Below are positions 1 to 64,000 of a DNA stretch of 64,000 nucleotides, in pieces (within the stretch, counting starts at the first letter, position 1; each line of letters opens with the position of its first letter). The notes under the pieces are model-generated. The model did not search any database, had not been told where the DNA came from, and saw nothing but the letters and a program-made list of their open reading frames with translations. The position numbers and the translations under genes were made by a program. The stretch comes from Macrostomum lignano (lineage: Eukaryota): the NCBI GenBank assembly GCA_002269645.1, contig NIVC01003208.1, positions 1 to 64,000 on the forward strand, in the 5' to 3' direction.

Positions 1-112
1 AGGCATCCGAGAATGACTCACCTGGGTGGCGTCACAGTGCTGCTAAGCTGCTTGTGGCCGCTGCGATAGGTAAGCTGGGGATTATCAGGGGGCAGAGCAG
101 CTCAGCGGTTAA

Positions 113-735
113 CGAGACTCACTCTCGCTCCAAACTATTCGATTTCGAGACTCACTCTCGCTCCAAACTATTCGATTTCAAGACTCACTCTCGCTCCAAA
201 CTATTCGATTTCGAGACTCACTCTCGCTCCAAACTATTCGATTTCGAGACTCACTCTCGCTCCAAACTATTCGATTTCAAGACTCACTCTCGCTCCAAAC
301 TATTCGATTTCAAGACTCACTCTCGCTCCAAACTATTCGATTTCGAGACTCACTCTCGCTCCAAACTATTCGATTTCGAGACTCACTCTCGCTCCAAACT
401 ATTCGATTTCAAGACTCACTCTCGCTCCAAACTATTCGATTTCGAGACTCACTCTCGCTCCAAACTATTCGATTTCGAGACTCACTCTCGCTCCAAACTA
501 TTCGATTTCGAGACTCACTCTCGCTCCAAACTATTCGATTTCAAGACTCACTCTCGCTCCAAACTATTCGATTTCGAGACTCACTCGCTCCAAACTATTC
601 GATTTCGAGACTCACTCTCGCTCCAAACTATTCGATTTCGAGACTCACTCTCGCTCCAAACTATTCGATTTCGAGACTCACTCTCGCTCCAAACTATTCG
701 ATTTCGAGACACTCTCGTTCCAAACTATTCGATTT
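113..735. repeat. 33-bp minisatellite, ~19 copies
   Basis: Unit GAGACTCACTCTCGCTCCAAACTATTCGATTTC repeated head-to-tail; explains the (ETHSRSKLFDF)n ORF 54..986. Confidence 0.95.
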
Positions 736-986
736 TCATGCGCGGCCGAATTCATTTGGGCTCGGCGATTTCGCCCCCGAGGGCACCCAACGCACGGAGT
801 GCGCACAATCAGCGCCACTGTACACTCTGTGTGAGTGCGCGTCTGCTGCTTCCACCTGGTTGCAGAGTCGCTGGCGCCTTGATTCGCGGGAGGGCCCAAA
901 GTGGCCGCGAACTGGTTGAAGCCCGGGGTTGCCGCTGCCGTGGCTCTCAAGAATGCTCGAATTTGTTGAAACTAAAATCATTTTAG

Positions 987-2386
987 CAACGAATTCGCGG
1001 TCAAGCGTCACTGGACGATTGTGGTTGCGCCAGGACCCGTCCTGGTCGGCAACGCCTCCAGCAGCGAACTCGTCAACCTGACCGGCGTCCAGACCCGGCT
1101 GGAGTGTCTGGCAGCGTGCCAGCGGAAGGGCTGCCTGCTGGCTTCGCTCATCCCCAGCTCGCGCGTCTGCCAGCTGCTGCTGCTCAACGACGCGTCTCAG
1201 GCGCCGGGACCGGCCGGGACTCACGTGCAGAGACTCGTGGGCTCCGAGCCCGGCGCCAGGCTGTGGGCGGCCGAGAACTTCACGGAGCTGATGCTGATGA
1301 GGAAGAGGATGCTGAATGTCACCATTGAGCTCAGAAGTGAGAAAAATGTCATGTTTGCAAAGTTCTGTGCTTCAAGCATTTGCTGCACCTTGACATCTGA
1401 TCTGCAGCGCCCTCTCTCACTGCAGACAGCAGCACGGGCAGGGCCGGCTCCATCCAGTCCGTGACGATCCCCTCGACCGGCTGCTACCGGATCGAAGTGT
1501 CGGGCGCCAGAGGCGGCACCAACTCCTTCGCAGGCAAGGCTGGCGGCAGCGGCGCCTTCGTGTCCGGCGCCTTCAACCTGACGGCCGGCACCCAGCTGAG
1601 CGTCGTGGTCGGACAGGCCGGCGGTCTTCCCAGCTCCCTGCACAGCGGAGGCGGCGGAGGCGGCGGCAGCTTCGTGTACCGGACGGCAGACGAGCTGCTG
1701 CTGACTGCAGCCGGCGGTGGAGGTGCCGGGACCTATCATAGGGATGGTGAGTGCAGTAAAATTACATACGAAACACAGCACCAGCTTCAGATTTCTGACA
1801 ATACCCCAACATCAAACGGACTTCACCTAATAGTACACTCAGCTTGAGCTTATCTCAGATTGCTACGCAGCTGGTAAAAGCCGCATCCAAAATCTCAACA
1901 GGCCTGCCCGGAGAGGCCGGCGTCAACGGCTCCGTCGCGAATCCGAGCGGAAACAGCCACGGCGGCAGCAACGGACAGCCGGGCTTCCACAACTCCAGCG
2001 CCATGACCGGCAACCACAACCTCGCTGGCTGCGGCGCTGGCTGGCTGGGGAAGCCGGTGTGCACCAGGCGGGGACCGGACGATGGTGACGGAGGCGGCAG
2101 TCGGGCTGAGGGCTGGCTGGGCGGCGACGCCGGCGGCTCCAACACCGGCGACGGCGGGTTCGGCGGCGGCGGAGGAGGCGGCACGATGAACCCCTACTGG
2201 GGCGCTGCCGGGGCCGGCGGCGGCTTCAGCGGAGGCGCCACCAGCTTCTCGGGGGGCCCTCCTGGAGGCGGCGGCGGCTCCTTCTGCTCTGGCAGCGGCT
2301 GCAGCGGCACCACTGGCGGCAACGCCGGCCAGCACGGCCTGGTGGTCATCCGGCTGGTCGAGCCGCTGAGCAACTTTTGCGAGTGA
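987..2386 (+). CDS. Probable secreted protein with a PAN/apple-like module and an ALK/LTK-type glycine-rich domain; no TM or kinase; 5' end unresolved
   Basis: Exons 987-1336, 1426-1746, 1902-2386 with GT-AG introns, phases consistent. PAN-like C-x3-C-x4-C-x11-C (ECLAACQRKGCLLASLIPSSRVC). GR hallmarks IQSVTIPSTGCYRIEVSGARGG, GAFVSGAFNLTAGTQLSVVVGQAGG, GGGGGGSFVY, LLLTAAGGGG, GGFGGGGGGG, GGGGGSF, HGLVVI. Eight N-x-S/T sequons. Start/signal exon not identified. Confidence 0.8.
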
Positions 2387-3775
2387 CGATTTCATGAAAA
2401 TTGAAAAATCTCTAACGGAGCAGAGTGCGTTGTGTCAAGAGTGAAATACCATCGTAGGAATTAACCGCTGCATCCAAGTGTTTACTTTTTCTAAGGTATC
2501 GGCCGAACACTAACGGTAGCTACTGAACACTACTTATACCATCCAAGGTGGATATACCTCGGCACCTGCTTATGCTATAAACGCTCGACTTTGCAGTGTG
2601 CCAGGCTATTAAAATACGCTCGAAGCAATACTCATTGCTTTAATTTAATCTGTCACTGCTTTAACCTGCACAGATATTGGCGGGGGCTGCCGTGCGATTC
2701 ACACGAGCTGTGGGCACCCTGGCGCAATGCCTTTGATCACATCTGTGTCACATCCAGAGCTGACACAGAGTGTACAGCGGCAGCACATGCGTGTACGAAC
2801 TTGAAATCCAGAAGGTGAACAAAGGTTAAATAATAGATTCAGGTTTTCCCGCCCGCCCGCTACTAGTGCAAAAGTACAAAGACTAGGCGGACAAAGACGC
2901 TGAAGCTTAGTGAGGGACAAGGCCGAGCGGCTGAATCAAGACTGTTTCTCTAATTCTGATTAAGACGAGGCGAGAACTCGTGTATTTATTGTAAGGCTAT
3001 CTAGTATAAAACTCTAGTGAGCTGTCAGGTGAGGTCGGCTATAACTAATATGCTGAGCTATAAATCAAATCGGTGACTTGGCGTTCTGTTCTGACCAAAC
3101 ACACAAACGGGAGTAAAAAAGGGGATCTGATTTAAAACTTCAAAAATACTGAAGGGAGGAGGCGGGTGCTGCGAAATTGAAAAAAGCGGAAAAGCTGTGA
3201 GCTCGGAGCGATAGAAGGGCGAAGCAAACAATAGCAGGGACACGCAGGCTGCTGTGGAGAGCAATACTAAAAACAAAAAAGGTAAAAAAACAATTATTAG
3301 ACATTGAAGGACCAATAGAATTAAATGAGATATTCGGGCTCGCCAGACAGGGGACTAAAAATGAACAGCAAAAAACTAACTGAGACACGACGCATTGTTC
3401 ATTTTTGCTTAAAAAGCGGAGTGATAAAACCAAGTGAATAAAATGAGACAGAGGCAATCCGAAAATCGAGTTTATCACGCGAATTTGAGATTATTCACAT
3501 AGGCTACTAACAGCAATGTCTATGCTAGCTTGCGAGGGTCATGAAAGTTCTGCAGTGCATCTCTGGCGCAAGTTGATGAGAAAAAATTGAGAATCGATTT
3601 GTCTGTCAAAACCAGTCTGATGCAGCGGTCTCCATAGCGACAGGGTGTGAAAAAAAACTGGGTAGCAAAAACTAATAAGAAAACTAATAAATAAGAAGTC
3701 GCATGCTGGCCCGGCACGAGGGCAACCCGCGGATCCGCAACTCTGAACTGCCTGAATAATCCTGATGTTGAACTT

Positions 3776-4472
3776 CCAATCCCAATCCTGAAACTGCCGA
3801 CCCCAATCCTGAATCTGCCGACCCCAATCCTGAATCTGCCGATACCAACCCTGAATCTGCCGATACCAACCCTGAATCTGCCGATACCAACCCTGAATCT
3901 GCCGATACCAATCCTGAAACTGCCGATACCAACCCTGAATCTGCCGACCCCAATCCTGAAACTGCCGATACCAATCTTGAAACTGCCGATACCAATCCTA
4001 AAACAGCAAATGCCAATCCTGAATCTACCGATACAAATTCTGAAACTGCCGAAACCAATACTGAACCTGCAAATGCCAATTCTGAAACTGCCGATACCAA
4101 TCTTGAAACTGCCCATACCAATACTGAACCTGCAAATGTCAATCCTGAAACTGCCGATACCAATCTTGAAACTGCCCATACCAATCCTAAAACTGCAAAT
4201 GTCAATCCTGAAACTACCGATACCAATCTTGAAACTGCCCATACCAATCCTAAAACTGCAAATGTCAATCCTGAAACTACCGATACCAATCTTGAAACTG
4301 CCCATACCAATCCTAAAACTGCAAATGTCAATCCTGAAACTACCGATACCAATCTTGAAACTGCCCATACCAATCCTAAAACTGCAAATGTCAATCCTGA
4401 AACTACCGATACCAATCTTGAAACTACCGATACCAATGCTGAAACTGCAAAAGCCAATTCTGAAACTGCCTA
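3776..4472. repeat. Degenerate 21-bp tandem repeat (ATCCTGAAACTGCCGATACCA consensus), with a 42-bp higher-order unit in its distal part
   Basis: Period 21 read directly; see finding on synonymous-type variation. Confidence 0.9.
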
Positions 4473-4561
4473 TCTGAAGCGCGGTCCCGCTCGCGCCGAG
4501 CCGGTCACTAATCAGCTACTCAGCTACTCCAACTAAAACCAGGAGCCGTCAGTCTCGCCTC

Positions 4562-7500
4562 TCAAAGCGCGATCTCGTCCTCCTCGGCGAGCCCCTGGGC
4601 GGAGAGGGTCCGCTGCACCGAGTCGCTCTCATAAACAGAGTCGTGCTTGGCCAGGATGCGCAGCAGGGGGCGCAGCTTCAGCCACCACTGCGTGTCCGGC
4701 CGCTGCATGCGCAGCTTGAAGTCCGTGTCGCTCAGCAGCTCCGTCACCGGCCTGACGCTCGTGCCGCGCTTCGTGATGCCCACGATGGCCGCGCTGGCCG
4801 TGGCCGATTCGTCCACGGTGGCCGGGCGGCCGGCCGCGCCGCCGGACAGCACCCGAGAGAACCAGTCGGCGGCCTTCACGCCGAACTTCGTGGCCAAGTT
4901 GCGGTCGTAAGGCGATGGCGTGCCGCCTGTGGGAGCAGATCGGGGAGGTGGCTTTCGGGACCCACCTCAGGAAGCAGTCAGACCTACATTAGGAAGCAAT
5001 CAGGACCCACTTTAGGATTCAGTCAGACCTACATTAGGAAGCAGTCAGGACCCTCTTCAGGATTCAGTCAGACCTACATTAGGAAGCAGTCAGGACCCAC
5101 TTTAGGATTCAGTCAGACCTACATTAGGAAGCAGTCAGTACCCACTTCAGGAATCAGTCAGTACCCACTTCAGGAATCAGTCAGTACCCACTTCAGGAAT
5201 CAGTCAGTACCCACTTCAGGAATCAGTCAGTACCCACTTCAGGAAGCAGTCAGTACCCACTTCAGGAAACAGTCAGTACCCACTTCGGGATTTAGTCAGT
5301 ACCCACTTCAGGAAGCAGTCAGTACCCACTTCAGGAAACAGTCAGTACCCACTTCAGGAAGCAGTCAGTACCCACTTCAGGAAGCAGTCAGTACCCACTT
5401 CAGGAATCAGTCAGTACCCACTTTAGGAATCAGTCAGTACCCACTTCAGGAAACAGTCAGTACCCACTTCAGGAAACAGTCAGTACCCACTTCGGGAATC
5501 AGCCAGTACCCACTTCAGGAAGCAGTCAGTACCCACTTCGGGAAACAGTCAGTACCCACTTCAGGAATCAGTCAGTACCCACTTCAGGAAACAGTCAGTA
5601 CCCACTTCAGGAAGCAGTCAGTACCCACTTCAGGAATCAGTCAGTACCCACTTTAGGAAACAGTCAGTACCCACTTCAGGAAACAGTCAGTACCCACTTC
5701 GGGAAACAGTCAGTACCCACTTCGGGAAACAGTCAGTACCCACTTTAGGAATCAGTCAGTACCCACTTCAGGAAACAGTCAGTACCCACTTCAGGAAACA
5801 GTCAGTACCCACTTTGGGAAACAGTCAGTACCCACTTCAGGAATCAGTCAGTACCCACTTCAGGAAACAGTCAGTACCCACTTCAGGAAACAGTCAGTAC
5901 CCACTTCGGGAAACAGTCAGTACCCACTTCGGGAAACAGTCAGTACCCACTTCGGGATTTAGTCAGTACCCACTTCAGGAAACAGTCAGGACCCACTTCA
6001 GGAAGCAGTCAGTACCCACTTCAGGAATCAGTCAGTACCCACTTCGGGATTTAGTCAGTACCCACTTCAGGAAGCAGTCAGTACCCACTTCAGGAATCAG
6101 TCAGTACCCACTTTAGGAATCAGTCAGTACCCACTTCAGGAAACAGTCAGTACCCACTTCGGGAAACAGTCAGTACCCACTTCAGGAATCAGTCAGTACC
6201 CACTTCGGGAAACAGTCAGTACCCACTTCGGGAAACAGTCAGTACCCACTTCAGGAATCAGTCAGTACCCACTTCGGGAAACAGTCAGTACCCACTTCAG
6301 GAAACAGTCAGTACCCACTTCGGGAAACAGTCAGTACCCACTTCAGGAAACAGTCAGTACCCACTTCAGGAAACAGTCAGTACCCACTTCGGGAAACAGT
6401 CAGTACCCACTTCGGGATTTAGTCAGTACCCACTTCAGGAAACAGTCAGTACCCACTTCGGGAAACAGTCAGTACCCACTTCAGGAAACAGTCAGTACCC
6501 ACTTCAGGAAACAGTCAGTACCCACTTCGGGAAACAGTCAGTACCCACTTCGGGATTTAGTCAGTACCCACTTCAGGAAACAGTCAGGACCCACTGCAGG
6601 AAAAATCCAGGACCCACTGCAGGAAGCAGTCAGGGCACACTTCAGCCGGTACTTCAACAAACAAAGCTGACCAACATCCGAAAGCAAGCGGGCTGACCAA
6701 AATTTACAGCCAAGAAACAGCGCCCGACACCCACCCTGCTGCATGTGGCCCAGCACGTTGGAACGGCAGTCGAAGACGCCCTTGCCCTCCTCCTTGAAGA
6801 CGCGGTACACAAAGTCAGTCGAGTAGTTCTCGTTGGCGAGCTCGTTGCGCAGGATGAGGCCCCGCTGCAGGCCGCAGTCGTCGTGCATTTTCTGCTTGAG
6901 GTGGCGCACATCGTCCAGCAGCACGGCCAGGTCGAATTTGTCCTCCTTGATGTAGGCAGCGTCCGCACCGCCGGCCAGGCCAGCCAGGGTGGCCAGGTAG
7001 CCGCAGTAGCCGCCCATGGTCTCCACCACGAACACGCGGCGCTGGGTGCCAACGGCGCTCTGCTTGATCTTGTCGATGATCTGCGTGATCTCATTGAGCG
7101 CGGTGTCAGCCCCGATGGAGAAGTCCGTGCCGGGCACGTTGTTGGAGATTGTGCAGGGCACCACCAGCATGGGCACGGCCAGGGCTGGCTGGCTTGGCCG
7201 GGCCTGGAACAGCTGCACCAGCGAGCTGAAGGCCTCGAAGCCGCCGATCAGCAGCATGCCTCTCAGGTTCTCCACCTTGGACAGGGCCTCGGCCACCTGG
7301 GCGGCATTGAATGGCGGCCAGGAAATTACAGGTAGAATCTAAATTGGAAAACTTATGGAAAGGTGGAAGGCGTGCCGACAGTGGGAGAGCTTAGCAGATA
7401 GTGGGAGAGCTTAGCAGATAGTGGGAGAGCTTAGCAGATAGTGGGAAAGCTTAGCAGATAGTGGGAGAGCTTAGCAGATAGTGGGAGAGCTTAGCAGATA

Positions 7501-10500
7501 GTGGGAGAGCTTAGCAGATAGTGGGAGAGCTTAGCAGATAGTGGGAGAGCTTAGCAGATAGTGGGAGAGCTTAGCAGATAGTGGGAGAGCTTAGCAGATA
7601 GTGGGAGAGCTTAGCAGATAGTGGGAGAGCTTAGCAGATAGTGGGAGAGCTTAGCAGATAGTGGGAGAGCTTAGCAGATAGTGGGAGAGCTTAGCAGATA
7701 GTGGGAGAGCTTAGCAGATAGTGGGAGAGCTTAGCAGATAGTGGGAGAGCTTAGCAGATAGTGGGAAAGCTTAGCAGATAGTGGGAGAGCTTAGCAGATA
7801 GTGGGAGAGCTTAGCAGATAGTGGGAGAGCTTAGCAGATAGTGGGAGAGCTTAGCAGATAGTGGGAGAGCTTAGCAGACAGTAGAAGAGCTTAGCAAATT
7901 GTGACAGCTTAGGTAGCAAATCTGCAGCTTCCTGGCAACTCACGGCGGCGATGCCGACCTCCTCCGCGGTGATCCGCTTGGTGCCGAGGCAGCTGCCGCC
8001 GGAGGACGTCAGGCCGGACACGGACTCCCAGCTCAGCGGGCGGAAGCTGGCCTTGACGAGGCCGTCGAAACCGCCGTTGACGCCCAACACGCGGAAGCCG
8101 TTGCTGATGCCGGTGCGGACGAAGGCGCGCACGCAGGCGTTGGCGCCGCAGGCGGGGCGCCGACCATCACGATGAGCAGCGTCGGGCAGCTGTCGCTGCA
8201 GGCGTTGGCGGGCGAGTGCAGCTTCTTCAGGGTCCGGTAGGTGGCCAGGTTGTTGATGAAGGACTTGCCGCGCAGCTCCACGGACTGGGCGTAGTTCTTG
8301 GCCTGGATGGCCTCGTTCACCGCCTTCGTGCGGGCCACGCACTCCACCAGCGGCAGCCGCACAGCCTGCGGCGGAGGGAGGGAAGCGATGGCTTCGGTAA
8401 ACGGTTGTAAGATGCTGGCACCCAGAGATGCTGGTCTGCAGAGATGCTGGCACCCAGAGATGCAGAGATTCACATAGTCTGGCACTCATGGAGATGCTGG
8501 CGCCCAGAGATGCTGGTATTCACAGTCTGGCACTCATAGAGATGCTGGCGCCCAGAGATGCTGGTATTCACAGTCTGGCACTCATAGAGATGCTGGCGCC
8601 CAGAGATGCTGGCACGAGTATTCACAGAGTCTGGCACTCACAGAGATGCTGGCGTCCAGAGATGCTGGCACCCAGAGATGCTGGTATTCACAGAGTCTGG
8701 CACTCATAGAGATCCTGGCACCCAGAGATGCTGGTATTCACAGAGTCTGGCACTCATAGAGAAGCGGGCACTCAGAGTCTAACACTTAGAGAGGCTGGCA
8801 CTCAGAGTCTAACACTCACAGAGGCTGGCACTCACAGGCACAGTCACTCTCAGATGCATGCCATTCAAGAAGTCACAGATTCACCCCTACAACCAGAGGC
8901 GGAAGGAGCCCGGGCGCCTGTGCAGTACCTGATTGGCATCGAGGCTGACAACGATGGATGGCAGCTCCGGGTTCTGGCGGGCGTCCAGCAGGGCCAGCAC
9001 GGCCTCGGCAGCCATACGGCAGCCCAGCAGGCGGTCAAAGGCAGATGGGGCACCGCCACGCTGTACGTGGCCGAGGACGGTGACCCTGGTGTCGTACTTC
9101 AGCTTCTGGCTGATCGTGTCCCGGATGAGGTTGGCGCTGATGGCGTTGCCCTCAGTGTCGATGGCGCCCTCGGCCGCGATGATGATGTTCAACCGCTTGC
9201 CGCGTTGCCGGGCCTGCGGTGGCGAGGGCGGAGCGACTGTCAGTGTGTTGAAGGACAGGGGTTGCATGGTACTGAAGGGCAGGGGTTGCAGGGTACTGAA
9301 GGGCTGGGGTTGCAGGGTACTGAAGGGCTGGGGTTGCAGGGTACTGAAAGGCTGGGGTTGCAGGGTACTGAAGGGCTGGGGTTGCAGGGTACTGAAGGGC
9401 TGGGGTTGCAGGGTACTGAAGGGCAGGGGTCACAGGTTACTGGAGGGCACCGAGGCTCACCTTGATCAGATGGTTGCACATCACATCGGGCCAGTCGGTG
9501 CCCGGAGGCTCCTCAGGGATGAACAGAAAGTCGGCCTCGCAGCACAGGGCGGACACCAGCGCCAGGTAGCCGCAGTGACGGCCCATCACCTCCATGACGA
9601 AGGCACGCTGATGGCTCTGCGCGGTGGTGGCGATGGCGTCGCAGGCCTCGATGATGCGGTGCAGCGCCGAGTCCGTCCCGATGGTCATGTCGGTGCCGCA
9701 GAAGTCGTTGTCGATGGACCCGACCATCCCCGCGATGTGCAGGCTGGCATAGTCGCGCCGCTGCTTCTCTGTGACCGCGCCTTCCTTGAGCAGCTCGTCC
9801 ACCAGGGACGGCCACTCCTGGCGGAACAGGTCCGCTCCTGCGGGGGTGGGGGGTTGTTGGTTCGAAACCGTGCTGTGTTGGCCTTAGCCCGCTGCCTTTT
9901 TACCAGCCTTTCCTATCTCAATCTTCCCTCCCAGCATCTCAATCCGCCCTTCCAGCATCTCAATCCTTACTCCCAGCATCTCAATCCTTACTCCCAGCAT
10001 CTCAATCCTTACTCCCAGCATCTCAATCCTTACTCCCAGCATCTCAATCCTTACTCCCAGCATCTCAATCCTTACTCCCAGCATCTCAATCCGCCTTCCC
10101 TTTCTCAGCATCTCAATCCTCCCCCAGCCCACCGGTCAGTGAGCCGTCACCGCCGATGACCACCAGGTTGGTGATGCCGCGGCGGATGAGGTTCCTAGCG
10201 GCCTGTAGGCGGCCCTCGCGAGTCCGGAAGCGGGCGGAGCGGGCGGAGCCGATGACGGTGCCGCCCAGCTGGATGATGCCGGACACGAGGCCCCAATTGG
10301 CCTCCTTGATCATCTCCTGGCCGTCTTCGCCGTCGCCGATCATCCCTTCGTAGCCCTCGTAGATAAGATAGACCCGGAAGCCGCAGTAGAGGCCCATGCG
10401 GACCACGGCCCTGATGGCGGAGTTCATGCCCTGCGAGTCGCCGCCGGAGGTGAAGACGGCCAAAGCCGGCCGCTCGTGCAGCGGCAGCATGCGGAGCGCG

Positions 10501-10783
10501 TCCGTGACTGCGGAAGTCACGGCGGGGATTTGAGGATGAGCGGCAGGTGGGAACTGGCGCAAATGAAGTGTGTGCCGGACTAGCGGCAGTCTCCGATATT
10601 AAGATGAGTTCGCTAGTTGATGCAGAACACTCGAGACATGAACAACACGAACTGCACGCACGCTACGTGTCTGCGTAAACTGTGAAGCGCCTTGGCGATT
10701 AGAAAAAGTTCAAGCTGGACATTCATGATGTAAAAACTGTTACTTTCTGTACTCGTGCTCTGCACCAGGACTGAACAGCCCGC

Positions 10784-10816
<33 letters not shown>

Positions 10817-12895
10817 GCTGAAAGTGCGGGCAATTGCGCAAGGACCGCTAGCAGTAGGGGAGGAACTTTAAAAATGCGTCAAGTTATGCAGATTTTATTT
10901 TATCTGGAATTCTTTGCTTTTCTGGCACTAAACTGACACTTCTGCTGTTTGCCTTTTCTGGCACTAAACTGACACTTCTGCTGTTTGCCTTTTCTGGCAC
11001 TAAACTGACACCTCTGCTGTTTGCCTTTTCTGGCACTAAACTGACACTTCTGCTGTTTGCCTTTTCTGGCACTAAACTGACACCTCTGCTGTTTGCCTTT
11101 TCTGGCACTAAACTGACACCTCTGCTGTTATTGCCTTTTCTGGCACTAAACTGACACCTCTGCTGTTATTGCCTTTTCTGGCACTAAACTGACACCTCTG
11201 CTGTTTGCCTTTTCTGGCACTAAACTGACACCTCTGCTGTTTGCCTTTTCTGGCACTAAACTGACACTTCTGCTGTTTGCCTTTTCTGGCACTAAACTGA
11301 CACCTCTGCTGTTTGCCTTTTCTGGCACTAAACTGACACTTCTGCTGTTTGCCTTTTCTGGCACTAAACTGACACTTCTGCTGTTTGCCTTTTCTGGCAC
11401 TAAACTGACACCTCTGCTGTTTGCCTTTTCTGGCACTAAACTGACACCTCTGCTGTTTGCCTTTTCTGGCACTAAACTGACACCTCTGCTGTTTGCCTTT
11501 TCTGGCACTAAACTGACACCTCTGCTGTTTGCCTTTTCTGGCACTAAACTGACACCTCTACTGTTATTGCCTTTTCTGGCACTAAACTGACACCTCTGCT
11601 GTTTGCCTTTTCTGGCACTAAACTGACACCTCTGCTGTTTGCCTTTTCTGGCACTAAACTGACACCTCTGCTGTTTGCCTTTTCTGGCACTAAACTGACA
11701 CCTCTACTGTTATTGCCTTTTCTGGCACTAAACTGACACCTCTGCTGTTTGCCTTTTCTGGCACTAAACTGACACCTCTGGTGTTTGCCTTTTCTGGCAC
11801 TAAACTGACACCTCTGCTGTTATTGCCTTTTCTGGCACTAAACTGACACTTCTGCTGTTTGCCTTTTCTGGCACTAAACTGACACCTCTGCTGTTTGCCT
11901 TTTCTGGCACTAAACCATATAGTTTATAGTACAAAGCGATAATCCAAAAAGTGAGAAATTTGTCAATAGAAGTGCTCAAATAGGTTTCTGTTGCATTTAA
12001 AAGCGACTTTCATCATGTTGGCGCACTACACCCTGTTACTGCCAGCGGTAATGGCGATCACACTTCACACCAGTGTGCAAAGTGCACAGTGCCACAGTAC
12101 CCAGACTATCAGCAGTGCAGTATTGAAACTTGCCCTTCATGTAGATGGGAAGCCCCAGCCTGCCATCTGGGAGACAGTTAGCATCAGAGTAGGGAATGGG
12201 ATTATTATGGTGTAAATGCATGCTTCGGCTGCTGTCTACAACTGATTCATAACTGAGCGATTGGCTAAGAAGGTAAATATAAAACTGTCAATCTATTATT
12301 TTTAAATACTTTAAAAAATGAAGCACAGCACACTGCAGAAGATAAACATTGATTAGTGCAGAAAATAGGTTTATATCAGCTATTAAAAAGGCTTTACTAA
12401 TATTAAAAAAACAAAAACTCATTAGAAATAATAGGTTATCAAGGCATTTAAATAAGGAGGGCTATACCATGAGCAGCATGCATCTGGTAACTCAATTATT
12501 AATTCGTGATAATCAATTTGAAACATTGAGATGTGACAAATACCTATGGCTGAAATATGTGTAGAGCAGTTTTCATGGTCAGTAATTTACATTTCAATTC
12601 ATAGCAATGAACTTCAATTCAATGCATTTCATACATTAGTAAGTCAAATGCAAGGCCAAAAGATCTGACAAAAACCAATCTAAACATGCTTTTAAAGAGC
12701 AAAATTTGCAGCAATACAACTTTGCAGGAAAACACAGGATCAGAATCCCAAGCAATTTCAACACTCTGTCATTACTACTTCAAGTAGTTATATTTTATTT
12801 ATTTCGATTAGAAGATAATACAATATGGCAATGTATACATACAATCAACAAAAAGCAAACTTACACGACTTCCTTGTACTAGCCTGGTATGCCAT
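4562..12895 (-). CDS. PFK: ATP-dependent 6-phosphofructokinase (eukaryotic two-domain type), ~827 aa if the 1-bp frameshift is corrected
   Basis: Well-supported exons 10133-10507, 9461-9837, 8929-9213, 7944-8365, 6735-7296, 4562-4926; tentative 5' exons 12865-12895 and 12101-12166. Motifs [96 protein letters not shown]. Exon 7944-8365 is 422 nt, one base short of frame. Confidence 0.95.
4965..6630. repeat. 23-bp minisatellite in the last PFK intron
   Basis: Unit CAGTCAGTACCCACTTCAGGAA(T/G/A); a longer related variant at 4965-5140. Confidence 0.95.
7381..7895. repeat. 20-bp minisatellite in a PFK intron, ~26 copies
   Basis: Unit GTGGGAGAGCTTAGCAGATA, near perfect. Confidence 0.95.
8410..8850. 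repeat. Degenerate ~48-bp minisatellite in a PFK intron
   Basis: GAGATGCTGGCGCCCAGAGATGCTGGTATTCACAGTCTGGCACTCATA-like units. Confidence 0.8.
9250..9430. repeat. 24-bp minisatellite in a PFK intron
   Basis: Unit GGGCTGGGGTTGCAGGGTACTGAA. Confidence 0.9.
9930..10120. repeat. 21-bp minisatellite in a PFK intron
   Basis: Unit CAGCATCTCAATCCTTACTCC. Confidence 0.9.
10785..10816. repeat. (CAGA)n microsatellite
   Basis: CAGACAGACAGA run. Confidence 0.9.
10915..11915. repeat. 36-bp minisatellite (39-bp variants), in the probable second PFK coding intron
   Basis: Unit GCCTTTTCTGGCACTAAACTGACACCTCTGCTGTTT. Confidence 0.95.
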
Positions 12896-15599
12896 GGTGC
12901 AAGCTGAAACAGTAGGATTATATAATTTTGCTGAGACATTGTGTAAAAATATGAGACATTGCAAAAGTTTCTAGATTGCATTTACTGCAATAACAGGAGA
13001 TTTAAATGAGTTGAAATTTTAGCCACAACTCTCCTGCATATCTACTCTATTGAAATGGTAAAACTGCAAAAACAATTTGAAATGCTTAGCTCATTAGCTC
13101 ATAACTCCTAAGCTTATACTCATGAAACTCATATAAGGGCTATTAAAAAAGTTCTGCATATTGGTTAATAACTTCAGAAGTTCATGCACTAATGTGCTAA
13201 TATTTAGCATGCACAATCTATGATATCTGCTTATTCAGTTTCAATTTTCTGCCTTAATATATAATAATTATTATTATTAGGCTGTTTAGTACAAAAGCTA
13301 AAGGAGTCCCTACACATACCCTCAATTATCCCAGCTAATGCTAGTACCCATTTACAGCTAGGTGAACTGAAGCAATGCAGAGTTAAGTGTTGTTCAAGGA
13401 CATAAATTGTTCCCAATGGGTTTGGAATCAAATCCTTAACTTTTTAGTTGTAAGTCTAATGGCATAGCTGGCATAGCACCATTTCATACCTTTGTTTTGA
13501 GTCACTATAGTAAGCCAAGTTCACTGTATCTCACTCATATGACTCATATGACTCAACTGTAGGTCATTTGGCTAATACTTTGAATATGCGGACATACCTA
13601 TCTCTTAAGTGGTTATGTATCAAATTTTATTTCATTGCTAACTTATTTTACAATGAAGATACACAATGGTATTGACTTTGACAACCTGCTACTTTGGCTT
13701 AATAACAATATAAGGGGAAAATTGAGACCCTAAGTAAGCAATTATCATAGTCTATGTGTCAAATACTAGCTCATAAAAAACATATATATGCTTTTAAAGT
13801 TATTAAACAAACTAGAAATTTTCTAACAGCCTTTATAAACTATTTTTTTAAGTTAAAAACAGGCAATTTTTTAATACTTAAAATATAACTCCAATCTGTT
13901 CTACAAGTATCAGGCTTATAAAACTGTATATAAGCATACTGAATACACAAGTTAATTTAGTCTATATATATTATTAGACCCTATAAGTCCTAGGATTTAT
14001 ACTTAAATAGGAACTTCAATAAGGGTCCCATGGCTTGCCAATATTCAAAAGGCAAATTTGAATAAAAATATACTTTTTTTCAAATGAAAAACTTTGCAGT
14101 ATAATGATATGGATTAGAAAGCAAATATTAATTAGAAATAAAAGAAAAAGTAAAACCTAAAAAACAAAAAACAAAAATAGGACTGGCTTTCAATGCCAAT
14201 GGGATTATAATAAACTATATTATCTTTTTCGTAGAAAAGAATAAGGCCCTTGGCCTTATTAAAAACAAAAAATGTTTCAGACACTAGTATAAAAGTTTAT
14301 TATAAAATACAAAGCCTTTATGTTAAAAATTTCAAACTATTTTTTCTATTCTTAACTAATCTGTTTATTTGATATACTTAAAATTTTAATAAACTTCTTA
14401 CTATTTTGAATTTTTCAACATTGTTGGTAATGGTGTTTGTTAGCATTGTTGTCCTAATTAGGAAACAACATTTGTATGCTTAAATGTTTATTATAAGAAG
14501 ACACAAATTATAGACAAATGGCAATAGCAATAAATAATTAAATTATTTTTGATATTTTCTTCTTATTATGCATTTAAGTTTAAGGCTAATTTCTGTAAGC
14601 ATTGTTACAAAGCTTTTGGGTTTTATAGTTGTATTGGATTCATTTTTAATAATAGTTAAAAAAAAGGATTAAAAAAGTTTAAAAAATATAATTAGTTTAA
14701 GTTAATTTTTAGAATATTTTTTACAATATCTAAGACTAAGTCAAGATGTTAATTGCAAGATAGGCCTAATATATTATCTAAATAAGCTAAGAATAAGACT
14801 AGGATTAGGTAGGATTATAGGCCTATATAGACATATTGCAGGCATAAACTTATTAATATTAGGTAAGATTATAAAAGTTTAAGGCGGCCTAGATATTTAA
14901 ATCAAGACATCTTATTTTATTTGTACAAAAACCTATCCTCCTATTAGTATGATAGACAAACTAGGCCTAGATAGTTATAGTTATAGTTATGTCAAGTTCT
15001 ATATATTACATATTATATTTTGCTTATTTGACAAAGCTATTTGAATAATGAATAGGTTAACTTAAAGGAGCTTGCTGCAACCAAATGCAATTGTCAACAA
15101 ACATGTCGGCATAGCCATGCCAATAGGACATAGGTATGTCGTTTTGACTTCGTTTTAGGAAATTGTGTCTGTGTAGTTATTTAGTTTTGTGTGTGATATG
15201 AAATATTACATCTACGATCTATGAAATATTACATAGACCTACATAATTTGTCATTTGGTTTTCAGCTTACTAATTTTACACTCGATGAAAAATGATAAAT
15301 AGCTAAATAGCCTAATAGTAGTAAATTGCTCAGGCAAACAGCCTGTTTGGCCAGTAAGAATAAGAACTACTTTTCGTCCTAAGATTTATTGTGAACAGGC
15401 TATTTATCGTAATAAGAATATATACTAAAATTATAGTAATTGTATTTATTGTAAAAAGATTTATTGTAAGAAATATTAAAATGAAATTTTTCAAATTTTC
15501 AATAATGCAGTTTTCAAAACGTTATAAAACTCTGTATACTCCTAGTTTTCTCATGCAGAGCGCCGAGAAAAAAATATAAACTCTTTCTTTATTAACTGA

Positions 15600-16250
15600 G
15601 GTCATTTACCTGCCTAAACTTGAGGTTGCTTTTTAGTTTGTTATTTGAAGACAAAAATTCACAGCTGATTATTCAATGATTTCAAATTTTGCTCGGAAGT
15701 GTTTTTAATGAATTTGTTCAAATTGAACTGACTTATGATAATCGATTAGTGTCTGGGTAAAGTCCTGCATGTCAATTTTCAGCGACAGAGAGCAAGAAGA
15801 AGTACTCGAAATCGAATATCAATTTATTACAATGATTGTAAAGCAAACTGTAAAAAATCCTTTCAATCTGTAGCCGTAATTTTTTTTAAGTCGGTTTATC
15901 TCCTGAATGATATTTCTTCTGTAAAAAATCATGGCGTTTGGTGCTTTAAAAGCAGAGATTTTTGTTATTTCCGAATATCGATCTTGAATATCGCTCGGGG
16001 AATCCCTGCATTATTATTTCTCCTGCAAGTTGAGTTGACATTGTTATCATTAACTCAAATAAAAATAAAAGCTTTATTTTATTTAACGTTTTAGTTTTTA
16101 GCTTTTCTCACCTCAATCCTTCTAATTTCTAAAGTTGTGCTATTTAATTTAGATAAGTCAAACTTTAGAATTGAACATTGAAGGCCTTTATTATTCCGTC
16201 CGTTATTTAATGCTAGCTAAATTAAATAATGCAACACCAACTGGTCACTA
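15600..16250. promoter_or_regulatory. Candidate bidirectional promoter for PFK (-) and CK1a (+): CpG-retaining patch
   Basis: About 15 CG in 15661-16210 versus 2 CG in 12870-14884 at visually similar AT content. Lies between divergent genes. Minus-strand donor CAG|GTAAAT at 15610/15609 could end a PFK 5'UTR exon. Inference only. Confidence 0.4.
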
Positions 16251-17629
16251 AATAAACAATTTGAGTTTTTGAAGCTGAGAAAAGAATTTGATTTTATCGT
16301 AAAAGAAGCTAAGGTTTTTAGTAAGTAAAAACCAAAAATATGATTAAGCCTAGACCTATTTGAATTCAATTGACATATATCAATATCAATATATGGGCAT
16401 CGTTTTCCAGAAAACCTAGCAAAATCAACAGCTACAAAAGTTGAGTATCTAGGCTTAGGACCTTTTCCCAGACATAAAGAACAATTTAGGATATGATTTT
16501 GCATCTTAGTGCCAAGGTACTTAGGCCTATGTACTTAGGATGCTATATAGTATCCTGACTTTCCAAATTGTATTCTGAAATTAGACCTAAGCTGTGATTT
16601 CATAAATATAATTGCAATTCAGCTCTAAGAGTCCAAGTTTTCTTATAGTTTCACTACATATTGTCTTATCTATATGGCACACTAACATTCAATTCAAAAT
16701 AGCTGGCCTATATTTAATAAGTGCAGCCCATTTTGGCAAAGGAATTTTTTGCAAAAGATGCTTTAGGCCTAGTAAAAGTGATTTTTTAGTTTAAATCAAT
16801 ATATATTTTGGTGAAAGAAAGTGACAGTTTAGTGAAAAGATTGGCTATATAATACATATATAATTACAAATATAGGCCCCCCCTATATTTGGTGAATCGG
16901 TGATTGAAGCCTTAAAAAATTATTCATTGCTGCAAATTAAATTATTTGCAGTTAGAAAATTTAAAAACTCATGCTATGGTAGTTATGGTATTTACATGCA
17001 ATCTATTGATATGCAATCAATTGATTAGGGATAATAATGGTGTGTAACTTTTGGTTTTAAAGTTGTTCCACTAGTTCTAGTTCCTAAAATCGTACTTTGA
17101 AATCCTGTTGTAATGGAAGGGCATCCAATAAAACAACTATATTATTAGCCATTATGTTAAGTATTTTTTGCCATTATTGACTTTTGTCAAAAATTCTTTC
17201 ACCAAAATGGATTGAAACCTATTTAAAAAGTTTAATAATTAGGAAGTCTAATAACCTATTAAGTTTGCTATCTTATTATTAGGCAAGTAGGTATTCATGT
17301 CATTTTTATTAATATAAAATTGTAGAAAAGATTTCTACTTTTTTTAGTTCTTAGTTACTAAATATAATTTTTAATGAATTTAAACTAGGCCTAAATAAGC
17401 CTATTTAAAAATAAAAAATAATACAAAAATAGCCTACTTCATTAGTTAGGTCCACTATAGCATAGTTTAAATAAATTAGCCATAAAATAGCAGTCTAAAG
17501 GTAATAGCAAAGAAGCAAATACTCTAAAGTAACAAGAGTTAATATAATGTGCATCATTGCCTCCCACTATTTTTGGATATTTGGAGCCAAAGTCAGAGTA
17601 ATTTGAGGTATTAATATGAGTTTATACAT

Positions 17630-18192
17630 CATACATGCGCAACTGTTGGCCAACCTGGCCAATCCAGCCAATGTAAATTGTGGTGGACCAGGGGTAAGTT
17701 GCAAAAATGCCCACCCCAAAGAATACAGACGTAGTACTAATTAGATGATGAGGCATTTAGCCCTTATAAAACAGTTATAGTTACTCCTGCAGTTTACCCA
17801 AAATTGTGTTTTTTTGCTTTAGGGTTTCTTTCACAGGTAAATTGTATTTTTGGTCAAAAAGTAAGTTGCATGGCCAGTGTAAATCAGGGGGGTTGCACAT
17901 GTATCTTATACATGTGTAACTGGCAACCCCCCATTTATATTGGCCATGTGCTATGTGACTTACTTTTTGACCAAAAATGTAAATAACCTATAAAAAAACA
18001 CTAAAGCAAAATTAATATAATTTTGGGTAAATGGCACAAGTAACTTGACTATCTTATTAAGGCTAAATGCCTCATCAGTTTTTTAGTAATATGTCTATAT
18101 TTTTAGGTGGGCATTTTTGCAACATTTTCCTTGTGCATCATAGTTTATAATTAGCTAGATCTGCTAGGTTAGCCAGCAGTTGTGCATGTATG
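17630..18192. mobile_element. Foldback/MITE-like palindromic element, ~560 bp, possibly TA-flanked (Tc1/mariner-type)
   Basis: 17630-17904 aligns by eye with the reverse complement of 17908-18192 (e.g. GTTGCAAAAATGCCCACC, TGATGAGGCATTTAGCC, TTTACCCAAAATT, ATTTTTGGTCAAAAAGTAAGT); 3-nt loop CTT at 17905-17907; TA at 17632-33 and 18189-90. Confidence 0.85.
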
Positions 18193-19014
18193 TGTGGGCT
18201 ATTTTTAGCTATTCCTACTATTAATGGTATTTGTATATTTATATTGATTTTTTATTTTACTTTTTAATAATATATGCTAATATGCATTGGCAAACTATAC
18301 TATAAATAAAAACTTTTTCTAGTCAAGAAGCCTAAACCTACTATTTTATCTAGAAATTATTTGGCAATTGGATTGAAAAAGTATATTAATATAAATATTA
18401 ATATAACTGTTCATTCTATGGGACACCCTACTGAACTCTGCTTTATAAATTCCTAGGCATGCTCAATGGGATTCTAGAGACTGATAGCCAAGTGCTATTA
18501 GGTTTCATTGTACTATACCTGCCTCCCTCCCTCCCAATTCCCCTATGCTGCACTTAGTGCTGGCAATGGCAGCCTTTATACACTTAAATTACCAATGGCA
18601 TGCAAAACACTTGGCCTATGTTATTGAGTATATATTGCCTTACATACCTGAATATGTGTGTCTCATAAAAGTTTAGTAAATTAAATAAAATCATAGTATG
18701 GTAAATTGTATTGAATCAAAATGCATTGTATGGCATTTGTATGCTTTGAGGGTGAGAATAGGAAAAATCCTGTTTACTTTAGCTCAGTGGAATAAAAATA
18801 ATTGTTCCTACTGTTTGAAATAGTGTAATATATGCTCATTGGCTAGCATAATTTTTGTTGTAATTAATCTGTCCAAAGCACTATATGTGATAATGGGGGT
18901 ATATAAATCTTATCATAATTACTTATCCCACTGTTGCTGCTGTGAGCCCCAGGCCCCTCCCCGCCCAGCTGCTAGGAGACCCCTGAGAACAGCTCGAAAC
19001 TGGCCAATCCGCAG

Positions 19015-22000
19015 ATGGACCCGCAGGTGGTTAGGAAGACGGACTTCGTTGTCGGGGGCAAGTACAAGCTGACCCGCAAGATTGGCAGCGGCTCCTTTGG
19101 CGAGATCTACCTTGGCGTGAGCATCATCAATGGCGAGGAGGTGGCCGTGAAGCTGGAACCTGTCACTGCGCGTCATCCCCAGCTGCTGTATGAGAGCAAG
19201 GTGTACAAAATTCTGCAGGACGGCATTGGCATTCCCAGCGTCAGGTGCGGGCTGCTTCTGTCTGCATTCGCTGTGTCCTCTGTCTGCATTCTGTATCCTG
19301 TCTGCATTCTGTGTTCTCTGCCTGCGTTCTCTGTGTCCTGTCTGCATTCTGTATCCTGTCTGCATTCTGTGTTCTCTGCCTGCGTTCTCTGTGTCCTCTG
19401 TCTGCATTCTGTATCCTGTCTGCATTCTGTGTTCTCTGCCTGCGTTCTCTGTGTCCTGTCTGCATTCTGTGTATCCTCTGTCTGCATTCTCTGTGTTCTC
19501 TGCCTGCATTCTCTGTGTTCTCTGTCTGCATTCTCTGTCCTCTGTCTGCATTCTGTGTTCTCTGTCTGCATTCTCTGTGTTCTCTGCCTGCATTCTCTGT
19601 GTTCTCTGTCTGCATTCTCTGTGTTCTCTGCCTGCATTCTCTGTGTTCTCTGTCTGCATTCTGTGTATCCTCTGTCTGCATTCTCTGTGTTCTCTGTCTG
19701 CATTCTCTGTGTTCTCTGTCTGCATTCTCTGTGTCCTCTGTCTGCATTCTGTGTTCTCTGTCTGCATTCTCTGTGTCCTGTCTGCATTCTGTGTATCCTC
19801 TGTCTGCATTCTCTGTGTTCTCTGCCTGCATTCTCTGTGTTCTCTGTCTGCATTCTCTGTCCTCTGTCTGCATTCTGTGTTCTCTGTCTGCATTCTCTGT
19901 GTTCTCTGTCTGCATTCTGTGTATCCTCTGTCTGCATTCTCTGTGTTCTCTGTCTGCATTCTGTGTATCCTCTGTCTGCATTCTCTGTGTTCTCTGCCTG
20001 CATTCTCTGTGTTCTCTGTCTGCATTCTCTGTGTTCTCTGCCTGCATTCTCTGTGTTCTCTGTCTGCATTCTCTGTGTTCTCTGCCTGCATTCTCTGTGT
20101 TCTCTGTCTGCATTCTCTGTGTCCTCTGTCTGCATTCTGTGTTCTCTGTCTGCATTCTCTGTGTTCTCTGCCTGCATTCTCTGTGTTCTCTGTCTGCATT
20201 CTCTGTCCTCTGTCTGCATTCTGTGTTCTCTGTCTGCATTCTCTGTGTTCTCTGTCTGCATTCTCTGTGTCCTCTGTCTGCATTCTGTGTCCTCTGTCTG
20301 CATTCTGTGTCCTCTGTCTGCATTCTCTGTGTCCTCTGTCTGACGTGCCTGAGCCGTGTCCCATCAGTGCCTCACACAGCGCTGCCCCTGACCCGCAGGT
20401 GGTACGGCCAGGACGGCGTGAAGAACCAGTACAACTGCCTGGTGATGGACCTGCTGGGCCCCAGCCTGGAGGACCTGTTCACCTTCTGCTCCCGCCGCTT
20501 CACTATGAAGACCGTGCTGATGCTGGCCGACCAGATGCTGTGCCGCATCGAGTTCGTGCACAACAAGAACTTCATTCACAGGTGAGGCGCATCGGTCTCT
20601 GCGCATTAGGGTTCATTTGCTGAGCGCCTATTTTTATCTTACGCTGCATTTCCTGACAGACAGCTCGGCAATCGGGCTGGGCTTTCCTGCCTGTTATCTG
20701 CGCCTTCCGCCCCGCACAATATGCGCTGCGAACTCCAGGCCTTCTAATTGAGTCCCCCTGCTCTGCCTCTCAGCTCTGCCCCCTGCATGCCTGCCCGCGT
20801 CCAAGTAATTTTTAATTACCGATTTGGGACGCCGGTCCCAGCTGACCCCCCCCCATCTGCCCTGGAATGACGCGCCGAACCTTAATTCGCATCTGTTGCG
20901 CAAGCTGTCTGTGATTGCGCAGTGATGGGCTTTTGCGCCGTCTGCTCTCGGTGTACTTTTATACTCGTAGTTTGCTATGGTGAAAGCTCACCTATGACTG
21001 GCACTGCCCCATTATAACCCCATGGCCTTCCTCATAACCCATCATGACCCATTGCCATCCCTCATAACCCATTTCCATCCCATTATGACCTATCGCCACC
21101 CCTCATGACCCATTTCCATCCAATTATGACCCATCGCCACCCCTCATGACCATCGCCATCCCTCATGACTCATCGCCATCCATAATGACTCATCGCCATC
21201 CTTAATGACTCATCGCCATCCATAATGACTCATCGCCATCCATAATGACCCATCGCCATCCCGCATGACCCATCGCCATCCCGCATGACCCATCGCCATC
21301 CCTCATGGCCCATCGCCATCCATAATGACCCATCGCCATCCCTCATGACTCATCGCCATCCCTCATGACCCATCGCCATCCCGCATGACCCATCGCCATC
21401 CCTCATGACCCATCGCCATCCATGACTCATCGCCATCCATAATGACCCATCGCCATCCCTCATGACCCATCGCCATCCCTCATGACCCATCGCCATCCCC
21501 AGGGACATCAAGCCCGACAACTTCCTGATGGGCATCGGGCGGCACTGCAACAAGCTGTTCCTGGTGGACTTCGGCCTGGCCAAGAAGTACCGGGACTCGC
21601 GCACCAAAACGCACATCCCCTACAGGGACGACAAGAACCTCACCGGCACCGCCCGCTACGCCTCCGTGAACGCCCACGCCGGCATCGAGCAGTCGCGTCG
21701 AGACGATCTCGAGAGTCTGGGTTACGTTTTCATGTACTTCCTCAGGTCTTCTCTGCCCTGGCAGGGGCTGAAGGTAGGTGTGCTCAGGAGCGACCCTCGC
21801 TAACCAGAGGTTGTGCTCATGACCCGCTAAATATTCAGGCTCACCCAAATCCCATTGGGTTTGGCGCCACCCAGACACCTAGATTCGATGGGGTTTGGCG
21901 CCACCCAGACACCTAGATCCCATTGGGTTTGGCGCCACCCAGACACCTAGATCCCATTGAGTTTGGCGCCACCTAGACACCCAGATCCCATTGGGTTTGG

Positions 22001-24508
22001 CGCCACCCAGACACCCAGATCCCATTGGGTTTGGCGCCACCCAGACACCCAGATTCGATGGGGTTTGGCGCCACCCAGACACCTAGATCCCATTGGGTTT
22101 GGCGCCACCCAGACACCCAGATTCGATGGGGTTTGGCGCCACCCAGACACCTACATCCCATTGGGTTTGGCGCCACCCAGACACCCAGATTCGATGGGGT
22201 TTGGCGCCACCCAGACACCTAGATCCCATTGGGTTTGGCGCCACCCAGACACCTAGATCCCATTGGGTTTGGCGCCACCCAGACACCCAGATTCGATGGG
22301 GTTTGGCGCCACCCAGACACCTAGATCCCATTGGGTTTGGCGCCACCCAGACACCCAGATTCGATGGGGTTTGGCGCCACCTAGACACCTAGATCCCATT
22401 GGGTTTGACGCCACCCAGACACCTAGATCCTATTGGGTTTGGCGCCACCCAGACACCTAGATCCCATTGAGTTTGGCGCCACCTAGACACCCAGATCCCA
22501 TTGGGTTTGGTGCCACCCAGACACCCAGATCCCATTGGGTTTGGCGCCACCCAGACACCCAGATTCGATGGGGTTTGGCGCCACCCAGACACCTAGATCC
22601 CATTGGGTTTGGCGCCACCTAGACACCCAGATTTGAAGGGGTTTGGCGCCCCCTGCTCAGTTCCTGACATCTATTGCACTGTCTAGCCAGCATTCGGTGC
22701 CGCATCATTCTGCAAAAATTCGATCAGCCTGCCCGAGCACCCAGCCGCGCCATCGCAGCCAGACTGCTGCTCTATTACTCGCCCTCATTCCTTTGCCACC
22801 CCCTGCACTCCAAGATGGAAAGCGTGGCGCTGCATGCAGAAAAGTTTTCAGCTGTTCCACTGAGCCCAGGGCGCGGTTACCCCCCCCCCGCCCTCTGCTC
22901 GCCTCTCCGCCATTGTGCCGCCACCCCCTCCCAGATACTTGGCTGCTGCTATCTGTAGCCCAGCTTCTTCCGCCCATCATCCAGCTGTTGTATTAGTACT
23001 CTGGCGGCTGGGTGGGTGCGCTGCGCTCAGGCCATCCAAGCCTGCCCCTGTCTGTCTGTCTGTCTTTCATTCAATTCAGCTCTTTGCCCACTGCTTCAAT
23101 TGTGTCTTTCATTGCCCTGCGCATGTCTGCCGCACAGTCTGACCAGCCGAAACTGCGCTTGATGTGACAATCTGTGACGCACATGTCTGTCTGTGGATTT
23201 CAGGGGCTTAACTTTCTTGTGAAGATTAAATCCTCTCTTGAGTTCGATGAGTTCGATGTTTAGCTGAAAATCCTATATCCTTTATCATATAACCATATCG
23301 GTCTCTCCCATCTGTCTCACTGTCATCTGTATCACCTATTTATCTCACTCATATCTGTTTAACTCCCACCAGTCTCACTCCCACCAGTCTCACTCCCAAC
23401 TGTCTCACTCCCACCAGTCTCACTCCCACCAGTCTCACTCCCACCAGTCTCACTCCCATCTGTCTCACTCCCACCAGTCTCACTCCCACCTGTCTCCCTC
23501 CCACCAGTCTCACTCCCAACTGTCTCACTCCCAACTGTCTCACTCCCACCGGTCTCACTCCCACCAGTCTCACTCCCACCAGTCTCACTCCCATCTGTCT
23601 CACTCCCACCAGTCTCACTCCCACCTGTCTCCCTCCCACCAGTCTCCCTCCCATCTGTCTCACTCCCATCTGTCTCACTCCCATCTGTCTCACTCCCATC
23701 TGTCTCACTCCCATCTGTCTCACTCCCACCAGTCTCACTCCCACCATTCTCCCCCCATCTGTCTCACTCCCACCAGTCTCCCTCCCATCTGTCTCACTCC
23801 CATCTGTCTCACTCCCACCAGTCTACCTCCCATCTGTCTCACTCCCACCAGTCTCACTCCCACCATTCTCCCCCCATCTGTCTCACTCCCACCAGTCTCC
23901 CCCCCCCATCTGTCTCACTCCAACCAGTCTCACTCCCACAGTCTCCCTCCCATCTGTCTCACTCCCACCAGTCTCACTCCCACCAGTCTCCCTCCCACCT
24001 GTCTCCCTCCCACCAGTCTCCCTCCCATCTGTCTCACTCCCACCAGTCTCACTCCCACCAGTCTCCCTCCCACCAGTCTCCCCCCATCTGTCTAACTCCC
24101 ACCAGTCTCACTCCCATCTGTCTCACTCCCACCAGTCTCCCTCCCACCTGTCTCACTCCCACCTGTCTGACCCCACCAGCCTCACTCTCACCCAGCGCCA
24201 CACCCGCCACCCAGGCGAACAACAAGAAGCAGAAATACGAGCGCATCTACGAGAAGAAGGTGTCCACGCCCATCGAGAGCCTGACCAAGGGCTACCCGCC
24301 CGAGTTCAGCCGCTACCTCAGCTACTGCCGCAACCTGAAGTTCGAAGAGGCCCCGGATTACCGCTGGCTGCGCGAGAACTTCCGCATCCTGTTCCGCACG
24401 CTCAACTTCGTGTTCGACTACGTGTTCGACTGGACCCTGCTGAAGCAGCGGGCCACCACGGCCGCCAGCAGCGCCGGCCTGGCCGCCAACCAGCCCGCGC
24501 ACAGGTGA
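19015..24508 (+). CDS. CSNK1A1: Casein kinase I isoform alpha, ~325 aa
   Basis: Exons 19015-19244, 20399-20581, 21503-21773, 24215-24508, phases consistent. [113 protein letters not shown] is diagnostic of the alpha class. Confidence 0.97.
19255..20342. repeat. 20-22-bp pyrimidine-rich minisatellite filling CK1a intron 1
   Basis: CTCTGTCTGCATTCTCTGTGTT-type units; source of six long repetitive ORFs. Confidence 0.95.
21035..21500. repeat. 20-bp minisatellite in CK1a intron 2, running up to the acceptor AG
   Basis: Unit CATGACCCATCGCCATCCCT; last unit ends CATCCCC-AG|GGAC at 21502. Confidence 0.9.
21848..22640. repeat. 34-bp minisatellite in CK1a intron 3
   Basis: Unit CCCATTGGGTTTGGCGCCACCCAGACACCTAGAT and a TCGATGGG variant. 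Confidence 0.95.
23365..24180. repeat. 15-bp C-rich minisatellite in CK1a intron 3
   Basis: TCTCACTCCCACCAG / TCTCACTCCCATCTG units. Confidence 0.95.
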
Positions 24509-25009
24509 ACTGGCCAGGCGGCCGCTGGGGTACTCGGGAGTCGGACAGTAGTTGCTGGCCCATGTTAGTTTCTTTTTTCTCTCTGCTGGTTGCTTTTATT
24601 TTGCCGTCAATTGTTGGCTCTTTTCCTCTGCGAGCTCTCAGTGTCGGGCCTTGCAGCGGCGAACGCTTTAATATCCCAGCCTGTTTCTATGGCGGATGGG
24701 GACTCGGGCCCGGGTTCGCTGACAAACCAGCGGCTTGATTTTTGTTTTTTTATGCGACAAACAGTTTCTTCTGCTGCACCGTTTCAAATTCGTGTTCAAT
24801 TATTGAATTTTAGCCGACAAATTCTCTTAATGTCCGATTTCTGCAGAGCCGCCTGTCTCAATTGAACTTTTATGAACCTTTCTGTTTTACTGCGTTATGT
24901 ACTTTTATGATTGCGCGCTGGGCGGCTCTCTGGGCCCCAGAACTCACCATTATTGATTCTGAGCTACACCTGTGCACCCGTGCTGCCCAGGCCTTGTGCT
25001 GTCTGTCTT

Positions 25010-25345
25010 CATGTCCGTCTCCGCCTGTCCGCCATGCCCCAACCTGTCCGTCTCCGCCTGTCCGCCATGCCCCAACCTGTCTGTCTCCGCCTGTCCGCCA
25101 TGCCCCAACCTGTCCGTCTCCGCCTGTCCGCCATGCCCCAACCTGTCTGTCTCCGCCTGTCCGCCATGCCCCAACCTGTCCGTCTCCGCCTGTCCGCCAT
25201 GCCCCAACCTGTCCGTCTCCGCCTGTCCGCCATGCCCCAACCTGTCTGTCTCTGCCTGTCCGCCATGCCCCAACCTGTCTGTCTCCGCCTGTCCGCCATG
25301 CCCCAACCTGTCTGTCTCCGCCTGTCCGCCATGCCCCAACCTGTC
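25010..25345. repeat. 33-bp minisatellite downstream of CK1a
   Basis: Unit CCGCCTGTCCGCCATGCCCCAACCTGTC(C/T)GTCT. Confidence 0.95.
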
Positions 25346-25809
25346 TATTTGTGCAGCACCAGTTAAATAGGCTGATTCGCGCTACCTTTATTTGCTTATT
25401 ACAATATATCTATTTACCTGTGTATTTATCCGTGTTGCTGCCTGTTGGATGTTTGCTAATTTAATTACAATTTTAATAGTAAAATTAGAAATGCAAAATA
25501 AGTGGCGCTATCGCAGCATGCTACTGGCCAGTAGGCGGCAGCGAGTTCTGCTACAATTTAATTATTATGAAGCCTCCCAGATGTAAATTGAATTCCCTGT
25601 GCCGGGCCGTCTGAATTCGATGTTGGCCGCCGTTTAGCTTGGGTTTGGCAGGCCCCAGCGCAGCCTGAATTGCATAAACAGTAGCTGTAATCACAATTAT
25701 AATAATAACCATCGCTTTGCGATTGTGCGGCGGTAATTATCACCTGCTCAAATGGCCGATGGGCTGCTCTGGCTTGTCCAATTTCGCTTATTTATTTCCA
25801 AAACTGGAC

Positions 25810-26778
25810 TGCAGCCTATTGCAGTGGCAACTGCTATTGTTTCTCACACTAGCAGTCTATTGCAGTGGCAATTGTGATTGGTTCTGACACTAGCAGCCTA
25901 TTGCAGTGGCAATTGTGATTGGTTCTGACACTAGCAGCCTATTGCAGTGGCAATTGTGATTGGTTCTGACACTAGCAGTCTATTGCAGTGGCAATTGTGA
26001 TTGGTTGTGACACTAGCAGCCTATTGCAGTGGCAATTGTGATTGGTTCTGACACTAGCAGTCTATTGCAGTGGCAATTGTGATTGGTTGTGACACTAGCA
26101 GTCTATTGCAGTGGCAATTGTGATTGGTTGTGACACTAGCAGCCTATTGCAGTGGCAATTGTGATTGGTTGTGACACTAGCAGCCTATTGCAGTGGCAAT
26201 TGTGATTAGTTCTGACACTAGCAGCCTATTGCAGTGGCAATTGTGATTGGTTCTGACACTAGCAGTCTATTGCAGTGGCAATTGTGATTGGTTCTGACAC
26301 TAGCAGCCTATTGCAGTGGCAATTGTGATTGGTTGTGACACTAGCAGCCTATTGCAGTGGCAATTGTGATTGGTTGTGACACTAGCAGCCTATTGCAGTG
26401 GCAATTGTGATTGGTTCTGACACTAGCAGCCTATTGCAGTGGCAATTGTGATTGGTTGTGACACTAGCAGCCTATTGCAGTGGCAATTGTGATTAGTTCT
26501 GACACTAGCAGCCTATTGCAGTGGCAATTGTGATTGGTTCTGACACTAGCAGCCTATTGCAGTGGCAATTGTGATTGGTTCTGACACTAGCAGCCTATTG
26601 CAGTGGCAATTGTGATTGGTTCTGACACTAGCAGCCTATTGCAGTGGCAATTGTGATTGGTTCTGACACTAGCAGTCTATTGCAGTGGCAATGGAGGTGG
26701 TTGGTTCTGACACTAGCAGCCTATTGCAGTGGCAATTGTGATTTGTTCTGACACTAGCAGCCTATTGCAGTGGCAATG
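25810..26778. repeat. 41-bp minisatellite
   Basis: Unit GCAGCCTATTGCAGTGGCAATTGTGATTGGTTCTGACACTA. Confidence 0.95.
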
Positions 26779-28004
26779 GAGAAATGACGACTGAAGATAA
26801 AATTTCATGAAACTTCTTTTTTCTATTTATCGTGTCGCCAGTTAGGGCCCGATGTGACAATTAAGGACAGAAAAACTACAAGTAGTGCGAACGCGCATCG
26901 TCGCTATTATTGAGAAAAGGGAGACATTTGTGTGAATGGCCTACTGTACAATCAACGCACGCGAAGTTGAAGCAGGCAGCAAAAAGTGGGTGTCGAGTTA
27001 GCCTGGGGGATTTGCCGCTCCCAGCCAAAAATTGGCCAGTTTGTTGTGGCAAGGAAAGCTGAGGAATTGCTTTTGGCTCAAATCCAGATCCCCTAAGCCG
27101 CGGCCCACCGACAGAACTGGCTGCGAGACCCACTATTTATGCCTTACCGGTCTGCATTGGTGCAACTTAACTGATGCGTATGCTTAAAATAAGCCATTGC
27201 GTGCATACTACTCTACTAGTGTAAGTAGAAATATTAAACCATTGCGTATTTTCACTGTAAAAAAGCTGAAAATTGTAGCACATCATGTAGGCAATTCCCA
27301 ATGAACGAAATTGCGGCTGGTTCTGACTGCAGATTATCAGCTTCAATCTACAAGGCCGCTCCTGGCTCATCAGTTCTTAAAATTTTTTCCTGATCCTCTT
27401 GGTCCGCAGCCCACCAGTGGAAGCCGGCATCACGAACTGGTGGTTGAATTTCACGCAGTAAACTCGCTACATGTAAGTGTACTACTCAGTACAGAATTAC
27501 TCGTAATGAATCTCTATTCTTTAAATGAATCATTAATCATCTCTGCTGCATGACAGTTGCATGATATGTCTCTTGTCCATGCAGTCTCATATTGCATACA
27601 GAATCCCATGTGAGGAATTCGATAGTCAAATTTGTCTATGTTTGACAATCGAGACTCAATCAGAGCTCAATGTTGAATTTTCCTGCATTGAGTTCTGCCA
27701 ATCTTTATCAGGACACAAATTTAACTTGAGTTCTCGCTTCAGTGAGCAGCTCAGTCCTTTGCGTAAATAATCTGACGAACTCGACGGCATCAGGTGAGTT
27801 TTATTGATAATTTTGTTTCCGGAGTGCGGCTCATTAACATAAAAATGTAATTATGGCCAAAATACATTTAACTTGCATGTGAATGATAAGCCAGTTAGCC
27901 AACCTGCAACCACCTGCCAATCAATAATTCATAATGCATTCTTTAAACCCGAGTCCATCAAAAACGTCTTAATTAAATGATGATAATTCAGCACAAGGCT
28001 TCCA

Positions 28005-28650
28005 CCATGACACACATGGCTTCTCTATGACACACATGGCTTCTCTATGACACACATGGCTTCTCTATGACACGCATGGCTTCTCTATGACACACATGGC
28101 TTCTCTATGACACGCATGGCTTCTCTATGACACACATGGCTTCTCTATGACACGCATGGCTTCTCTATGACACACATGGCTTCTCTATGACACGCATGGC
28201 TTCTCTATGACACACATGGCTTCTCTATGACACGCATGGCTTCTCTATGACACACATGGCTTCTCTATGACACACATGGCTTCTCTATGACACGCATGGC
28301 TTCTCTATGACACGCATGGCTTCTCTATGACACGCATGGCTTCTCTATGACACACATGGCTTCTCTATGACACGCATGGCTTCTCTATGACACACATGGC
28401 TTCTCTATGACACGCATGGCTTCTCTATGACACACATGGCTTCTCTATGACACACATGGCTTCTCTATGACACACATGGCTTCTCTATGACACGCATGGC
28501 TTCTCTATGACACGCATGGCTTCTCTATGACACACATGGCTTCTCTATGACACACATGGCTTCTCTATGACACGCATGGCTTCTCTATGACACGCATGGC
28601 TTCTCTATGACACACATGGCTTCTCTATGACACACATGGCTTCTCTATGA
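28005..28650. repeat. 20-bp minisatellite
   Basis: Unit TTCTCTATGACAC(A/G)CATGGC. Confidence 0.95.
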
Positions 28651-28749
28651 CACACACGGCTGCCCCCATGACACACGGCGTCCTCTATGACACGCGGCTC
28701 CCTCCATGACACACGTACACGGCCTCTTCTATGACATACACGGCCTCTT

Positions 28750-29785
28750 TTATGCCACACATGGCCTTCTATATGACAGAAACTTCTATGCCACACATGG
28801 CCTTCTATATGACAGAAACTTCTATGCCACACATGGCCTTCTCTATGACAGAAACTTCTATGCCACACATGGCCTTCTCTATGACAGAAACTTCTATGCC
28901 ACACATGGCCTTCTATATGACAGAAACTTCTATGCCACACATGGCCTTCTATATGACAGAAACTTCTATGCCACACATGGCCTTCTATATGACAGAAACT
29001 TCTATGCCACACATGACCTTCTATATGACAGAAACTTCTATGCCACACATGGCCTTCTATATGACAGAAACTTCTATGCCACACATGGCCTTCTATATGA
29101 CAGAAACTTCTATGCCACACATGACCTTCTATATGACAGAAACTTCTATGCCACACACGGCCTTCTATATGACAGAAACTTCTATGCCACACACGGCCTT
29201 CTATATGACAGAAACTTCTATGCCACACATGGCCTTCTATATGACAGAAACTTCTATGCCACACATGGCCTTCTATATGACAGAAACTTCTATGCCACAC
29301 ATGACCTTCTATATGACAGAAACTTCTATGCCACACACGGCCTTCTATATGACAGAAACTTCTATGCCACACATGGCCTTCTATATGACAGAAACTTCTA
29401 TGCCACACATGGCCTTCTATATGACAGAAACTTCTATGCCACACACGGCCTTCTATATGACAGAAACTTCTATGCCACACATGGCCTTCTATATGACAGA
29501 AACTTCTATGCCACACATGGCCTTCTATATGACAGAAACTTCTATGCCACACACGGCCTTCTATATGACAGAAACTTCTATGCCACACACGGCCTTCTAT
29601 ATGACAGAAACTTCTATGCCACACATGGCCTTCTATATGACAGAAACTTCTATGCCACACATGGCCTTCTCTATGACAGAAACTTCTATGCCACACACGG
29701 CCTTCTATATGACAGAAACTTCTATGCCACACATGGCCTTCTCTATGACAGAAACTTCTATGCCACACACGGCCTTCTATATGAC
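28750..29785. repeat. 36-bp minisatellite related to the adjacent 20-mer
   Basis: Unit TTCTATATGACAGAAACTTCTATGCCACACATGGCC. Confidence 0.95.
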
Positions 29786-30125
29786 ACACACGGCTCTATA
29801 ACACAAACGGTCCTCTATGACACACACGGCTCTATAACACAAACGGTCCTCTATGACACACACGGCTCTATAACACAAACGCTCCTCTATGACACACACG
29901 GCTCCCCCAATGACGCATACGGCTCCTCTAAGACACGCAGGTCCTCCATAACACATGCGGCTCCCACCATAGCACACAGCCTCTTCTATGCCCACTCTGA
30001 CACTATGCCCTCTCACACTGCCCCCGCTATGACTCACACTGCCCCGCTATGACTCACCCTTCTCGCTCTGTTACTCAAACGGCTGCCACCATGACGCTCG
30101 CAGCCCGCGATCCCCCAAGCCAGGC

Positions 30126-32763
30126 ATGTCGGGCGGCTCCCTCCAGGGCGGCCAGTCCAGAAGCGGTTCGGCCTCGACGTCGCTCGGTGGTGCCGACACC
30201 AGCGCCGACAACGGCGAGGACGGCGGCGGCGGCGGTGGCAGTAGCGGCCATCCCACCGGCATTCGTCGAGTCGGCCGGCACCAGAAGGTGCGCCTCTGGC
30301 TCAGCAACTTCTGCGACAGCCGGAGTCTCTCGAAGTCGGCGCCCTCGGCTTCCATGGCCTTGGCGGACTCGAACTCGCTGATCACCTGGCGCCGGCTGGG
30401 CCTGCGAAGCGCCGGGGCCCAGGCCTTCGACGACAGCGGCACCTTCTCGGCCGACTCTGGCGCCTTTGCTGGTGATTCACCATTCATCAACATTTATTAT
30501 ACCATTCACCATTATTCATCAACATTCACTATCGTTCACCAATATTCACCATAATTCACTAATATTTACCATAATTCACCAATTCACTATTCAGTGTCAT
30601 TCATAATCATTCATTACCATTCATTGTCATTCACCACCATTCACCACCATTCAAAACCATTCACCACCATTCACTACCATTCACTACCATTCAGTACTAT
30701 TCACAACCATTCACTACCATTCAAAACCATTCACCACCATTCACTACCATTCACTACCATTCACAACCATTCAACACCATTCAAAACCATTCACAACTAT
30801 TCACAACCATTCACCACCATTCACCACCATTCAAAACCATTCACAACCATTCACCACCATTCACCACCATTCACCACCATTCAAAACCATTCACCACCAT
30901 TCACCACCATTCACCACCATTCACCACCATTCACCACCATTCAAAACCATTCACCACCATTCACCACCATTCACCACCATTCACCACCATTCACCACCAT
31001 TCACCACCATTCACCACCATTCACCACCATTCACCACCATTCACCACCATTCACCACCATTCACCACCATTCACCACCATTCACTACCATTCACTACCAT
31101 TCACAACTATTCACAACCATTCAAAACCATTCACCACCATTCACTACCATTCACCACCATTCACCACCATTCACCACCATTCACCACCATTCACCACCAT
31201 TCACCACCATTCACAACCATTCACTACCATGCAACCCCGCCGACTCCCCGAGCCCCGCAGACTCGCAGCAGCCGCGGTCCCGCTGCTCAACTGTCCGAAG
31301 CAGCCTGCAGCTGCGCAGGCCCAGCGCCGCGAACCCCAGAAGCCCGAGGTCGGTGAGTGGCCGCACTGGCTGAGACTCCAACTCGATTCCGCTGACGTGG
31401 CGAATCCCAAATTTTTCTCTCTGCTTTCAGTCAACCAGCAACTTGACTGCCAGGGGCTCGGCCTGTGAGTATTTTACTAGACTAAAGCTGACGCAGGTTT
31501 CAAACCTGAAAGCCTTTGAAAACTTCAGGAGTTTCAGACACTTCAAGATCTGCAAAGTGTGAGCTTTGTGTGCCTTTTTGTCAACATTTCAGCCGCTCGA
31601 ACCTCCTTGAACCGGCTGCTGCTGAACCGGCTGAGTCTGCTGAGCAACTCGACACCCACCCCAGAGCTGGGAGGTCAGCATCCCCCCCCTGCTTCAGTGT
31701 GCCGTTGTCCTCAGTAGGACTGTGACTGACTGAATGAGCATGCAGTGCAGTGTGCTCACCGTGTGAGAGAGTGCATGCCCCAGAGTGCAGTGCAGTGTGC
31801 TCACCGTGTGAGAGAGTGCATGCCCCAGAGTGCAGTGCAGTGTGCTGACCAGTGTGAGAGAGTACATGCCCCAGAGTGCAGTGCAGTGTGCTCACCCGTG
31901 TGAGAGAGTGCATGCCCCAGAGTGCAGTGCAGTGTGCTCACCGTGTGAGAGAGTGCATGCCCAGAGTGCAGTGCAGTGTGCTCACCAGTGTGAGAGAGTG
32001 CATGCCCCAGAGTGCAGTGCAGTGTGCTCACCAGTGTGAGAGAGTGCATGCCCCAGAGTGCAGTGCAGTGTGCTCACCCGTTTGAGAGAGTGCATGCCCC
32101 AGAGTGCTCACCCGTGAGAGAGTGCATGCCCCAGAGTGCTCACCCGTGAGAGAGTGCATGCCCCAGAGTGCAGTGAGGTGTGCGAGCCAAAAGCAAACAG
32201 TTGCCAGGCAGCTCTCAAATCCGCCGCACCCAGAATGCTACTCGGTGAATTCCGCCGAGGCCGATTGGCTGCGGCACAACTCCGAGCTGACGGCTTCGAG
32301 CGGTGGCAAACGCAGCCGGTCTACGATGCAAAGCGGCGGCACTAATAAAAAATCTGTGAGCAGTGAAAGCCCAGTTTCTGAGATTGTTAACTCGATGCTC
32401 ATTGCTCAATGCTCAGTTCTGTGCTCAATGCTTAGTGCTCAGTGCTCAGTGCTCAGTGCTCAATGCTTAGTGCTCAGTGCTCAATGCTCAGTGCTCAATG
32501 CTTAGTTCTCAGTGCTCAATGCTTAGTGCTCAGTGCTCAGTGCTCAGTGCTCAATGCTTAGTGCTCAGTGCTCAGTGCTCAATGCTCAGTGCTCAATGCT
32601 TAGTTCTCAGTGCTCAATGCTTAGTGCTCAGTTCTCAGTGCTCAATGCTTAGTGCTCAGTGCTCAATGCTTAGTGCTTAGTGCTCAGTGCTCAGTGCTCA
32701 GTTCTCAGTGCTCAATGCTTAGTGCTCAGTTCTCAGTGCTCAATGCTTAGTGCTCAGTGCTCT

Positions 32764-32797
<34 letters not shown>

Positions 32798-34206
32798 TGT
32801 GCTCTGTGCTCAGTGCTCAGTGCTCAGTGCTTAGTTCTCAATGCTTAGTGCTCAATGCTTAGTTCTCAGTTCTCAATGCTTAGTGCTCAATGCTTAGTTC
32901 TCAGTTCTCAATGCTTAGTGCTCAATGCTTAGTTCTCAGTGCTCAATGCTTAGTGCTCAGTGCTCATGCCCGATTCTCAGTGCTTCATACTCCATGCTCA
33001 ATCAATCTTAGTCAGCAAAGCGGTCAACAAATCCGGAGAAGTTGTCCACAGCCGTCCGGGTGGTGAAGCCGTCGGTTGCCTCATCCGGTGAGGACGACGA
33101 CGGCGGAGACGACTCTGGCACCGGCAGCACGCCCGTCAGCGAGGACCTGGTGCGCCACCCGGAGCCGTACCACGTGCGCATCCTGCCAGCTATGTGCTAC
33201 CTGGTGTGGCGGCCCAACATGCTGCGCAGGGAATGCCTCATCGAACGGGGGCAGCGGGCCTACCTTAATGCTCTGCAGCCCAGCTCCCTGCCCATGCAGT
33301 ACCTCATCGCTGCGGTGGCTGCCCGGCTCGACATTGAAGTGCCGCTGTTGGACAGCCAGAGGCCAGGGTATTCCCAGAGGGTGCCCAAGTTCGAATACGT
33401 ATTTCGATGGCACACGCCTAATGGTGGGACTTGAAACATGCATCACAAAGTCCGCATACATGTACGATCGTATCACGGCTCCGCTCTCTCCAACACCCAC
33501 CCTCCGCTCTCCCCAACACCCACCCTCCGCTCTCCCCAACACCCACCCTCCGCTCTCTCCAACACCCACCCTCCGCTCTCCCCAACACCCACCCTCCGCT
33601 CTCCCCAACACCCACCCTCCGCTCTCCCCAACACCCACCCTCCCTCTCCCCAACACCCACCCTCCCCTCTCGCCAACACCCGCCCTCCGCTCTCCCAACA
33701 CCCACCCTCCCCTCTCCCAACACCCACCCTCCCCTCTCCCCAACACCCACCCTCCCCTCTCGCCAACACCCGCCCTCCGCTCTCCCCAACACCCACCCTC
33801 CCCTCTCGCCAACACCCACCCTCCGCTCTCCCCAACACCCACCCTCCGCTCTCCCCAACACCCACCCTCCGCTCTCTTCAACACTCACCCTCCGCTCTCA
33901 CCAACACCCACCCTCCGCTCTCTCCAACACCCACCCTCTGCTCTTCCCAACAGCCACCCTCCGCTCTCTCCAACACCCACCCTCCGCTCTCCCTAATACC
34001 CACCCTCCGCTCTCTCCAACACCCACCCTCCGCTCTCCCTAATACCCACCCTCCGCTCTCCCCAACATCTGCACTCAGGCCAGCGAGTCCAGCTGACCGA
34101 CCGCATCACGGACATTGACCACCCGGCGGGTCAGTCCGGAGATCCGGGATCCCCAGTGCGGGTGTTCATCGCCGGGTCACCTGGCTGGCTGACCAAAGCG
34201 AAGTGA
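30126..34206 (+). CDS. Uncharacterised ~363-aa protein: Ser/Gly-rich N-terminus, globular-looking C-terminal ~140 aa
   Basis: Exons 30126-30471, 31269-31352, 32234-32355, 33012-33423, 34079-34206 join in frame with GT-AG sites and end ...PVRVFIAGSPGWLTKAK*. GC-rich unique islands between arrays. Exon 2 acceptor (31261 vs 31269) and the true start are uncertain. Confidence 0.6.
30480..31230. repeat. 10-bp minisatellite (TCACCACCAT)n in an intron
   Basis: Direct reading; degenerate at the left end. Confidence 0.95.
31740..32175. repeat. ~46-bp minisatellite in an intron
   Basis: GAGTGCAGTGCAGTGTGCTCACCAGTGTGAGAGAGTGCATGCCCCA-type units. Confidence 0.9.
32395..33000. repeat. 7-bp array (TGCTCAG/TGCTCAA/TGCTTAG/TTCTCAG) in an intron
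   Basis: Direct reading. Confidence 0.9.
33480..34068. repeat. 23-bp C-rich minisatellite in an intron
   Basis: Unit CTCCCCAACACCCACCCTCCGCT. Confidence 0.9.
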
Positions 34207-34859
34207 GCTGCCCCAGAGACCGGCTGTCCGAGCGGGATCAGCCGGCCAGTTTTACTCTGAGAAGTTCGCAGCGTACTTGCTGCACGAGACAGTTATTGGT
34301 TTGCAGCGAGAGCGGATTGGTTTTTATTTCCAGTAACTATTCAAATACACCTAGCCTAGAGTAGTGAACCGAGATGCCCAGTTTTTCCTTAAACTGGATC
34401 AAGGCGTACTTTTATTACGACGCAGTCGTATATTAAATTTTTCCATCTTAAGTACATGGTAGATCATTTAGCCAACTAGCAAGATTTATAAACAAAGTCT
34501 TGCGCAATACAGGATGAGTGCACATTTTTAAGGGGAATGTTACACCTTTACACAATACTCAAAAACTACTGCCACTCGGCCGATCCACCTAGCAGCCCAG
34601 GTGTCAAGGTGTGGAATCAGTCAAGCTCATCGGGAATCGCTGCGGGATGACGCTGCCTTGATCTGCAAACCAGCAACGGTCACACCGTGGCTGACTACGC
34701 CGCTGAGAACAGGCAAAGGCGGGAGCTGCTGGCCGGGATGCGAGACACGATCAGGCGTTAAGCTCTGCTCGGTACACCGAATGCAACTGCTACTCCAACA
34801 ACTGCTTGCTTCTTCTATAGCAAAAAGATTTCTGCGAAACTTATACTTAAATCGCTACA

Positions 34860-37800
34860 GAGACCTCAGCATGGATATAGAGTTCTCACATGAGACCTCA
34901 GTTCACATGAGACCTCAGTTCACCAGAGACCTCAGTTCACCAGAGACCTCAGTTCACATGAGACCTCAGTTCACCAGAGACCTCAGTTCACATGAGACCT
35001 CAGTTCACATGAGACCTCAGTTCACATGAGACCTCAGTTCACCAGAGACCTCAGTTCACATGAGACCTCAGTTCACCAGAGACCTCAGTTCACATGAGAC
35101 CTCAGTTCACATGAGACCTCAGTTCACATGAGACCTCAGTTCACATGAGACCTCAGTTCACCAGAGACCTCAGTTCACCAGAGACCTCAGTTCACATGAG
35201 ACCTCAGTTCACCAGAGACCTCAGCATGGATATAGAGTTCTCACATGAGACCTCAGTTCACATGAGACCTCAGTTCACCAGAGACCTCAGTTCACATGAG
35301 ACCTCAGTTCACCAGAGACCTCAGTTCACATGAGACCTCAGTTCACATGAGACCTCAGTTCACATGAGACCTCAGTTCACCAGAGACCTCAGTTCACATG
35401 AGACCTCAGTTCACCAGAGACCTCAGTTCACATGAGACCTCAGTTCACATGAGACCTCAGTTCACATGAGACCTCAGTTCACCAGAGACCTCAGTTCACA
35501 TGAGACCTCAGTTCACCAGAGACCTCAGTTCACATGAGACCTCAGTTCACCAGAGACCTCAGCATGGATATAGAGTTCTCACATGAGACCTCAGTTCACA
35601 TGAGACCTCAGTTCACATGAGACCTCAGTTCACATGAGACCTCAGTTCACATGAGACCTCAGTTCACCAGAGACCTCAGTTCACCAGAGACCTCAGCATG
35701 GATATAGAGTTCTCACATGAGACCTCAGTTCACATGAGACCTCAGTTCACCAGAGACCTCAGTTCACATGAGACCTCAGTTCACATGAGACCTCAGTTCA
35801 CATGAGACCTCAGTTCACCAGAGACCTCAGTTCACCAGAGACCTCAGCATGGATATAGAGTTCTCACATGAGACCTCAGTTCACATGAGACCTCAGTTCA
35901 CCAGAGACCTCAGTTCACATGAGACCTCAGTTCACCAGAGACCTCAGTTCACATGAGACCTCAGTTCACATGAGACCTCAGTTCACATGAGACCTCAGTT
36001 CACCAGAGACCTCAGTTCACATGAGACCTCAGTTCACCAGAGACCTCAGCATGGATATAGAGTTCTCACATGAGACCTCAGTTCACATGAGACCTCAGTT
36101 CACCAGAGACCTCAGTTCACATGAGACCTCAGTTCACATGAGACCTCAGTTCACCAGAGACCTCAGTTCACATGAGACCTCAGTTCACATGAGACCTCAG
36201 TTCACCAGAGACCTCAGTTCACCAGAGACCTCAGTTCACCAGAGACCTCAGTTCACATGAGACCTCAGTTCACCAGAGACCTCAGTTCACATGAGACCTC
36301 AGTTCACATGAGACCTCAGTTCACATGAGACCTCAGTTCACATGAGACCTCAGTTCACAGAGACCTCAGTTCACCAGAGACCTCAGTTCACATGAGACCT
36401 CAGTTCACCAGAGACCTCAGCATGGATATAGAGTTCTCACATGAGACCTCAGTTCACATGAGACCTCAGTTCACCAGAGACCTCAGTTCACATGAGACCT
36501 CAGTTCACCAGAGACCTCAGTTCACATGAGACCTCAGTTCACATGAGACCTCAGTTCACATGAGACCTCAGTTCACCAGAGACCTCAGTTCACATGAGAC
36601 CTCAGTTCACCAGAGACCTCAGCATGGATATAGAGTTCTCACATGAGACCTCAGTTCACATGAGACCTCAGTTCACCAGAGACCTCAGTTCACATGAGAC
36701 CTCAGTTCACATGAGACCTCAGTTCACATGAGACCTCAGTTCACATGAGACCTCAGTTCACAGAGACCTCAGTTCACCAGAGACCTCAGTTCACAGAGAC
36801 CTCAGTTCACCAGAGACCTCAGCATGGATATAGAGTTCTCACATGAGACCTCAGTTCACATGAGACCTCAGTTCACCAGAGACCTCAGTTCACATGAGAC
36901 CTCAGTTCACCAGAGACCTCAGTTCACATGAGACCTCAGTTCACATGAGACCTCAGTTCACATGAGACCTCAGTTCACCAGAGACCTCAGTTCACATGAG
37001 ACCTCAGTTCACCAGAGACCTCAGCATGGAATAGAGTTCTCACATGAGACCTCAGTTCACATGAGACCTCAGTTCACCAGAGACCTCAGTTCACATGAGA
37101 CCTCAGTTCACCAGAGACCTCAGTTCACCAGAGACCTCAGTTCACATGAGACCTCAGTTCACATGAGACCTCAGTTCACATGAGACCTCAGTTCACCAGA
37201 GACCTCAGTTCACATGAGACCTCAGTTCACCAGAGACCTCAGTTCACATGAGACCTCAGTTCACCAGAGACCTCAGCATGGATATAGAGTTCTCACATGA
37301 GACCTCAGTTCACATGAGACCTCAGTTCACCAGAGACCTCAGTTCACATGAGACCTCAGTTCACCAGAGACCTCAGTTCACATGAGACCTCAGTTCACCA
37401 GAGACCTCAGCATGGATATAGAGTTCTCACATGAGACCTCAGTTCACATGAGACCTCAGTTCACATGAGACCTCAGTTCACAGAGACCTCAGTTCACATG
37501 AGACCTCAGTTCACCAGAGACCTCAGTTCACCAGAGACCTCAGCATGGATATAGAGTTCTCACATGAGACCTCAGTTCACATGAGACCTCAGTTCACCAG
37601 AGACCTCAGTTCACATGAGACCTCAGTTCACCAGAGACCTCAGTTCACATGAGACCTCAGTTCACCAGAGACCTCAGCATGGATATAGAGTTCTCACATG
37701 AGACCTCAGTTCACATGAGACCTCAGTTCACCAGAGACCTCAGTTCACATGAGACCTCAGTTCACCAGAGACCTCAGTTCACCAGAGACCTCAGTTCACC

Positions 37801-40800
37801 AGAGACCTCAGCATGGATATAGAGTTCTCACATGAGACCTCAGTTCACATGAGACCTCAGTTCACCAGAGACCTCAGTTCACATGAGACCTCAGTTCACC
37901 AGAGACCTCAGTTCACATGAGACCTCAGTTCACCAGAGACCTCAGCATGGATATAGAGTTCTCACATGAGACCTCAGTTCACATGAGACCTCAGTTCACA
38001 TGAGACCTCAGTTCACCAGAGACCTCAGTTCACATGAGACCTCAGTTCACCAGAGACCTCAGCATGGATATAGAGTTCTCACATGAGACCTCAGTTCACA
38101 TGAGACCTCAGTTCACCAGAGACCTCAGTTCACATGAGACCTCAGTTCACATGAGACCTCAGTTCACCAGAGACCTCAGCATGGATATAGAGTTCTCACA
38201 TGAGACCTCAGTTCACATGAGACCTCAGTTCACCAGAGACCTCAGTTCACATGAGACCTCAGTTCACCAGAGACCTCAGTTCACATGAGACCTCAGTTCA
38301 CATGAGACCTCAGTTCACCAGAGACCTCAGTTCACATGAGACCTCAGTTCACCAGAGACCTCAGTTCACATGAGACCTCAGTTCACCAGAGACCTCAGTT
38401 CACATGAGACCTCAGTTCACCAGAGACCTCAGCATGGATATAGAGTTCTCACATGAGACCTCAGTTCACATGAGACCTCAGTTCACCAGAGACCTCAGTT
38501 CACATGAGACCTCAGTTCACCAGAGACCTCAGTTCACATGAGACCTCAGTTCACATGAGACCTCAGTTCACATGAGACCTCAGTTCACAGAGACCTCAGT
38601 TCACCAGAGACCTCAGCATGGATATAGAGTTCTCACATGAGACCTCAGTTCACATGAGACCTCAGTTCACCAGAGACCTCAGTTCACATGAGACCTCAGT
38701 TCACCAGAGACCTCAGTTCACATGAGACCTCAGTTCACATGAGACCTCAGTTCACATGAGACCTCAGTTCACCAGAGACCTCAGTTCACATGAGACCTCA
38801 GTTCACCAGAGACCTCAGCATGGATATAGAGTTCTCACATGAGACCTCAGTTCACATGAGACCTCAGTTCACCAGAGACCTCAGTTCACATGAGACCTCA
38901 GTTCACCAGAGACCTCAGTTCACAGAGACCTCAGTTCACATGAGACCTCAGTTCACATGAGACCTCAGTTCACATGAGACCTCAGTTCACCAGAGACCTC
39001 AGTTCACATGAGACCTCAGTTCACCAGAGACCTCAGTTCACATGAGACCTCAGTTCACCAGAGACCTCAGCATGGATATAGAGTTCTCACATGAGACCTC
39101 AGTTCACATGAGACCTCAGTTCACCAGAGACCTCAGTTCACATGAGACCTCAGTTCACCAGAGACCTCAGTTCACATGAGACCTCAGTTCACCAGAGACC
39201 TCAGCATGGATATAGAGTTCTCACATGAGACCTCAGTTCACATGAGACCTCAGTTCACATGAGACCTCAGTTCACAGAGACCTCAGTTCACCAGAGACCT
39301 CAGTTCACATGAGACCTCAGTTCACCAGAGACCTCAGCATGGATATAGAGTTCTCACATGAGACCTCAGTTCACATGAGACCTCAGTTCACATGAGACCT
39401 CAGTTCACCAGAGACCTCAGTTCACATGAGACCTCAGTTCACCAGAGACCTCAGTTCACATGAGACCTCAGTTCACCAGAGACCTCAGCATGGATATAGA
39501 GTTCTCACATGAGACCTCAGTTCACATGAGACCTCAGTTCACAGAGACCTCAGTTCACATGAGACCTCAGTTCACCAGAGACCTCAGTTCACATGAGACC
39601 TCAGTTCACCAGAGACCTCAGCATGGATATAGAGTTCTCACATGAGACCTCAGTTCACATGAGACCTCAGTTCACCAGAGACCTCAGTTCACATGAGACC
39701 TCAGTTCACCAGAGACCTCAGTTCACATGAGACCTCAGTTCACATGAGACCTCAGTTCACATGAGACCTCAGTTCACATGAGACCTCAGTTCACCAGAGA
39801 CCTCAGTTCACATGAGACCTCAGTTCACCAGAGACCTCAGCATGGATATAGAGTTCTCACATGAGACCTCAGTTCACATGAGACCTCAGTTCACCAGAGA
39901 CCTCAGTTCACATGAGACCTCAGTTCACATGAGACCTCAGTTCACCAGAGACCTCAGTTCACATGAGACCTCAGTTCACATGAGACCTCAGTTCACATGA
40001 GACCTCAGTTCACAGAGACCTCAGTTCACCAGAGACCTCAGTTCACATGAGACCTCAGTTCACCAGAGACCTCAGTTCACATGAGACCTCAGTTCACATG
40101 AGACCTCAGTTCACATGAGACCTCAGTTCACATGAGACCTCAGTTCACAGAGACCTCAGTTCACCAGAGACCTCAGTTCACATGAGACCTCAGTTCACCA
40201 GAGACCTCAGCATGGATATAGAGTTCTCACATGAGACCTCAGTTCACATGAGACCTCAGTTCACCAGAGACCTCAGTTCACATGAGACCTCAGTTCACCA
40301 GAGACCTCAGTTCACATGAGACCTCAGTTCACATGAGACCTCAGTTCACATGAGACCTCAGTTCACCAGAGACCTCAGTTCACATGAGACCTCAGTTCAC
40401 CAGAGACCTCAGCATGGATATAGAGTTCTCACATGAGACCTCAGTTCACATGAGACCTCAGTTCACCAGAGACCTCAGTTCACATGAGACCTCAGTTCAC
40501 CAGAGACCTCAGTTCACATGAGACCTCAGTTCACCAGAGACCTCAGTTCACCAGAGACCTCAGTTCACATGAGACCTCAGTTCACCAGAGACCTCAGCAT
40601 GGATATAGAGTTCTCACATGAGACCTCAGTTCACATGAGACCTCAGTTCACCAGAGACCTCAGTTCACATGAGACCTCAGTTCACCAGAGACCTCAGTTC
40701 ACATGAGACCTCAGTTCACATGAGACCTCAGTTCACATGAGACCTCAGTTCACATGAGACCTCAGTTCACCAGAGACCTCAGTTCACATGAGACCTCAGT

Positions 40801-43490
40801 TCACCAGAGACCTCAGCATGGATATAGAGTTCTCACATGAGACCTCAGTTCACATGAGACCTCAGTTCACCAGAGACCTCAGTTCACATGAGACCTCAGT
40901 TCACCAGAGACCTCAGTTCACCAGAGACCTCAGTTCACATGAGACCTCAGTTCACATGAGACCTCAGTTCACATGAGACCTCAGTTCACCAGAGACCTCA
41001 GTTCACATGAGACCTCAGTTCACCAGAGACCTCAGTTCACATGAGACCTCAGTTCACCAGAGACCTCAGCATGGATATAGAGTTCTCACATGAGACCTCA
41101 GTTCACATGAGACCTCAGTTCACCAGAGACCTCAGTTCACATGAGACCTCAGTTCACCAGAGACCTCAGTTCACATGAGACCTCAGTTCACCAGAGACCT
41201 CAGCATGGATATAGAGTTCTCACATGAGACCTCAGTTTACATGAGACCTCAGTTCACATGAGACCTCAGTTCACCAGAGACCTCAGTTCACATGAGACCT
41301 CAGTTCACCAGAGACCTCAGCATGGATATAGAGTTCTCACATGAGACCTCAGTTCACATGAGACCTCAGTTCACATGAGACCTCAGTTCACCAGAGACCT
41401 CAGTTCACATGAGACCTCAGTTCACCAGAGACCTCAGTTCACATGAGACCTCAGTTCACCAGAGACCTCAGCATGGATATAGAGTTCTCACATGAGACCT
41501 CAGTTCACATGAGACCTCAGTTCACCAGAGACCTCAGTTCACATGAGACCTCAGTTCACCAGAGACCTCAGTTCACATGAGACCTCAGTTCACCAGAGAC
41601 CTCAGCATGGATATAGAGTTCTCACATGAGACCTCAGTTCACATGAGACCTCAGTTCACCAGAGACCTCAGTTCACATGAGACCTCAGTTCACCAGAGAC
41701 CTCAGTTCACATGAGACCTCAGTTCACATGAGACCTCAGTTCACATGAGACCTCAGTTCACATGAGACCTCAGTTCACCAGAGACCTCAGTTCACATGAG
41801 ACCTCAGTTCACCAGAGACCTCAGCATGGATATAGAGTTCTCACATGAGACCTCAGTTCACATGAGACCTCAGTTCACCAGAGACCTCAGTTCACATGAG
41901 ACCTCAGTTCACCAGAGACCTCAGTTCACAGAGACCTCAGTTCACATGAGACCTCAGTTCACATGAGACCTCAGTTCACATGAGACCTCAGTTCACCAGA
42001 GACCTCAGTTCACATGAGACCTCAGTTCACCAGAGACCTCAGTTCACATGAGACCTCAGTTCACCAGAGACCTCAGCATGGATATAGAGTTCTCACATGA
42101 GACCTCAGTTCACATGAGACCTCAGTTCACCAGAGACCTCAGTTCACATGAGACCTCAGTTCACCAGAGACCTCAGTTCACATGAGACCTCAGTTCACCA
42201 GAGACCTCAGCATGGATATAGAGTTCTCACATGAGACCTCAGTTTACATGAGACCTCAGTTCACATGAGACCTCAGTTCACCAGAGACCTCAGTTCACCA
42301 GAGACCTCAGTTCACATGAGACCTCAGTTCACCAGAGACCTCAGCATGGATATAGAGTTCTCACATGAGACCTCAGTTCACATGAGACCTCAGTTCACAT
42401 GAGACCTCAGTTCACCAGAGACCTCAGTTCACATGAGACCTCAGTTCACCAGAGACCTCAGTTCACATGAGACCTCAGTTCACCAGAGACCTCAGTTCAC
42501 ATGAGACCTCAGTTCACCAGAGACCTCAGCATGGATATAGAGTTCTCACATGAGACCTCAGTTCACATGAGACCTCAGTTCACCAGAGACCTCAGTTCAC
42601 ATGAGACCTCAGTTCACCAGAGACCTCAGTTCACCAGAGACCTCAGTTCACAGAGACCTCAGTTCACCAGAGACCTCAGCATGGATATAGAGTTCTCACA
42701 TGAGACCTCAGTTCACATGAGACCTCAGTTCACCAGAGACCTCAGTTCACATGAGACCTCAGTTCACCAGAGACCTCAGTTCAAATGAGACCTCAGTTCA
42801 CCAGAGACCTCAGCATGGATATAGAGTTCTCACATGAGACCTCAGTTCACATGAGACCTCAGTTCACATGAGACCTCAGTTCACCAGAGACCTCAGTTCA
42901 CATGAGACCTCAGTTCACCAGAGACCTCAGCATGGATATAGAGTTCTCACATGAGACCTCAGTTCACCAGAGACCTTAGCATGGATATAGAGTTCTCACA
43001 TGAGACCTCAGTTCACATGAGACCTCAGTTCACCAGAGACCTCAGTTCACATGAGACCTCAGTTCACCAGAGACCTCAGCATGGATATAGAGTTCTCACA
43101 TGAGACCTCAGTTCACATGAGACCTCAGTTCACCAGAGACCTCAGTTCACATGAGACCTCAGTTCACCAGAGACCTCAGTTCACATGAGACCTCAGTTCA
43201 CCAGAGACCTCAGTTCACATGAGACCTCAGTTCACCAGAGACCTCAGCATGGATATAGAGTTCTCACATGAGACCTCAGTTCACCAGAGACCTCAGTTCA
43301 CATGAGACCTCAGTTCACCAGAGACCTCAGTTCACATGAGACCTCAGTTCACATGAGACCTCAGTTCACATGAGACCTCAGTTCACCAGAGACCTCAGTT
43401 CACATGAGACCTCAGTTCACATGAGACCTCAGTTCACCAGAGACCTCAGTATGGATAGAGTTCTCACCTGAGATCTCAGCATGAAGTTCA
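34860..43490. repeat. 8.6-kb satellite of 17-bp monomers with interspersed 32-bp variant (higher-order structure)
   Basis: Monomers GAGACCTCAGTTCACAT, GAGACCTCAGTTCACCA, 16-bp GAGACCTCAGTTCACA and 32-bp GAGACCTCAGCATGGATATAGAGTTCTCACAT. Confidence 0.97.
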
Positions 43491-43494
43491 GACT

Positions 43495-44112
43495 AGAGCT
43501 AGGAAATGAAGAAGCTAGGAAATGAAGGAGCTAGGAAATGAAGGAGCTGGGAAATAAATAAGCTAGGAAATGAAGGAGCTAAAAATGAAGAAGCTAGGAA
43601 ATGAAGCTAGGAAATGAAGAAGCTAGGAAATGAAGCTAGGAAATGAAGGAGCTAGGAAATGAAGCTAGGAAATGAAGCTAGGAAATGAAGGAGCTAGGAA
43701 ATGAAGCTAGGAAATGAAGAAGCTGGGAAATGAAGAAGCTGGGAAATAAATAAGCTAGGAAATGAAGGAGCTGGGAAATAAATAAGCTAGGAAATGAAGG
43801 AGCTAAAAATGAAGAAGCTAGGAAATGAAGCTAGGAAATGAAGAAGCTAGGAAATGAAGCTAGGAAATGAAGAAGCTATGAAATGAAGGAGCTAGGAAAT
43901 GAAGCTAGGAAATGAAGCTAGGAAATGAAGGAGCTAGGAAATGAAGCTAGGAAATGAAGAAGCTGGGAAATGAAGAAGCTGGGAAATGAAGAAGCTGGGA
44001 AATGAAGAAGCTGGGAAATGAAGAAGCTGGGAAATGAAGAAGCTGGGAAATGAAGCTAGGAAATGAAGAAGTTGGGAAATGAAGAAGCTGGGAAATGAAG
44101 AAGCTGGGAAAT
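43495..44112. repeat. Purine-rich 13/16-bp minisatellite
   Basis: GAAGCTAGGAAAT and GAAGAAGCTGGGAAAT units. Confidence 0.9.
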
Positions 44113-44880
44113 AAGCGCCACAAACAACATTTGTGATATTCAGCGACAAAAACAGCAAAACTGCCTTGAATAGAATCTGTATTATCTGTGCGAGCAAAGC
44201 CCCCAATAGAAATCTACTGCTGATCCGGTCCGGGATCTGCTAACTCGAAAAAGAACAGAAAAATACAGCGAAACATTGAAAATCTGTCGACAATGACGAG
44301 GCGCCATGGAAAACACAGAGACGCTGGCAGAAGCACATTGAGCACGCTGAGCACACAGAAGCATGATACGCTAAATATTAGCATGTAAGATTATTATAAG
44401 CTTTATGCACTGCTCTTAAAAAACAATTAATTAACAAGGAAATTTTGGGTGCAACAATTAGCAGCATAATTAGAAAGCAAAATTGTGTCGATCGCTATAC
44501 TCTACTGAGAGACCGTGAGTAGGCACCAGCGGGCATTACTGAATAGGCATCACATCACAAAAGTAGTGGCATTAATTACACCAATTTAGCGAATAAAGCG
44601 ACAGAGATTAGTCCTGTTGCATCCGTTGGTGACCTTGCGGCAAGCACCGCAACACATTATTGACAAGGGGAATAAAACACGATACTTCACTACAAATATA
44701 AACAAAATCGAGACTGAAGCAAAGGCAAAGACAGAAGCAGATTGTGAAATGGAAGCGGACACGTGGCAGTACACTGAGGCTCTGTCATTCAGGGGCTGGC
44801 GGAATGGGCGACCCTCGGCGACCACTGTCTACGGACCACCCTGAAGCTAAGGCTAAAGAGGCTCCGTCAGCAAAGAATTC

Positions 44881-45384
44881 ATTAGCAATCCATTACTACT
44901 GTTCAGGGCTGGATTAGCAATCCATTACTACTGTTCAGGGCTGGATTAGCAATCCATTACTACTGTTCAGGGCTGGATTAGCAATCCATTACTACTGTTC
45001 AGGGCTGGATTAGCAATCCATTACTACTGTTCGGGCTGGATTAGCAATCCATTACTACTGTTCAGGGCTGGATTAGCAATCCATTACTACTGTTCAGGGC
45101 TGGATTAGCAATCCATTACTACTGTTCAGGGCTGGATTAGCAATCCATTACTACTGTTCAGGGCTGGATTAGCAATCCATTACTACTGTACGGGGCTGGA
45201 TTAGCAATCCATTACTACTGTTAAGGGCTGGATTAGCAATCCATTACTACTGTTCAGGGCTGGATTAGCAATCCATTACTACTGTTCGGGGCTGGATTAG
45301 CAATCCATTACTACTGTTCAGGGCTGGATTAGCAATCCATTACTACTGTTCAGGGCTGGATTAGCAATCCATTACTACTGTTCA
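44881..45384. repeat. 32-bp minisatellite 3' of the RNF19-like gene
   Basis: Unit ATTAGCAATCCATTACTACTGTTCAGGGCTGG. Confidence 0.95.
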
Positions 45385-45525
45385 TCAATCGAATTCATTC
45401 TCGGTGTCCTTAGCCAAAGCGTTGCCGTCAACACAAACAAAAGTGTCAGTAAAAATAGAACACGAATGGCTGAAGACGCACAGCAGAGGTGGCAGCGCAC
45501 TCTTGAGTACCCAGGCCCGAGTCGC

Positions 45526-48500
45526 TTAGCTCTCAGCAGTCGGGGACGGAGGTTGCGCGAGCTGATGGGAAGGCGGCTCTGATCCGGACGTGCAGGCCGC
45601 ACCTTTGGCTTCCTCGGCGCTGGAAAGGATGATGCGGTGAGCCTGGCTGAGTGACCTGCCAGCCCGCGCCCTCACTGGCTGAGTGACCTGCCAGCCCGCG
45701 CCCTCACTGGCTGAGTGACCTGCCAGCCCGCGCCCTCACTGGCTGAGTGACCTGCCAGCCCGCGCCCTCACTGGCTGAGTGACCTGCCAGCCCGCACCCT
45801 CACTGGCTGAGTGACCTGCCAGCCCGCACCCTCACTGGCTGAGTGACCTGCCAGCCCGCACCCTCACTGACTGACTGAGTGACCTGCCAGCCCGCACCCT
45901 CATTGTCTGACTGAGTGACCTGCCAGCCGGCACCCTCACTGGCTGAGTGACCTGCCAGCCCGAACCCTCCCTGGCTGAGTGACCTGCCAGCCCGAACCCT
46001 CCCTGGCTGAGTGACCTGCCAGCCCGAACCCTCACTGGCTGAGTGACCTGCCAGCCCGAACCCTCACTGGCTGAGTGACCTTCCAGCCCGCACCCTAACT
46101 GGCTGAGTGACCTTCCAGCCCGCACCCTCACTGACTGAGTGACCTGCCAGCCGGCACCCTCACTGGCTGAGTGACCTGCCAGCCCGAACCCTCCCTGGCT
46201 GAGTGACCTGCCAGCCCGAACCCTCCCTGGCTGAGTGACCTGCCAGCCCGAACCCTCACTGGCTGAGTGACCTGCCAGCCCGAACCCTCACTGGCTGAGT
46301 GACCTTCCAGCCCGCACCCTAACTGGCTGAGTGACCTTCCAGCCCGCACCCTCACTGACTGAGTGACCTGCCAGCCCGAACCCTCCCTGGCTGAGTGACC
46401 TGCCAGCCCGAACCCTCACTGGCTGAGTGACCTGCCAGCCCGAACCCTCACTGGCTGAGTGACCTTCCAGCCCGCACCCTAACTGGCTGAGTGACCTTCC
46501 AGCCCGCACCCTCACTGACTGAGTGACCTGCCAGCCCGCACCCTCACTGACTGAGTGACCTGCCAGCCCGCCCCGCAGCCATGCTGCTCGAACCCACCAG
46601 TTGTCATCCATCTTCCCAGCCGCATCTTCTGACGCGGAATTCGCATCTTCAGGCATCGAGTTCGGGCTGACGTCGGCTCGAATCCGCAGCTGGAACCCGG
46701 CCTCCTTGCTGGTCTCGCCAGTCGCCGAGGCCGCCGTAGTCGCCAACTGAGCGCGCGCATCGGCGAGGTTGGCGAAGTCGGCAGCCGGGTCGCCAGCAGC
46801 CTCACCGCCGTCCCCGTCTGAGTCGTCCTGGCCGGAGGCGCAGCCGTCCGAGCGGCATAGCGACACGGGCACCACGGCATAGACGTAGGCCAGCAGGATC
46901 GGAACGGCAACGGCCACCGTCAGGACGGCGACAACCGGCGACACGATGATCGAGCCAGTGACCACCAGAGCCACCAGGCAGCGCCGCTGCGCCGTGGTCC
47001 GCCGACCCGACTTGCGCAGGCGGTGCCGGAGACGGTGGGCCGCCCACACGGGGACGCCAGCAATGATGACCGGCAGCGCCAGGCCGGCCAGCAGCGCGAT
47101 GCCCACCGGGGCGCCGATCAGCGTGCCGACCTGCGCGACGGAGAAGGGGGCGGCTGGCAATGAAATCCAGATCTAAATCATGGGAAAAACCCGTGAAGGG
47201 ATCTGAGACACTTGTGACCGAATCTGGGTGACCGAATCTGGGGATCCGGGTGACCGAATCTGGGGATCTGGGTGACCGAATCTGGGGATCCGGGTGACCG
47301 AATCTGGGGATCAGGGTGACCGAATCTGGGGATCTGGGTGACCGAATCTGGGGATCCGGGTGACCGAATCTGGGGATCCGGGTGACCGAATCTGGGGATC
47401 AGGGTGACCGAATCTGGGGATCTGGGTGACCGAATCTGGGGATCTGGGTGACCGAATCTGGGTGACCGAATCTGGGGATCCGGGTGACTGAATCTGGGGA
47501 TCTGGGTGACCGAATCTGGGGATCTGGGTGACCGAATCTGGGGATCTGGGTGACTGAATCTGGGGATCTGGGTGACCGAATCTGGGGATCCGGGTGACCG
47601 AATCTGGGGATCTGGGTGACCGAATCTGGGTGACCGAATCTGGGGATCCGGGTGACTGAATCTGGGGATCTGGGTGACCGAATCTGGGGATCCGGGTGAC
47701 CGAATCTGGGGATCTGGGTGACCGAATCTGGGGATCTGGGTGACCGAATCTGGGGGTCTGGGTGACCGAATCTGGGGATCCGGGTGACTGAATCTCGGGA
47801 TCTAGGTGACTGAACCTGAGACACCTGTGACCGGATCTAGGGATCCGGCATTTAAGTCAGATTAACACGGCGCTGAGATATTGAGACTCACCTGCCACAG
47901 GATCTTTTTCTTGCGGGACCAGGGCTTCTTGCCCCAGAAGGTGCAGCCGCTGGGACTGAGGTAGTGCAGGTCGGTGATCTCCTTCCTGCACAGCCAGCAG
48001 AACTCGGTCCCGCACAGTTTGCACTTCATGTGGTTGCAACTGCCGTCGTTCTCCTTGGAGATGTAGGTGGCGCAGCGGGGGCACTGCTTCACCTCGGCGG
48101 GCGGCTCCGAGCTACTTGGCGCCAGCAGCACCTCCGGGTTGTCGCGGGCAGCAGCGTACAGCTCAGCCTTCTGCCGCTCGATGCGGGCCTGCTCGCAGGT
48201 GCTGGTGGGGTGCCACTCGCTCTTGCAGTGATAGCAGAAGCTTGTGCCGCACACCTCGCACTCCAGGCGGGGGCAGCTGGCGCAGTCGCTGGCGATGACC
48301 GCGTATCTGGGAGGCGATTCGGCATGACCGCTGATGACGACTGAAGCTTATTATGACCGACTTTACTATGACCCCACCAGTCTGAATTTAGATTAGCACT
48401 ATGACTCAATCTATTGGCTTCATGACCTCAATCTATTGGCTTCATGACCTCAATCTATTGGCTCTATGACCTCAATCTATTGGCTCTATGACCTCAATCT

Positions 48501-49590
48501 ATTGGCTCTATGACCTCAATCTATTGGCTCTATTACTGAATCTATTGGCTCTATTACTCAATCTATTGGCTCTATTACTTAATCTATTGGTTCTATTACT
48601 GAATCTATTGGTTCTATTACTGAATCTATTGGTTCTATTACTGAATCTATTGGCTCTATTACTCAATCTATTGGCTTTATGACCTCAATCTATTGGTTCT
48701 ATTACTGAATCTATTGGTTCTATTACTGAATCTATTGGCTCTATTACTCAATCTATTGGCTTTATGACCTCAATCTATTGGTTCTATTACTTAATCTATT
48801 GGTTCTATTACTGAATCTATTGGTTCTATTACTCAATCTATTGGCCTATTACTCAATCTATTGGCTTTATGACCTCAATCTATTGGTTCTATTACTCAAT
48901 CTATTGGCTCTATGACCTTAATCGGTATGCAAGTATGCAAAAATCTGGCGGGACAGCACAGCATCACCGAGCCGCTCACTTGCAGTCGGGCGCGGGGCAC
49001 CAGCGGCAGTCGGGGTCGGCGGCCAGCACCCTGCGCAGGGTGAACAGCTCGTATTTGACTCGCAGCTCCTCGCTGACGATGGCGTTCACGTCTTCCGGAT
49101 GGAGGCGGGCGCTGCAGCTCAGACAGGCTGCTGGGAGGCCCTCCAAGATGGCCAGTCGCAGCGCCGTGGCCAGGCATGGCCGGCAGGCGAAGTGGCCGCA
49201 GTCGGTGATCATGTCCGGGAACTGTCCCACCGGCAGTCGTTCGGCGCACACCGGACACTCAGCCAGACCGTCCGCGTCCGCCGCGGCCGCAGCGGGTGTC
49301 ACAGTGACGGCCACCGTCGACGAGGCGGAAGTTCCGGCCGCGCCGCCAGCGGCGCTGGAGTCGCCGGGCTGCTGAGAGGAGCGCCCTACTGGCTGTCGCA
49401 CCGAGGAGGCGGCCGAGGAGCACTTCGGCTTGCGGCCGCTGCTCCCGCTGCTGCTGCTGCCGCCGCCACTAAAGAAGTTGCCAACCGCGTAGAGCACCGA
49501 GTTGGGCCTCCGGCGCTGCTTCAAGGAGCCGCCGCTGGGGCCGCCGACAGTCTCCGCCGGGGCAGCAGGGGATTTGGTTCTGGACAGCAT
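45526..49590 (-). CDS. RNF19: RBR-family E3 ubiquitin ligase, RNF19A/B (Dorfin) type, ~550 aa
   Basis: Exons 48980-49590, 47892-48306, 46598-47130, 45526-45619, phases consistent. RING1 CPVC...CGHFACRPC...CLSC; [28 protein letters not shown]...[10 protein letters not shown]; RING2 KQCPRC...DGSCNHMKC...EFCWLC; diagnostic [40 protein letters not shown] and [17 protein letters not shown] region. Confidence 0.95.
45645..46572. repeat. 32-bp minisatellite in RNF19 intron 3
   Basis: Unit CTGAGTGACCTGCCAGCCCGCACCCTCACTGG. Confidence 0.95.
47215..47835. repeat. 22-bp minisatellite in RNF19 intron 2
   Basis: Unit GGGTGACCGAATCTGGGGATC(T/C). Confidence 0.95.
48400..48920. repeat. 21/22-bp minisatellite in RNF19 intron 1
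   Basis: ATGACCTCAATCTATTGGCTCT and ATTACTGAATCTATTGGTTCT units. Confidence 0.9.
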
Positions 49591-50289
49591 GGACTCTGCT
49601 GTGAAAGATGCTGGAATAAGCGGCACATGAGAGTCAAGGCACTGCCTAACAAAGCTCGGACGCACCATTGCGTTGAGAATTAAGCACTAATTATTGATAT
49701 TGAGCCCTGAGTAGTGGGAACTGAACTTGGAGCATTTAGCAGAATGAGCATCGAGTCTGATTCTGATTAAACTCGCCAGTCTCGCTGCTATCGGCGCACT
49801 ATGTATGCATTAGTATGCATTCAGGGCGATAAATTTTGTCAATCACAAAGAACCGAAATCTATTATAACAAATGATAGCTAATTTTATAAAGCAGGTGGC
49901 AGCTAACAAAATTGAAGCGTCTCAAACACGCAGCGTAGACAGCTGGGGTGGGCAGTCAGTTAACTCTCAAACGAGGCCAACTGGTGTGATGAAGAGCAAA
50001 GCAGCTGAGCCCGCCTCGCTTCTGTGCACTCAAACACAGCACGCAAAGTGAACAGTGCTCAGGGGCAGAGCGCCTCAGACAATGAACAGCAGCAGCCAGT
50101 GCAGGTACGGAGTGAAGTGCAGGCCCAATGCATTAAATTAAACAGCATACAAAAACTGCATAACGGGTTTAAGCCACAAGAACGTAACTTCAGTCTCAGA
50201 CGCCTCTCAACCTCGTCGGGGCTCGAGTAAAGATCGTTACCATAGCAACGCACCGGGACGGCAGTTCAGGCTGTGAAGCGGGACAAAAA

Positions 50290-50827
50290 ATGCCAGATAG
50301 TCCTCGGCAGGAGGGCGACGATGATAGCAAGCAGGTGAGACTCAGTGCTGCTGCTCAATGTCCTATCAGGACACGCACTGCAGATTTGCATGCAATTTCT
50401 ACTCGTGTCACAGCAGGGCCGTGGAGAAAGCGCGCGCCAACCGGGCGGAGCGCAAGGCAAAGAGCAGAGGAGGTCCAGGCCGCGGTCTCCCTACAGACAG
50501 CAGGGGCCCACGGGCAGCTGGGTGGATCCCTACACCAAGCGGCGCAGGTCGTCCCTAGCCTTCAAACGGATGTCTCAGGAGGAGATTGACGCCATCGTGC
50601 AACGGCTGCGCCAGCCGACGGTGTCCAGCACCGGGGCCAAGGAGCAGCGGGACAAGGAGGAGAAGGACAAGCAGGAGCGCAGGAAGTCGGCGGGCCAGCG
50701 GACGGACGAGGAGAGGGCAAACATCGCGCAGCGGCTGTTCAGCGCCAACACTCGAGCTTGGAAAGCCAGAGGGGAGAAAAATCTCAATACAAGAGTGCAC
50801 TACAGCACAGACTTCACCATCATCTGA
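50290..50827 (+). CDS. Small basic uncharacterised protein, ~152 aa, 2 exons, divergent from RNF19
   Basis: ATG 50290, donor CAG|GTGAGA at 50334/5, acceptor at 50413 or 50416, GC-rich ORF to stop at 50827 (MSQEEIDAIVQRLRQPTVSS...NIAQRLFSANTRAW). Confidence 0.65.
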
Positions 50828-53800
50828 CTGAATTGTCAATGACAGACTATAGAAGTCCCTGTATTTTCTTGTCATGCCAATCCAAAAAGACTTGATGTGC
50901 TCACAATAAACAAGCATGTGTAAGCTGCCCATTGTGAATGTAGTAAATAAGGAAGTTGACAAACTGATCAAATTTTCTGAGCACTGAATATAATTTCTGA
51001 CCTTGATATAATCTAATTAAACAGGATGCAATGAGACAAAGAAAAAGCTAAAGATTATCTGATAATCTAATCTAAATCTAACTCCTGGAAGACAAGACAT
51101 TATTTACAAAATCTATTGTTTTGCTTCTCATATTCAATGCTAAAAGGACAATGCATGAAGTCTGATATTTTAGACAATAGACAAAATTTATTGGTTGGAT
51201 AAAGGTTGGATCAAAAAGACTGTCTTCAGATTTATTATAAATAGACCTACCTACTAACAGACCATTTTAGTCTCATATGGACTATAATATAACTAAGTAG
51301 ATTTAACAACATCATAATAAAATATTAGAGCAGCTGGTCTAACAGGTAGAAAATGGTTATTTGTAGACTCATAACACAGTCTCGTGCAATATCTATAGTC
51401 ATCAATAGTCTATGGTTTGAGTAGACCAACACATGATGCCATAGACTAGTGAACATTAATGAAAACTGTCTATGGGCCAAATCAATTTATTTTTCAAGAA
51501 GGCAGCAATTAAACTTGCATACTCCCAAAAATTGGCAAAATAGATAAAATCAAGTATATCAATCATTTAATTATTTATATTGGAAGACAAGACTGGCAAA
51601 GAACTCAACAAGTGCTTATAAGCAAAGTATGATCCCAATGTGCCATCAACTGAAAGTTCTAAACTTCTTAACTACCAAGAATAGGATAAGTTATGACCTA
51701 TACTTAGGCTAAAGCCTATATCTAGCTAAGACAAAATGACTCAATATGAGTTCACATCCTTAGTTGTCATAGTATGAAATTATTATGACTGTCATTAGTG
51801 ACTAGTATGTATTAAGCTCTTGACTTGCTTATATTCCACTATCAATATCTAGAAGTAGCATCAAGACAAGCCACCCATAGAATGCTACTGCTATATAACA
51901 ATATGCTAGTGCTCTGACCACATATAGTAATTGCTGTCATTTGCAACTAAGCAGCTTAACAATCCTGCTTATAGTCTAGACTTTGACCTTAGTAGTAGTA
52001 TAATAATTAAAAAATAATAAAAATGAGATAAATACTAAAATACTTACAAGTGGTACAAGATGCAAAACAAAGACCTAATTTTCAACATAAGCTACTGTTG
52101 TGCCTAGGTGCACTTGTACCAATGAGCAATCTCTGGCTCTTGGTCAGGTGGGCCAGGCATTGCACTCTAAACCCTCTACTGCATTCATATAACTCAACCA
52201 ATTTCATTATGTCTAGCTATAGTATATTTTTTATTAAGCCCTGATTGGCTAGATTGCCTATCCTACATCCCCAATTTACACAAATTATGATTTGCTATTG
52301 ATATGCATATGCATGCAATTATGCTAGCCAATCTGTGGTTAGAAAAAGCTTTTTATGGTTCTAATCCTTAATCTTAAAGGTTTGGGGTGTGAGTTGAATG
52401 AAAAAATAAGTGAATTTAGGCCTACTTACTATATTTAATTTAGACATGTCAGACTACTTGATAGTAGTCCTTAAATTTTTATCAATAAACAGATAAACTT
52501 AAAGTAAATTTAAGTAAAGCAAGGAATTTAGCTTTAATCAATTATCATATAGTCCATTTTAATTTTTACCATACTATGTAATTACAGACTAGCTGTCATG
52601 TTAATGAAATGCTATGTATAAAGATATATAAGCAATTATTCTATTAGTAATAAGGTCACAGTATATAGCTTCCTAAAACATAAAGCTTTTACAAGACTCT
52701 AGCTTGAATGTTTACCCTCAAAAATAAAGGTAAATAAAATACTAACTAATATATTTTTCATATGACAATTTTTGATTTTGTTTGCTTATATACTTGATTT
52801 ATTTAATTAGTTGGTTTTGCCTATCTATATATTTTTCTAAGTTTTTTATGCAGCTTACAATTAGAATTTCTTATACAATGGTATTAGCTATACTAGAAAT
52901 GTATATACTTTAGCCAAGGTCTATTTTTTACTTGCAAACCCTACCTATGTTTCCTTTTAGAAAGTTACTGAGTTCATGGGCAGATAAAAAAGCATTGGCC
53001 AGCTAATGCACCCATGGTAAAATATTAATAATATTAATACTTAAAGCCTATTTATCTACTAAGCATATTTTAATTGTGGTTGTCAATGTACCTTATTGGA
53101 TCAAGTGAGCATAATAAGTAGTTTACTTATTTTACTATTCCATTTAACCAAAAGTGCTGACCCAACAAGAATCAGTTTGACTCAGATAAAATCTAAGTAG
53201 ATATCAAGTATTATATTTCATTCATATTTCAAAGCAGTCTAGACTGATAAAATTGATAAGGTGTTCTTTTTAACCATTAAGGACAGTTAAAAAATAGAAT
53301 TTTAAAAAGGAATCTATTTTGCTTATGCACTTACTGTTTTGCATTTCCTACACAAAAGAAGAGGCTATTTTACATATACACTTACTTTTTTGCATTTTCT
53401 AGTTCTATACTTATGAACCCTCTACTAATGCTCAAATATTTTAAAGAATTTCTAGTATATTTATAAAAGCATTTTTGGTATTTTTTATTCACTTTTTTAT
53501 TTTTTATCAGTTTGTAGCACTGTTGGATAGACAATTAAAGCTACTTAATAAAATTTATTATACAGAGAGATTATACAAAATAGATTATCAAGAGTCTGAT
53601 TTGTTACGTTTATAGACTTTAAAAAATCAGCTAGTGCCATAGCTCTAGGTCTTTAGATTAGATTTAATTATTTGCTACATAAGAATTTTTAGCTTGTGCT
53701 AGGGGTGTTCCCATACAATACACAATACTACCGCTGTAACCAAAGTTGTCGTAGGGCTTACTTCTGTCCTCCAACTATCCCACAGTTAAGCCACCAAAGT

Positions 53801-53964
53801 TGTGACAGGCCTTTCAGCTTTCTCTAGAAATTATCCTACTAATTGCCACCAACTGTGACAGGTGTATTTCTTCTTACTAAAATTTCTATTACTGACACTA
53901 AATTCTGCCTTAATAATTCTAACTGTTTTCTTAGAATATTTTTCTGGGTATCATTCTCGTAGTA

Positions 53965-54065
53965 TTTGGTCTGGTAGCGTTCTTAGTATATGGTCTGGTA
54001 GCATTCTTAGTATATGGTCTGGTAGCGTTCTTAGTATATGGCCTGAGCGGTCTTACTAGTATATG
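53965..54065. repeat. 24-bp repeat, ~4 copies
   Basis: ATATGGTCTGGTAGC(G/A)TTCTTAGT. Confidence 0.8.
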
Positions 54066-55995
54066 TACTTTCTCTCTCCAGTCTGGGCATTACCGAGATT
54101 AGAGGGTCACAGCGATCACTCTTAATACTGCTTTTGCATGAACTCCCGATTTTTCTCTCTCTATTCTTTAGTACACTTTCTTTGAAACACTCTTAGAATC
54201 TCTTACTGGTACAATGAATAATGCTTTGAAGATCTGAGAACATGTATTATTGAACTAGCTATAACGATTTAATTTGCAAGAGCAAGTTGACTTCTTCTTC
54301 CCTAAACTTTGCTCCTATTTATACTAATTGTGACGAGTATATTTAAACAAAAGGCTATTATTCCAGAACATTTAGAAAAGTAAAACAACATAAAAAATTT
54401 TACACGTACATTTGAAATAAAGCCTTTCTAGGAAACCCTACCATAAGCAAGTGCTTTTCATAAAAAAATATTTGCAACCTAAAAACACATTTGGATATAA
54501 TTTTTATCACTATATATGATCATGCTCCAAATCATTATGCTTTGATTCATAGAGACAAGATTGATAAGCAACCACTAATGCAAGCAGAAAAATACCAAAT
54601 TGTCCCAACTAATGAATACTAACATAGGTAGAAATATTTGCAGAATCATCAAATATATTCTACAAAATAACAGGCCTAGTAGTATATATCCAGTGCTTCC
54701 TAGTAAGACTTTATTTGAACATATGTTGAAAGTCATTCCTTGCTAGGCTGCTTCTACTTTGCAGTTAAGAAATACCAGGTACAACATTTAGACACTATTA
54801 GAACCTGTCTTCAATATTTAGAAAAGCAGGTTTGCAAGCTTAAAGGCTTCATTGAAAATTTCTAGCTAAGCAAGAGAGCTTATAAATCTTATTTGAAATA
54901 TTATTGTATTGTAGATATTCAAGGCTTATGTTGAAAACCACACCTTGCCCATCTTTTGCTCTTTAGTCAAACAAGATGAAATTTAGATGCTAATAGAAGT
55001 TTCCTTAACATATGGAAACAAAAGTTTGCAAAGTTTAAAATGAACCTTTTCTTAATACAAGTTTTTACCATGCATTTCATATTATATTATATTAAATTTC
55101 ATATAAAAGTATATTCTTTTTGTAAACATTTATAGTAATGTTTTATTTTTTCTCCATTTTATCTATAAATAAAGTTTTAATAAGAAAAATTTATCATCAC
55201 TATAAAATTTTTTGTCACTTTAAATACATATTGATAATTGACTTATGTTTTTTTCTATGAAATTTATTCCAAAGAACTTTATTTGAAATAAATTTTAATT
55301 TTAAAATAGGTCTATAAATAGCAATAAAGTCTTAAAAAAACTGCCAAGTTTCTTTTAAGGGCCTAACTTGTCTTTAATATTTATCAATTTTCAATGATTT
55401 CATAGACAAGAATATAAATATATAAGGGTCTTATTAAGTGGGCAGTTGTGATGCCTAAAGTAAAAAAGACATAGACCCTATTTGATTTCATCTTATATAG
55501 ATGATTTCTGACAAAGTTCAAGGCTTAATTTTTTTAAACAACTCATTGAGATGCTGATTACTTATATGCTTATACCCAGTCAACCTAGCTAATTTGGCTA
55601 GGTAGCAAGAGGTCTAGCCAAGTTAAGTTGCAAAATGCTGACCCAAAAAAATTATATGAAAAAGAGGAAAAAAGCAAGAAAAGAAAGAAAAACAAAGGTA
55701 GAGAAAGAGAAAAAAGGGAAAAAGGCAAAAACAGAGACTATATAAGTCAAAGTATTACTCTGAATCATTCATGCCCAACACCCGTCCAACCTGTCTGAAC
55801 TAGACAGGTGAAATGGCTGCTGGCCAAGGTAAGTCACAAAATCGAAAACGCAAAAACCAAAAAATTGGGAGAAGAAAGAAAGGAGAGGAAGAGAAAGGGA
55901 AAAGAAATGAGGGAGAAGAGAGAGGGGGGAAGAGGAGAAAGAAAGAAAAAGAAAAGAAAAGAGAAAAAGGCAAGAAAAGTCATATACAAAGTGAA

Positions 55996-56150
55996 AATTA
56001 AGTTGCAATCGGGAGGAACTAAGTCGCAATCGAGAGGAACTAAGTCGCAATCAGGAAGAACTAAGTCGCAATCAAGAGGAACTAAGTCGCAATCGAAAGG
56101 AACTAAGTCGCAATCGAGAGGAACTAAGTTGCAATCGAGAGGAACTAAGT
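55996..56150. repeat. 21-bp repeat, ~7 copies
   Basis: AACTAAGTCGCAATCGAGAGG. Confidence 0.9.
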
Positions 56151-57187
56151 TTTTTTAAGCATTTTTTTCTGTAGGTTTAATTTAAGTTTGTTTAAAATGA
56201 AAATATTCGTAATATTTGAAAGAATTTTTGTACAAAAAACCTTTCTTAGAAAACTCTACTCCTGAAAACCGAATGACCTTTTTTTAGGAGGAATTTTTGG
56301 TGTACATTTTAGGGAATTTTTTTGTTTTTGGTGTACACTGGCGTACATTTAGCTGAGATAGGATTCTTGTTCCGGCATACACTACTACACAATCCAAACC
56401 GTGGTAACCAATAAGCCTAACTACCTGGTTGGCAGTTAGAAAGTGATAGCCATCTCTTGTCTACACTTTTAAAAAACATGCCACCACCTTTTTACTGGAG
56501 AGACTGAGTGGCCAAAAAAGTTTTAAAATGATATATTTTGCTTTGAACAAACTTAATTGTTTTATTTTTAATATTTTAATAGCTTATTGCTATTGCTATT
56601 TGCTAAACAAAAAGCAAACTAAAACTAAAGGCATAGGCCTAGGCCTGTCTACACATGGCCATTAGCTGGCATAAGGAGAAAAAGCTCAACAAAAGCATGT
56701 TTTGACTTTGACTCGCTTCATACCATAGACATAGTGGCATAGTCCATAACCAGATTAGGTCTAGTTTTTGAAACTTTATTAACTCCTATATAGCTAGTGT
56801 AATATGCAACCACTATTTCTCTTTGAAGCTTGTATATGAAAGTTAGTCAGGGGTTGTCATGTAATAAATATACTTAATCCGTTAATCGTAGGCCAACAAT
56901 GACGCGACGGACGTCGAGTCGGTCGAAATCGGAACCTTCGAGTTCGAGGAAATTAAAATTCAACAGTTTCTGAGTTGTGATTCAAATGCGCGCCACAACG
57001 GAATGTATTTAAAAGAGCTGCCAATCAAACTTTTAGTATAAAAATTATATTTAAAGAAAAGCTAATTTGATTTTTATTTATAGGTAAAAATAACTTTAGG
57101 CAAAACAATAAAACTGTTCTGTTTAATCGATTTCAGAGGCTGATGCATACAAATGCTAACCAGGGACTACTACAACGTGACTTACAT

Positions 57188-58520
57188 GAACTACGTCCAG
57201 TCAGTCGCTCTTTACGGTGCCAGCGCCTGGATGACCATCGCCTCGGAGAGCTGCTGCAGGGAAGTCGAAACCGTTCACAATTCGGCGGCCAGAGTTATCA
57301 CCGGATGCTGCCGCTCTACGCCTACCAACGCTCTTCTTGCTGAAGCCGATATGCTCCCCCTCCCGACCCTCGCTAAGGCTGCGGCCGCCAAACTCTTCGA
57401 GAGGGCCGCTCGGCAACGCCAACCGACTCCTCTCTCCCGCCTCGCGAACAAGACACCGCCTCGACCGCGCCTTCGTGCCCACGGAAGACAGGGCGCCTTC
57501 CGTCAAGACTGGCGAGGTAAGGCTATCAACGCCTCCACGGACGCTGGCCTTATCGACGCCCCACGCGCCATGGATACCCTCGCCCCGCCACCCTGGTCTG
57601 ATACGTCCAAAGTGTCCATCTCTTGGAACACGCGAAGACCAACTCGAGCAGGGAGGACCCGCCTCACATCCGTTAGACCAACTCCCGGCTGCGGACGTCG
57701 AGATCTGGACGGATGGCTCGACCAAGGACGGCACCCACGGCGGCGGCGCCGGAGCCGTCATTGTCCAGAACCGGACCGTGGTGGACAGGATCACCGGCCC
57801 GGCCGGAATCATCACCTCCTCCTTCCAGGCCGAAGAGGGAAGCCCTCCACCTCGGCCTTGCAGCGGTCCTTCGGATCTACTCTAACCACATACCCGACCG
57901 CATCAGGTGTCTCACCGACTCCCAGGCGCTTCTCCGCTCCCTCCAGCAAGGCCCTGCGAAAGCGCGCTCTCCGGGCTGCTGTACGATCTGGGAACTCCTC
58001 GTCTCCATCTCGGCCTCCACGCACGTAGATCTTCAATGGGTGCCAGGACACGCTGGGCTCCGCCTCAACGACCTGGCTAAAATCAGCCTGGCCGCGGCTA
58101 AAGCGGCGATCGATCGATCAGCGAAGTCCCAATTCACCGCGGTCTACCGAGCGGACCCGCACTGCATCACTCACCGCCTAACCACCGGGGACGACGCCAA
58201 AATCAAGAGATCTCTCCCCAGACATGACGAGATCTCCCTCGCCCAACTCCGAACTGGTCACTCCCCCTTGCTCCAGCAGTACCGTCACCGCATTGGCCAA
58301 GCCGACAGCCCTACGTGCCCGCACTGCGGCGAAGCCGATGAGGACCTGGAGCACCTGATCAAGGTTTGCCGCTCTCACCAACAGGCCAGAGACCGGCACC
58401 TTGGCGAAAACCCGAGCCTCCAGACGCTCAGCAACATCAGCAGGCAGGTGATAGACTTCTTGAAGAAGGTCGGGGCTCAGACCCGCCCCCCGGACTGACC
58501 GGCCGGAAATAACAACAACA
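57188..58520 (+). mobile_element. 5'-truncated non-LTR retrotransposon (RNase H-bearing, I/Ingi-like), frameshifted
   Basis: RT C-terminal region (LYGASAW...ARVITGCCRSTPTNALLAEA); RNase H (IWTDGS, SSFQAE, CLTDSQA, LQWVPGHAG); C-terminal LAQLRTGH...CPHC...EDLEHL; (AAC)n tail; TSD ACAACGTGACTTA(C/T)AT at 57172-57187 and 58521-58536. Confidence 0.9.
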
Positions 58521-58639
58521 ACAACGTGACTTATATCTCAGTGCATGTTTGTTTATTCACCGAAATATTGTAATCTTGATTAAAAATAAACAAAGTTGTT
58601 ATTAGGCCGTTTCCCGCGTCCCTAGTATTAAGTAGTCCG

Positions 58640-58900
58640 GCCCTGACCGCAAAGCGTCGGATACGCGTCGGACCCCATACGGATAAATACGGCAAGCTGA
58701 AGGAGCGCCTGCTCGGCACTTTTAGCCTCGCCCGGCAGCAGGGAGCCAGCCGCTTGCTCCGCGGGTCCGGCTTGAGGATCGCCAGACGTCCGATCGAGTG
58801 GTGGCCCTGCTAGGCGAACACCGGCATTGCCTGCTATTCGAGTGGACATCCGGATGGCGCTCGCTTCCGCCGACTTCGAGGACCCCCCGGGCATTTGATG
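58640..58900 (+). mobile_element. Degenerate Ty3/Gypsy gag fragment (Mag/CsRn1-like)
   Basis: Three frames read DKYGKLKERLLGTFSLARQQGASRLLRGSGL / EDRQTSDRVVALLGEHRHCLLFE / DIRMALASADFEDP, resembling metazoan Gypsy gag as recalled; not database-checked. Confidence 0.6.
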
Positions 58901-59164
58901 CAAATAATTGAGCTCAGTGCATGATTTTGTCTACACAGTTATATGCATGTGGATGTGCTAGCGTATCTTCCCTCAAATCATAGTAAGTTTTGTTCAACGT
59001 TTGAATCAGCTACTAGTTGTTTGGCTAGGTCAAATAAAAAATTCAAATCCAAATAAGGACATCGACATGGATTGGCCAAGGGCAGGAAAATTGTACTTTC
59101 TATTGGTTTCGATCAGAGGCAGATCATCTGTCATGCCAAATTTGCTAGCTGAAATATGTGAATT

Positions 59165-61145
59165 TGATGTAACCGCCCTTGAGATGACCGTCCGCTCCGC
59201 GGGGAGGCGAACGTATGACCCTAAGGGGCAATGACCGTAGGCCGCATATGACCGGGCAATGACCTGACGGACCTCTAGCACCAAACTTTCCCGTCCACAT
59301 GATTGGTAGCTTTGTAGCGCTTTCGTGACCAGAGGGCCAAGGACCAACATGGACCCCACCTGTAGGTGCAATAATTGGTCACTCGGTCATTGTGACCGAG
59401 CGGCTGCCACCACTCTATTTGTCCTGGCGCATCTAGAGCCCCGTCTGGATTGGTTACCAGGGGATTTAGGCTAACAGGGGAGACGCACAGGGACTCTGCT
59501 TGGGGCATATTCGGGAACTCTGGGCTTAATCTGGAGGATTTCTCAGCAGGGGATCCTTTGTGGTTGTGAACGGTTTCAATTACTAAGAGTAGTGTGAGAC
59601 GAACATGTACTAGCTATAGTTTAGATTGCTCAGGGCGAAGGGACGCGTAAGCATGGGGTTGCAACGTTCCTACTGCCATTCTGTGCCATGACCCGCTAAT
59701 TCCCTCTACTGCACGCACACACAGGCGGGCTTTGCGCGGGGAGAGGCCATTAGCTTACCCAAACTTCATTATGCTTTGCCGGAGAAAAGGCTCAACAAGC
59801 CATGAGGGAAATGATGGTGAAGATGTGAAAAATGAGGAGTTTAGTATTAAAGGTTAGTAACTAGGCCCTTAGGCAAAATACAATAAACAGGCAATTAGGC
59901 GGCTTCACTATTGAGTAAAAATACAGCAAAGATACGGTAACACAATTGGCTCAGCTCTCTAATCAAGCAATGGGAAATAAGCAAACCCCGGATAAGCAAA
60001 GACAATTAAAGCACAAATTACTTTAATAAATAAGTAACTTTAATTAGTGAGTACAGGAACTCACCGGCAGCTGCACAGTTGATGCTGGAGCGACGAGGCG
60101 CTGATGTAGCTCAGTTGATGCTGAGGATGCTGGGCGGTATCAGACCGCGGGCCGGCAGATGAGCTCGCCTGGGGAGCTTGGGAACTTGGCGGTATCGGAC
60201 CGCTGGCCGGCAGATGAGCTCGCCTGGGGAGCTAGGGAACTTGGCGGTATCGGATCGCGGGCCGGCAGAGATTCGTCCTTGACGAATGGGGGGTCAGATC
60301 AACGTCTGACGGCAAGTCCAAAGATAGGACGATGAGAAAACCTTCTGATGATTCTCACGCCGAAAATCACTTCCTTAAATAGTCATCACAACCGCCACTC
60401 CAAGGTCGTTTCCATGATTCCCTCTCTCTGATTGGCTGCCGGGAAAATGACGTCAGAATGAGCCATGATGAGAAGCATGAGAACGGCATAGCAACATGAG
60501 AAATGGGAAAATTGCGCAATCCGGAGGAGGGGTGGGGGATAATGAGCACAGCGGGGGTCGAAGAAGTGTTGCGCAAGCAAACATTGAAAACAATGGGATT
60601 CAGACCGAGAACAAAGGAAATGGAAATCGGGGATAATTGGGGAGAACCGAGAACAATAGAAAAGTGGGTGTCACATGAGAAATCTTGAGAAGAGAACAAT
60701 AGCATGAGAAAAGGATGCATGAGTCATCGGGGTGAAGGAGGGGTCAGAGGCCTTGCGTCACCGCTTGGGATTCTAAAAGGAGATGGGGCGACGGTGAGCA
60801 CAAGCATTACTGTAAGTAAGCACGGGATGAGAAGGGGACAGCGCAAGAAAAACGGGCTAAAACATGGTGAGAAAGATGAGGAATGCGAGTAGTAATGATA
60901 CATGCGTGGGGCGCGTGAAAAATGGGGAAGGCAGACGAGGTGCACGAGAAAAGGGGGCTCCGGAAAGGCGCGTGTGGCTGAGTGGGAGACGGAACCGAGA
61001 CAGCAGGGGGACGCAACGGGAGTCAGTTGGTCTGGTTAGGGACCTGGCCCAGTCTCTACAGCTCCGCCCGGTGGGTCAAAGGAGATCTGGGAGATTTCGA
61101 AAAATTTCCCTCACCAGATCCCGCGACCAGAGCGTGGTTACATCA
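59165..61145 (-). mobile_element. Probable solo LTR (~1980 bp)
   Basis: Termini TGATGTAACC...GGTTACATCA (TG..CA, 10-bp inverted), both flanked by AATT (59161-64, 61146-49). Minus-strand TATTTAAG near 60375 with ATTAAA downstream near 60025-60045. Internal ~57-bp direct repeats at 60130-60270; no long ORF. Confidence 0.55.
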
Positions 61146-61184
61146 AATTGTTATACTGTACAGCTTCATTGATAAGCTGAATGC

Positions 61185-61455
61185 TATCTGGGGGATGCTT
61201 GCGGTCTGGGGGATGCTTGCTATCTGGGGGATGCTTGCTATCTGGGTTATGCTTGCTATCTGGGGTTGCTTGCTATCTGGGGGATGCTTGCTATCTGGGG
61301 GATGCTTGCGGTCTGGGGGATGCTTGCGGTCTGGGGGATGCTTGCGGTCTGGGGGATGCTTGCGGTCTGGGGGATGCTTGCTATCTGGGGAATGCTTGCG
61401 GTCTGGGGATGCTTGCATGCTGTCTGGGGATGCTTGCATGCTGTCTGGGGATGCT
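61185..61455. repeat. 18-bp minisatellite
   Basis: GCTATCTGGGGGATGCTT / GCGGTCTGGGGGATGCTT. Confidence 0.9.
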
Positions 61456-61802
61456 TGCTCTCTTGGGATGTTTTCTTTTTAGAGGGAATGTCTGTTGTTT
61501 TTTGAAGGCTTTATTTCGCTGTCTATTTGTTACTTGTAAAGAACAAAGATTCTATCCAGATGTCCCCCATCGGGGGGGGGGGGCGAAGATTGCTAGTTGA
61601 TAAGCTGAATTTCTCAATTTTATTGTCACAGAGTTTTATTCCTGGGTTTGGCAACAGCAAATAAGGCAGACTGGCAGCGCAAGAGGCCTGCAGAGTTCAT
61701 TGAGACTTATCGTTTCTCAGAAAACATTTTTGCAACTTCATACGAGTACCCACGGTCAAATGTGACCCTGCTGAGAGCAAAAGCGGAAATTATTGAGTTT
61801 CT

Positions 61803-64000
61803 TTAAATAGTGATCCAGCGAAAGATGATGAACCCCGAAGGCTCGACATTCGCCCCGATGGCCTGATAATTTTGGCGGCGTCTTCGAGCCTGCAGCCACA
61901 GGGCGATGAAGCCAGCAGACAGCGGAACCAGCAACAGCAGCCACAGCAGCTGCAGCTTGCTGGGCGGTCGTTGGCCCGACGGTATCGGAAAGAACTCGTC
62001 GGTGCCACCGCTCGGCATGGCGCAAACAAAGTTGCGCGACATCGAGTTGCCCTGCGTCATTGTTATGAAGTATTTTGCAGTCAGCCAGAGGTAGGCAGTG
62101 CGCTCGTCGCGGCCGCAACCTCTGCTCGACCAGTGGCTTGGCGGCGGATTGCTTATCATGGTGTCGCATTGGATCCAGTCGGCTGATTCTCTGCCAAGCC
62201 AAGCGGTTTGTAGGAACCCCGTTTTCTGCTGTGCTTTGACACGGCTTTGCCAAAGAATGCCAAAAAGAGAAGGGAGACAGGAGAGAGAAGGGAGACAGGA
62301 GAGAGAATGGAGACAGGAGAGAGAAGGGAGACTTAAGAGAGAGAAGGGAGACAGGAGAGAGAAGGGAGACAGGAGAGAGAAGGGAGACAGGAGAGAGAAG
62401 GGATATAGGAGAAAGAAGGGAGACAGGAGAGAGAAGGGATACAGGAGAGAGAATGGAGACAGGAGAGAGAAGGGAGACAGGAGAGAGAAGGGAGACAGGA
62501 GAGAGAAGGGAGACAGGAGAGAGAAGGGAGACAGGAGAGAGAAGGGCAGGAGAGAGAAGGGAGACAGGAGAGAGAAGGGAGACTTAAGAGAGAGAAGGGA
62601 GACAGGAGAGAGAAGGGAGACAGGAGAGAGAAGGGAGACAGGAGAGAGAAGGGAGACAGGAGAGAGAAGGGAGACAGGAGAGAGAAGGGAGACAGGAGAG
62701 AGAAGGGATATAGGAGAAAGAAGGGAGACAGGAGAGAGAAGGGATACAGGAGAGAGAATGGAGACAGGAGAGAGAAGGGAGACAGGAGAGAGAAGGGAGA
62801 CAGGAGAGAGAAGGGAGACAGGAGAGAGAAGGGAGACAGGAGAGAGAAGGGAGACAGGAGAGAGAAGGGAGACAGGAGAGAGAATGGAGACAGGAGAGAG
62901 AAGGGAGACTTAAGAGAGAGAAGGGAGACAGGAGAGAGAAGGGAGACTTAAGAGAGAGAAGGGCAGGAGAGAGAAGGGAGACAGGAGAGAGAAGGGAGAC
63001 AGGAGAGAGAAGGGAGACAGGAGAGAGAAGGGAGACTGGAGAGAGAAGGGATGCAGGAGAGAGAAGGGAGACAGGAGAGAGAAAAGGGAGACAGGAGAGA
63101 GAAAAGGGAGACAGGAGAGAGAAAAGGGAGACAGGAGAGCGAAGGGAGACAGGAGAGAGAAGGGAGACAGGAGAGAGAAGGGAGACAGGAGAGAGAAGGG
63201 AGACAGGAGAGAGAATGGAGACAGGAGAGAGAAGGGAGACTTAAGAGAGAGAAGGGAGACAGGAGAGAGAAGAGGGACAGGAGAGAGAAGGGCAGGAGAG
63301 AGAAGGGAGACAGGAGAGAGAAGGGAGACAGGAGAGAGAATGGAGACAGGAGAGAGAAGGGAGACAGGAGAGAGAAGGGAGACAGGAGAGAGAAGGGAGA
63401 CAGGAGAGAGAAGGGAGACAGGAGAGAGAAGGGAGACAGGAGAGAGAAGGGAGACTTAAGAGAGAGAAGGGAGACAGGAGAGAGAAGAGGGACAGGAGAG
63501 AGAAGGGCAGGAGAGAGAAGGGAGACAGGAGAGAGAAGGGAGACAGGAGAGAGAAGGGAGACAGGAGAGAGAAGGGAGACAGGAGAGAGAAGGGAGACAG
63601 GAGAGAGAAGGGAGACAGGAGAGAGAAGGGAGACAGGAGAGAGAAGGGAGACAGGAGAGAGAAGGGAGACTTAAGAGAGAGAAGGGAGACAGGAGAAGAG
63701 GGACAGGAGAAAACCGGAAAAACAATCGTGACTTTTTCATAAAAATGAAACTCGTGACTCTCAAATAAGAGCTTTGAGAATCTTCAGCTCACTTTCTAAG
63801 GATGCATAGCGAAATTCCAATCACAATATACTAAATCTCTAATTGCTGCAGCAAATAGAAAGCAGAGAAGCTCACATGTCTAGCGGAGTGCCGTCAAGCC
63901 AGTAAAGCTTTCCGGGCCCAGCCGTAGTGTTGTCCGTCAGTCCGATCCACACAGGATGGGGGAACCTGAACCGCTCAGCCAGCTCCTTGACGCTGCGAAT
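61803..64000 (-). CDS. 3' part of a C-type lectin-domain single-pass membrane protein (runs off the window)
   Basis: Exon 63876-64000: VWIGLTDNTTAGPGKLYWLDGTPLD then AT|GTGAGC. Last exon 61803-~62244: AWLG...QCDTM...HWSSRGC...NFVCAMP, TM LQLLWLLLLVPLSAGFIALWL, then ARRRRQ and stop. The acceptor at 62245/62244 is inferred from phase. Confidence 0.7.
62265..63712. repeat. 18-bp GA-rich minisatellite in the lectin gene intron
   Basis: Unit GGAGACAGGAGAGAGAAG. Confidence 0.95.

Follow-up and report, generated by a model that had tools for sequence, protein, structure and literature searches.

Flatworms are usually regarded as animals that lost DNA methylation, to which Macrostomum lignano is an exception. 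It has kept DNMT1 and DNMT3, with a low level of 5mC (PMC11292947, PMC9246332), and the methylation pattern of free-living flatworms is undescribed in the literature (PMC9246332). Mosaic invertebrate methylation, as in Ciona, oyster and insects, likewise involves DNMT1/DNMT3 and divides the genome into CpG-poor and CpG-replete parts (PMC7343188, PMC9246332), while in the chaetognath Paraspadella gotoi, ctenophores, early nematodes, a centipede and a mealybug methylation has moved to non-genic or transposon DNA (PMC12460157, PMC7343188). Fungal RIP isochores form sharp AT-rich blocks between GC-rich gene blocks. In vertebrates, CpG islands (non-methylated islands) of about 1 kb retain CpG between strongly depleted flanks at divergent housekeeping genes, and bulk DNA typically has a CpG observed/expected ratio (o/e) of roughly 0.2.

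This study concerned a window of 64,000 nucleotides, positions 1 to 64,000 of M. lignano contig NIVC01003208.1 (100% identity, with exact matches to M. lignano proteins), in which an AT-rich block (12300-18950, GC 29%) lies between two divergent housekeeping genes, as originally predicted: the 6-phosphofructokinase (PFK) gene on the minus strand and the casein kinase I alpha (CK1) gene on the plus strand. CpG depletion of this block is confirmed as real and strong. Its two flanks together hold 11 CpG against about 119 expected, the left (12300-15099) with 6 against 55 (54.9 over 12300-15000, o/e 0.11) and the right (16402-18940) with 5 against 64.5 (counted over 16301-18950, o/e 0.08), while the core between them (15100-16401) retains 26 against 28.6 expected (o/e 0.91 over 15001-16300). 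These three features carry no strand. GC is nearly equal throughout (29.7% in the core, 28.5-31.2% in the flanks), and maximum likelihood placed the core boundaries at 15100-16300. Taken as 15100-16400, the core is 1.3 kb long. The hand counts behind the original prediction were exact, with 2 CpG in 12870-14884 (at 13589 and 14230) and 15 in 15661-16210, and depletion resumes to the right of the core as it had stated.

When 300-bp windows outside satellites were compared, void windows contained 13 CpG against 197 expected (Poisson P = 3e-66), at a CpG o/e of 0.07, compared with 0.65 in the two cores and 0.82 in other windows of GC below 45%. The CpG/GpC ratios were 0.04, 0.48 and 0.58, respectively (Fisher P = 2e-15 for void versus cores, 8e-32 for void versus other windows). 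The block is also lower in CpG o/e than AT-matched DNA, the comparison proposed with the original prediction, as the control segment 56051-57200 (GC 35%) has 30 CpG against 34 expected. That segment, together with the AT-rich yet CpG-replete parts of a CK1 paralogue locus (L010), means that AT-richness alone is not the cause of the void.

The loss in the voids is equal across ACG, CCG, GCG and TCG (o/e 0.05-0.07 in all four), the mark of a CpG-specific process, for example methylation by DNMT1/3. CA/TG stands at o/e 1.14 in the voids and 0.98 in the cores, a gap of about the size that the lost CpGs would add, although the excess is small and noisy. As in RIP isochores, TpA/ApT is about 1.05 (0.98-1.08, criterion above 0.89), but RIP was rejected since the index (CpA+TpG)/(ApC+GpT), at 1.27-1.47, fails the criterion of below about 1.03; CpA in the voids is undepleted and the process is therefore not RIP-like. 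M. lignano is, moreover, an animal, its void DNA is unique rather than repeated, and the loss is of CpG only. The description of the block as TpA-rich did not hold, TpA being at expectation (o/e 0.97-1.04) and merely above the rest of the window (0.71). CTAG is abundant as described, about 2-fold over the expectation from base composition, but the word that stands out most is the palindrome TAGGCCTA, found 8 times where 0.76 copies are expected. Similarly, exons are CpG-replete as had been claimed, but several satellites, far from being CpG-rich, are entirely free of CpG, as it is missing from their repeat units.

The PFK gene (4565-12903, minus strand) has introns full of minisatellites, and its annotated product is cut short by a frameshift near 8150. 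The first exon of the annotated mRNA (12865-12903, minus strand, ATG at 12895) follows a 3' splice acceptor, with AG at 12905-12904 (ctactgtttcag/CTTGCACCATGG), so that the mRNA 5' end lies directly 3' of an AG (cag/ at 12903), as the acceptor criterion for SL genes specifies. The annotated CDS range (12901-8033) is 5'-partial and starts 2 nt after this boundary; the annotated protein PAA52613.1 (468 aa, marked 'partial') equals the PFK model spliced here plus two upstream codons (CT), exactly. On the minus strand, the 5' part of PFK intron 1 (12300-12864) lies within the left flank, and CpG o/e drops through this intron towards the block from 0.95 to 0.41 to 0.16, and then 0.07. Upstream of the acceptor, 12906-15099 is presumed outron or spacer, with 3 CpG against 41.8 expected.

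On the other side, the CK1 gene (19015-24508, plus strand; CDS exons 19015-19244, 20399-20581, 21503-21773 and 24215-24508) was identified by a PDB match to CK1 alpha (E = 1e-52), and its spliced product equals PAA52614.1 exactly. At 18940, GC rises from 32% to 70% inside 50 bp, into a GC-rich 5' UTR (18941-19014, plus strand) with candidate SL trans-splice acceptors at AG 18943-18944 or 18949-18950. The 3' end of the spliced leader (SL; sequence from PMC5173321), TTGCATG, begins Logan transcript L008 of a related Macrostomum, which then aligns from about 18931 onward. Trans-splicing affects 39% of M. lignano genes (PMC5730564), and CK1 would be among them, spliced at 18944/18950 on the AT-to-GC edge; the SL remnant on CK1 transcripts is just 5-7 nt (TTGCATG or GCATG) and comes from a related Macrostomum species. 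As the PFK acceptor lies 600 bp inside the left flank and the CK1 remnant falls at the edge of the right one, the flanks appear to consist, in part at least, of first intron or outron, and the right one (16402-18940) is presumed CK1 outron or spacer. A length of 2.2-2.5 kb would be great for an outron, which counts against the explanation given below. The coding sequences have CpG o/e values of 1.00 (PFK) and 0.88 (CK1, exon 1 of which is also CpG-replete), and a gene-body methylation footprint of the usual invertebrate kind was rejected because exon depletion is absent. The polarity is reversed relative to mosaic invertebrate methylation, with housekeeping exons CpG-replete and the non-exonic DNA upstream of them depleted.

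The preferred explanation, to which a probability of about 50% may be given, is that AT-rich, non-exonic DNA was in the past methylated at CpG in the germ line, except for unmethylated islands that it surrounds. The 6.6-kb block would be the upstream region common to the head-to-head PFK and CK1 genes, and its flanks AT-rich, satellite-free and non-exonic DNA, in part first intron, in part presumed outron of SL trans-spliced pre-mRNAs and in part spacer. Long methylated at CpG in the germ line, these flanks would have lost about 93% of their CpGs by deamination of 5mC, while the central 1.3 kb would have stayed unmethylated, like a non-methylated island, and would most likely be a bidirectional promoter. 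GC-rich exons and minisatellite-filled introns would likewise have been unmethylated and kept their CpGs, and the same decay would have affected other AT-rich blocks away from gene 5' ends. In the CpG-retaining island, the divergent housekeeping genes and the CpG-specific loss this resembles the vertebrate pattern, but the island has a GC of just 30%, the flanks are poorer in CpG (o/e 0.07) than vertebrate bulk DNA, the depleted background is AT-rich spacer only, and gene bodies keep CpG at an o/e of about 1.

The core (15100-16400) is the best candidate for a promoter common to PFK and CK1, and a natural one since the mature 5' end of the PFK mRNA lies, and that of CK1 would lie, at an acceptor facing the block. 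Its o/e of 0.91 lies above the classical CpG-island threshold (at least 0.6 over at least 200-500 bp), but its GC of 29.7% is far below the G+C threshold (at least 50-55%). Searches of the core against Rfam, tRNA and Pfam gave no match, and TATA-like and donor-like motifs are too common in AT-rich DNA to count as promoter evidence.

The original prediction had confined germline methylation to the 5' few kb of each transcription unit, on either side of an unmethylated promoter. Taken as a model, this is gene-body methylation limited to the outron and first intron of each primary transcript, with a bidirectional promoter free of methylation between them. Part of it stands: the loss is CpG-specific, DNMT1 and DNMT3 are present and parts of the flanks appear to be transcribed 5' sequence. 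It also accounts for the acceptors that face the block, the stepwise fall of CpG o/e through PFK intron 1, the central position of the core and the opposite, weak AT skews of the two flanks (+0.054, z = 2.4; -0.034, z = -1.4). The model is nevertheless unlikely and does not hold as a general rule, as CK1 exon 1 and all coding sequence are CpG-replete and three other loci do not follow it. A second AT-rich CpG-void block (50900-55600, no strand) again shows the void-core-void pattern, with 1 CpG against 55, 13 against 28 and 0 against 20 expected in three successive segments of 51001-55600, but it contains no annotated gene and begins just past the stop codon (50825-50827) of the plus-strand 151-aa gene PAA52617.1, that is, after a gene 3' end. 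It is coreless in one homeolog, L001, where the block is void throughout (6 CpG against 96.5 expected). The divergent pair formed by an RBR ligase gene and the 151-aa gene is separated by a short spacer that is GC-rich and CpG-replete, and upstream of the CK1 paralogue, at locus L010, a sharp void is absent. CpG status tracks local sequence class (AT-rich, satellite-free, non-exonic), not distance from the start site, and decay in blocks off gene 5' ends suggests that the target was a class of sequence or chromatin rather than the first few kilobases of a transcription unit.

Comparison with homeologous copies bears on an improbable alternative without differential methylation, in which CpG is hypermutable everywhere and is restored in genic DNA by GC-biased and inter-homeolog conversion, decay being visible only in recombination-cold AT-rich DNA and the cores being younger or constrained. 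The left flank of homeolog L005 has 6 CpG against 57.7 expected and another of its voids 2 against 30.6, while its core has 27 against 29.1, with 25 of 28 CpG sites common with the window. Since the voids are common to homeologs, the depletion is older than homeolog divergence. CpG sites differ between the copies, which are 1% diverged elsewhere, at 2 of 7 in the left flank and 3 of 28 in the core, a difference that is not significant with so few sites. Homeologs diverge by 1.2% in the genic flank but by 3.7-8.2% in void DNA, which is consistent with conversion of genic sequence. This alternative is also favoured by a GC3 of 0.77-0.97 and GC-rich, minisatellite-filled introns. The CpG-retaining segment of the second block (53700-54441, no strand; 13 CpG against 28 expected) is also in its favour, being present in the window and in L003 but absent from L001, with short TIR-like ends and GTGC on either side, and it may reflect an insertion or a deletion. 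Should it be inserted DNA too young to have decayed, a core could exist without being a protected promoter. Against conversion, the first core is like its flanks in GC and divergence and its CpGs are nevertheless kept, AT-rich CpG-replete segments exist, and global 5mC is reported as low though most CpGs are genic. A point against the preferred explanation is that GC-biased conversion, if strong in genic DNA, could mask CpG hypermutability there.

It is quite improbable that the void DNA is old AT-rich mobile-element or otherwise inserted sequence, CpG-poor on arrival and next to gene 5' ends by coincidence. The right flank does contain a decayed, MITE-like foldback element (17626-18195, no strand; arms 81% identical) that is absent from L005, and lacks in that homeolog a 753-bp segment (16397-17149); the palindrome TAGGCCTA also recurs in void DNA of both the window and L001. 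However, the 753-bp indel resembles a deletion at microhomology in the L005 copy, the blocks showed no similarity to each other or internally, a search of void DNA in six frames returned no Pfam domain, and its stop-codon density is at the level of random sequence. Even if true, insertion would leave the CpG-free state unexplained. In favour of the preferred explanation, both CpGs remaining in one foldback arm pair with CpA in the other. A transposon-targeted footprint was likewise rejected: void DNA holds no recognisable mobile element except this 570-bp relic, and the sole recognisable retroelement of the window, a non-LTR fragment (57144-58498), is CpG-replete, so that a simple rule of methylating the parasites does not fit.

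Removal of CpG by selection or by another deaminase, unrelated to 5mC, is very improbable, for although TpC/GpA is low in the voids as well (0.61-0.82), the equal NCG loss with TCA/TCT only mildly low is not APOBEC-like, the undepleted CpA is not RIP-like and the species has DNMTs.

If germline methylation of AT-rich non-exonic DNA is the correct reading, the footprint predicts methylation on AT-rich upstream and spacer DNA, avoiding exons and central islands, and public data could test this. M. lignano would then be a spiralian case among the few animals with methylation off gene bodies (chaetognaths, ctenophores, early nematodes). Its genes appear unmethylated, with non-genic DNA as the apparent target; unlike in the retargeted systems, the depleted DNA is not recognisable transposon. 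All three of those groups use trans-splicing as well, and in chaetognaths and nematodes this is SL trans-splicing, as in M. lignano. A more specific form is possible, if doubtful: an inverted mosaic methylome, in which ancient, dense CpG methylation of the germ line is confined to outron and spacer DNA that is AT-rich, interrupted by AT-rich promoter islands free of methylation, while gene bodies are unmethylated. In that case the reported global 5mC would owe its low level to the loss of CpGs from the targets by mutation, and methylated outrons would tie 5mC to SL trans-splicing. Should the blocks prove to be without methylation, a CpG-specific loss of 14-fold would have to be explained in some new way; if they are methylated as predicted, the cores would be candidate promoter islands of use in a species that serves as a transgenic model.

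The AT-rich block at 12300-18950 (GC about 29%), between the genes for 6-phosphofructokinase (PFK, minus strand) and casein kinase I alpha (CK1, plus strand), consists of two CpG-depleted flanks, or voids, on either side of a CpG-retaining core. The left flank (12300-15000) holds 6 CpGs against 54.9 expected, and the core (15001-16300, or 15100-16300 by likelihood scan), with a GC content equal to that of the flanks, holds 26 against 28.6. The original prediction had counted 2 CpGs in 12870-14884, which was exact on recount, and about 15 in 15661-16210, where 15 were found; the renewed depletion it described to the right of the core was also seen (5 CpGs against 64.5 expected in 16301-18950). 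The TpA richness that it ascribed to the block was not, as TpA sits at expectation without enrichment. GpC is 1.5-1.8-fold above expectation across this first block. A second block (50900-55600) showed a like architecture, with 1 CpG against 55 expected, then 13 against 28, and then 0 against 20 over 51001-55600.

The sequence was 100% identical to NIVC01003208.1 of assembly GCA_002269645.1, with matching coordinates in the window and the record, and the gene models agreed with its annotation. The spliced CK1-alpha model (plus strand; exons 19015-19244, 20399-20581, 21503-21773 and 24215-24508) reproduced PAA52614.1 exactly, and the spliced PFK model reproduced PAA52613.1 exactly after two upstream codons were added. 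PAA52613.1 is 5'-partial and starts at 12901, two bases past an acceptor, ctactgtttcag, at 12905-12904; because it begins just after this acceptor, PFK exon 1 (12903-12865, minus strand) lies within the left flank, 600 bp inside it, and is followed by an intron from 12864 to 10508. A PFK exon near 8150 (minus strand) carries a one-base frame change, between ...LLIVMVGAP and PAAPTP..., and the annotated product is shortened to 468 aa, while the homeolog encodes a PFK of 807 aa; the change is either an assembly error or the mark of a decaying copy. Elsewhere, a glycine-rich plus-strand gene at 976-2386 matched the ALK/LTK glycine-rich domain (E = 2e-9), and the plus-strand ORF at 50411-50824 shares 97% identity with an M. 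lignano protein of 151 aa, for which a PDB search gave no match. Other protein searches yielded no near homologues, and neither exact look-ups of two ORFs of the window nor metagenome scans gave a match.

Two Logan transcript contigs from CK1 genes of a related Macrostomum species start with TTGCATG and GCATG; these bases match the spliced leader of Macrostomum at its 3' end, ...CAATTTATTGCATG (PMC5173321). In M. lignano about 39% of genes undergo trans-splicing (PMC5730564). Alignment of the orthologous CK1 contig to the window begins at about 18931 and continues past the ATG, ungapped at the AT-to-GC edge, where the only AG dinucleotides available in M. lignano are 18943-18944 and 18949-18950. 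Given the PFK acceptor on one side and the spliced leader remnant and AG sites of CK1 on the other, both mature mRNAs would start at acceptors facing the AT-rich block, and we infer that the primary transcript of each gene has to begin within this block. Between these acceptors, CpGs are retained in the core alone. Motifs resembling a TATA box, a splice donor or AATAAA were given no weight, being too common in this AT-rich DNA; a TATA box at 18901, an AATAAA at 50906 and donor-like sites at either edge of the core were set aside, since motifs of this sort turn up once in every few hundred bases. Near both core edges there is a 20-nt inverted repeat, 75% complementary (15254-15273 and 16318-16337), with outward-facing donor-like sites TTAGTAAG(C/T), which may be due to chance given their frequency here.

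It had been proposed that germline methylation is limited to the 5' few kilobases of transcription units flanking an unmethylated promoter, and this rival explanation is partly supported. The first block does overlap 5' transcribed sequence, but the second begins where the plus-strand 151-aa gene ends, directly past its stop codon, with no annotated genes from there up to 60827, and the 680-bp spacer of the divergent RBR ligase/151-aa gene pair is GC-rich and CpG-replete. Upstream of another CK1 paralogue (locus L010), GC is 32-54% and CpG o/e 0.2-0.7, without a sharp void, and along PFK intron 1 CpG o/e tracks local composition, falling from 0.95 to 0.41 to 0.16. Neither AT-rich block contains a minisatellite, although almost all of the window's introns and GC-rich spacers do. 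From these comparisons, the voids belong to one class of non-exonic DNA, AT-rich and free of satellites, and the void state is therefore not peculiar to the opening kilobases of transcription units; in the first block, even so, this class coincides with 5' transcribed sequence. The minisatellite units, which fill almost all introns and GC-rich spacers, are 10-46 bp long, and one of 17 bp reaches about 510 copies (8.5 kb) at 34886-43450. Copies of a 21-bp repeat that contains CpG, TAAGTCGCAATCGAGAGGAAC, number about 7 at 55996-56150 and roughly 30 in L003, a homeologous copy only 0.5% diverged (L003 15775-16454), so array length changes rapidly.

A second rival explanation is global CpG hypermutability that is masked in genic DNA by GC-biased conversion. 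Coding exons, noted beforehand as CpG-rich, have a CpG o/e of 0.88-1.00 and a GC3 of 0.77-0.97. Depletion was also evident relative to AT-matched sequence, with a CpG-replete control at 56051-57200 (30 against 34 expected), compared with 13 against 197 in void DNA (P = 3e-66; non-satellite 300-bp windows). In the same windows the CpG/GpC ratio was 0.04 in voids, 0.48 in cores and 0.58 in other low-GC DNA (Fisher P = 2e-15 for voids against cores and 8e-32 against other low-GC windows). The observation of CpG voids is confirmed and replicated. A dense CpG cluster (56880-56990) lies in otherwise AT-rich surroundings just upstream of a 5'-truncated, frameshifted and CpG-replete non-LTR retroelement fragment (57144-58498).

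The blocks might also be inserted DNA that arrived CpG-poor. A homeologous copy about 1% diverged, NIVC01001215.1, has a matching architecture (6 CpGs against 57.7 expected, 27 against 29.1 and 2 against 30.6). It lacks 16397-17149, which looks like a deletion, with GCAT/CCAT microhomology at the junction, and also a decayed foldback in the right flank (17626-18195), in which two CpGs are left in one arm, each paired with CpA in the other. Between these copies, 2 of 7 CpG sites differ in the left flank, against 1.0% of other sites, and 3 of 28 in the core, a direction that would fit faster decay in the flanks, in numbers too small for a test. At the second block, L003 is identical in architecture, and a more distant copy (L001, NIVC01000571.1) is void across the entire 4.8 kb (6 CpGs against 96.5 expected). 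The latter lacks 53700-54441, the core of the second block, the ends of which are short and TIR-like and also carry GTGC microhomology (insertion or deletion). Divergence from L001 at non-CpG sites is 3.7-8.2% in void DNA and 1.2% in the adjacent GC-rich genic flank (window 48950-55600), and constraint on genic DNA, or gene conversion between its copies, may account for this; in that flank 137 of 145 CpG sites are shared, and 7 of the 8 differences are transitions.

As to content, scanning the window against Rfam and for tRNAs gave no matches, Pfam gave no domain matches in six X-masked frames of 12290-18950, and no similarity was found between the two blocks or inside either. Stop codons in the first block occur at the density of random sequence, and a NUMT origin was dropped, there being no tRNAs or ORFs. 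One ORF of 58 aa occurs in the window alone. The 8-bp palindrome TAGGCCTA has 8 copies against 0.76 expected, all in or beside AT-rich DNA (14761, 14818, 14962, 16522, 16764, 17386, 52417 and 56634), three on each side of the first core, and a further 7 in the AT-rich block of L001 (L001 11709-16387). GGCC is 5.5-fold above expectation in void DNA.

Within the voids ACG, CCG, GCG and TCG are each at 0.05-0.07 of expectation, and since all four are lost alike, the process recognises CpG and nothing beyond. The RIP index, (CpA+TpG)/(ApC+GpT), is 1.27-1.47, so CpA is not targeted. Given the dinucleotide indices and a loss that is alike across NCG contexts, RIP, APOBEC-like and TCG-specific decay were rejected. 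A CpG-removing process unrelated to 5mC would be a further rival. CA/TG o/e is 1.14 in voids and 0.98 in cores; full CpG decay would add about 0.19, and the product signal is therefore compatible, though weak.

The most economical explanation is that the AT-rich compartment has long been CpG-methylated in the germ line, while islands within AT-rich DNA, together with genes, would stay unmethylated. M. lignano has kept DNMT1 and DNMT3, and its global 5mC is low (PMC11292947, PMC10658182), as would follow if the targets had lost their CpGs. On this reading the pattern inverts classical invertebrate gene-body methylation. It is similar to the non-methylated islands of vertebrates, with the differences that the M. 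lignano island lacks a high GC content and that gene bodies would be spared. It also recalls chaetognaths, ctenophores and early nematodes, in which methylation has been retargeted and which also trans-splice (PMC12460157), but the depleted DNA here is not recognisable transposon.

What the first reader, a model, noticed from the sequence alone, without database searches (positions are those of the whole stretch)
17630..18192. Palindromic MITE arms record CpA-to-TpA hypermutation (RIP-like signature in an animal)
Seen: aligning the left arm with the reverse-complemented right arm, at least 12 mismatches are CA or TG versus TA, nearly all with TA in the right arm (GCCAAC/GCTAAC, CCTGG/CCTAG, TCCAG/TCTAG, GCCAAT/GCTAAT, ATACAG/ATATAG, ATTGTGT/ATTATAT, TCACAGG/TTATAGG, GTGTAAA/ATATAAA). 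There are also classic CG/CA and TG/CA pairs, while CC and CT sites are mostly kept. Known: CpG-only methylation ends after one step (CG to TG or CA); reaching TA needs C-to-T at CpA, as in Neurospora RIP or non-CpG methylation by vertebrate DNMT3A. Inference: a CpG plus CpA methylation/deamination system acting on defined domains of this genome. It does not look repeat-induced, since tandem arrays elsewhere keep CG and CA.
Basis: partly seen in the sequence, partly recalled or inferred. Interest (0 to 1): 0.85.

Follow-up and report, generated by a model that had tools for sequence, protein, structure and literature searches.

The report
Young transposon nested in old copy
The "palindrome" is a younger copy of a small flatworm transposon that landed inside the end of an older, inverted copy. 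The TA-rich arm is the older copy, worn down by ordinary CpG decay and GC-to-AT drift, with at most a mild extra bias at CpA.

Summary
It is not one palindromic MITE. It is two copies of a 277-bp, hAT-like MITE family (14-bp TIRs, 8-bp TSDs, thousands of copies) in Macrostomum lignano (assembly Mlig_3_7).

The left arm (17630-17905, 93% identical to the family consensus) has a perfect TSD, TTATACAT. It inserted into the terminus of an older inverted copy (17907-18192, 81% identical). Two paralogous loci keep the old copy with an empty site. The asymmetry between the arms is therefore an age difference.

Transitions in the old copy against its ancestor:
- CpG: 15/24
- CpA: 8/35
- CpC: 5/32
- CpT: 2/27
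- A/T: 2/150

CpA is not significantly above CpC+CpT (p=0.24). Standard RIP indices are not met, and the changes are not strand-coordinated. The AT-rich "domain" is ordinary intergenic background.

Across the family, CpA transitions run about 1.7-fold above CpC/CpT (tree-aware, p=0.003). They loosely track CpG decay, but a sister subfamily shows no excess. This is a weak lead toward CpA methylation, not hypermutation. DNMT1 and DNMT3 are present; no match to the one APOBEC family searched (Pfam APOBEC_N).

The parts
17630..17905 (+). TIRs are CATACATGCGCAAC ... GTTGCACATGTATC.
   Evidence: 92.8% identical to the family consensus and about 91% to other genomic copies. It is absent from the paralogous loci L032 and L033, which join 17626 directly to 17906.
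17622..17629 (.). Left target-site duplication of the younger copy, TTATACAT. Bases 17623-17629 duplicate the first 7 bases of the old copy's terminus.
   Evidence: Read directly from the sequence. The automated TSD survey found 0 mismatches.
17906..17913 (.). Right target-site duplication of the younger copy, TTATACAT.
   Evidence: The paralogs carry this 8-mer once, as TTATATAT, with no footprint.
17907..18192 (-). It has no CpG left, 32.5% GC and a 7-bp internal insertion next to its terminus.
   Evidence: 81% identical to the young consensus and 76-79% to other copies. It is present at 93-96% identity in paralogs L032/L033, which lack 18101-18172.
17615..17622 (.). Decayed left TSD of the older copy, TATGAGTT.
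   Evidence: It matches TGTGGGCT (18193-18200) at 5 of 8 positions. The 3 mismatches are all transitions, with the A/T state on this side. The same flanks occur in the paralogs.
18193..18200 (.). Decayed right TSD of the older copy, TGTGGGCT.
10563..19014 (.). AT-rich intergenic spacer (about 30% GC) between the divergently transcribed phosphofructokinase and casein kinase 1 alpha genes. Both MITE copies lie in it.
   Evidence: PFK exons lie on the minus strand up to 10562. CK1 starts at 19015 on the plus strand.

Best explanation
This is a nested insertion followed by neutral decay. The genome is Macrostomum lignano.

Sequence of events:
1. An old copy of a non-autonomous, hAT-like cut-and-paste element (277 bp, 14-bp TIRs, 8-bp TSD) sat in the PFK-CK1 intergenic spacer.
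2. A younger copy of the same family later inserted in inverted orientation. Its 8-bp target, TTATACAT, consists of one flank base plus the first seven bases of the old copy's terminus. That produced a pseudo-palindrome.
3. The two arms differ because one has been decaying much longer.

The decay itself has two ordinary components. The first is fast C-to-T change at CpG, inferred to come from deamination of 5-methylcytosine laid down by DNMT1/DNMT3. The second is a strong general GC-to-AT mutation bias, which pulls inserted 47%-GC elements down toward the roughly 30-35% GC of the surrounding DNA.

TA dinucleotides accumulate in the old arm for two reasons. CpA/TpG is the commonest C-containing step in the element, and decayed CpGs keep feeding that class.

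Shown: the two-copy anatomy, the TSDs, the empty site, the rates by context, and the presence of DNMT domains. Inferred: that methylation causes the CpG decay, and that a hAT-type transposase mobilises the family.
For: Anatomy:
- Other genomic copies span about 275 bp, not 563. They match the left arm at about 91% and the right arm at about 77%.
- The family consensus is 277 bp and carries 12 CpGs.
- Of 59 copies with both termini, 38 have a perfect 8-bp TSD and 46 have at most one mismatch.
- The left arm has the perfect TSD TTATACAT.
- Paralogs on contigs C571 and C4246 align to 16375-17626 and then directly to 17906-18100. They are empty of the left arm but contain the old copy.

Decay of the old copy against its subfamily ancestor:
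- CpG 15/24, CpA 8/35, CpC 5/32, CpT 2/27, A/T-to-G/C 2/150.
- CpA against CpC+CpT: odds ratio 2.2, p=0.24.
- GC-to-AT against AT-to-GC changes: 39 to 2.
- GC content: 0.466 in the consensus, 0.409 in the young copy, 0.325 in the old copy, 0.303 in the spacer.

Tests against special mechanisms:
- The direction of the TA asymmetry equals the overall asymmetry in derived changes.
- There is no strand bias: 7 C-to-T against 11 G-to-A.
- The RIP substrate index rises rather than falls, from 1.14 to 1.43.
- CG-to-TA double hits across the family: 17 observed against 17.0 expected from each copy's own CpA rate.

Genome background:
- Flanking DNA elsewhere is 35-38% GC with CpG o/e about 0.5.
- The GC-rich parts of the window are minisatellite arrays; the phosphofructokinase and casein kinase 1 exons lie in those GC-rich parts.
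- The DNMT1 targeting domain (RFD) lies next to a methyltransferase domain at 3 loci. The DNMT3 ADD domain lies next to a methyltransferase domain at 3 loci.
- The literature agrees that M. lignano keeps DNMT1 and DNMT3 (PMC9246332, PMC11292947).

Organism: the assembly size, scaffold count and longest scaffold match Mlig_3_7.
Against: - Across the family, CpA transitions exceed CpC/CpT. Pooled rates in the unbiased anchor sample are 0.078 against 0.032 and 0.025. Counted on a tree, the figures are 3.3 against 1.9-2.0 independent changes per site (p=0.003).
- On terminal branches, CpA changes covary with CpG decay after controlling for other changes (t=2.2-3.5). CpC/CpT changes do not.
- The old arm has 4 CG-to-TA double hits against about 1.25 expected.
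- These points leave room for a methylation-linked CpA component on top of plain drift.
- The window differs from its paralogs by 5-9%. That is more than the roughly 2.4% reported between M. lignano subgenomes (PMC10733133), so the relationship of these paralogs is not settled.
Confidence: 0.85

Rival explanations
1. Mild CpA methylation rides along with CpG methylation. In the germline, DNMT3 methylates some CpA sites on transposon copies that are also CpG-methylated. Deamination of those sites adds a CpA-to-TpA component that scales with CpG decay. This is the surviving kernel of the reader's idea.
For: - Family-wide CpA excess of 1.7-fold on the tree (p=0.003) and 2.5- to 3-fold in raw counts.
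- CpA transitions covary with CpG decay on terminal branches, while CpC/CpT transitions do not.
- The CpA:(CpC+CpT) ratio is about 1.1 in copies with strong CpG decay and about 0.6 in copies with little.
- CAC and CAG are somewhat higher than CAA and CAT.
- CpG decay is twice as high in AT-rich, CpG-poor flanks at equal transversion load.
- DNMT3 is present.
Against: - The effect is small. In the unbiased subsets the coupling is not robustly significant (Fisher p=0.05-0.4).
- A sister subfamily measured against its own consensus shows no excess: CpA 0.043, CpC 0.039, CpT 0.060.
- Non-transposon flanks show only about 1.4-fold, and those comparisons are unpolarised (p=0.07).
- Half of the raw CpA changes sit at six sites that behave like subfamily markers.
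- Older copies may inherit TA states from an older master copy, which would mimic the coupling.
- Modest neighbour effects on non-CpG transitions occur in genomes generally (my own knowledge, not tested here).
Confidence: 0.15
2. RIP-like, repeat-induced hypermutation. A duplication-sensing process mutated CpA to TpA in one or both arms in bursts.
For: Thirteen CA/TG-versus-TA pairs between two similar sequences that lie next to each other.
Against: - The young copy, which is just as duplicated, has only 3/40 CpA changes.
- Most changes in the old copy predate the young insertion, because the paralogs that lack the young copy share them.
- The RIP substrate index rises to 1.43, and TpA/ApT is unchanged.
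- CpG, not CpA, is the fastest class.
- The mutation load scales with transversions, as expected for age.
- Tandem arrays in the same window are unaffected.
Confidence: 0.02
3. AID/APOBEC-type cytidine deaminase editing of the element's DNA or of a transposition intermediate.
For: An excess of C-to-T/G-to-A over all other changes: 39 GC-to-AT against 2 AT-to-GC.
Against: - No strand coordination in any copy with at least 10 non-CpG transitions. In the old arm it is 7 C-to-T against 11 G-to-A.
- The dependence is on the 3' neighbour (A), not the 5' T. TCA 0.116, but TCT 0.039 and TCC 0.008.
- No APOBEC_N-domain match in the genome.
Confidence: 0.02
4. A genuine foldback or palindromic dimer formed in one event, whose left arm was later refreshed by gene conversion from a young copy.
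For: The two units abut with no spacer. Inverted neighbouring pairs of this family recur elsewhere, in loci L017, L028 and L063.
Against: - A perfect 8-bp TSD flanks the left unit alone.
- The paralogs show the clean unoccupied target.
- Gene conversion would not create a TSD.
Confidence: 0.02

Closest known systems
hAT-superfamily MITEs and nested transposon insertions
   Same: - Short (277 bp) and non-coding, with terminal inverted repeats.
- 8-bp target-site duplications.
- Thousands of copies, falling into subfamilies of different age.
- One copy inserted into another, which leaves a datable young-in-old pair.
   Different: - The TIR begins CATACATG rather than the common hAT CAG/TAG start.
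- The nTnnnnAn target preference is only weakly visible.
- No autonomous partner or transposase was identified here, so the assignment to hAT rests on TSD length alone. P and Merlin elements also make 8-bp TSDs.
CpG decay of methylated repeats in animals, as in Alu or L1 ageing (comparison from my own knowledge)
   Same: - CpG sites mutate several-fold faster than other sites.
- The products are TpG/CpA.
- The degree of decay tracks copy age.
- The genome-wide CpG o/e is depressed (about 0.5).
   Different: - The CpG-to-other-C rate ratio is only about 4- to 5-fold here.
- It is accompanied by an unusually strong general GC-to-AT bias: non-CpG C-to-T runs about 3- to 5-fold above A/T-to-G/C per site.
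- The organism is a free-living flatworm whose genome-wide methylation pattern a 2022 review calls unknown (PMC9246332).
Repeat-induced point mutation (RIP) of Neurospora and other fungi
   Same: C-to-T/G-to-A transitions that create TpA from CpA, seen in duplicated DNA.
   Different: - Here CpA is not the preferred site; CpG is.
- CpA/TpG is not depleted.
- The younger duplicate is spared.
- The changes accumulate with age rather than in bursts.
- There is no evidence of duplication sensing.
Non-CpG (CpA) methylation by DNMT3-family enzymes in vertebrates
   Same: - A DNMT3 gene is present.
- The residual excess is at CpA, slightly higher at CAC and CAG.
- It tends to accompany CpG decay.
   Different: - No methylation data are available here.
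- The excess is small (1.4- to 2.5-fold) and absent in a sister subfamily.
- A heritable footprint would need germline mCpA, which is not established for any flatworm.

Membership tests
MITE of a cut-and-paste DNA transposon (hAT-like) | Terminal inverted repeats | tested here: met
   The 14-bp TIRs CATACATGCGCAAC / GTTGCGCATGTATG appear in the consensus and in the aligned copies.
MITE of a cut-and-paste DNA transposon (hAT-like) | Target-site duplication of fixed length (8 bp for hAT) | tested here: met
   Of 59 copies, 38 have a perfect 8-bp TSD and 46 have at most one mismatch. The young window copy has TTATACAT on both sides.
MITE of a cut-and-paste DNA transposon (hAT-like) | Small size, no coding capacity, high copy number | tested here: met
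   The consensus is 277 bp. No open reading frame of 110 aa or more overlaps 17630-18192. An internal 13-mer has 626 exact matches against 3 for the control. The first-look searches returned 3000-4306 candidates.
MITE of a cut-and-paste DNA transposon (hAT-like) | hAT-type target consensus nTnnnnAn, and an autonomous partner encoding a hAT transposase with matching TIRs | tested here: inconclusive
   Target position 2 is T in 20 of 43 sites and position 7 is A in 17 of 43. That is only a weak enrichment in AT-rich DNA.
Empty-site proof of insertion | A homologous locus that has the target sequence once and no element | tested here: met
   L032 and L033 read ...GAGTTTATATATGCACAAC..., joining window 17626 to 17906 with a single 8-mer.
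RIP (repeat-induced point mutation) | CpA is the preferred target. CpA/TpG becomes depleted and TpA enriched: (CpA+TpG)/(ApC+GpT) below about 1.03 and a raised TpA/ApT. | tested here: not met
   The old copy scores 1.43 on the substrate index, against 1.14 for the consensus. TpA/ApT is 1.09 against 1.11. CpG is the fastest class.
RIP (repeat-induced point mutation) | Both members of a duplication are hit, in bursts, independent of age | tested here: not met
   The young arm has 3/40 CpA changes and the old arm 9/38. The paralogs that lack the young copy already share the old arm's changes.
RIP (repeat-induced point mutation) | A RID/Masc1-type methyltransferase and a premeiotic dikaryotic stage | not testable with these tools
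   Three kinds of C5-methyltransferase-domain loci exist. Two are DNMT1 and DNMT3 by their neighbouring domains. The third could not be retrieved for classification.
AID/APOBEC editing | Strand-coordinated clusters of C-to-T with a 5' neighbour preference, and a deaminase gene | tested here: not met
   No strand bias in any copy. The 5' T shows no consistent effect. There is no APOBEC_N match. More divergent deaminase families were not searched.
DNMT3-type non-CpG (CpA) methylation footprint | C-to-T at CpA above CpC/CpT, coupled to CpG methylation, in all methylated repeats | tested here: inconclusive
   A 1.7-fold excess on the tree (p=0.003). Coupling to CpG decay with t=2.2-3.5. A sister subfamily shows none. 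The old arm alone gives p=0.24.
DNMT3-type non-CpG (CpA) methylation footprint | Measured mCpA in germline DNA | not testable with these tools
   No methylome data were available. A 2022 review states that genome-wide patterns are unknown in free-living flatworms (PMC9246332).

The most novel reading that the evidence does not exclude
In the germline of Macrostomum lignano, transposon copies that are CpG-methylated also carry appreciable CpA methylation, presumably laid down by DNMT3. This leaves a heritable CpA-to-TpA footprint that scales with CpG decay and varies between genomic regions.
Probability: 0.12. Interest if true: 0.55.

Novelty: new member of a known kind. Interest (0 to 1): 0.2.

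Why it matters
As it stands, this is an ordinary young-in-old transposon nest. It does not show a RIP-like system in an animal.

It has three modest uses:
1. It defines an abundant hAT-like MITE family in a regeneration model flatworm.
2. The family gives sequence-based evidence that transposons and intergenic DNA of M. lignano have been CpG-methylated in the germline. The supporting points are CpG decay about 5-fold faster than other C sites, CpG o/e of about 0.5, stronger decay in AT-rich flanks, and the presence of DNMT1 and DNMT3. A 2022 review calls the methylation pattern of free-living flatworms unknown.
3. It leaves a small CpA-context excess, which a methylome could settle quickly.

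Tried and rejected
- **Singleton-only counting of mutations by context.** Rejected. Fast sites are hit repeatedly across 86 copies, so CpG gave zero singletons. The test is biased against exactly the classes of interest.
- **Fetching 60 more anchor-sampled copies.** The unbiased sample stayed at 40 loci, and DNMT loci could not be read.
- **A second, unrelated repeat family as a replicate.** Only one roughly 160-bp family reached depth 10 in the sequence I held, which is too small. I used the sister subfamily instead.
- **Plant-type CHG methylation.** Rejected. CAG 0.089 against CTG 0.044 is not symmetric, and the PFK and CK1 exons are animal-like.
- **A fungal genome with RIP.** Considered because of the alternating AT-rich and GC-rich composition. 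Rejected once the assembly was identified.
- **Lamprey.** Considered on the basis of the GC-rich exons. Rejected for the same reason.
- **Rfam scan of the window.** Found nothing.
- **Wasik et al. 2015, the primary source for 5mC in M. lignano.** Not held in the library.
- **Literature search for neighbour-dependent CpA-to-TpA rates.** Gave no directly usable benchmark.

Full report
**1. What is at the coordinates**

The stretch 17630-18192 does fold back on itself. Four collinear inverted-repeat blocks of 74-81% complementarity were found, and a global alignment of the left half with the reverse complement of the right half runs end to end. As RNA it would form a 570-nt hairpin of -303.6 kcal/mol, with a z-score of -27 against shuffled sequences. 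The structural observation is real.

**2. It is two elements, not one**

A search of the window's own assembly with the 563-bp stretch found about 40 scored places, out of 4306 first-look candidates. Each spans only about 275 bp. Each matches query positions 1-275 at 89-92% on one strand, and positions 294-563 at only 74-78% on the other strand.

Aligned copies share the sharp termini CATACATGCGCAAC ... GTTGCGCATGTATG. A majority consensus of 93 non-identical copies is 277 bp long, 46.6% GC, and carries 12 CpGs. Of 59 copies with both termini recognisable, 38 have a perfect 8-bp target-site duplication and 46 have at most one mismatch. An internal 13-mer occurs 626 times in the genome, against 3 for the reversed control. 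This is an abundant MITE family with hAT-like 8-bp TSDs.

**3. Nested insertion**

The left unit, 17630-17905, is flanked by TTATACAT at 17622-17629 and again at 17906-17913. The second of these overlaps the terminus of the right unit: TATACATGTGTAAC at 17907-17920, which is the decayed form of CATACATGCGCAAC. The young copy therefore landed in a target made of one flank base plus the first seven bases of an older, oppositely oriented copy.

A search with the right arm found two loci, on contigs C571 and C4246, that match it at 95-96%. These are paralogous copies of the whole neighbourhood. They align to window 16375-17626 and then continue directly at 17906. At the junction they read GAGTTTATATATGCACAAC, which is one copy of the 8-mer, no element and no footprint. 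That is an empty site.

The old copy keeps a recognisable decayed TSD of its own: TATGAGTT at 17615-17622 against TGTGGGCT at 18193-18200. These match at 5 of 8 positions, and all three mismatches are transitions.

**4. Whose genome this is**

- The window's exons encode a phosphofructokinase whose best matches among solved structures are human PFKP, PFKM and PFKL (by my reading of the printed alignment about 75% identical to PFKP), and a casein kinase 1 alpha close to the human enzyme (about 85% by my reading). Pfam confirms the PFK domains. The organism is an animal.
- The assembly has 764,410,778 bases in 5269 records, with a longest record of 2,680,987 bases.
- The Macrostomum lignano Mlig_3_7 paper gives 5270 scaffolds, 764,424,962 bp and a longest scaffold of 2,680,987 (PMC5730564). 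The difference is one record of 14,184 bp; that paper says the separately assembled mitochondrial genome is part of Mlig_3_7, so this may be that record (not checked).
- M. lignano of the DV1 line carries three paralogous genome copies (PMC10733133). That explains why loci recur in threes, at about 99.6% and about 91-98% identity.

**5. The asymmetry between the arms is an age difference**

Against the consensus, the left arm is 92.8% identical and the right arm 81.4%.

I classified every difference between the arms by which arm departs from the consensus. Forty are right-derived and nine are left-derived. The 13:2 asymmetry of the CA/TG-versus-TA pairs is not stronger than that overall asymmetry (Fisher p=0.70).

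The 13 pairs break down as follows:

| Number | What the pair is |
|---|---|
| 4 | Consensus CpG sites at positions 22, 43, 178 and 215: CG to TG/CA in the young arm, CG to TA in the old arm |
| 1 | A T-to-C change in the left arm, on a TA that both arms share |
| 1 | Already TA in the consensus of the older subfamily |
| 7 | Plain CpA/TpG-to-TpA changes in the old copy |

The right arm's own transitions are split evenly: 8 at CpA/TpG, 8 at CpG, 8 at other C/G sites and 1 at A/T.

**6. Rates by context in the old copy**

Older copies share a few diagnostic states. I therefore rebuilt an approximate ancestor for them, keeping CpGs.

| Context | Transitions in the old copy |
|---|---|
| CpG | 15/24 |
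| CpA | 8/35 |
| CpC | 5/32 |
| CpT | 2/27 |
| A/T to G/C | 2/150 |

CpA against CpC+CpT gives an odds ratio of 2.2 with p=0.24. Overall there are 39 GC-to-AT changes against 2 AT-to-GC. GC content falls from 0.466 in the consensus to 0.409 in the young copy and 0.325 in the old copy. The spacer around them is 0.303. The dominant signals are CpG decay and a strong general drift toward AT.

**7. Tests for special mechanisms**

*RIP.* The standard substrate index, (CpA+TpG)/(ApC+GpT), rises from 1.14 in the consensus to 1.43 in the old copy, where RIP would drive it below about 1. TpA/ApT is unchanged at 1.11 against 1.09. The young duplicate is largely spared (3/40 CpA changes). The paralogs that never received the young copy already share the old copy's changes.

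*Deaminase editing.* No copy shows strand coordination. The old arm has 7 C-to-T and 11 G-to-A. The 5' neighbour does not matter in a T-specific way. The genome has no APOBEC_N match.

*Plant-like CHG methylation.* CAG (0.089) and CTG (0.044) are not symmetric.

**8. The 'domain'**

Flanks of MITE copies all over the genome are 35-38% GC, with CpG o/e 0.50-0.53 and TpA o/e 0.92. The window's AT-rich stretches (12-19.2 kb and 51.5-56 kb; 30-32% GC) have the same make-up.

The GC-rich remainder consists of dozens of minisatellite arrays, and the PFK and CK1 exons lie in those GC-rich parts. The MITE pair lies in the 8.4-kb spacer between the divergent PFK and CK1 genes. The AT-rich stretch is the normal background of this genome, not a specially mutated compartment.

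**9. What remains of the CpA idea**

In 21 main-lineage copies sampled without regard to divergence (anchored on the 13-mer), pooled transition frequencies are:

| Context | Frequency |
|---|---|
| CpG | 0.146 |
| CpA | 0.078 |
| CpC | 0.032 |
| CpT | 0.025 |
| A/T | 0.013 |

The site-level test for CpA above CpC/CpT gives p=0.009. Half of the raw CpA changes sit at six sites that look like subfamily markers.

I then counted independent forward changes on a maximum-likelihood tree of 65 copies. The per-site means are 7.2 (CpG), 3.3 (CpA), 1.9 (CpC), 2.0 (CpT) and 0.67 (A/T), with p=0.003 for CpA above CpC/CpT. The excess is real for this family, at about 1.7-fold.

Three further results point toward a link with methylation:
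- On terminal branches, CpA changes covary with CpG changes after controlling for other classes (t=2.2-3.5). CpC/CpT changes do not.
- The CpA:(CpC+CpT) ratio is about 1.1 in copies with much CpG decay and about 0.6 in copies with little. Fisher p ranges from 0.007 to 0.4 depending on the subset, and from 0.05 to 0.4 in the unbiased ones.
- CG-to-TA double hits, 17 observed, match the expectation from each copy's CpA rate (17.0) better than the expectation from its CpC/CpT rate (10.3).

Three results point against anything special:
- A sister subfamily of 11 copies, measured against its own consensus, shows no excess: 0.043 against 0.039 and 0.060.
- Unpolarised differences in non-transposon flanks between paralogs and alleles give only about 1.4-fold (p=0.07).
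- Inheritance of TA states from an older master copy could mimic the coupling.

I rate a genuine methylation-linked CpA component at roughly 0.12-0.15.

**10. Methylation toolkit**

C5-methyltransferase domains occur at three kinds of loci, each present three times.
- One kind lies 6-7 kb from a DNMT1 replication-foci-targeting domain on the same contigs. This is DNMT1.
- A second kind lies 2-4 kb from a DNMT3 ADD domain. This is DNMT3.
- The third could not be retrieved for classification.

Reviews state that M. lignano retains DNMT1 and DNMT3, has low 5mC, and that genome-wide patterns are unknown in free-living flatworms (PMC11292947; PMC9246332).

Three observations are sequence-level evidence for past germline CpG methylation of transposons and intergenic DNA in this animal:
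- CpG decays several-fold faster than other cytosines.
- CpG is depleted in the background DNA.
- At equal transversion load, CpG decay is twice as high for copies in AT-rich, CpG-poor flanks: 0.24 against 0.12.

**11. Verdict**

This is an ordinary young-in-old nest of a newly delineated hAT-like MITE family. The striking TA asymmetry is explained by age, CpG decay and AT drift. The RIP-like reading is rejected. A weak CpA-context bias is left as a lead that a methylome or a genome-wide repeat analysis would settle.

Noticed in passing
window 6538-10562 (minus strand) and 19015 onward (plus strand): A phosphofructokinase gene and a casein kinase 1 alpha gene are transcribed divergently. Between and around their exons lie many minisatellite arrays, in parts of the window that are 50-62% GC against a spacer of about 30% GC. 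Whether each array is intronic was not worked out.
   Followed up: partly
window 34886-43450: A single 17-bp minisatellite (TCACATGAGACCTCAGT) runs for about 510 copies over 8.5 kb. More than 30 further arrays with 10-72-bp units fill most of the non-AT-rich window. This fits the reported 15% simple and tandem repeat content of the assembly (PMC5730564).
   Followed up: no
window 47862-49668 (minus strand): Open reading frames with RING and IBR domains, which suggests an RBR-type E3 ubiquitin ligase gene.
   Followed up: partly
window 57153-58498 (plus strand): Overlapping open reading frames that read like the end of a retrotransposon polymerase (a reverse-transcriptase tail and an RNase H-like part). 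There was no Pfam match at E<=0.001.
   Followed up: partly
window 1461-2386 (plus strand): Glycine-rich open reading frames with runs of GGGGGG separated by short conserved blocks. From memory they resemble the glycine-rich domain of ALK/LTK-type proteins. There was no Pfam match for 1844-2386.
   Followed up: partly
loci L017, L028, L063, L070, L074, L079, L082, L089, L094 and others (each 2.6-3.3 kb): Copies of this MITE family cluster. About a quarter of the 40 anchor-sampled loci hold a second or third copy within about 2.5 kb. By my own rough estimate, from about one copy per 100-200 kb, chance would give a few percent. Closely spaced inverted pairs recur: L017 at about 7-16 bp apart, L028 at 70 bp and L063 at 84 bp. 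This suggests local hopping or a preference for inserting near or into existing copies.
   Followed up: partly
L032 (C571) and L033 (C4246) against window 18101-18172: The two paralogous copies of the locus are 99.6% identical to each other but only 91-95% identical to the window. Their old MITE copy also lacks 72 bp that the window has. The divergence from the window is higher than the roughly 2.4% reported between subgenomes (PMC10733133).
   Followed up: partly
flanks of 58 MITE copies genome-wide (loci L002-L100): At the same transversion load (4.3-4.4 per copy), CpG decay of the inserted MITE is 0.24 in flanks below 37% GC and 0.12 in flanks at or above 37% GC. Rates at CpC, CpT and A/T do not change. 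This points to regionally different germline methylation.
   Followed up: partly
about 170 kb of MITE flanks, and window 12001-19200: GpC is strongly over-represented in background DNA (o/e 1.37-1.67). TpA is barely depleted (o/e 0.92-0.97), which I believe is unusual for a CpG-depleted animal genome. The transition-only equilibrium GC implied by the MITE rates, roughly 0.17-0.21 by my own estimate from the counts, is well below the observed 0.30-0.38.
   Followed up: no
G000 contigs C352, C372 and C2987: Three further ADD-type zinc-finger matches have no C5-methyltransferase match on the same contigs. They may belong to an ATRX-like or other ADD-domain gene.
   Followed up: no
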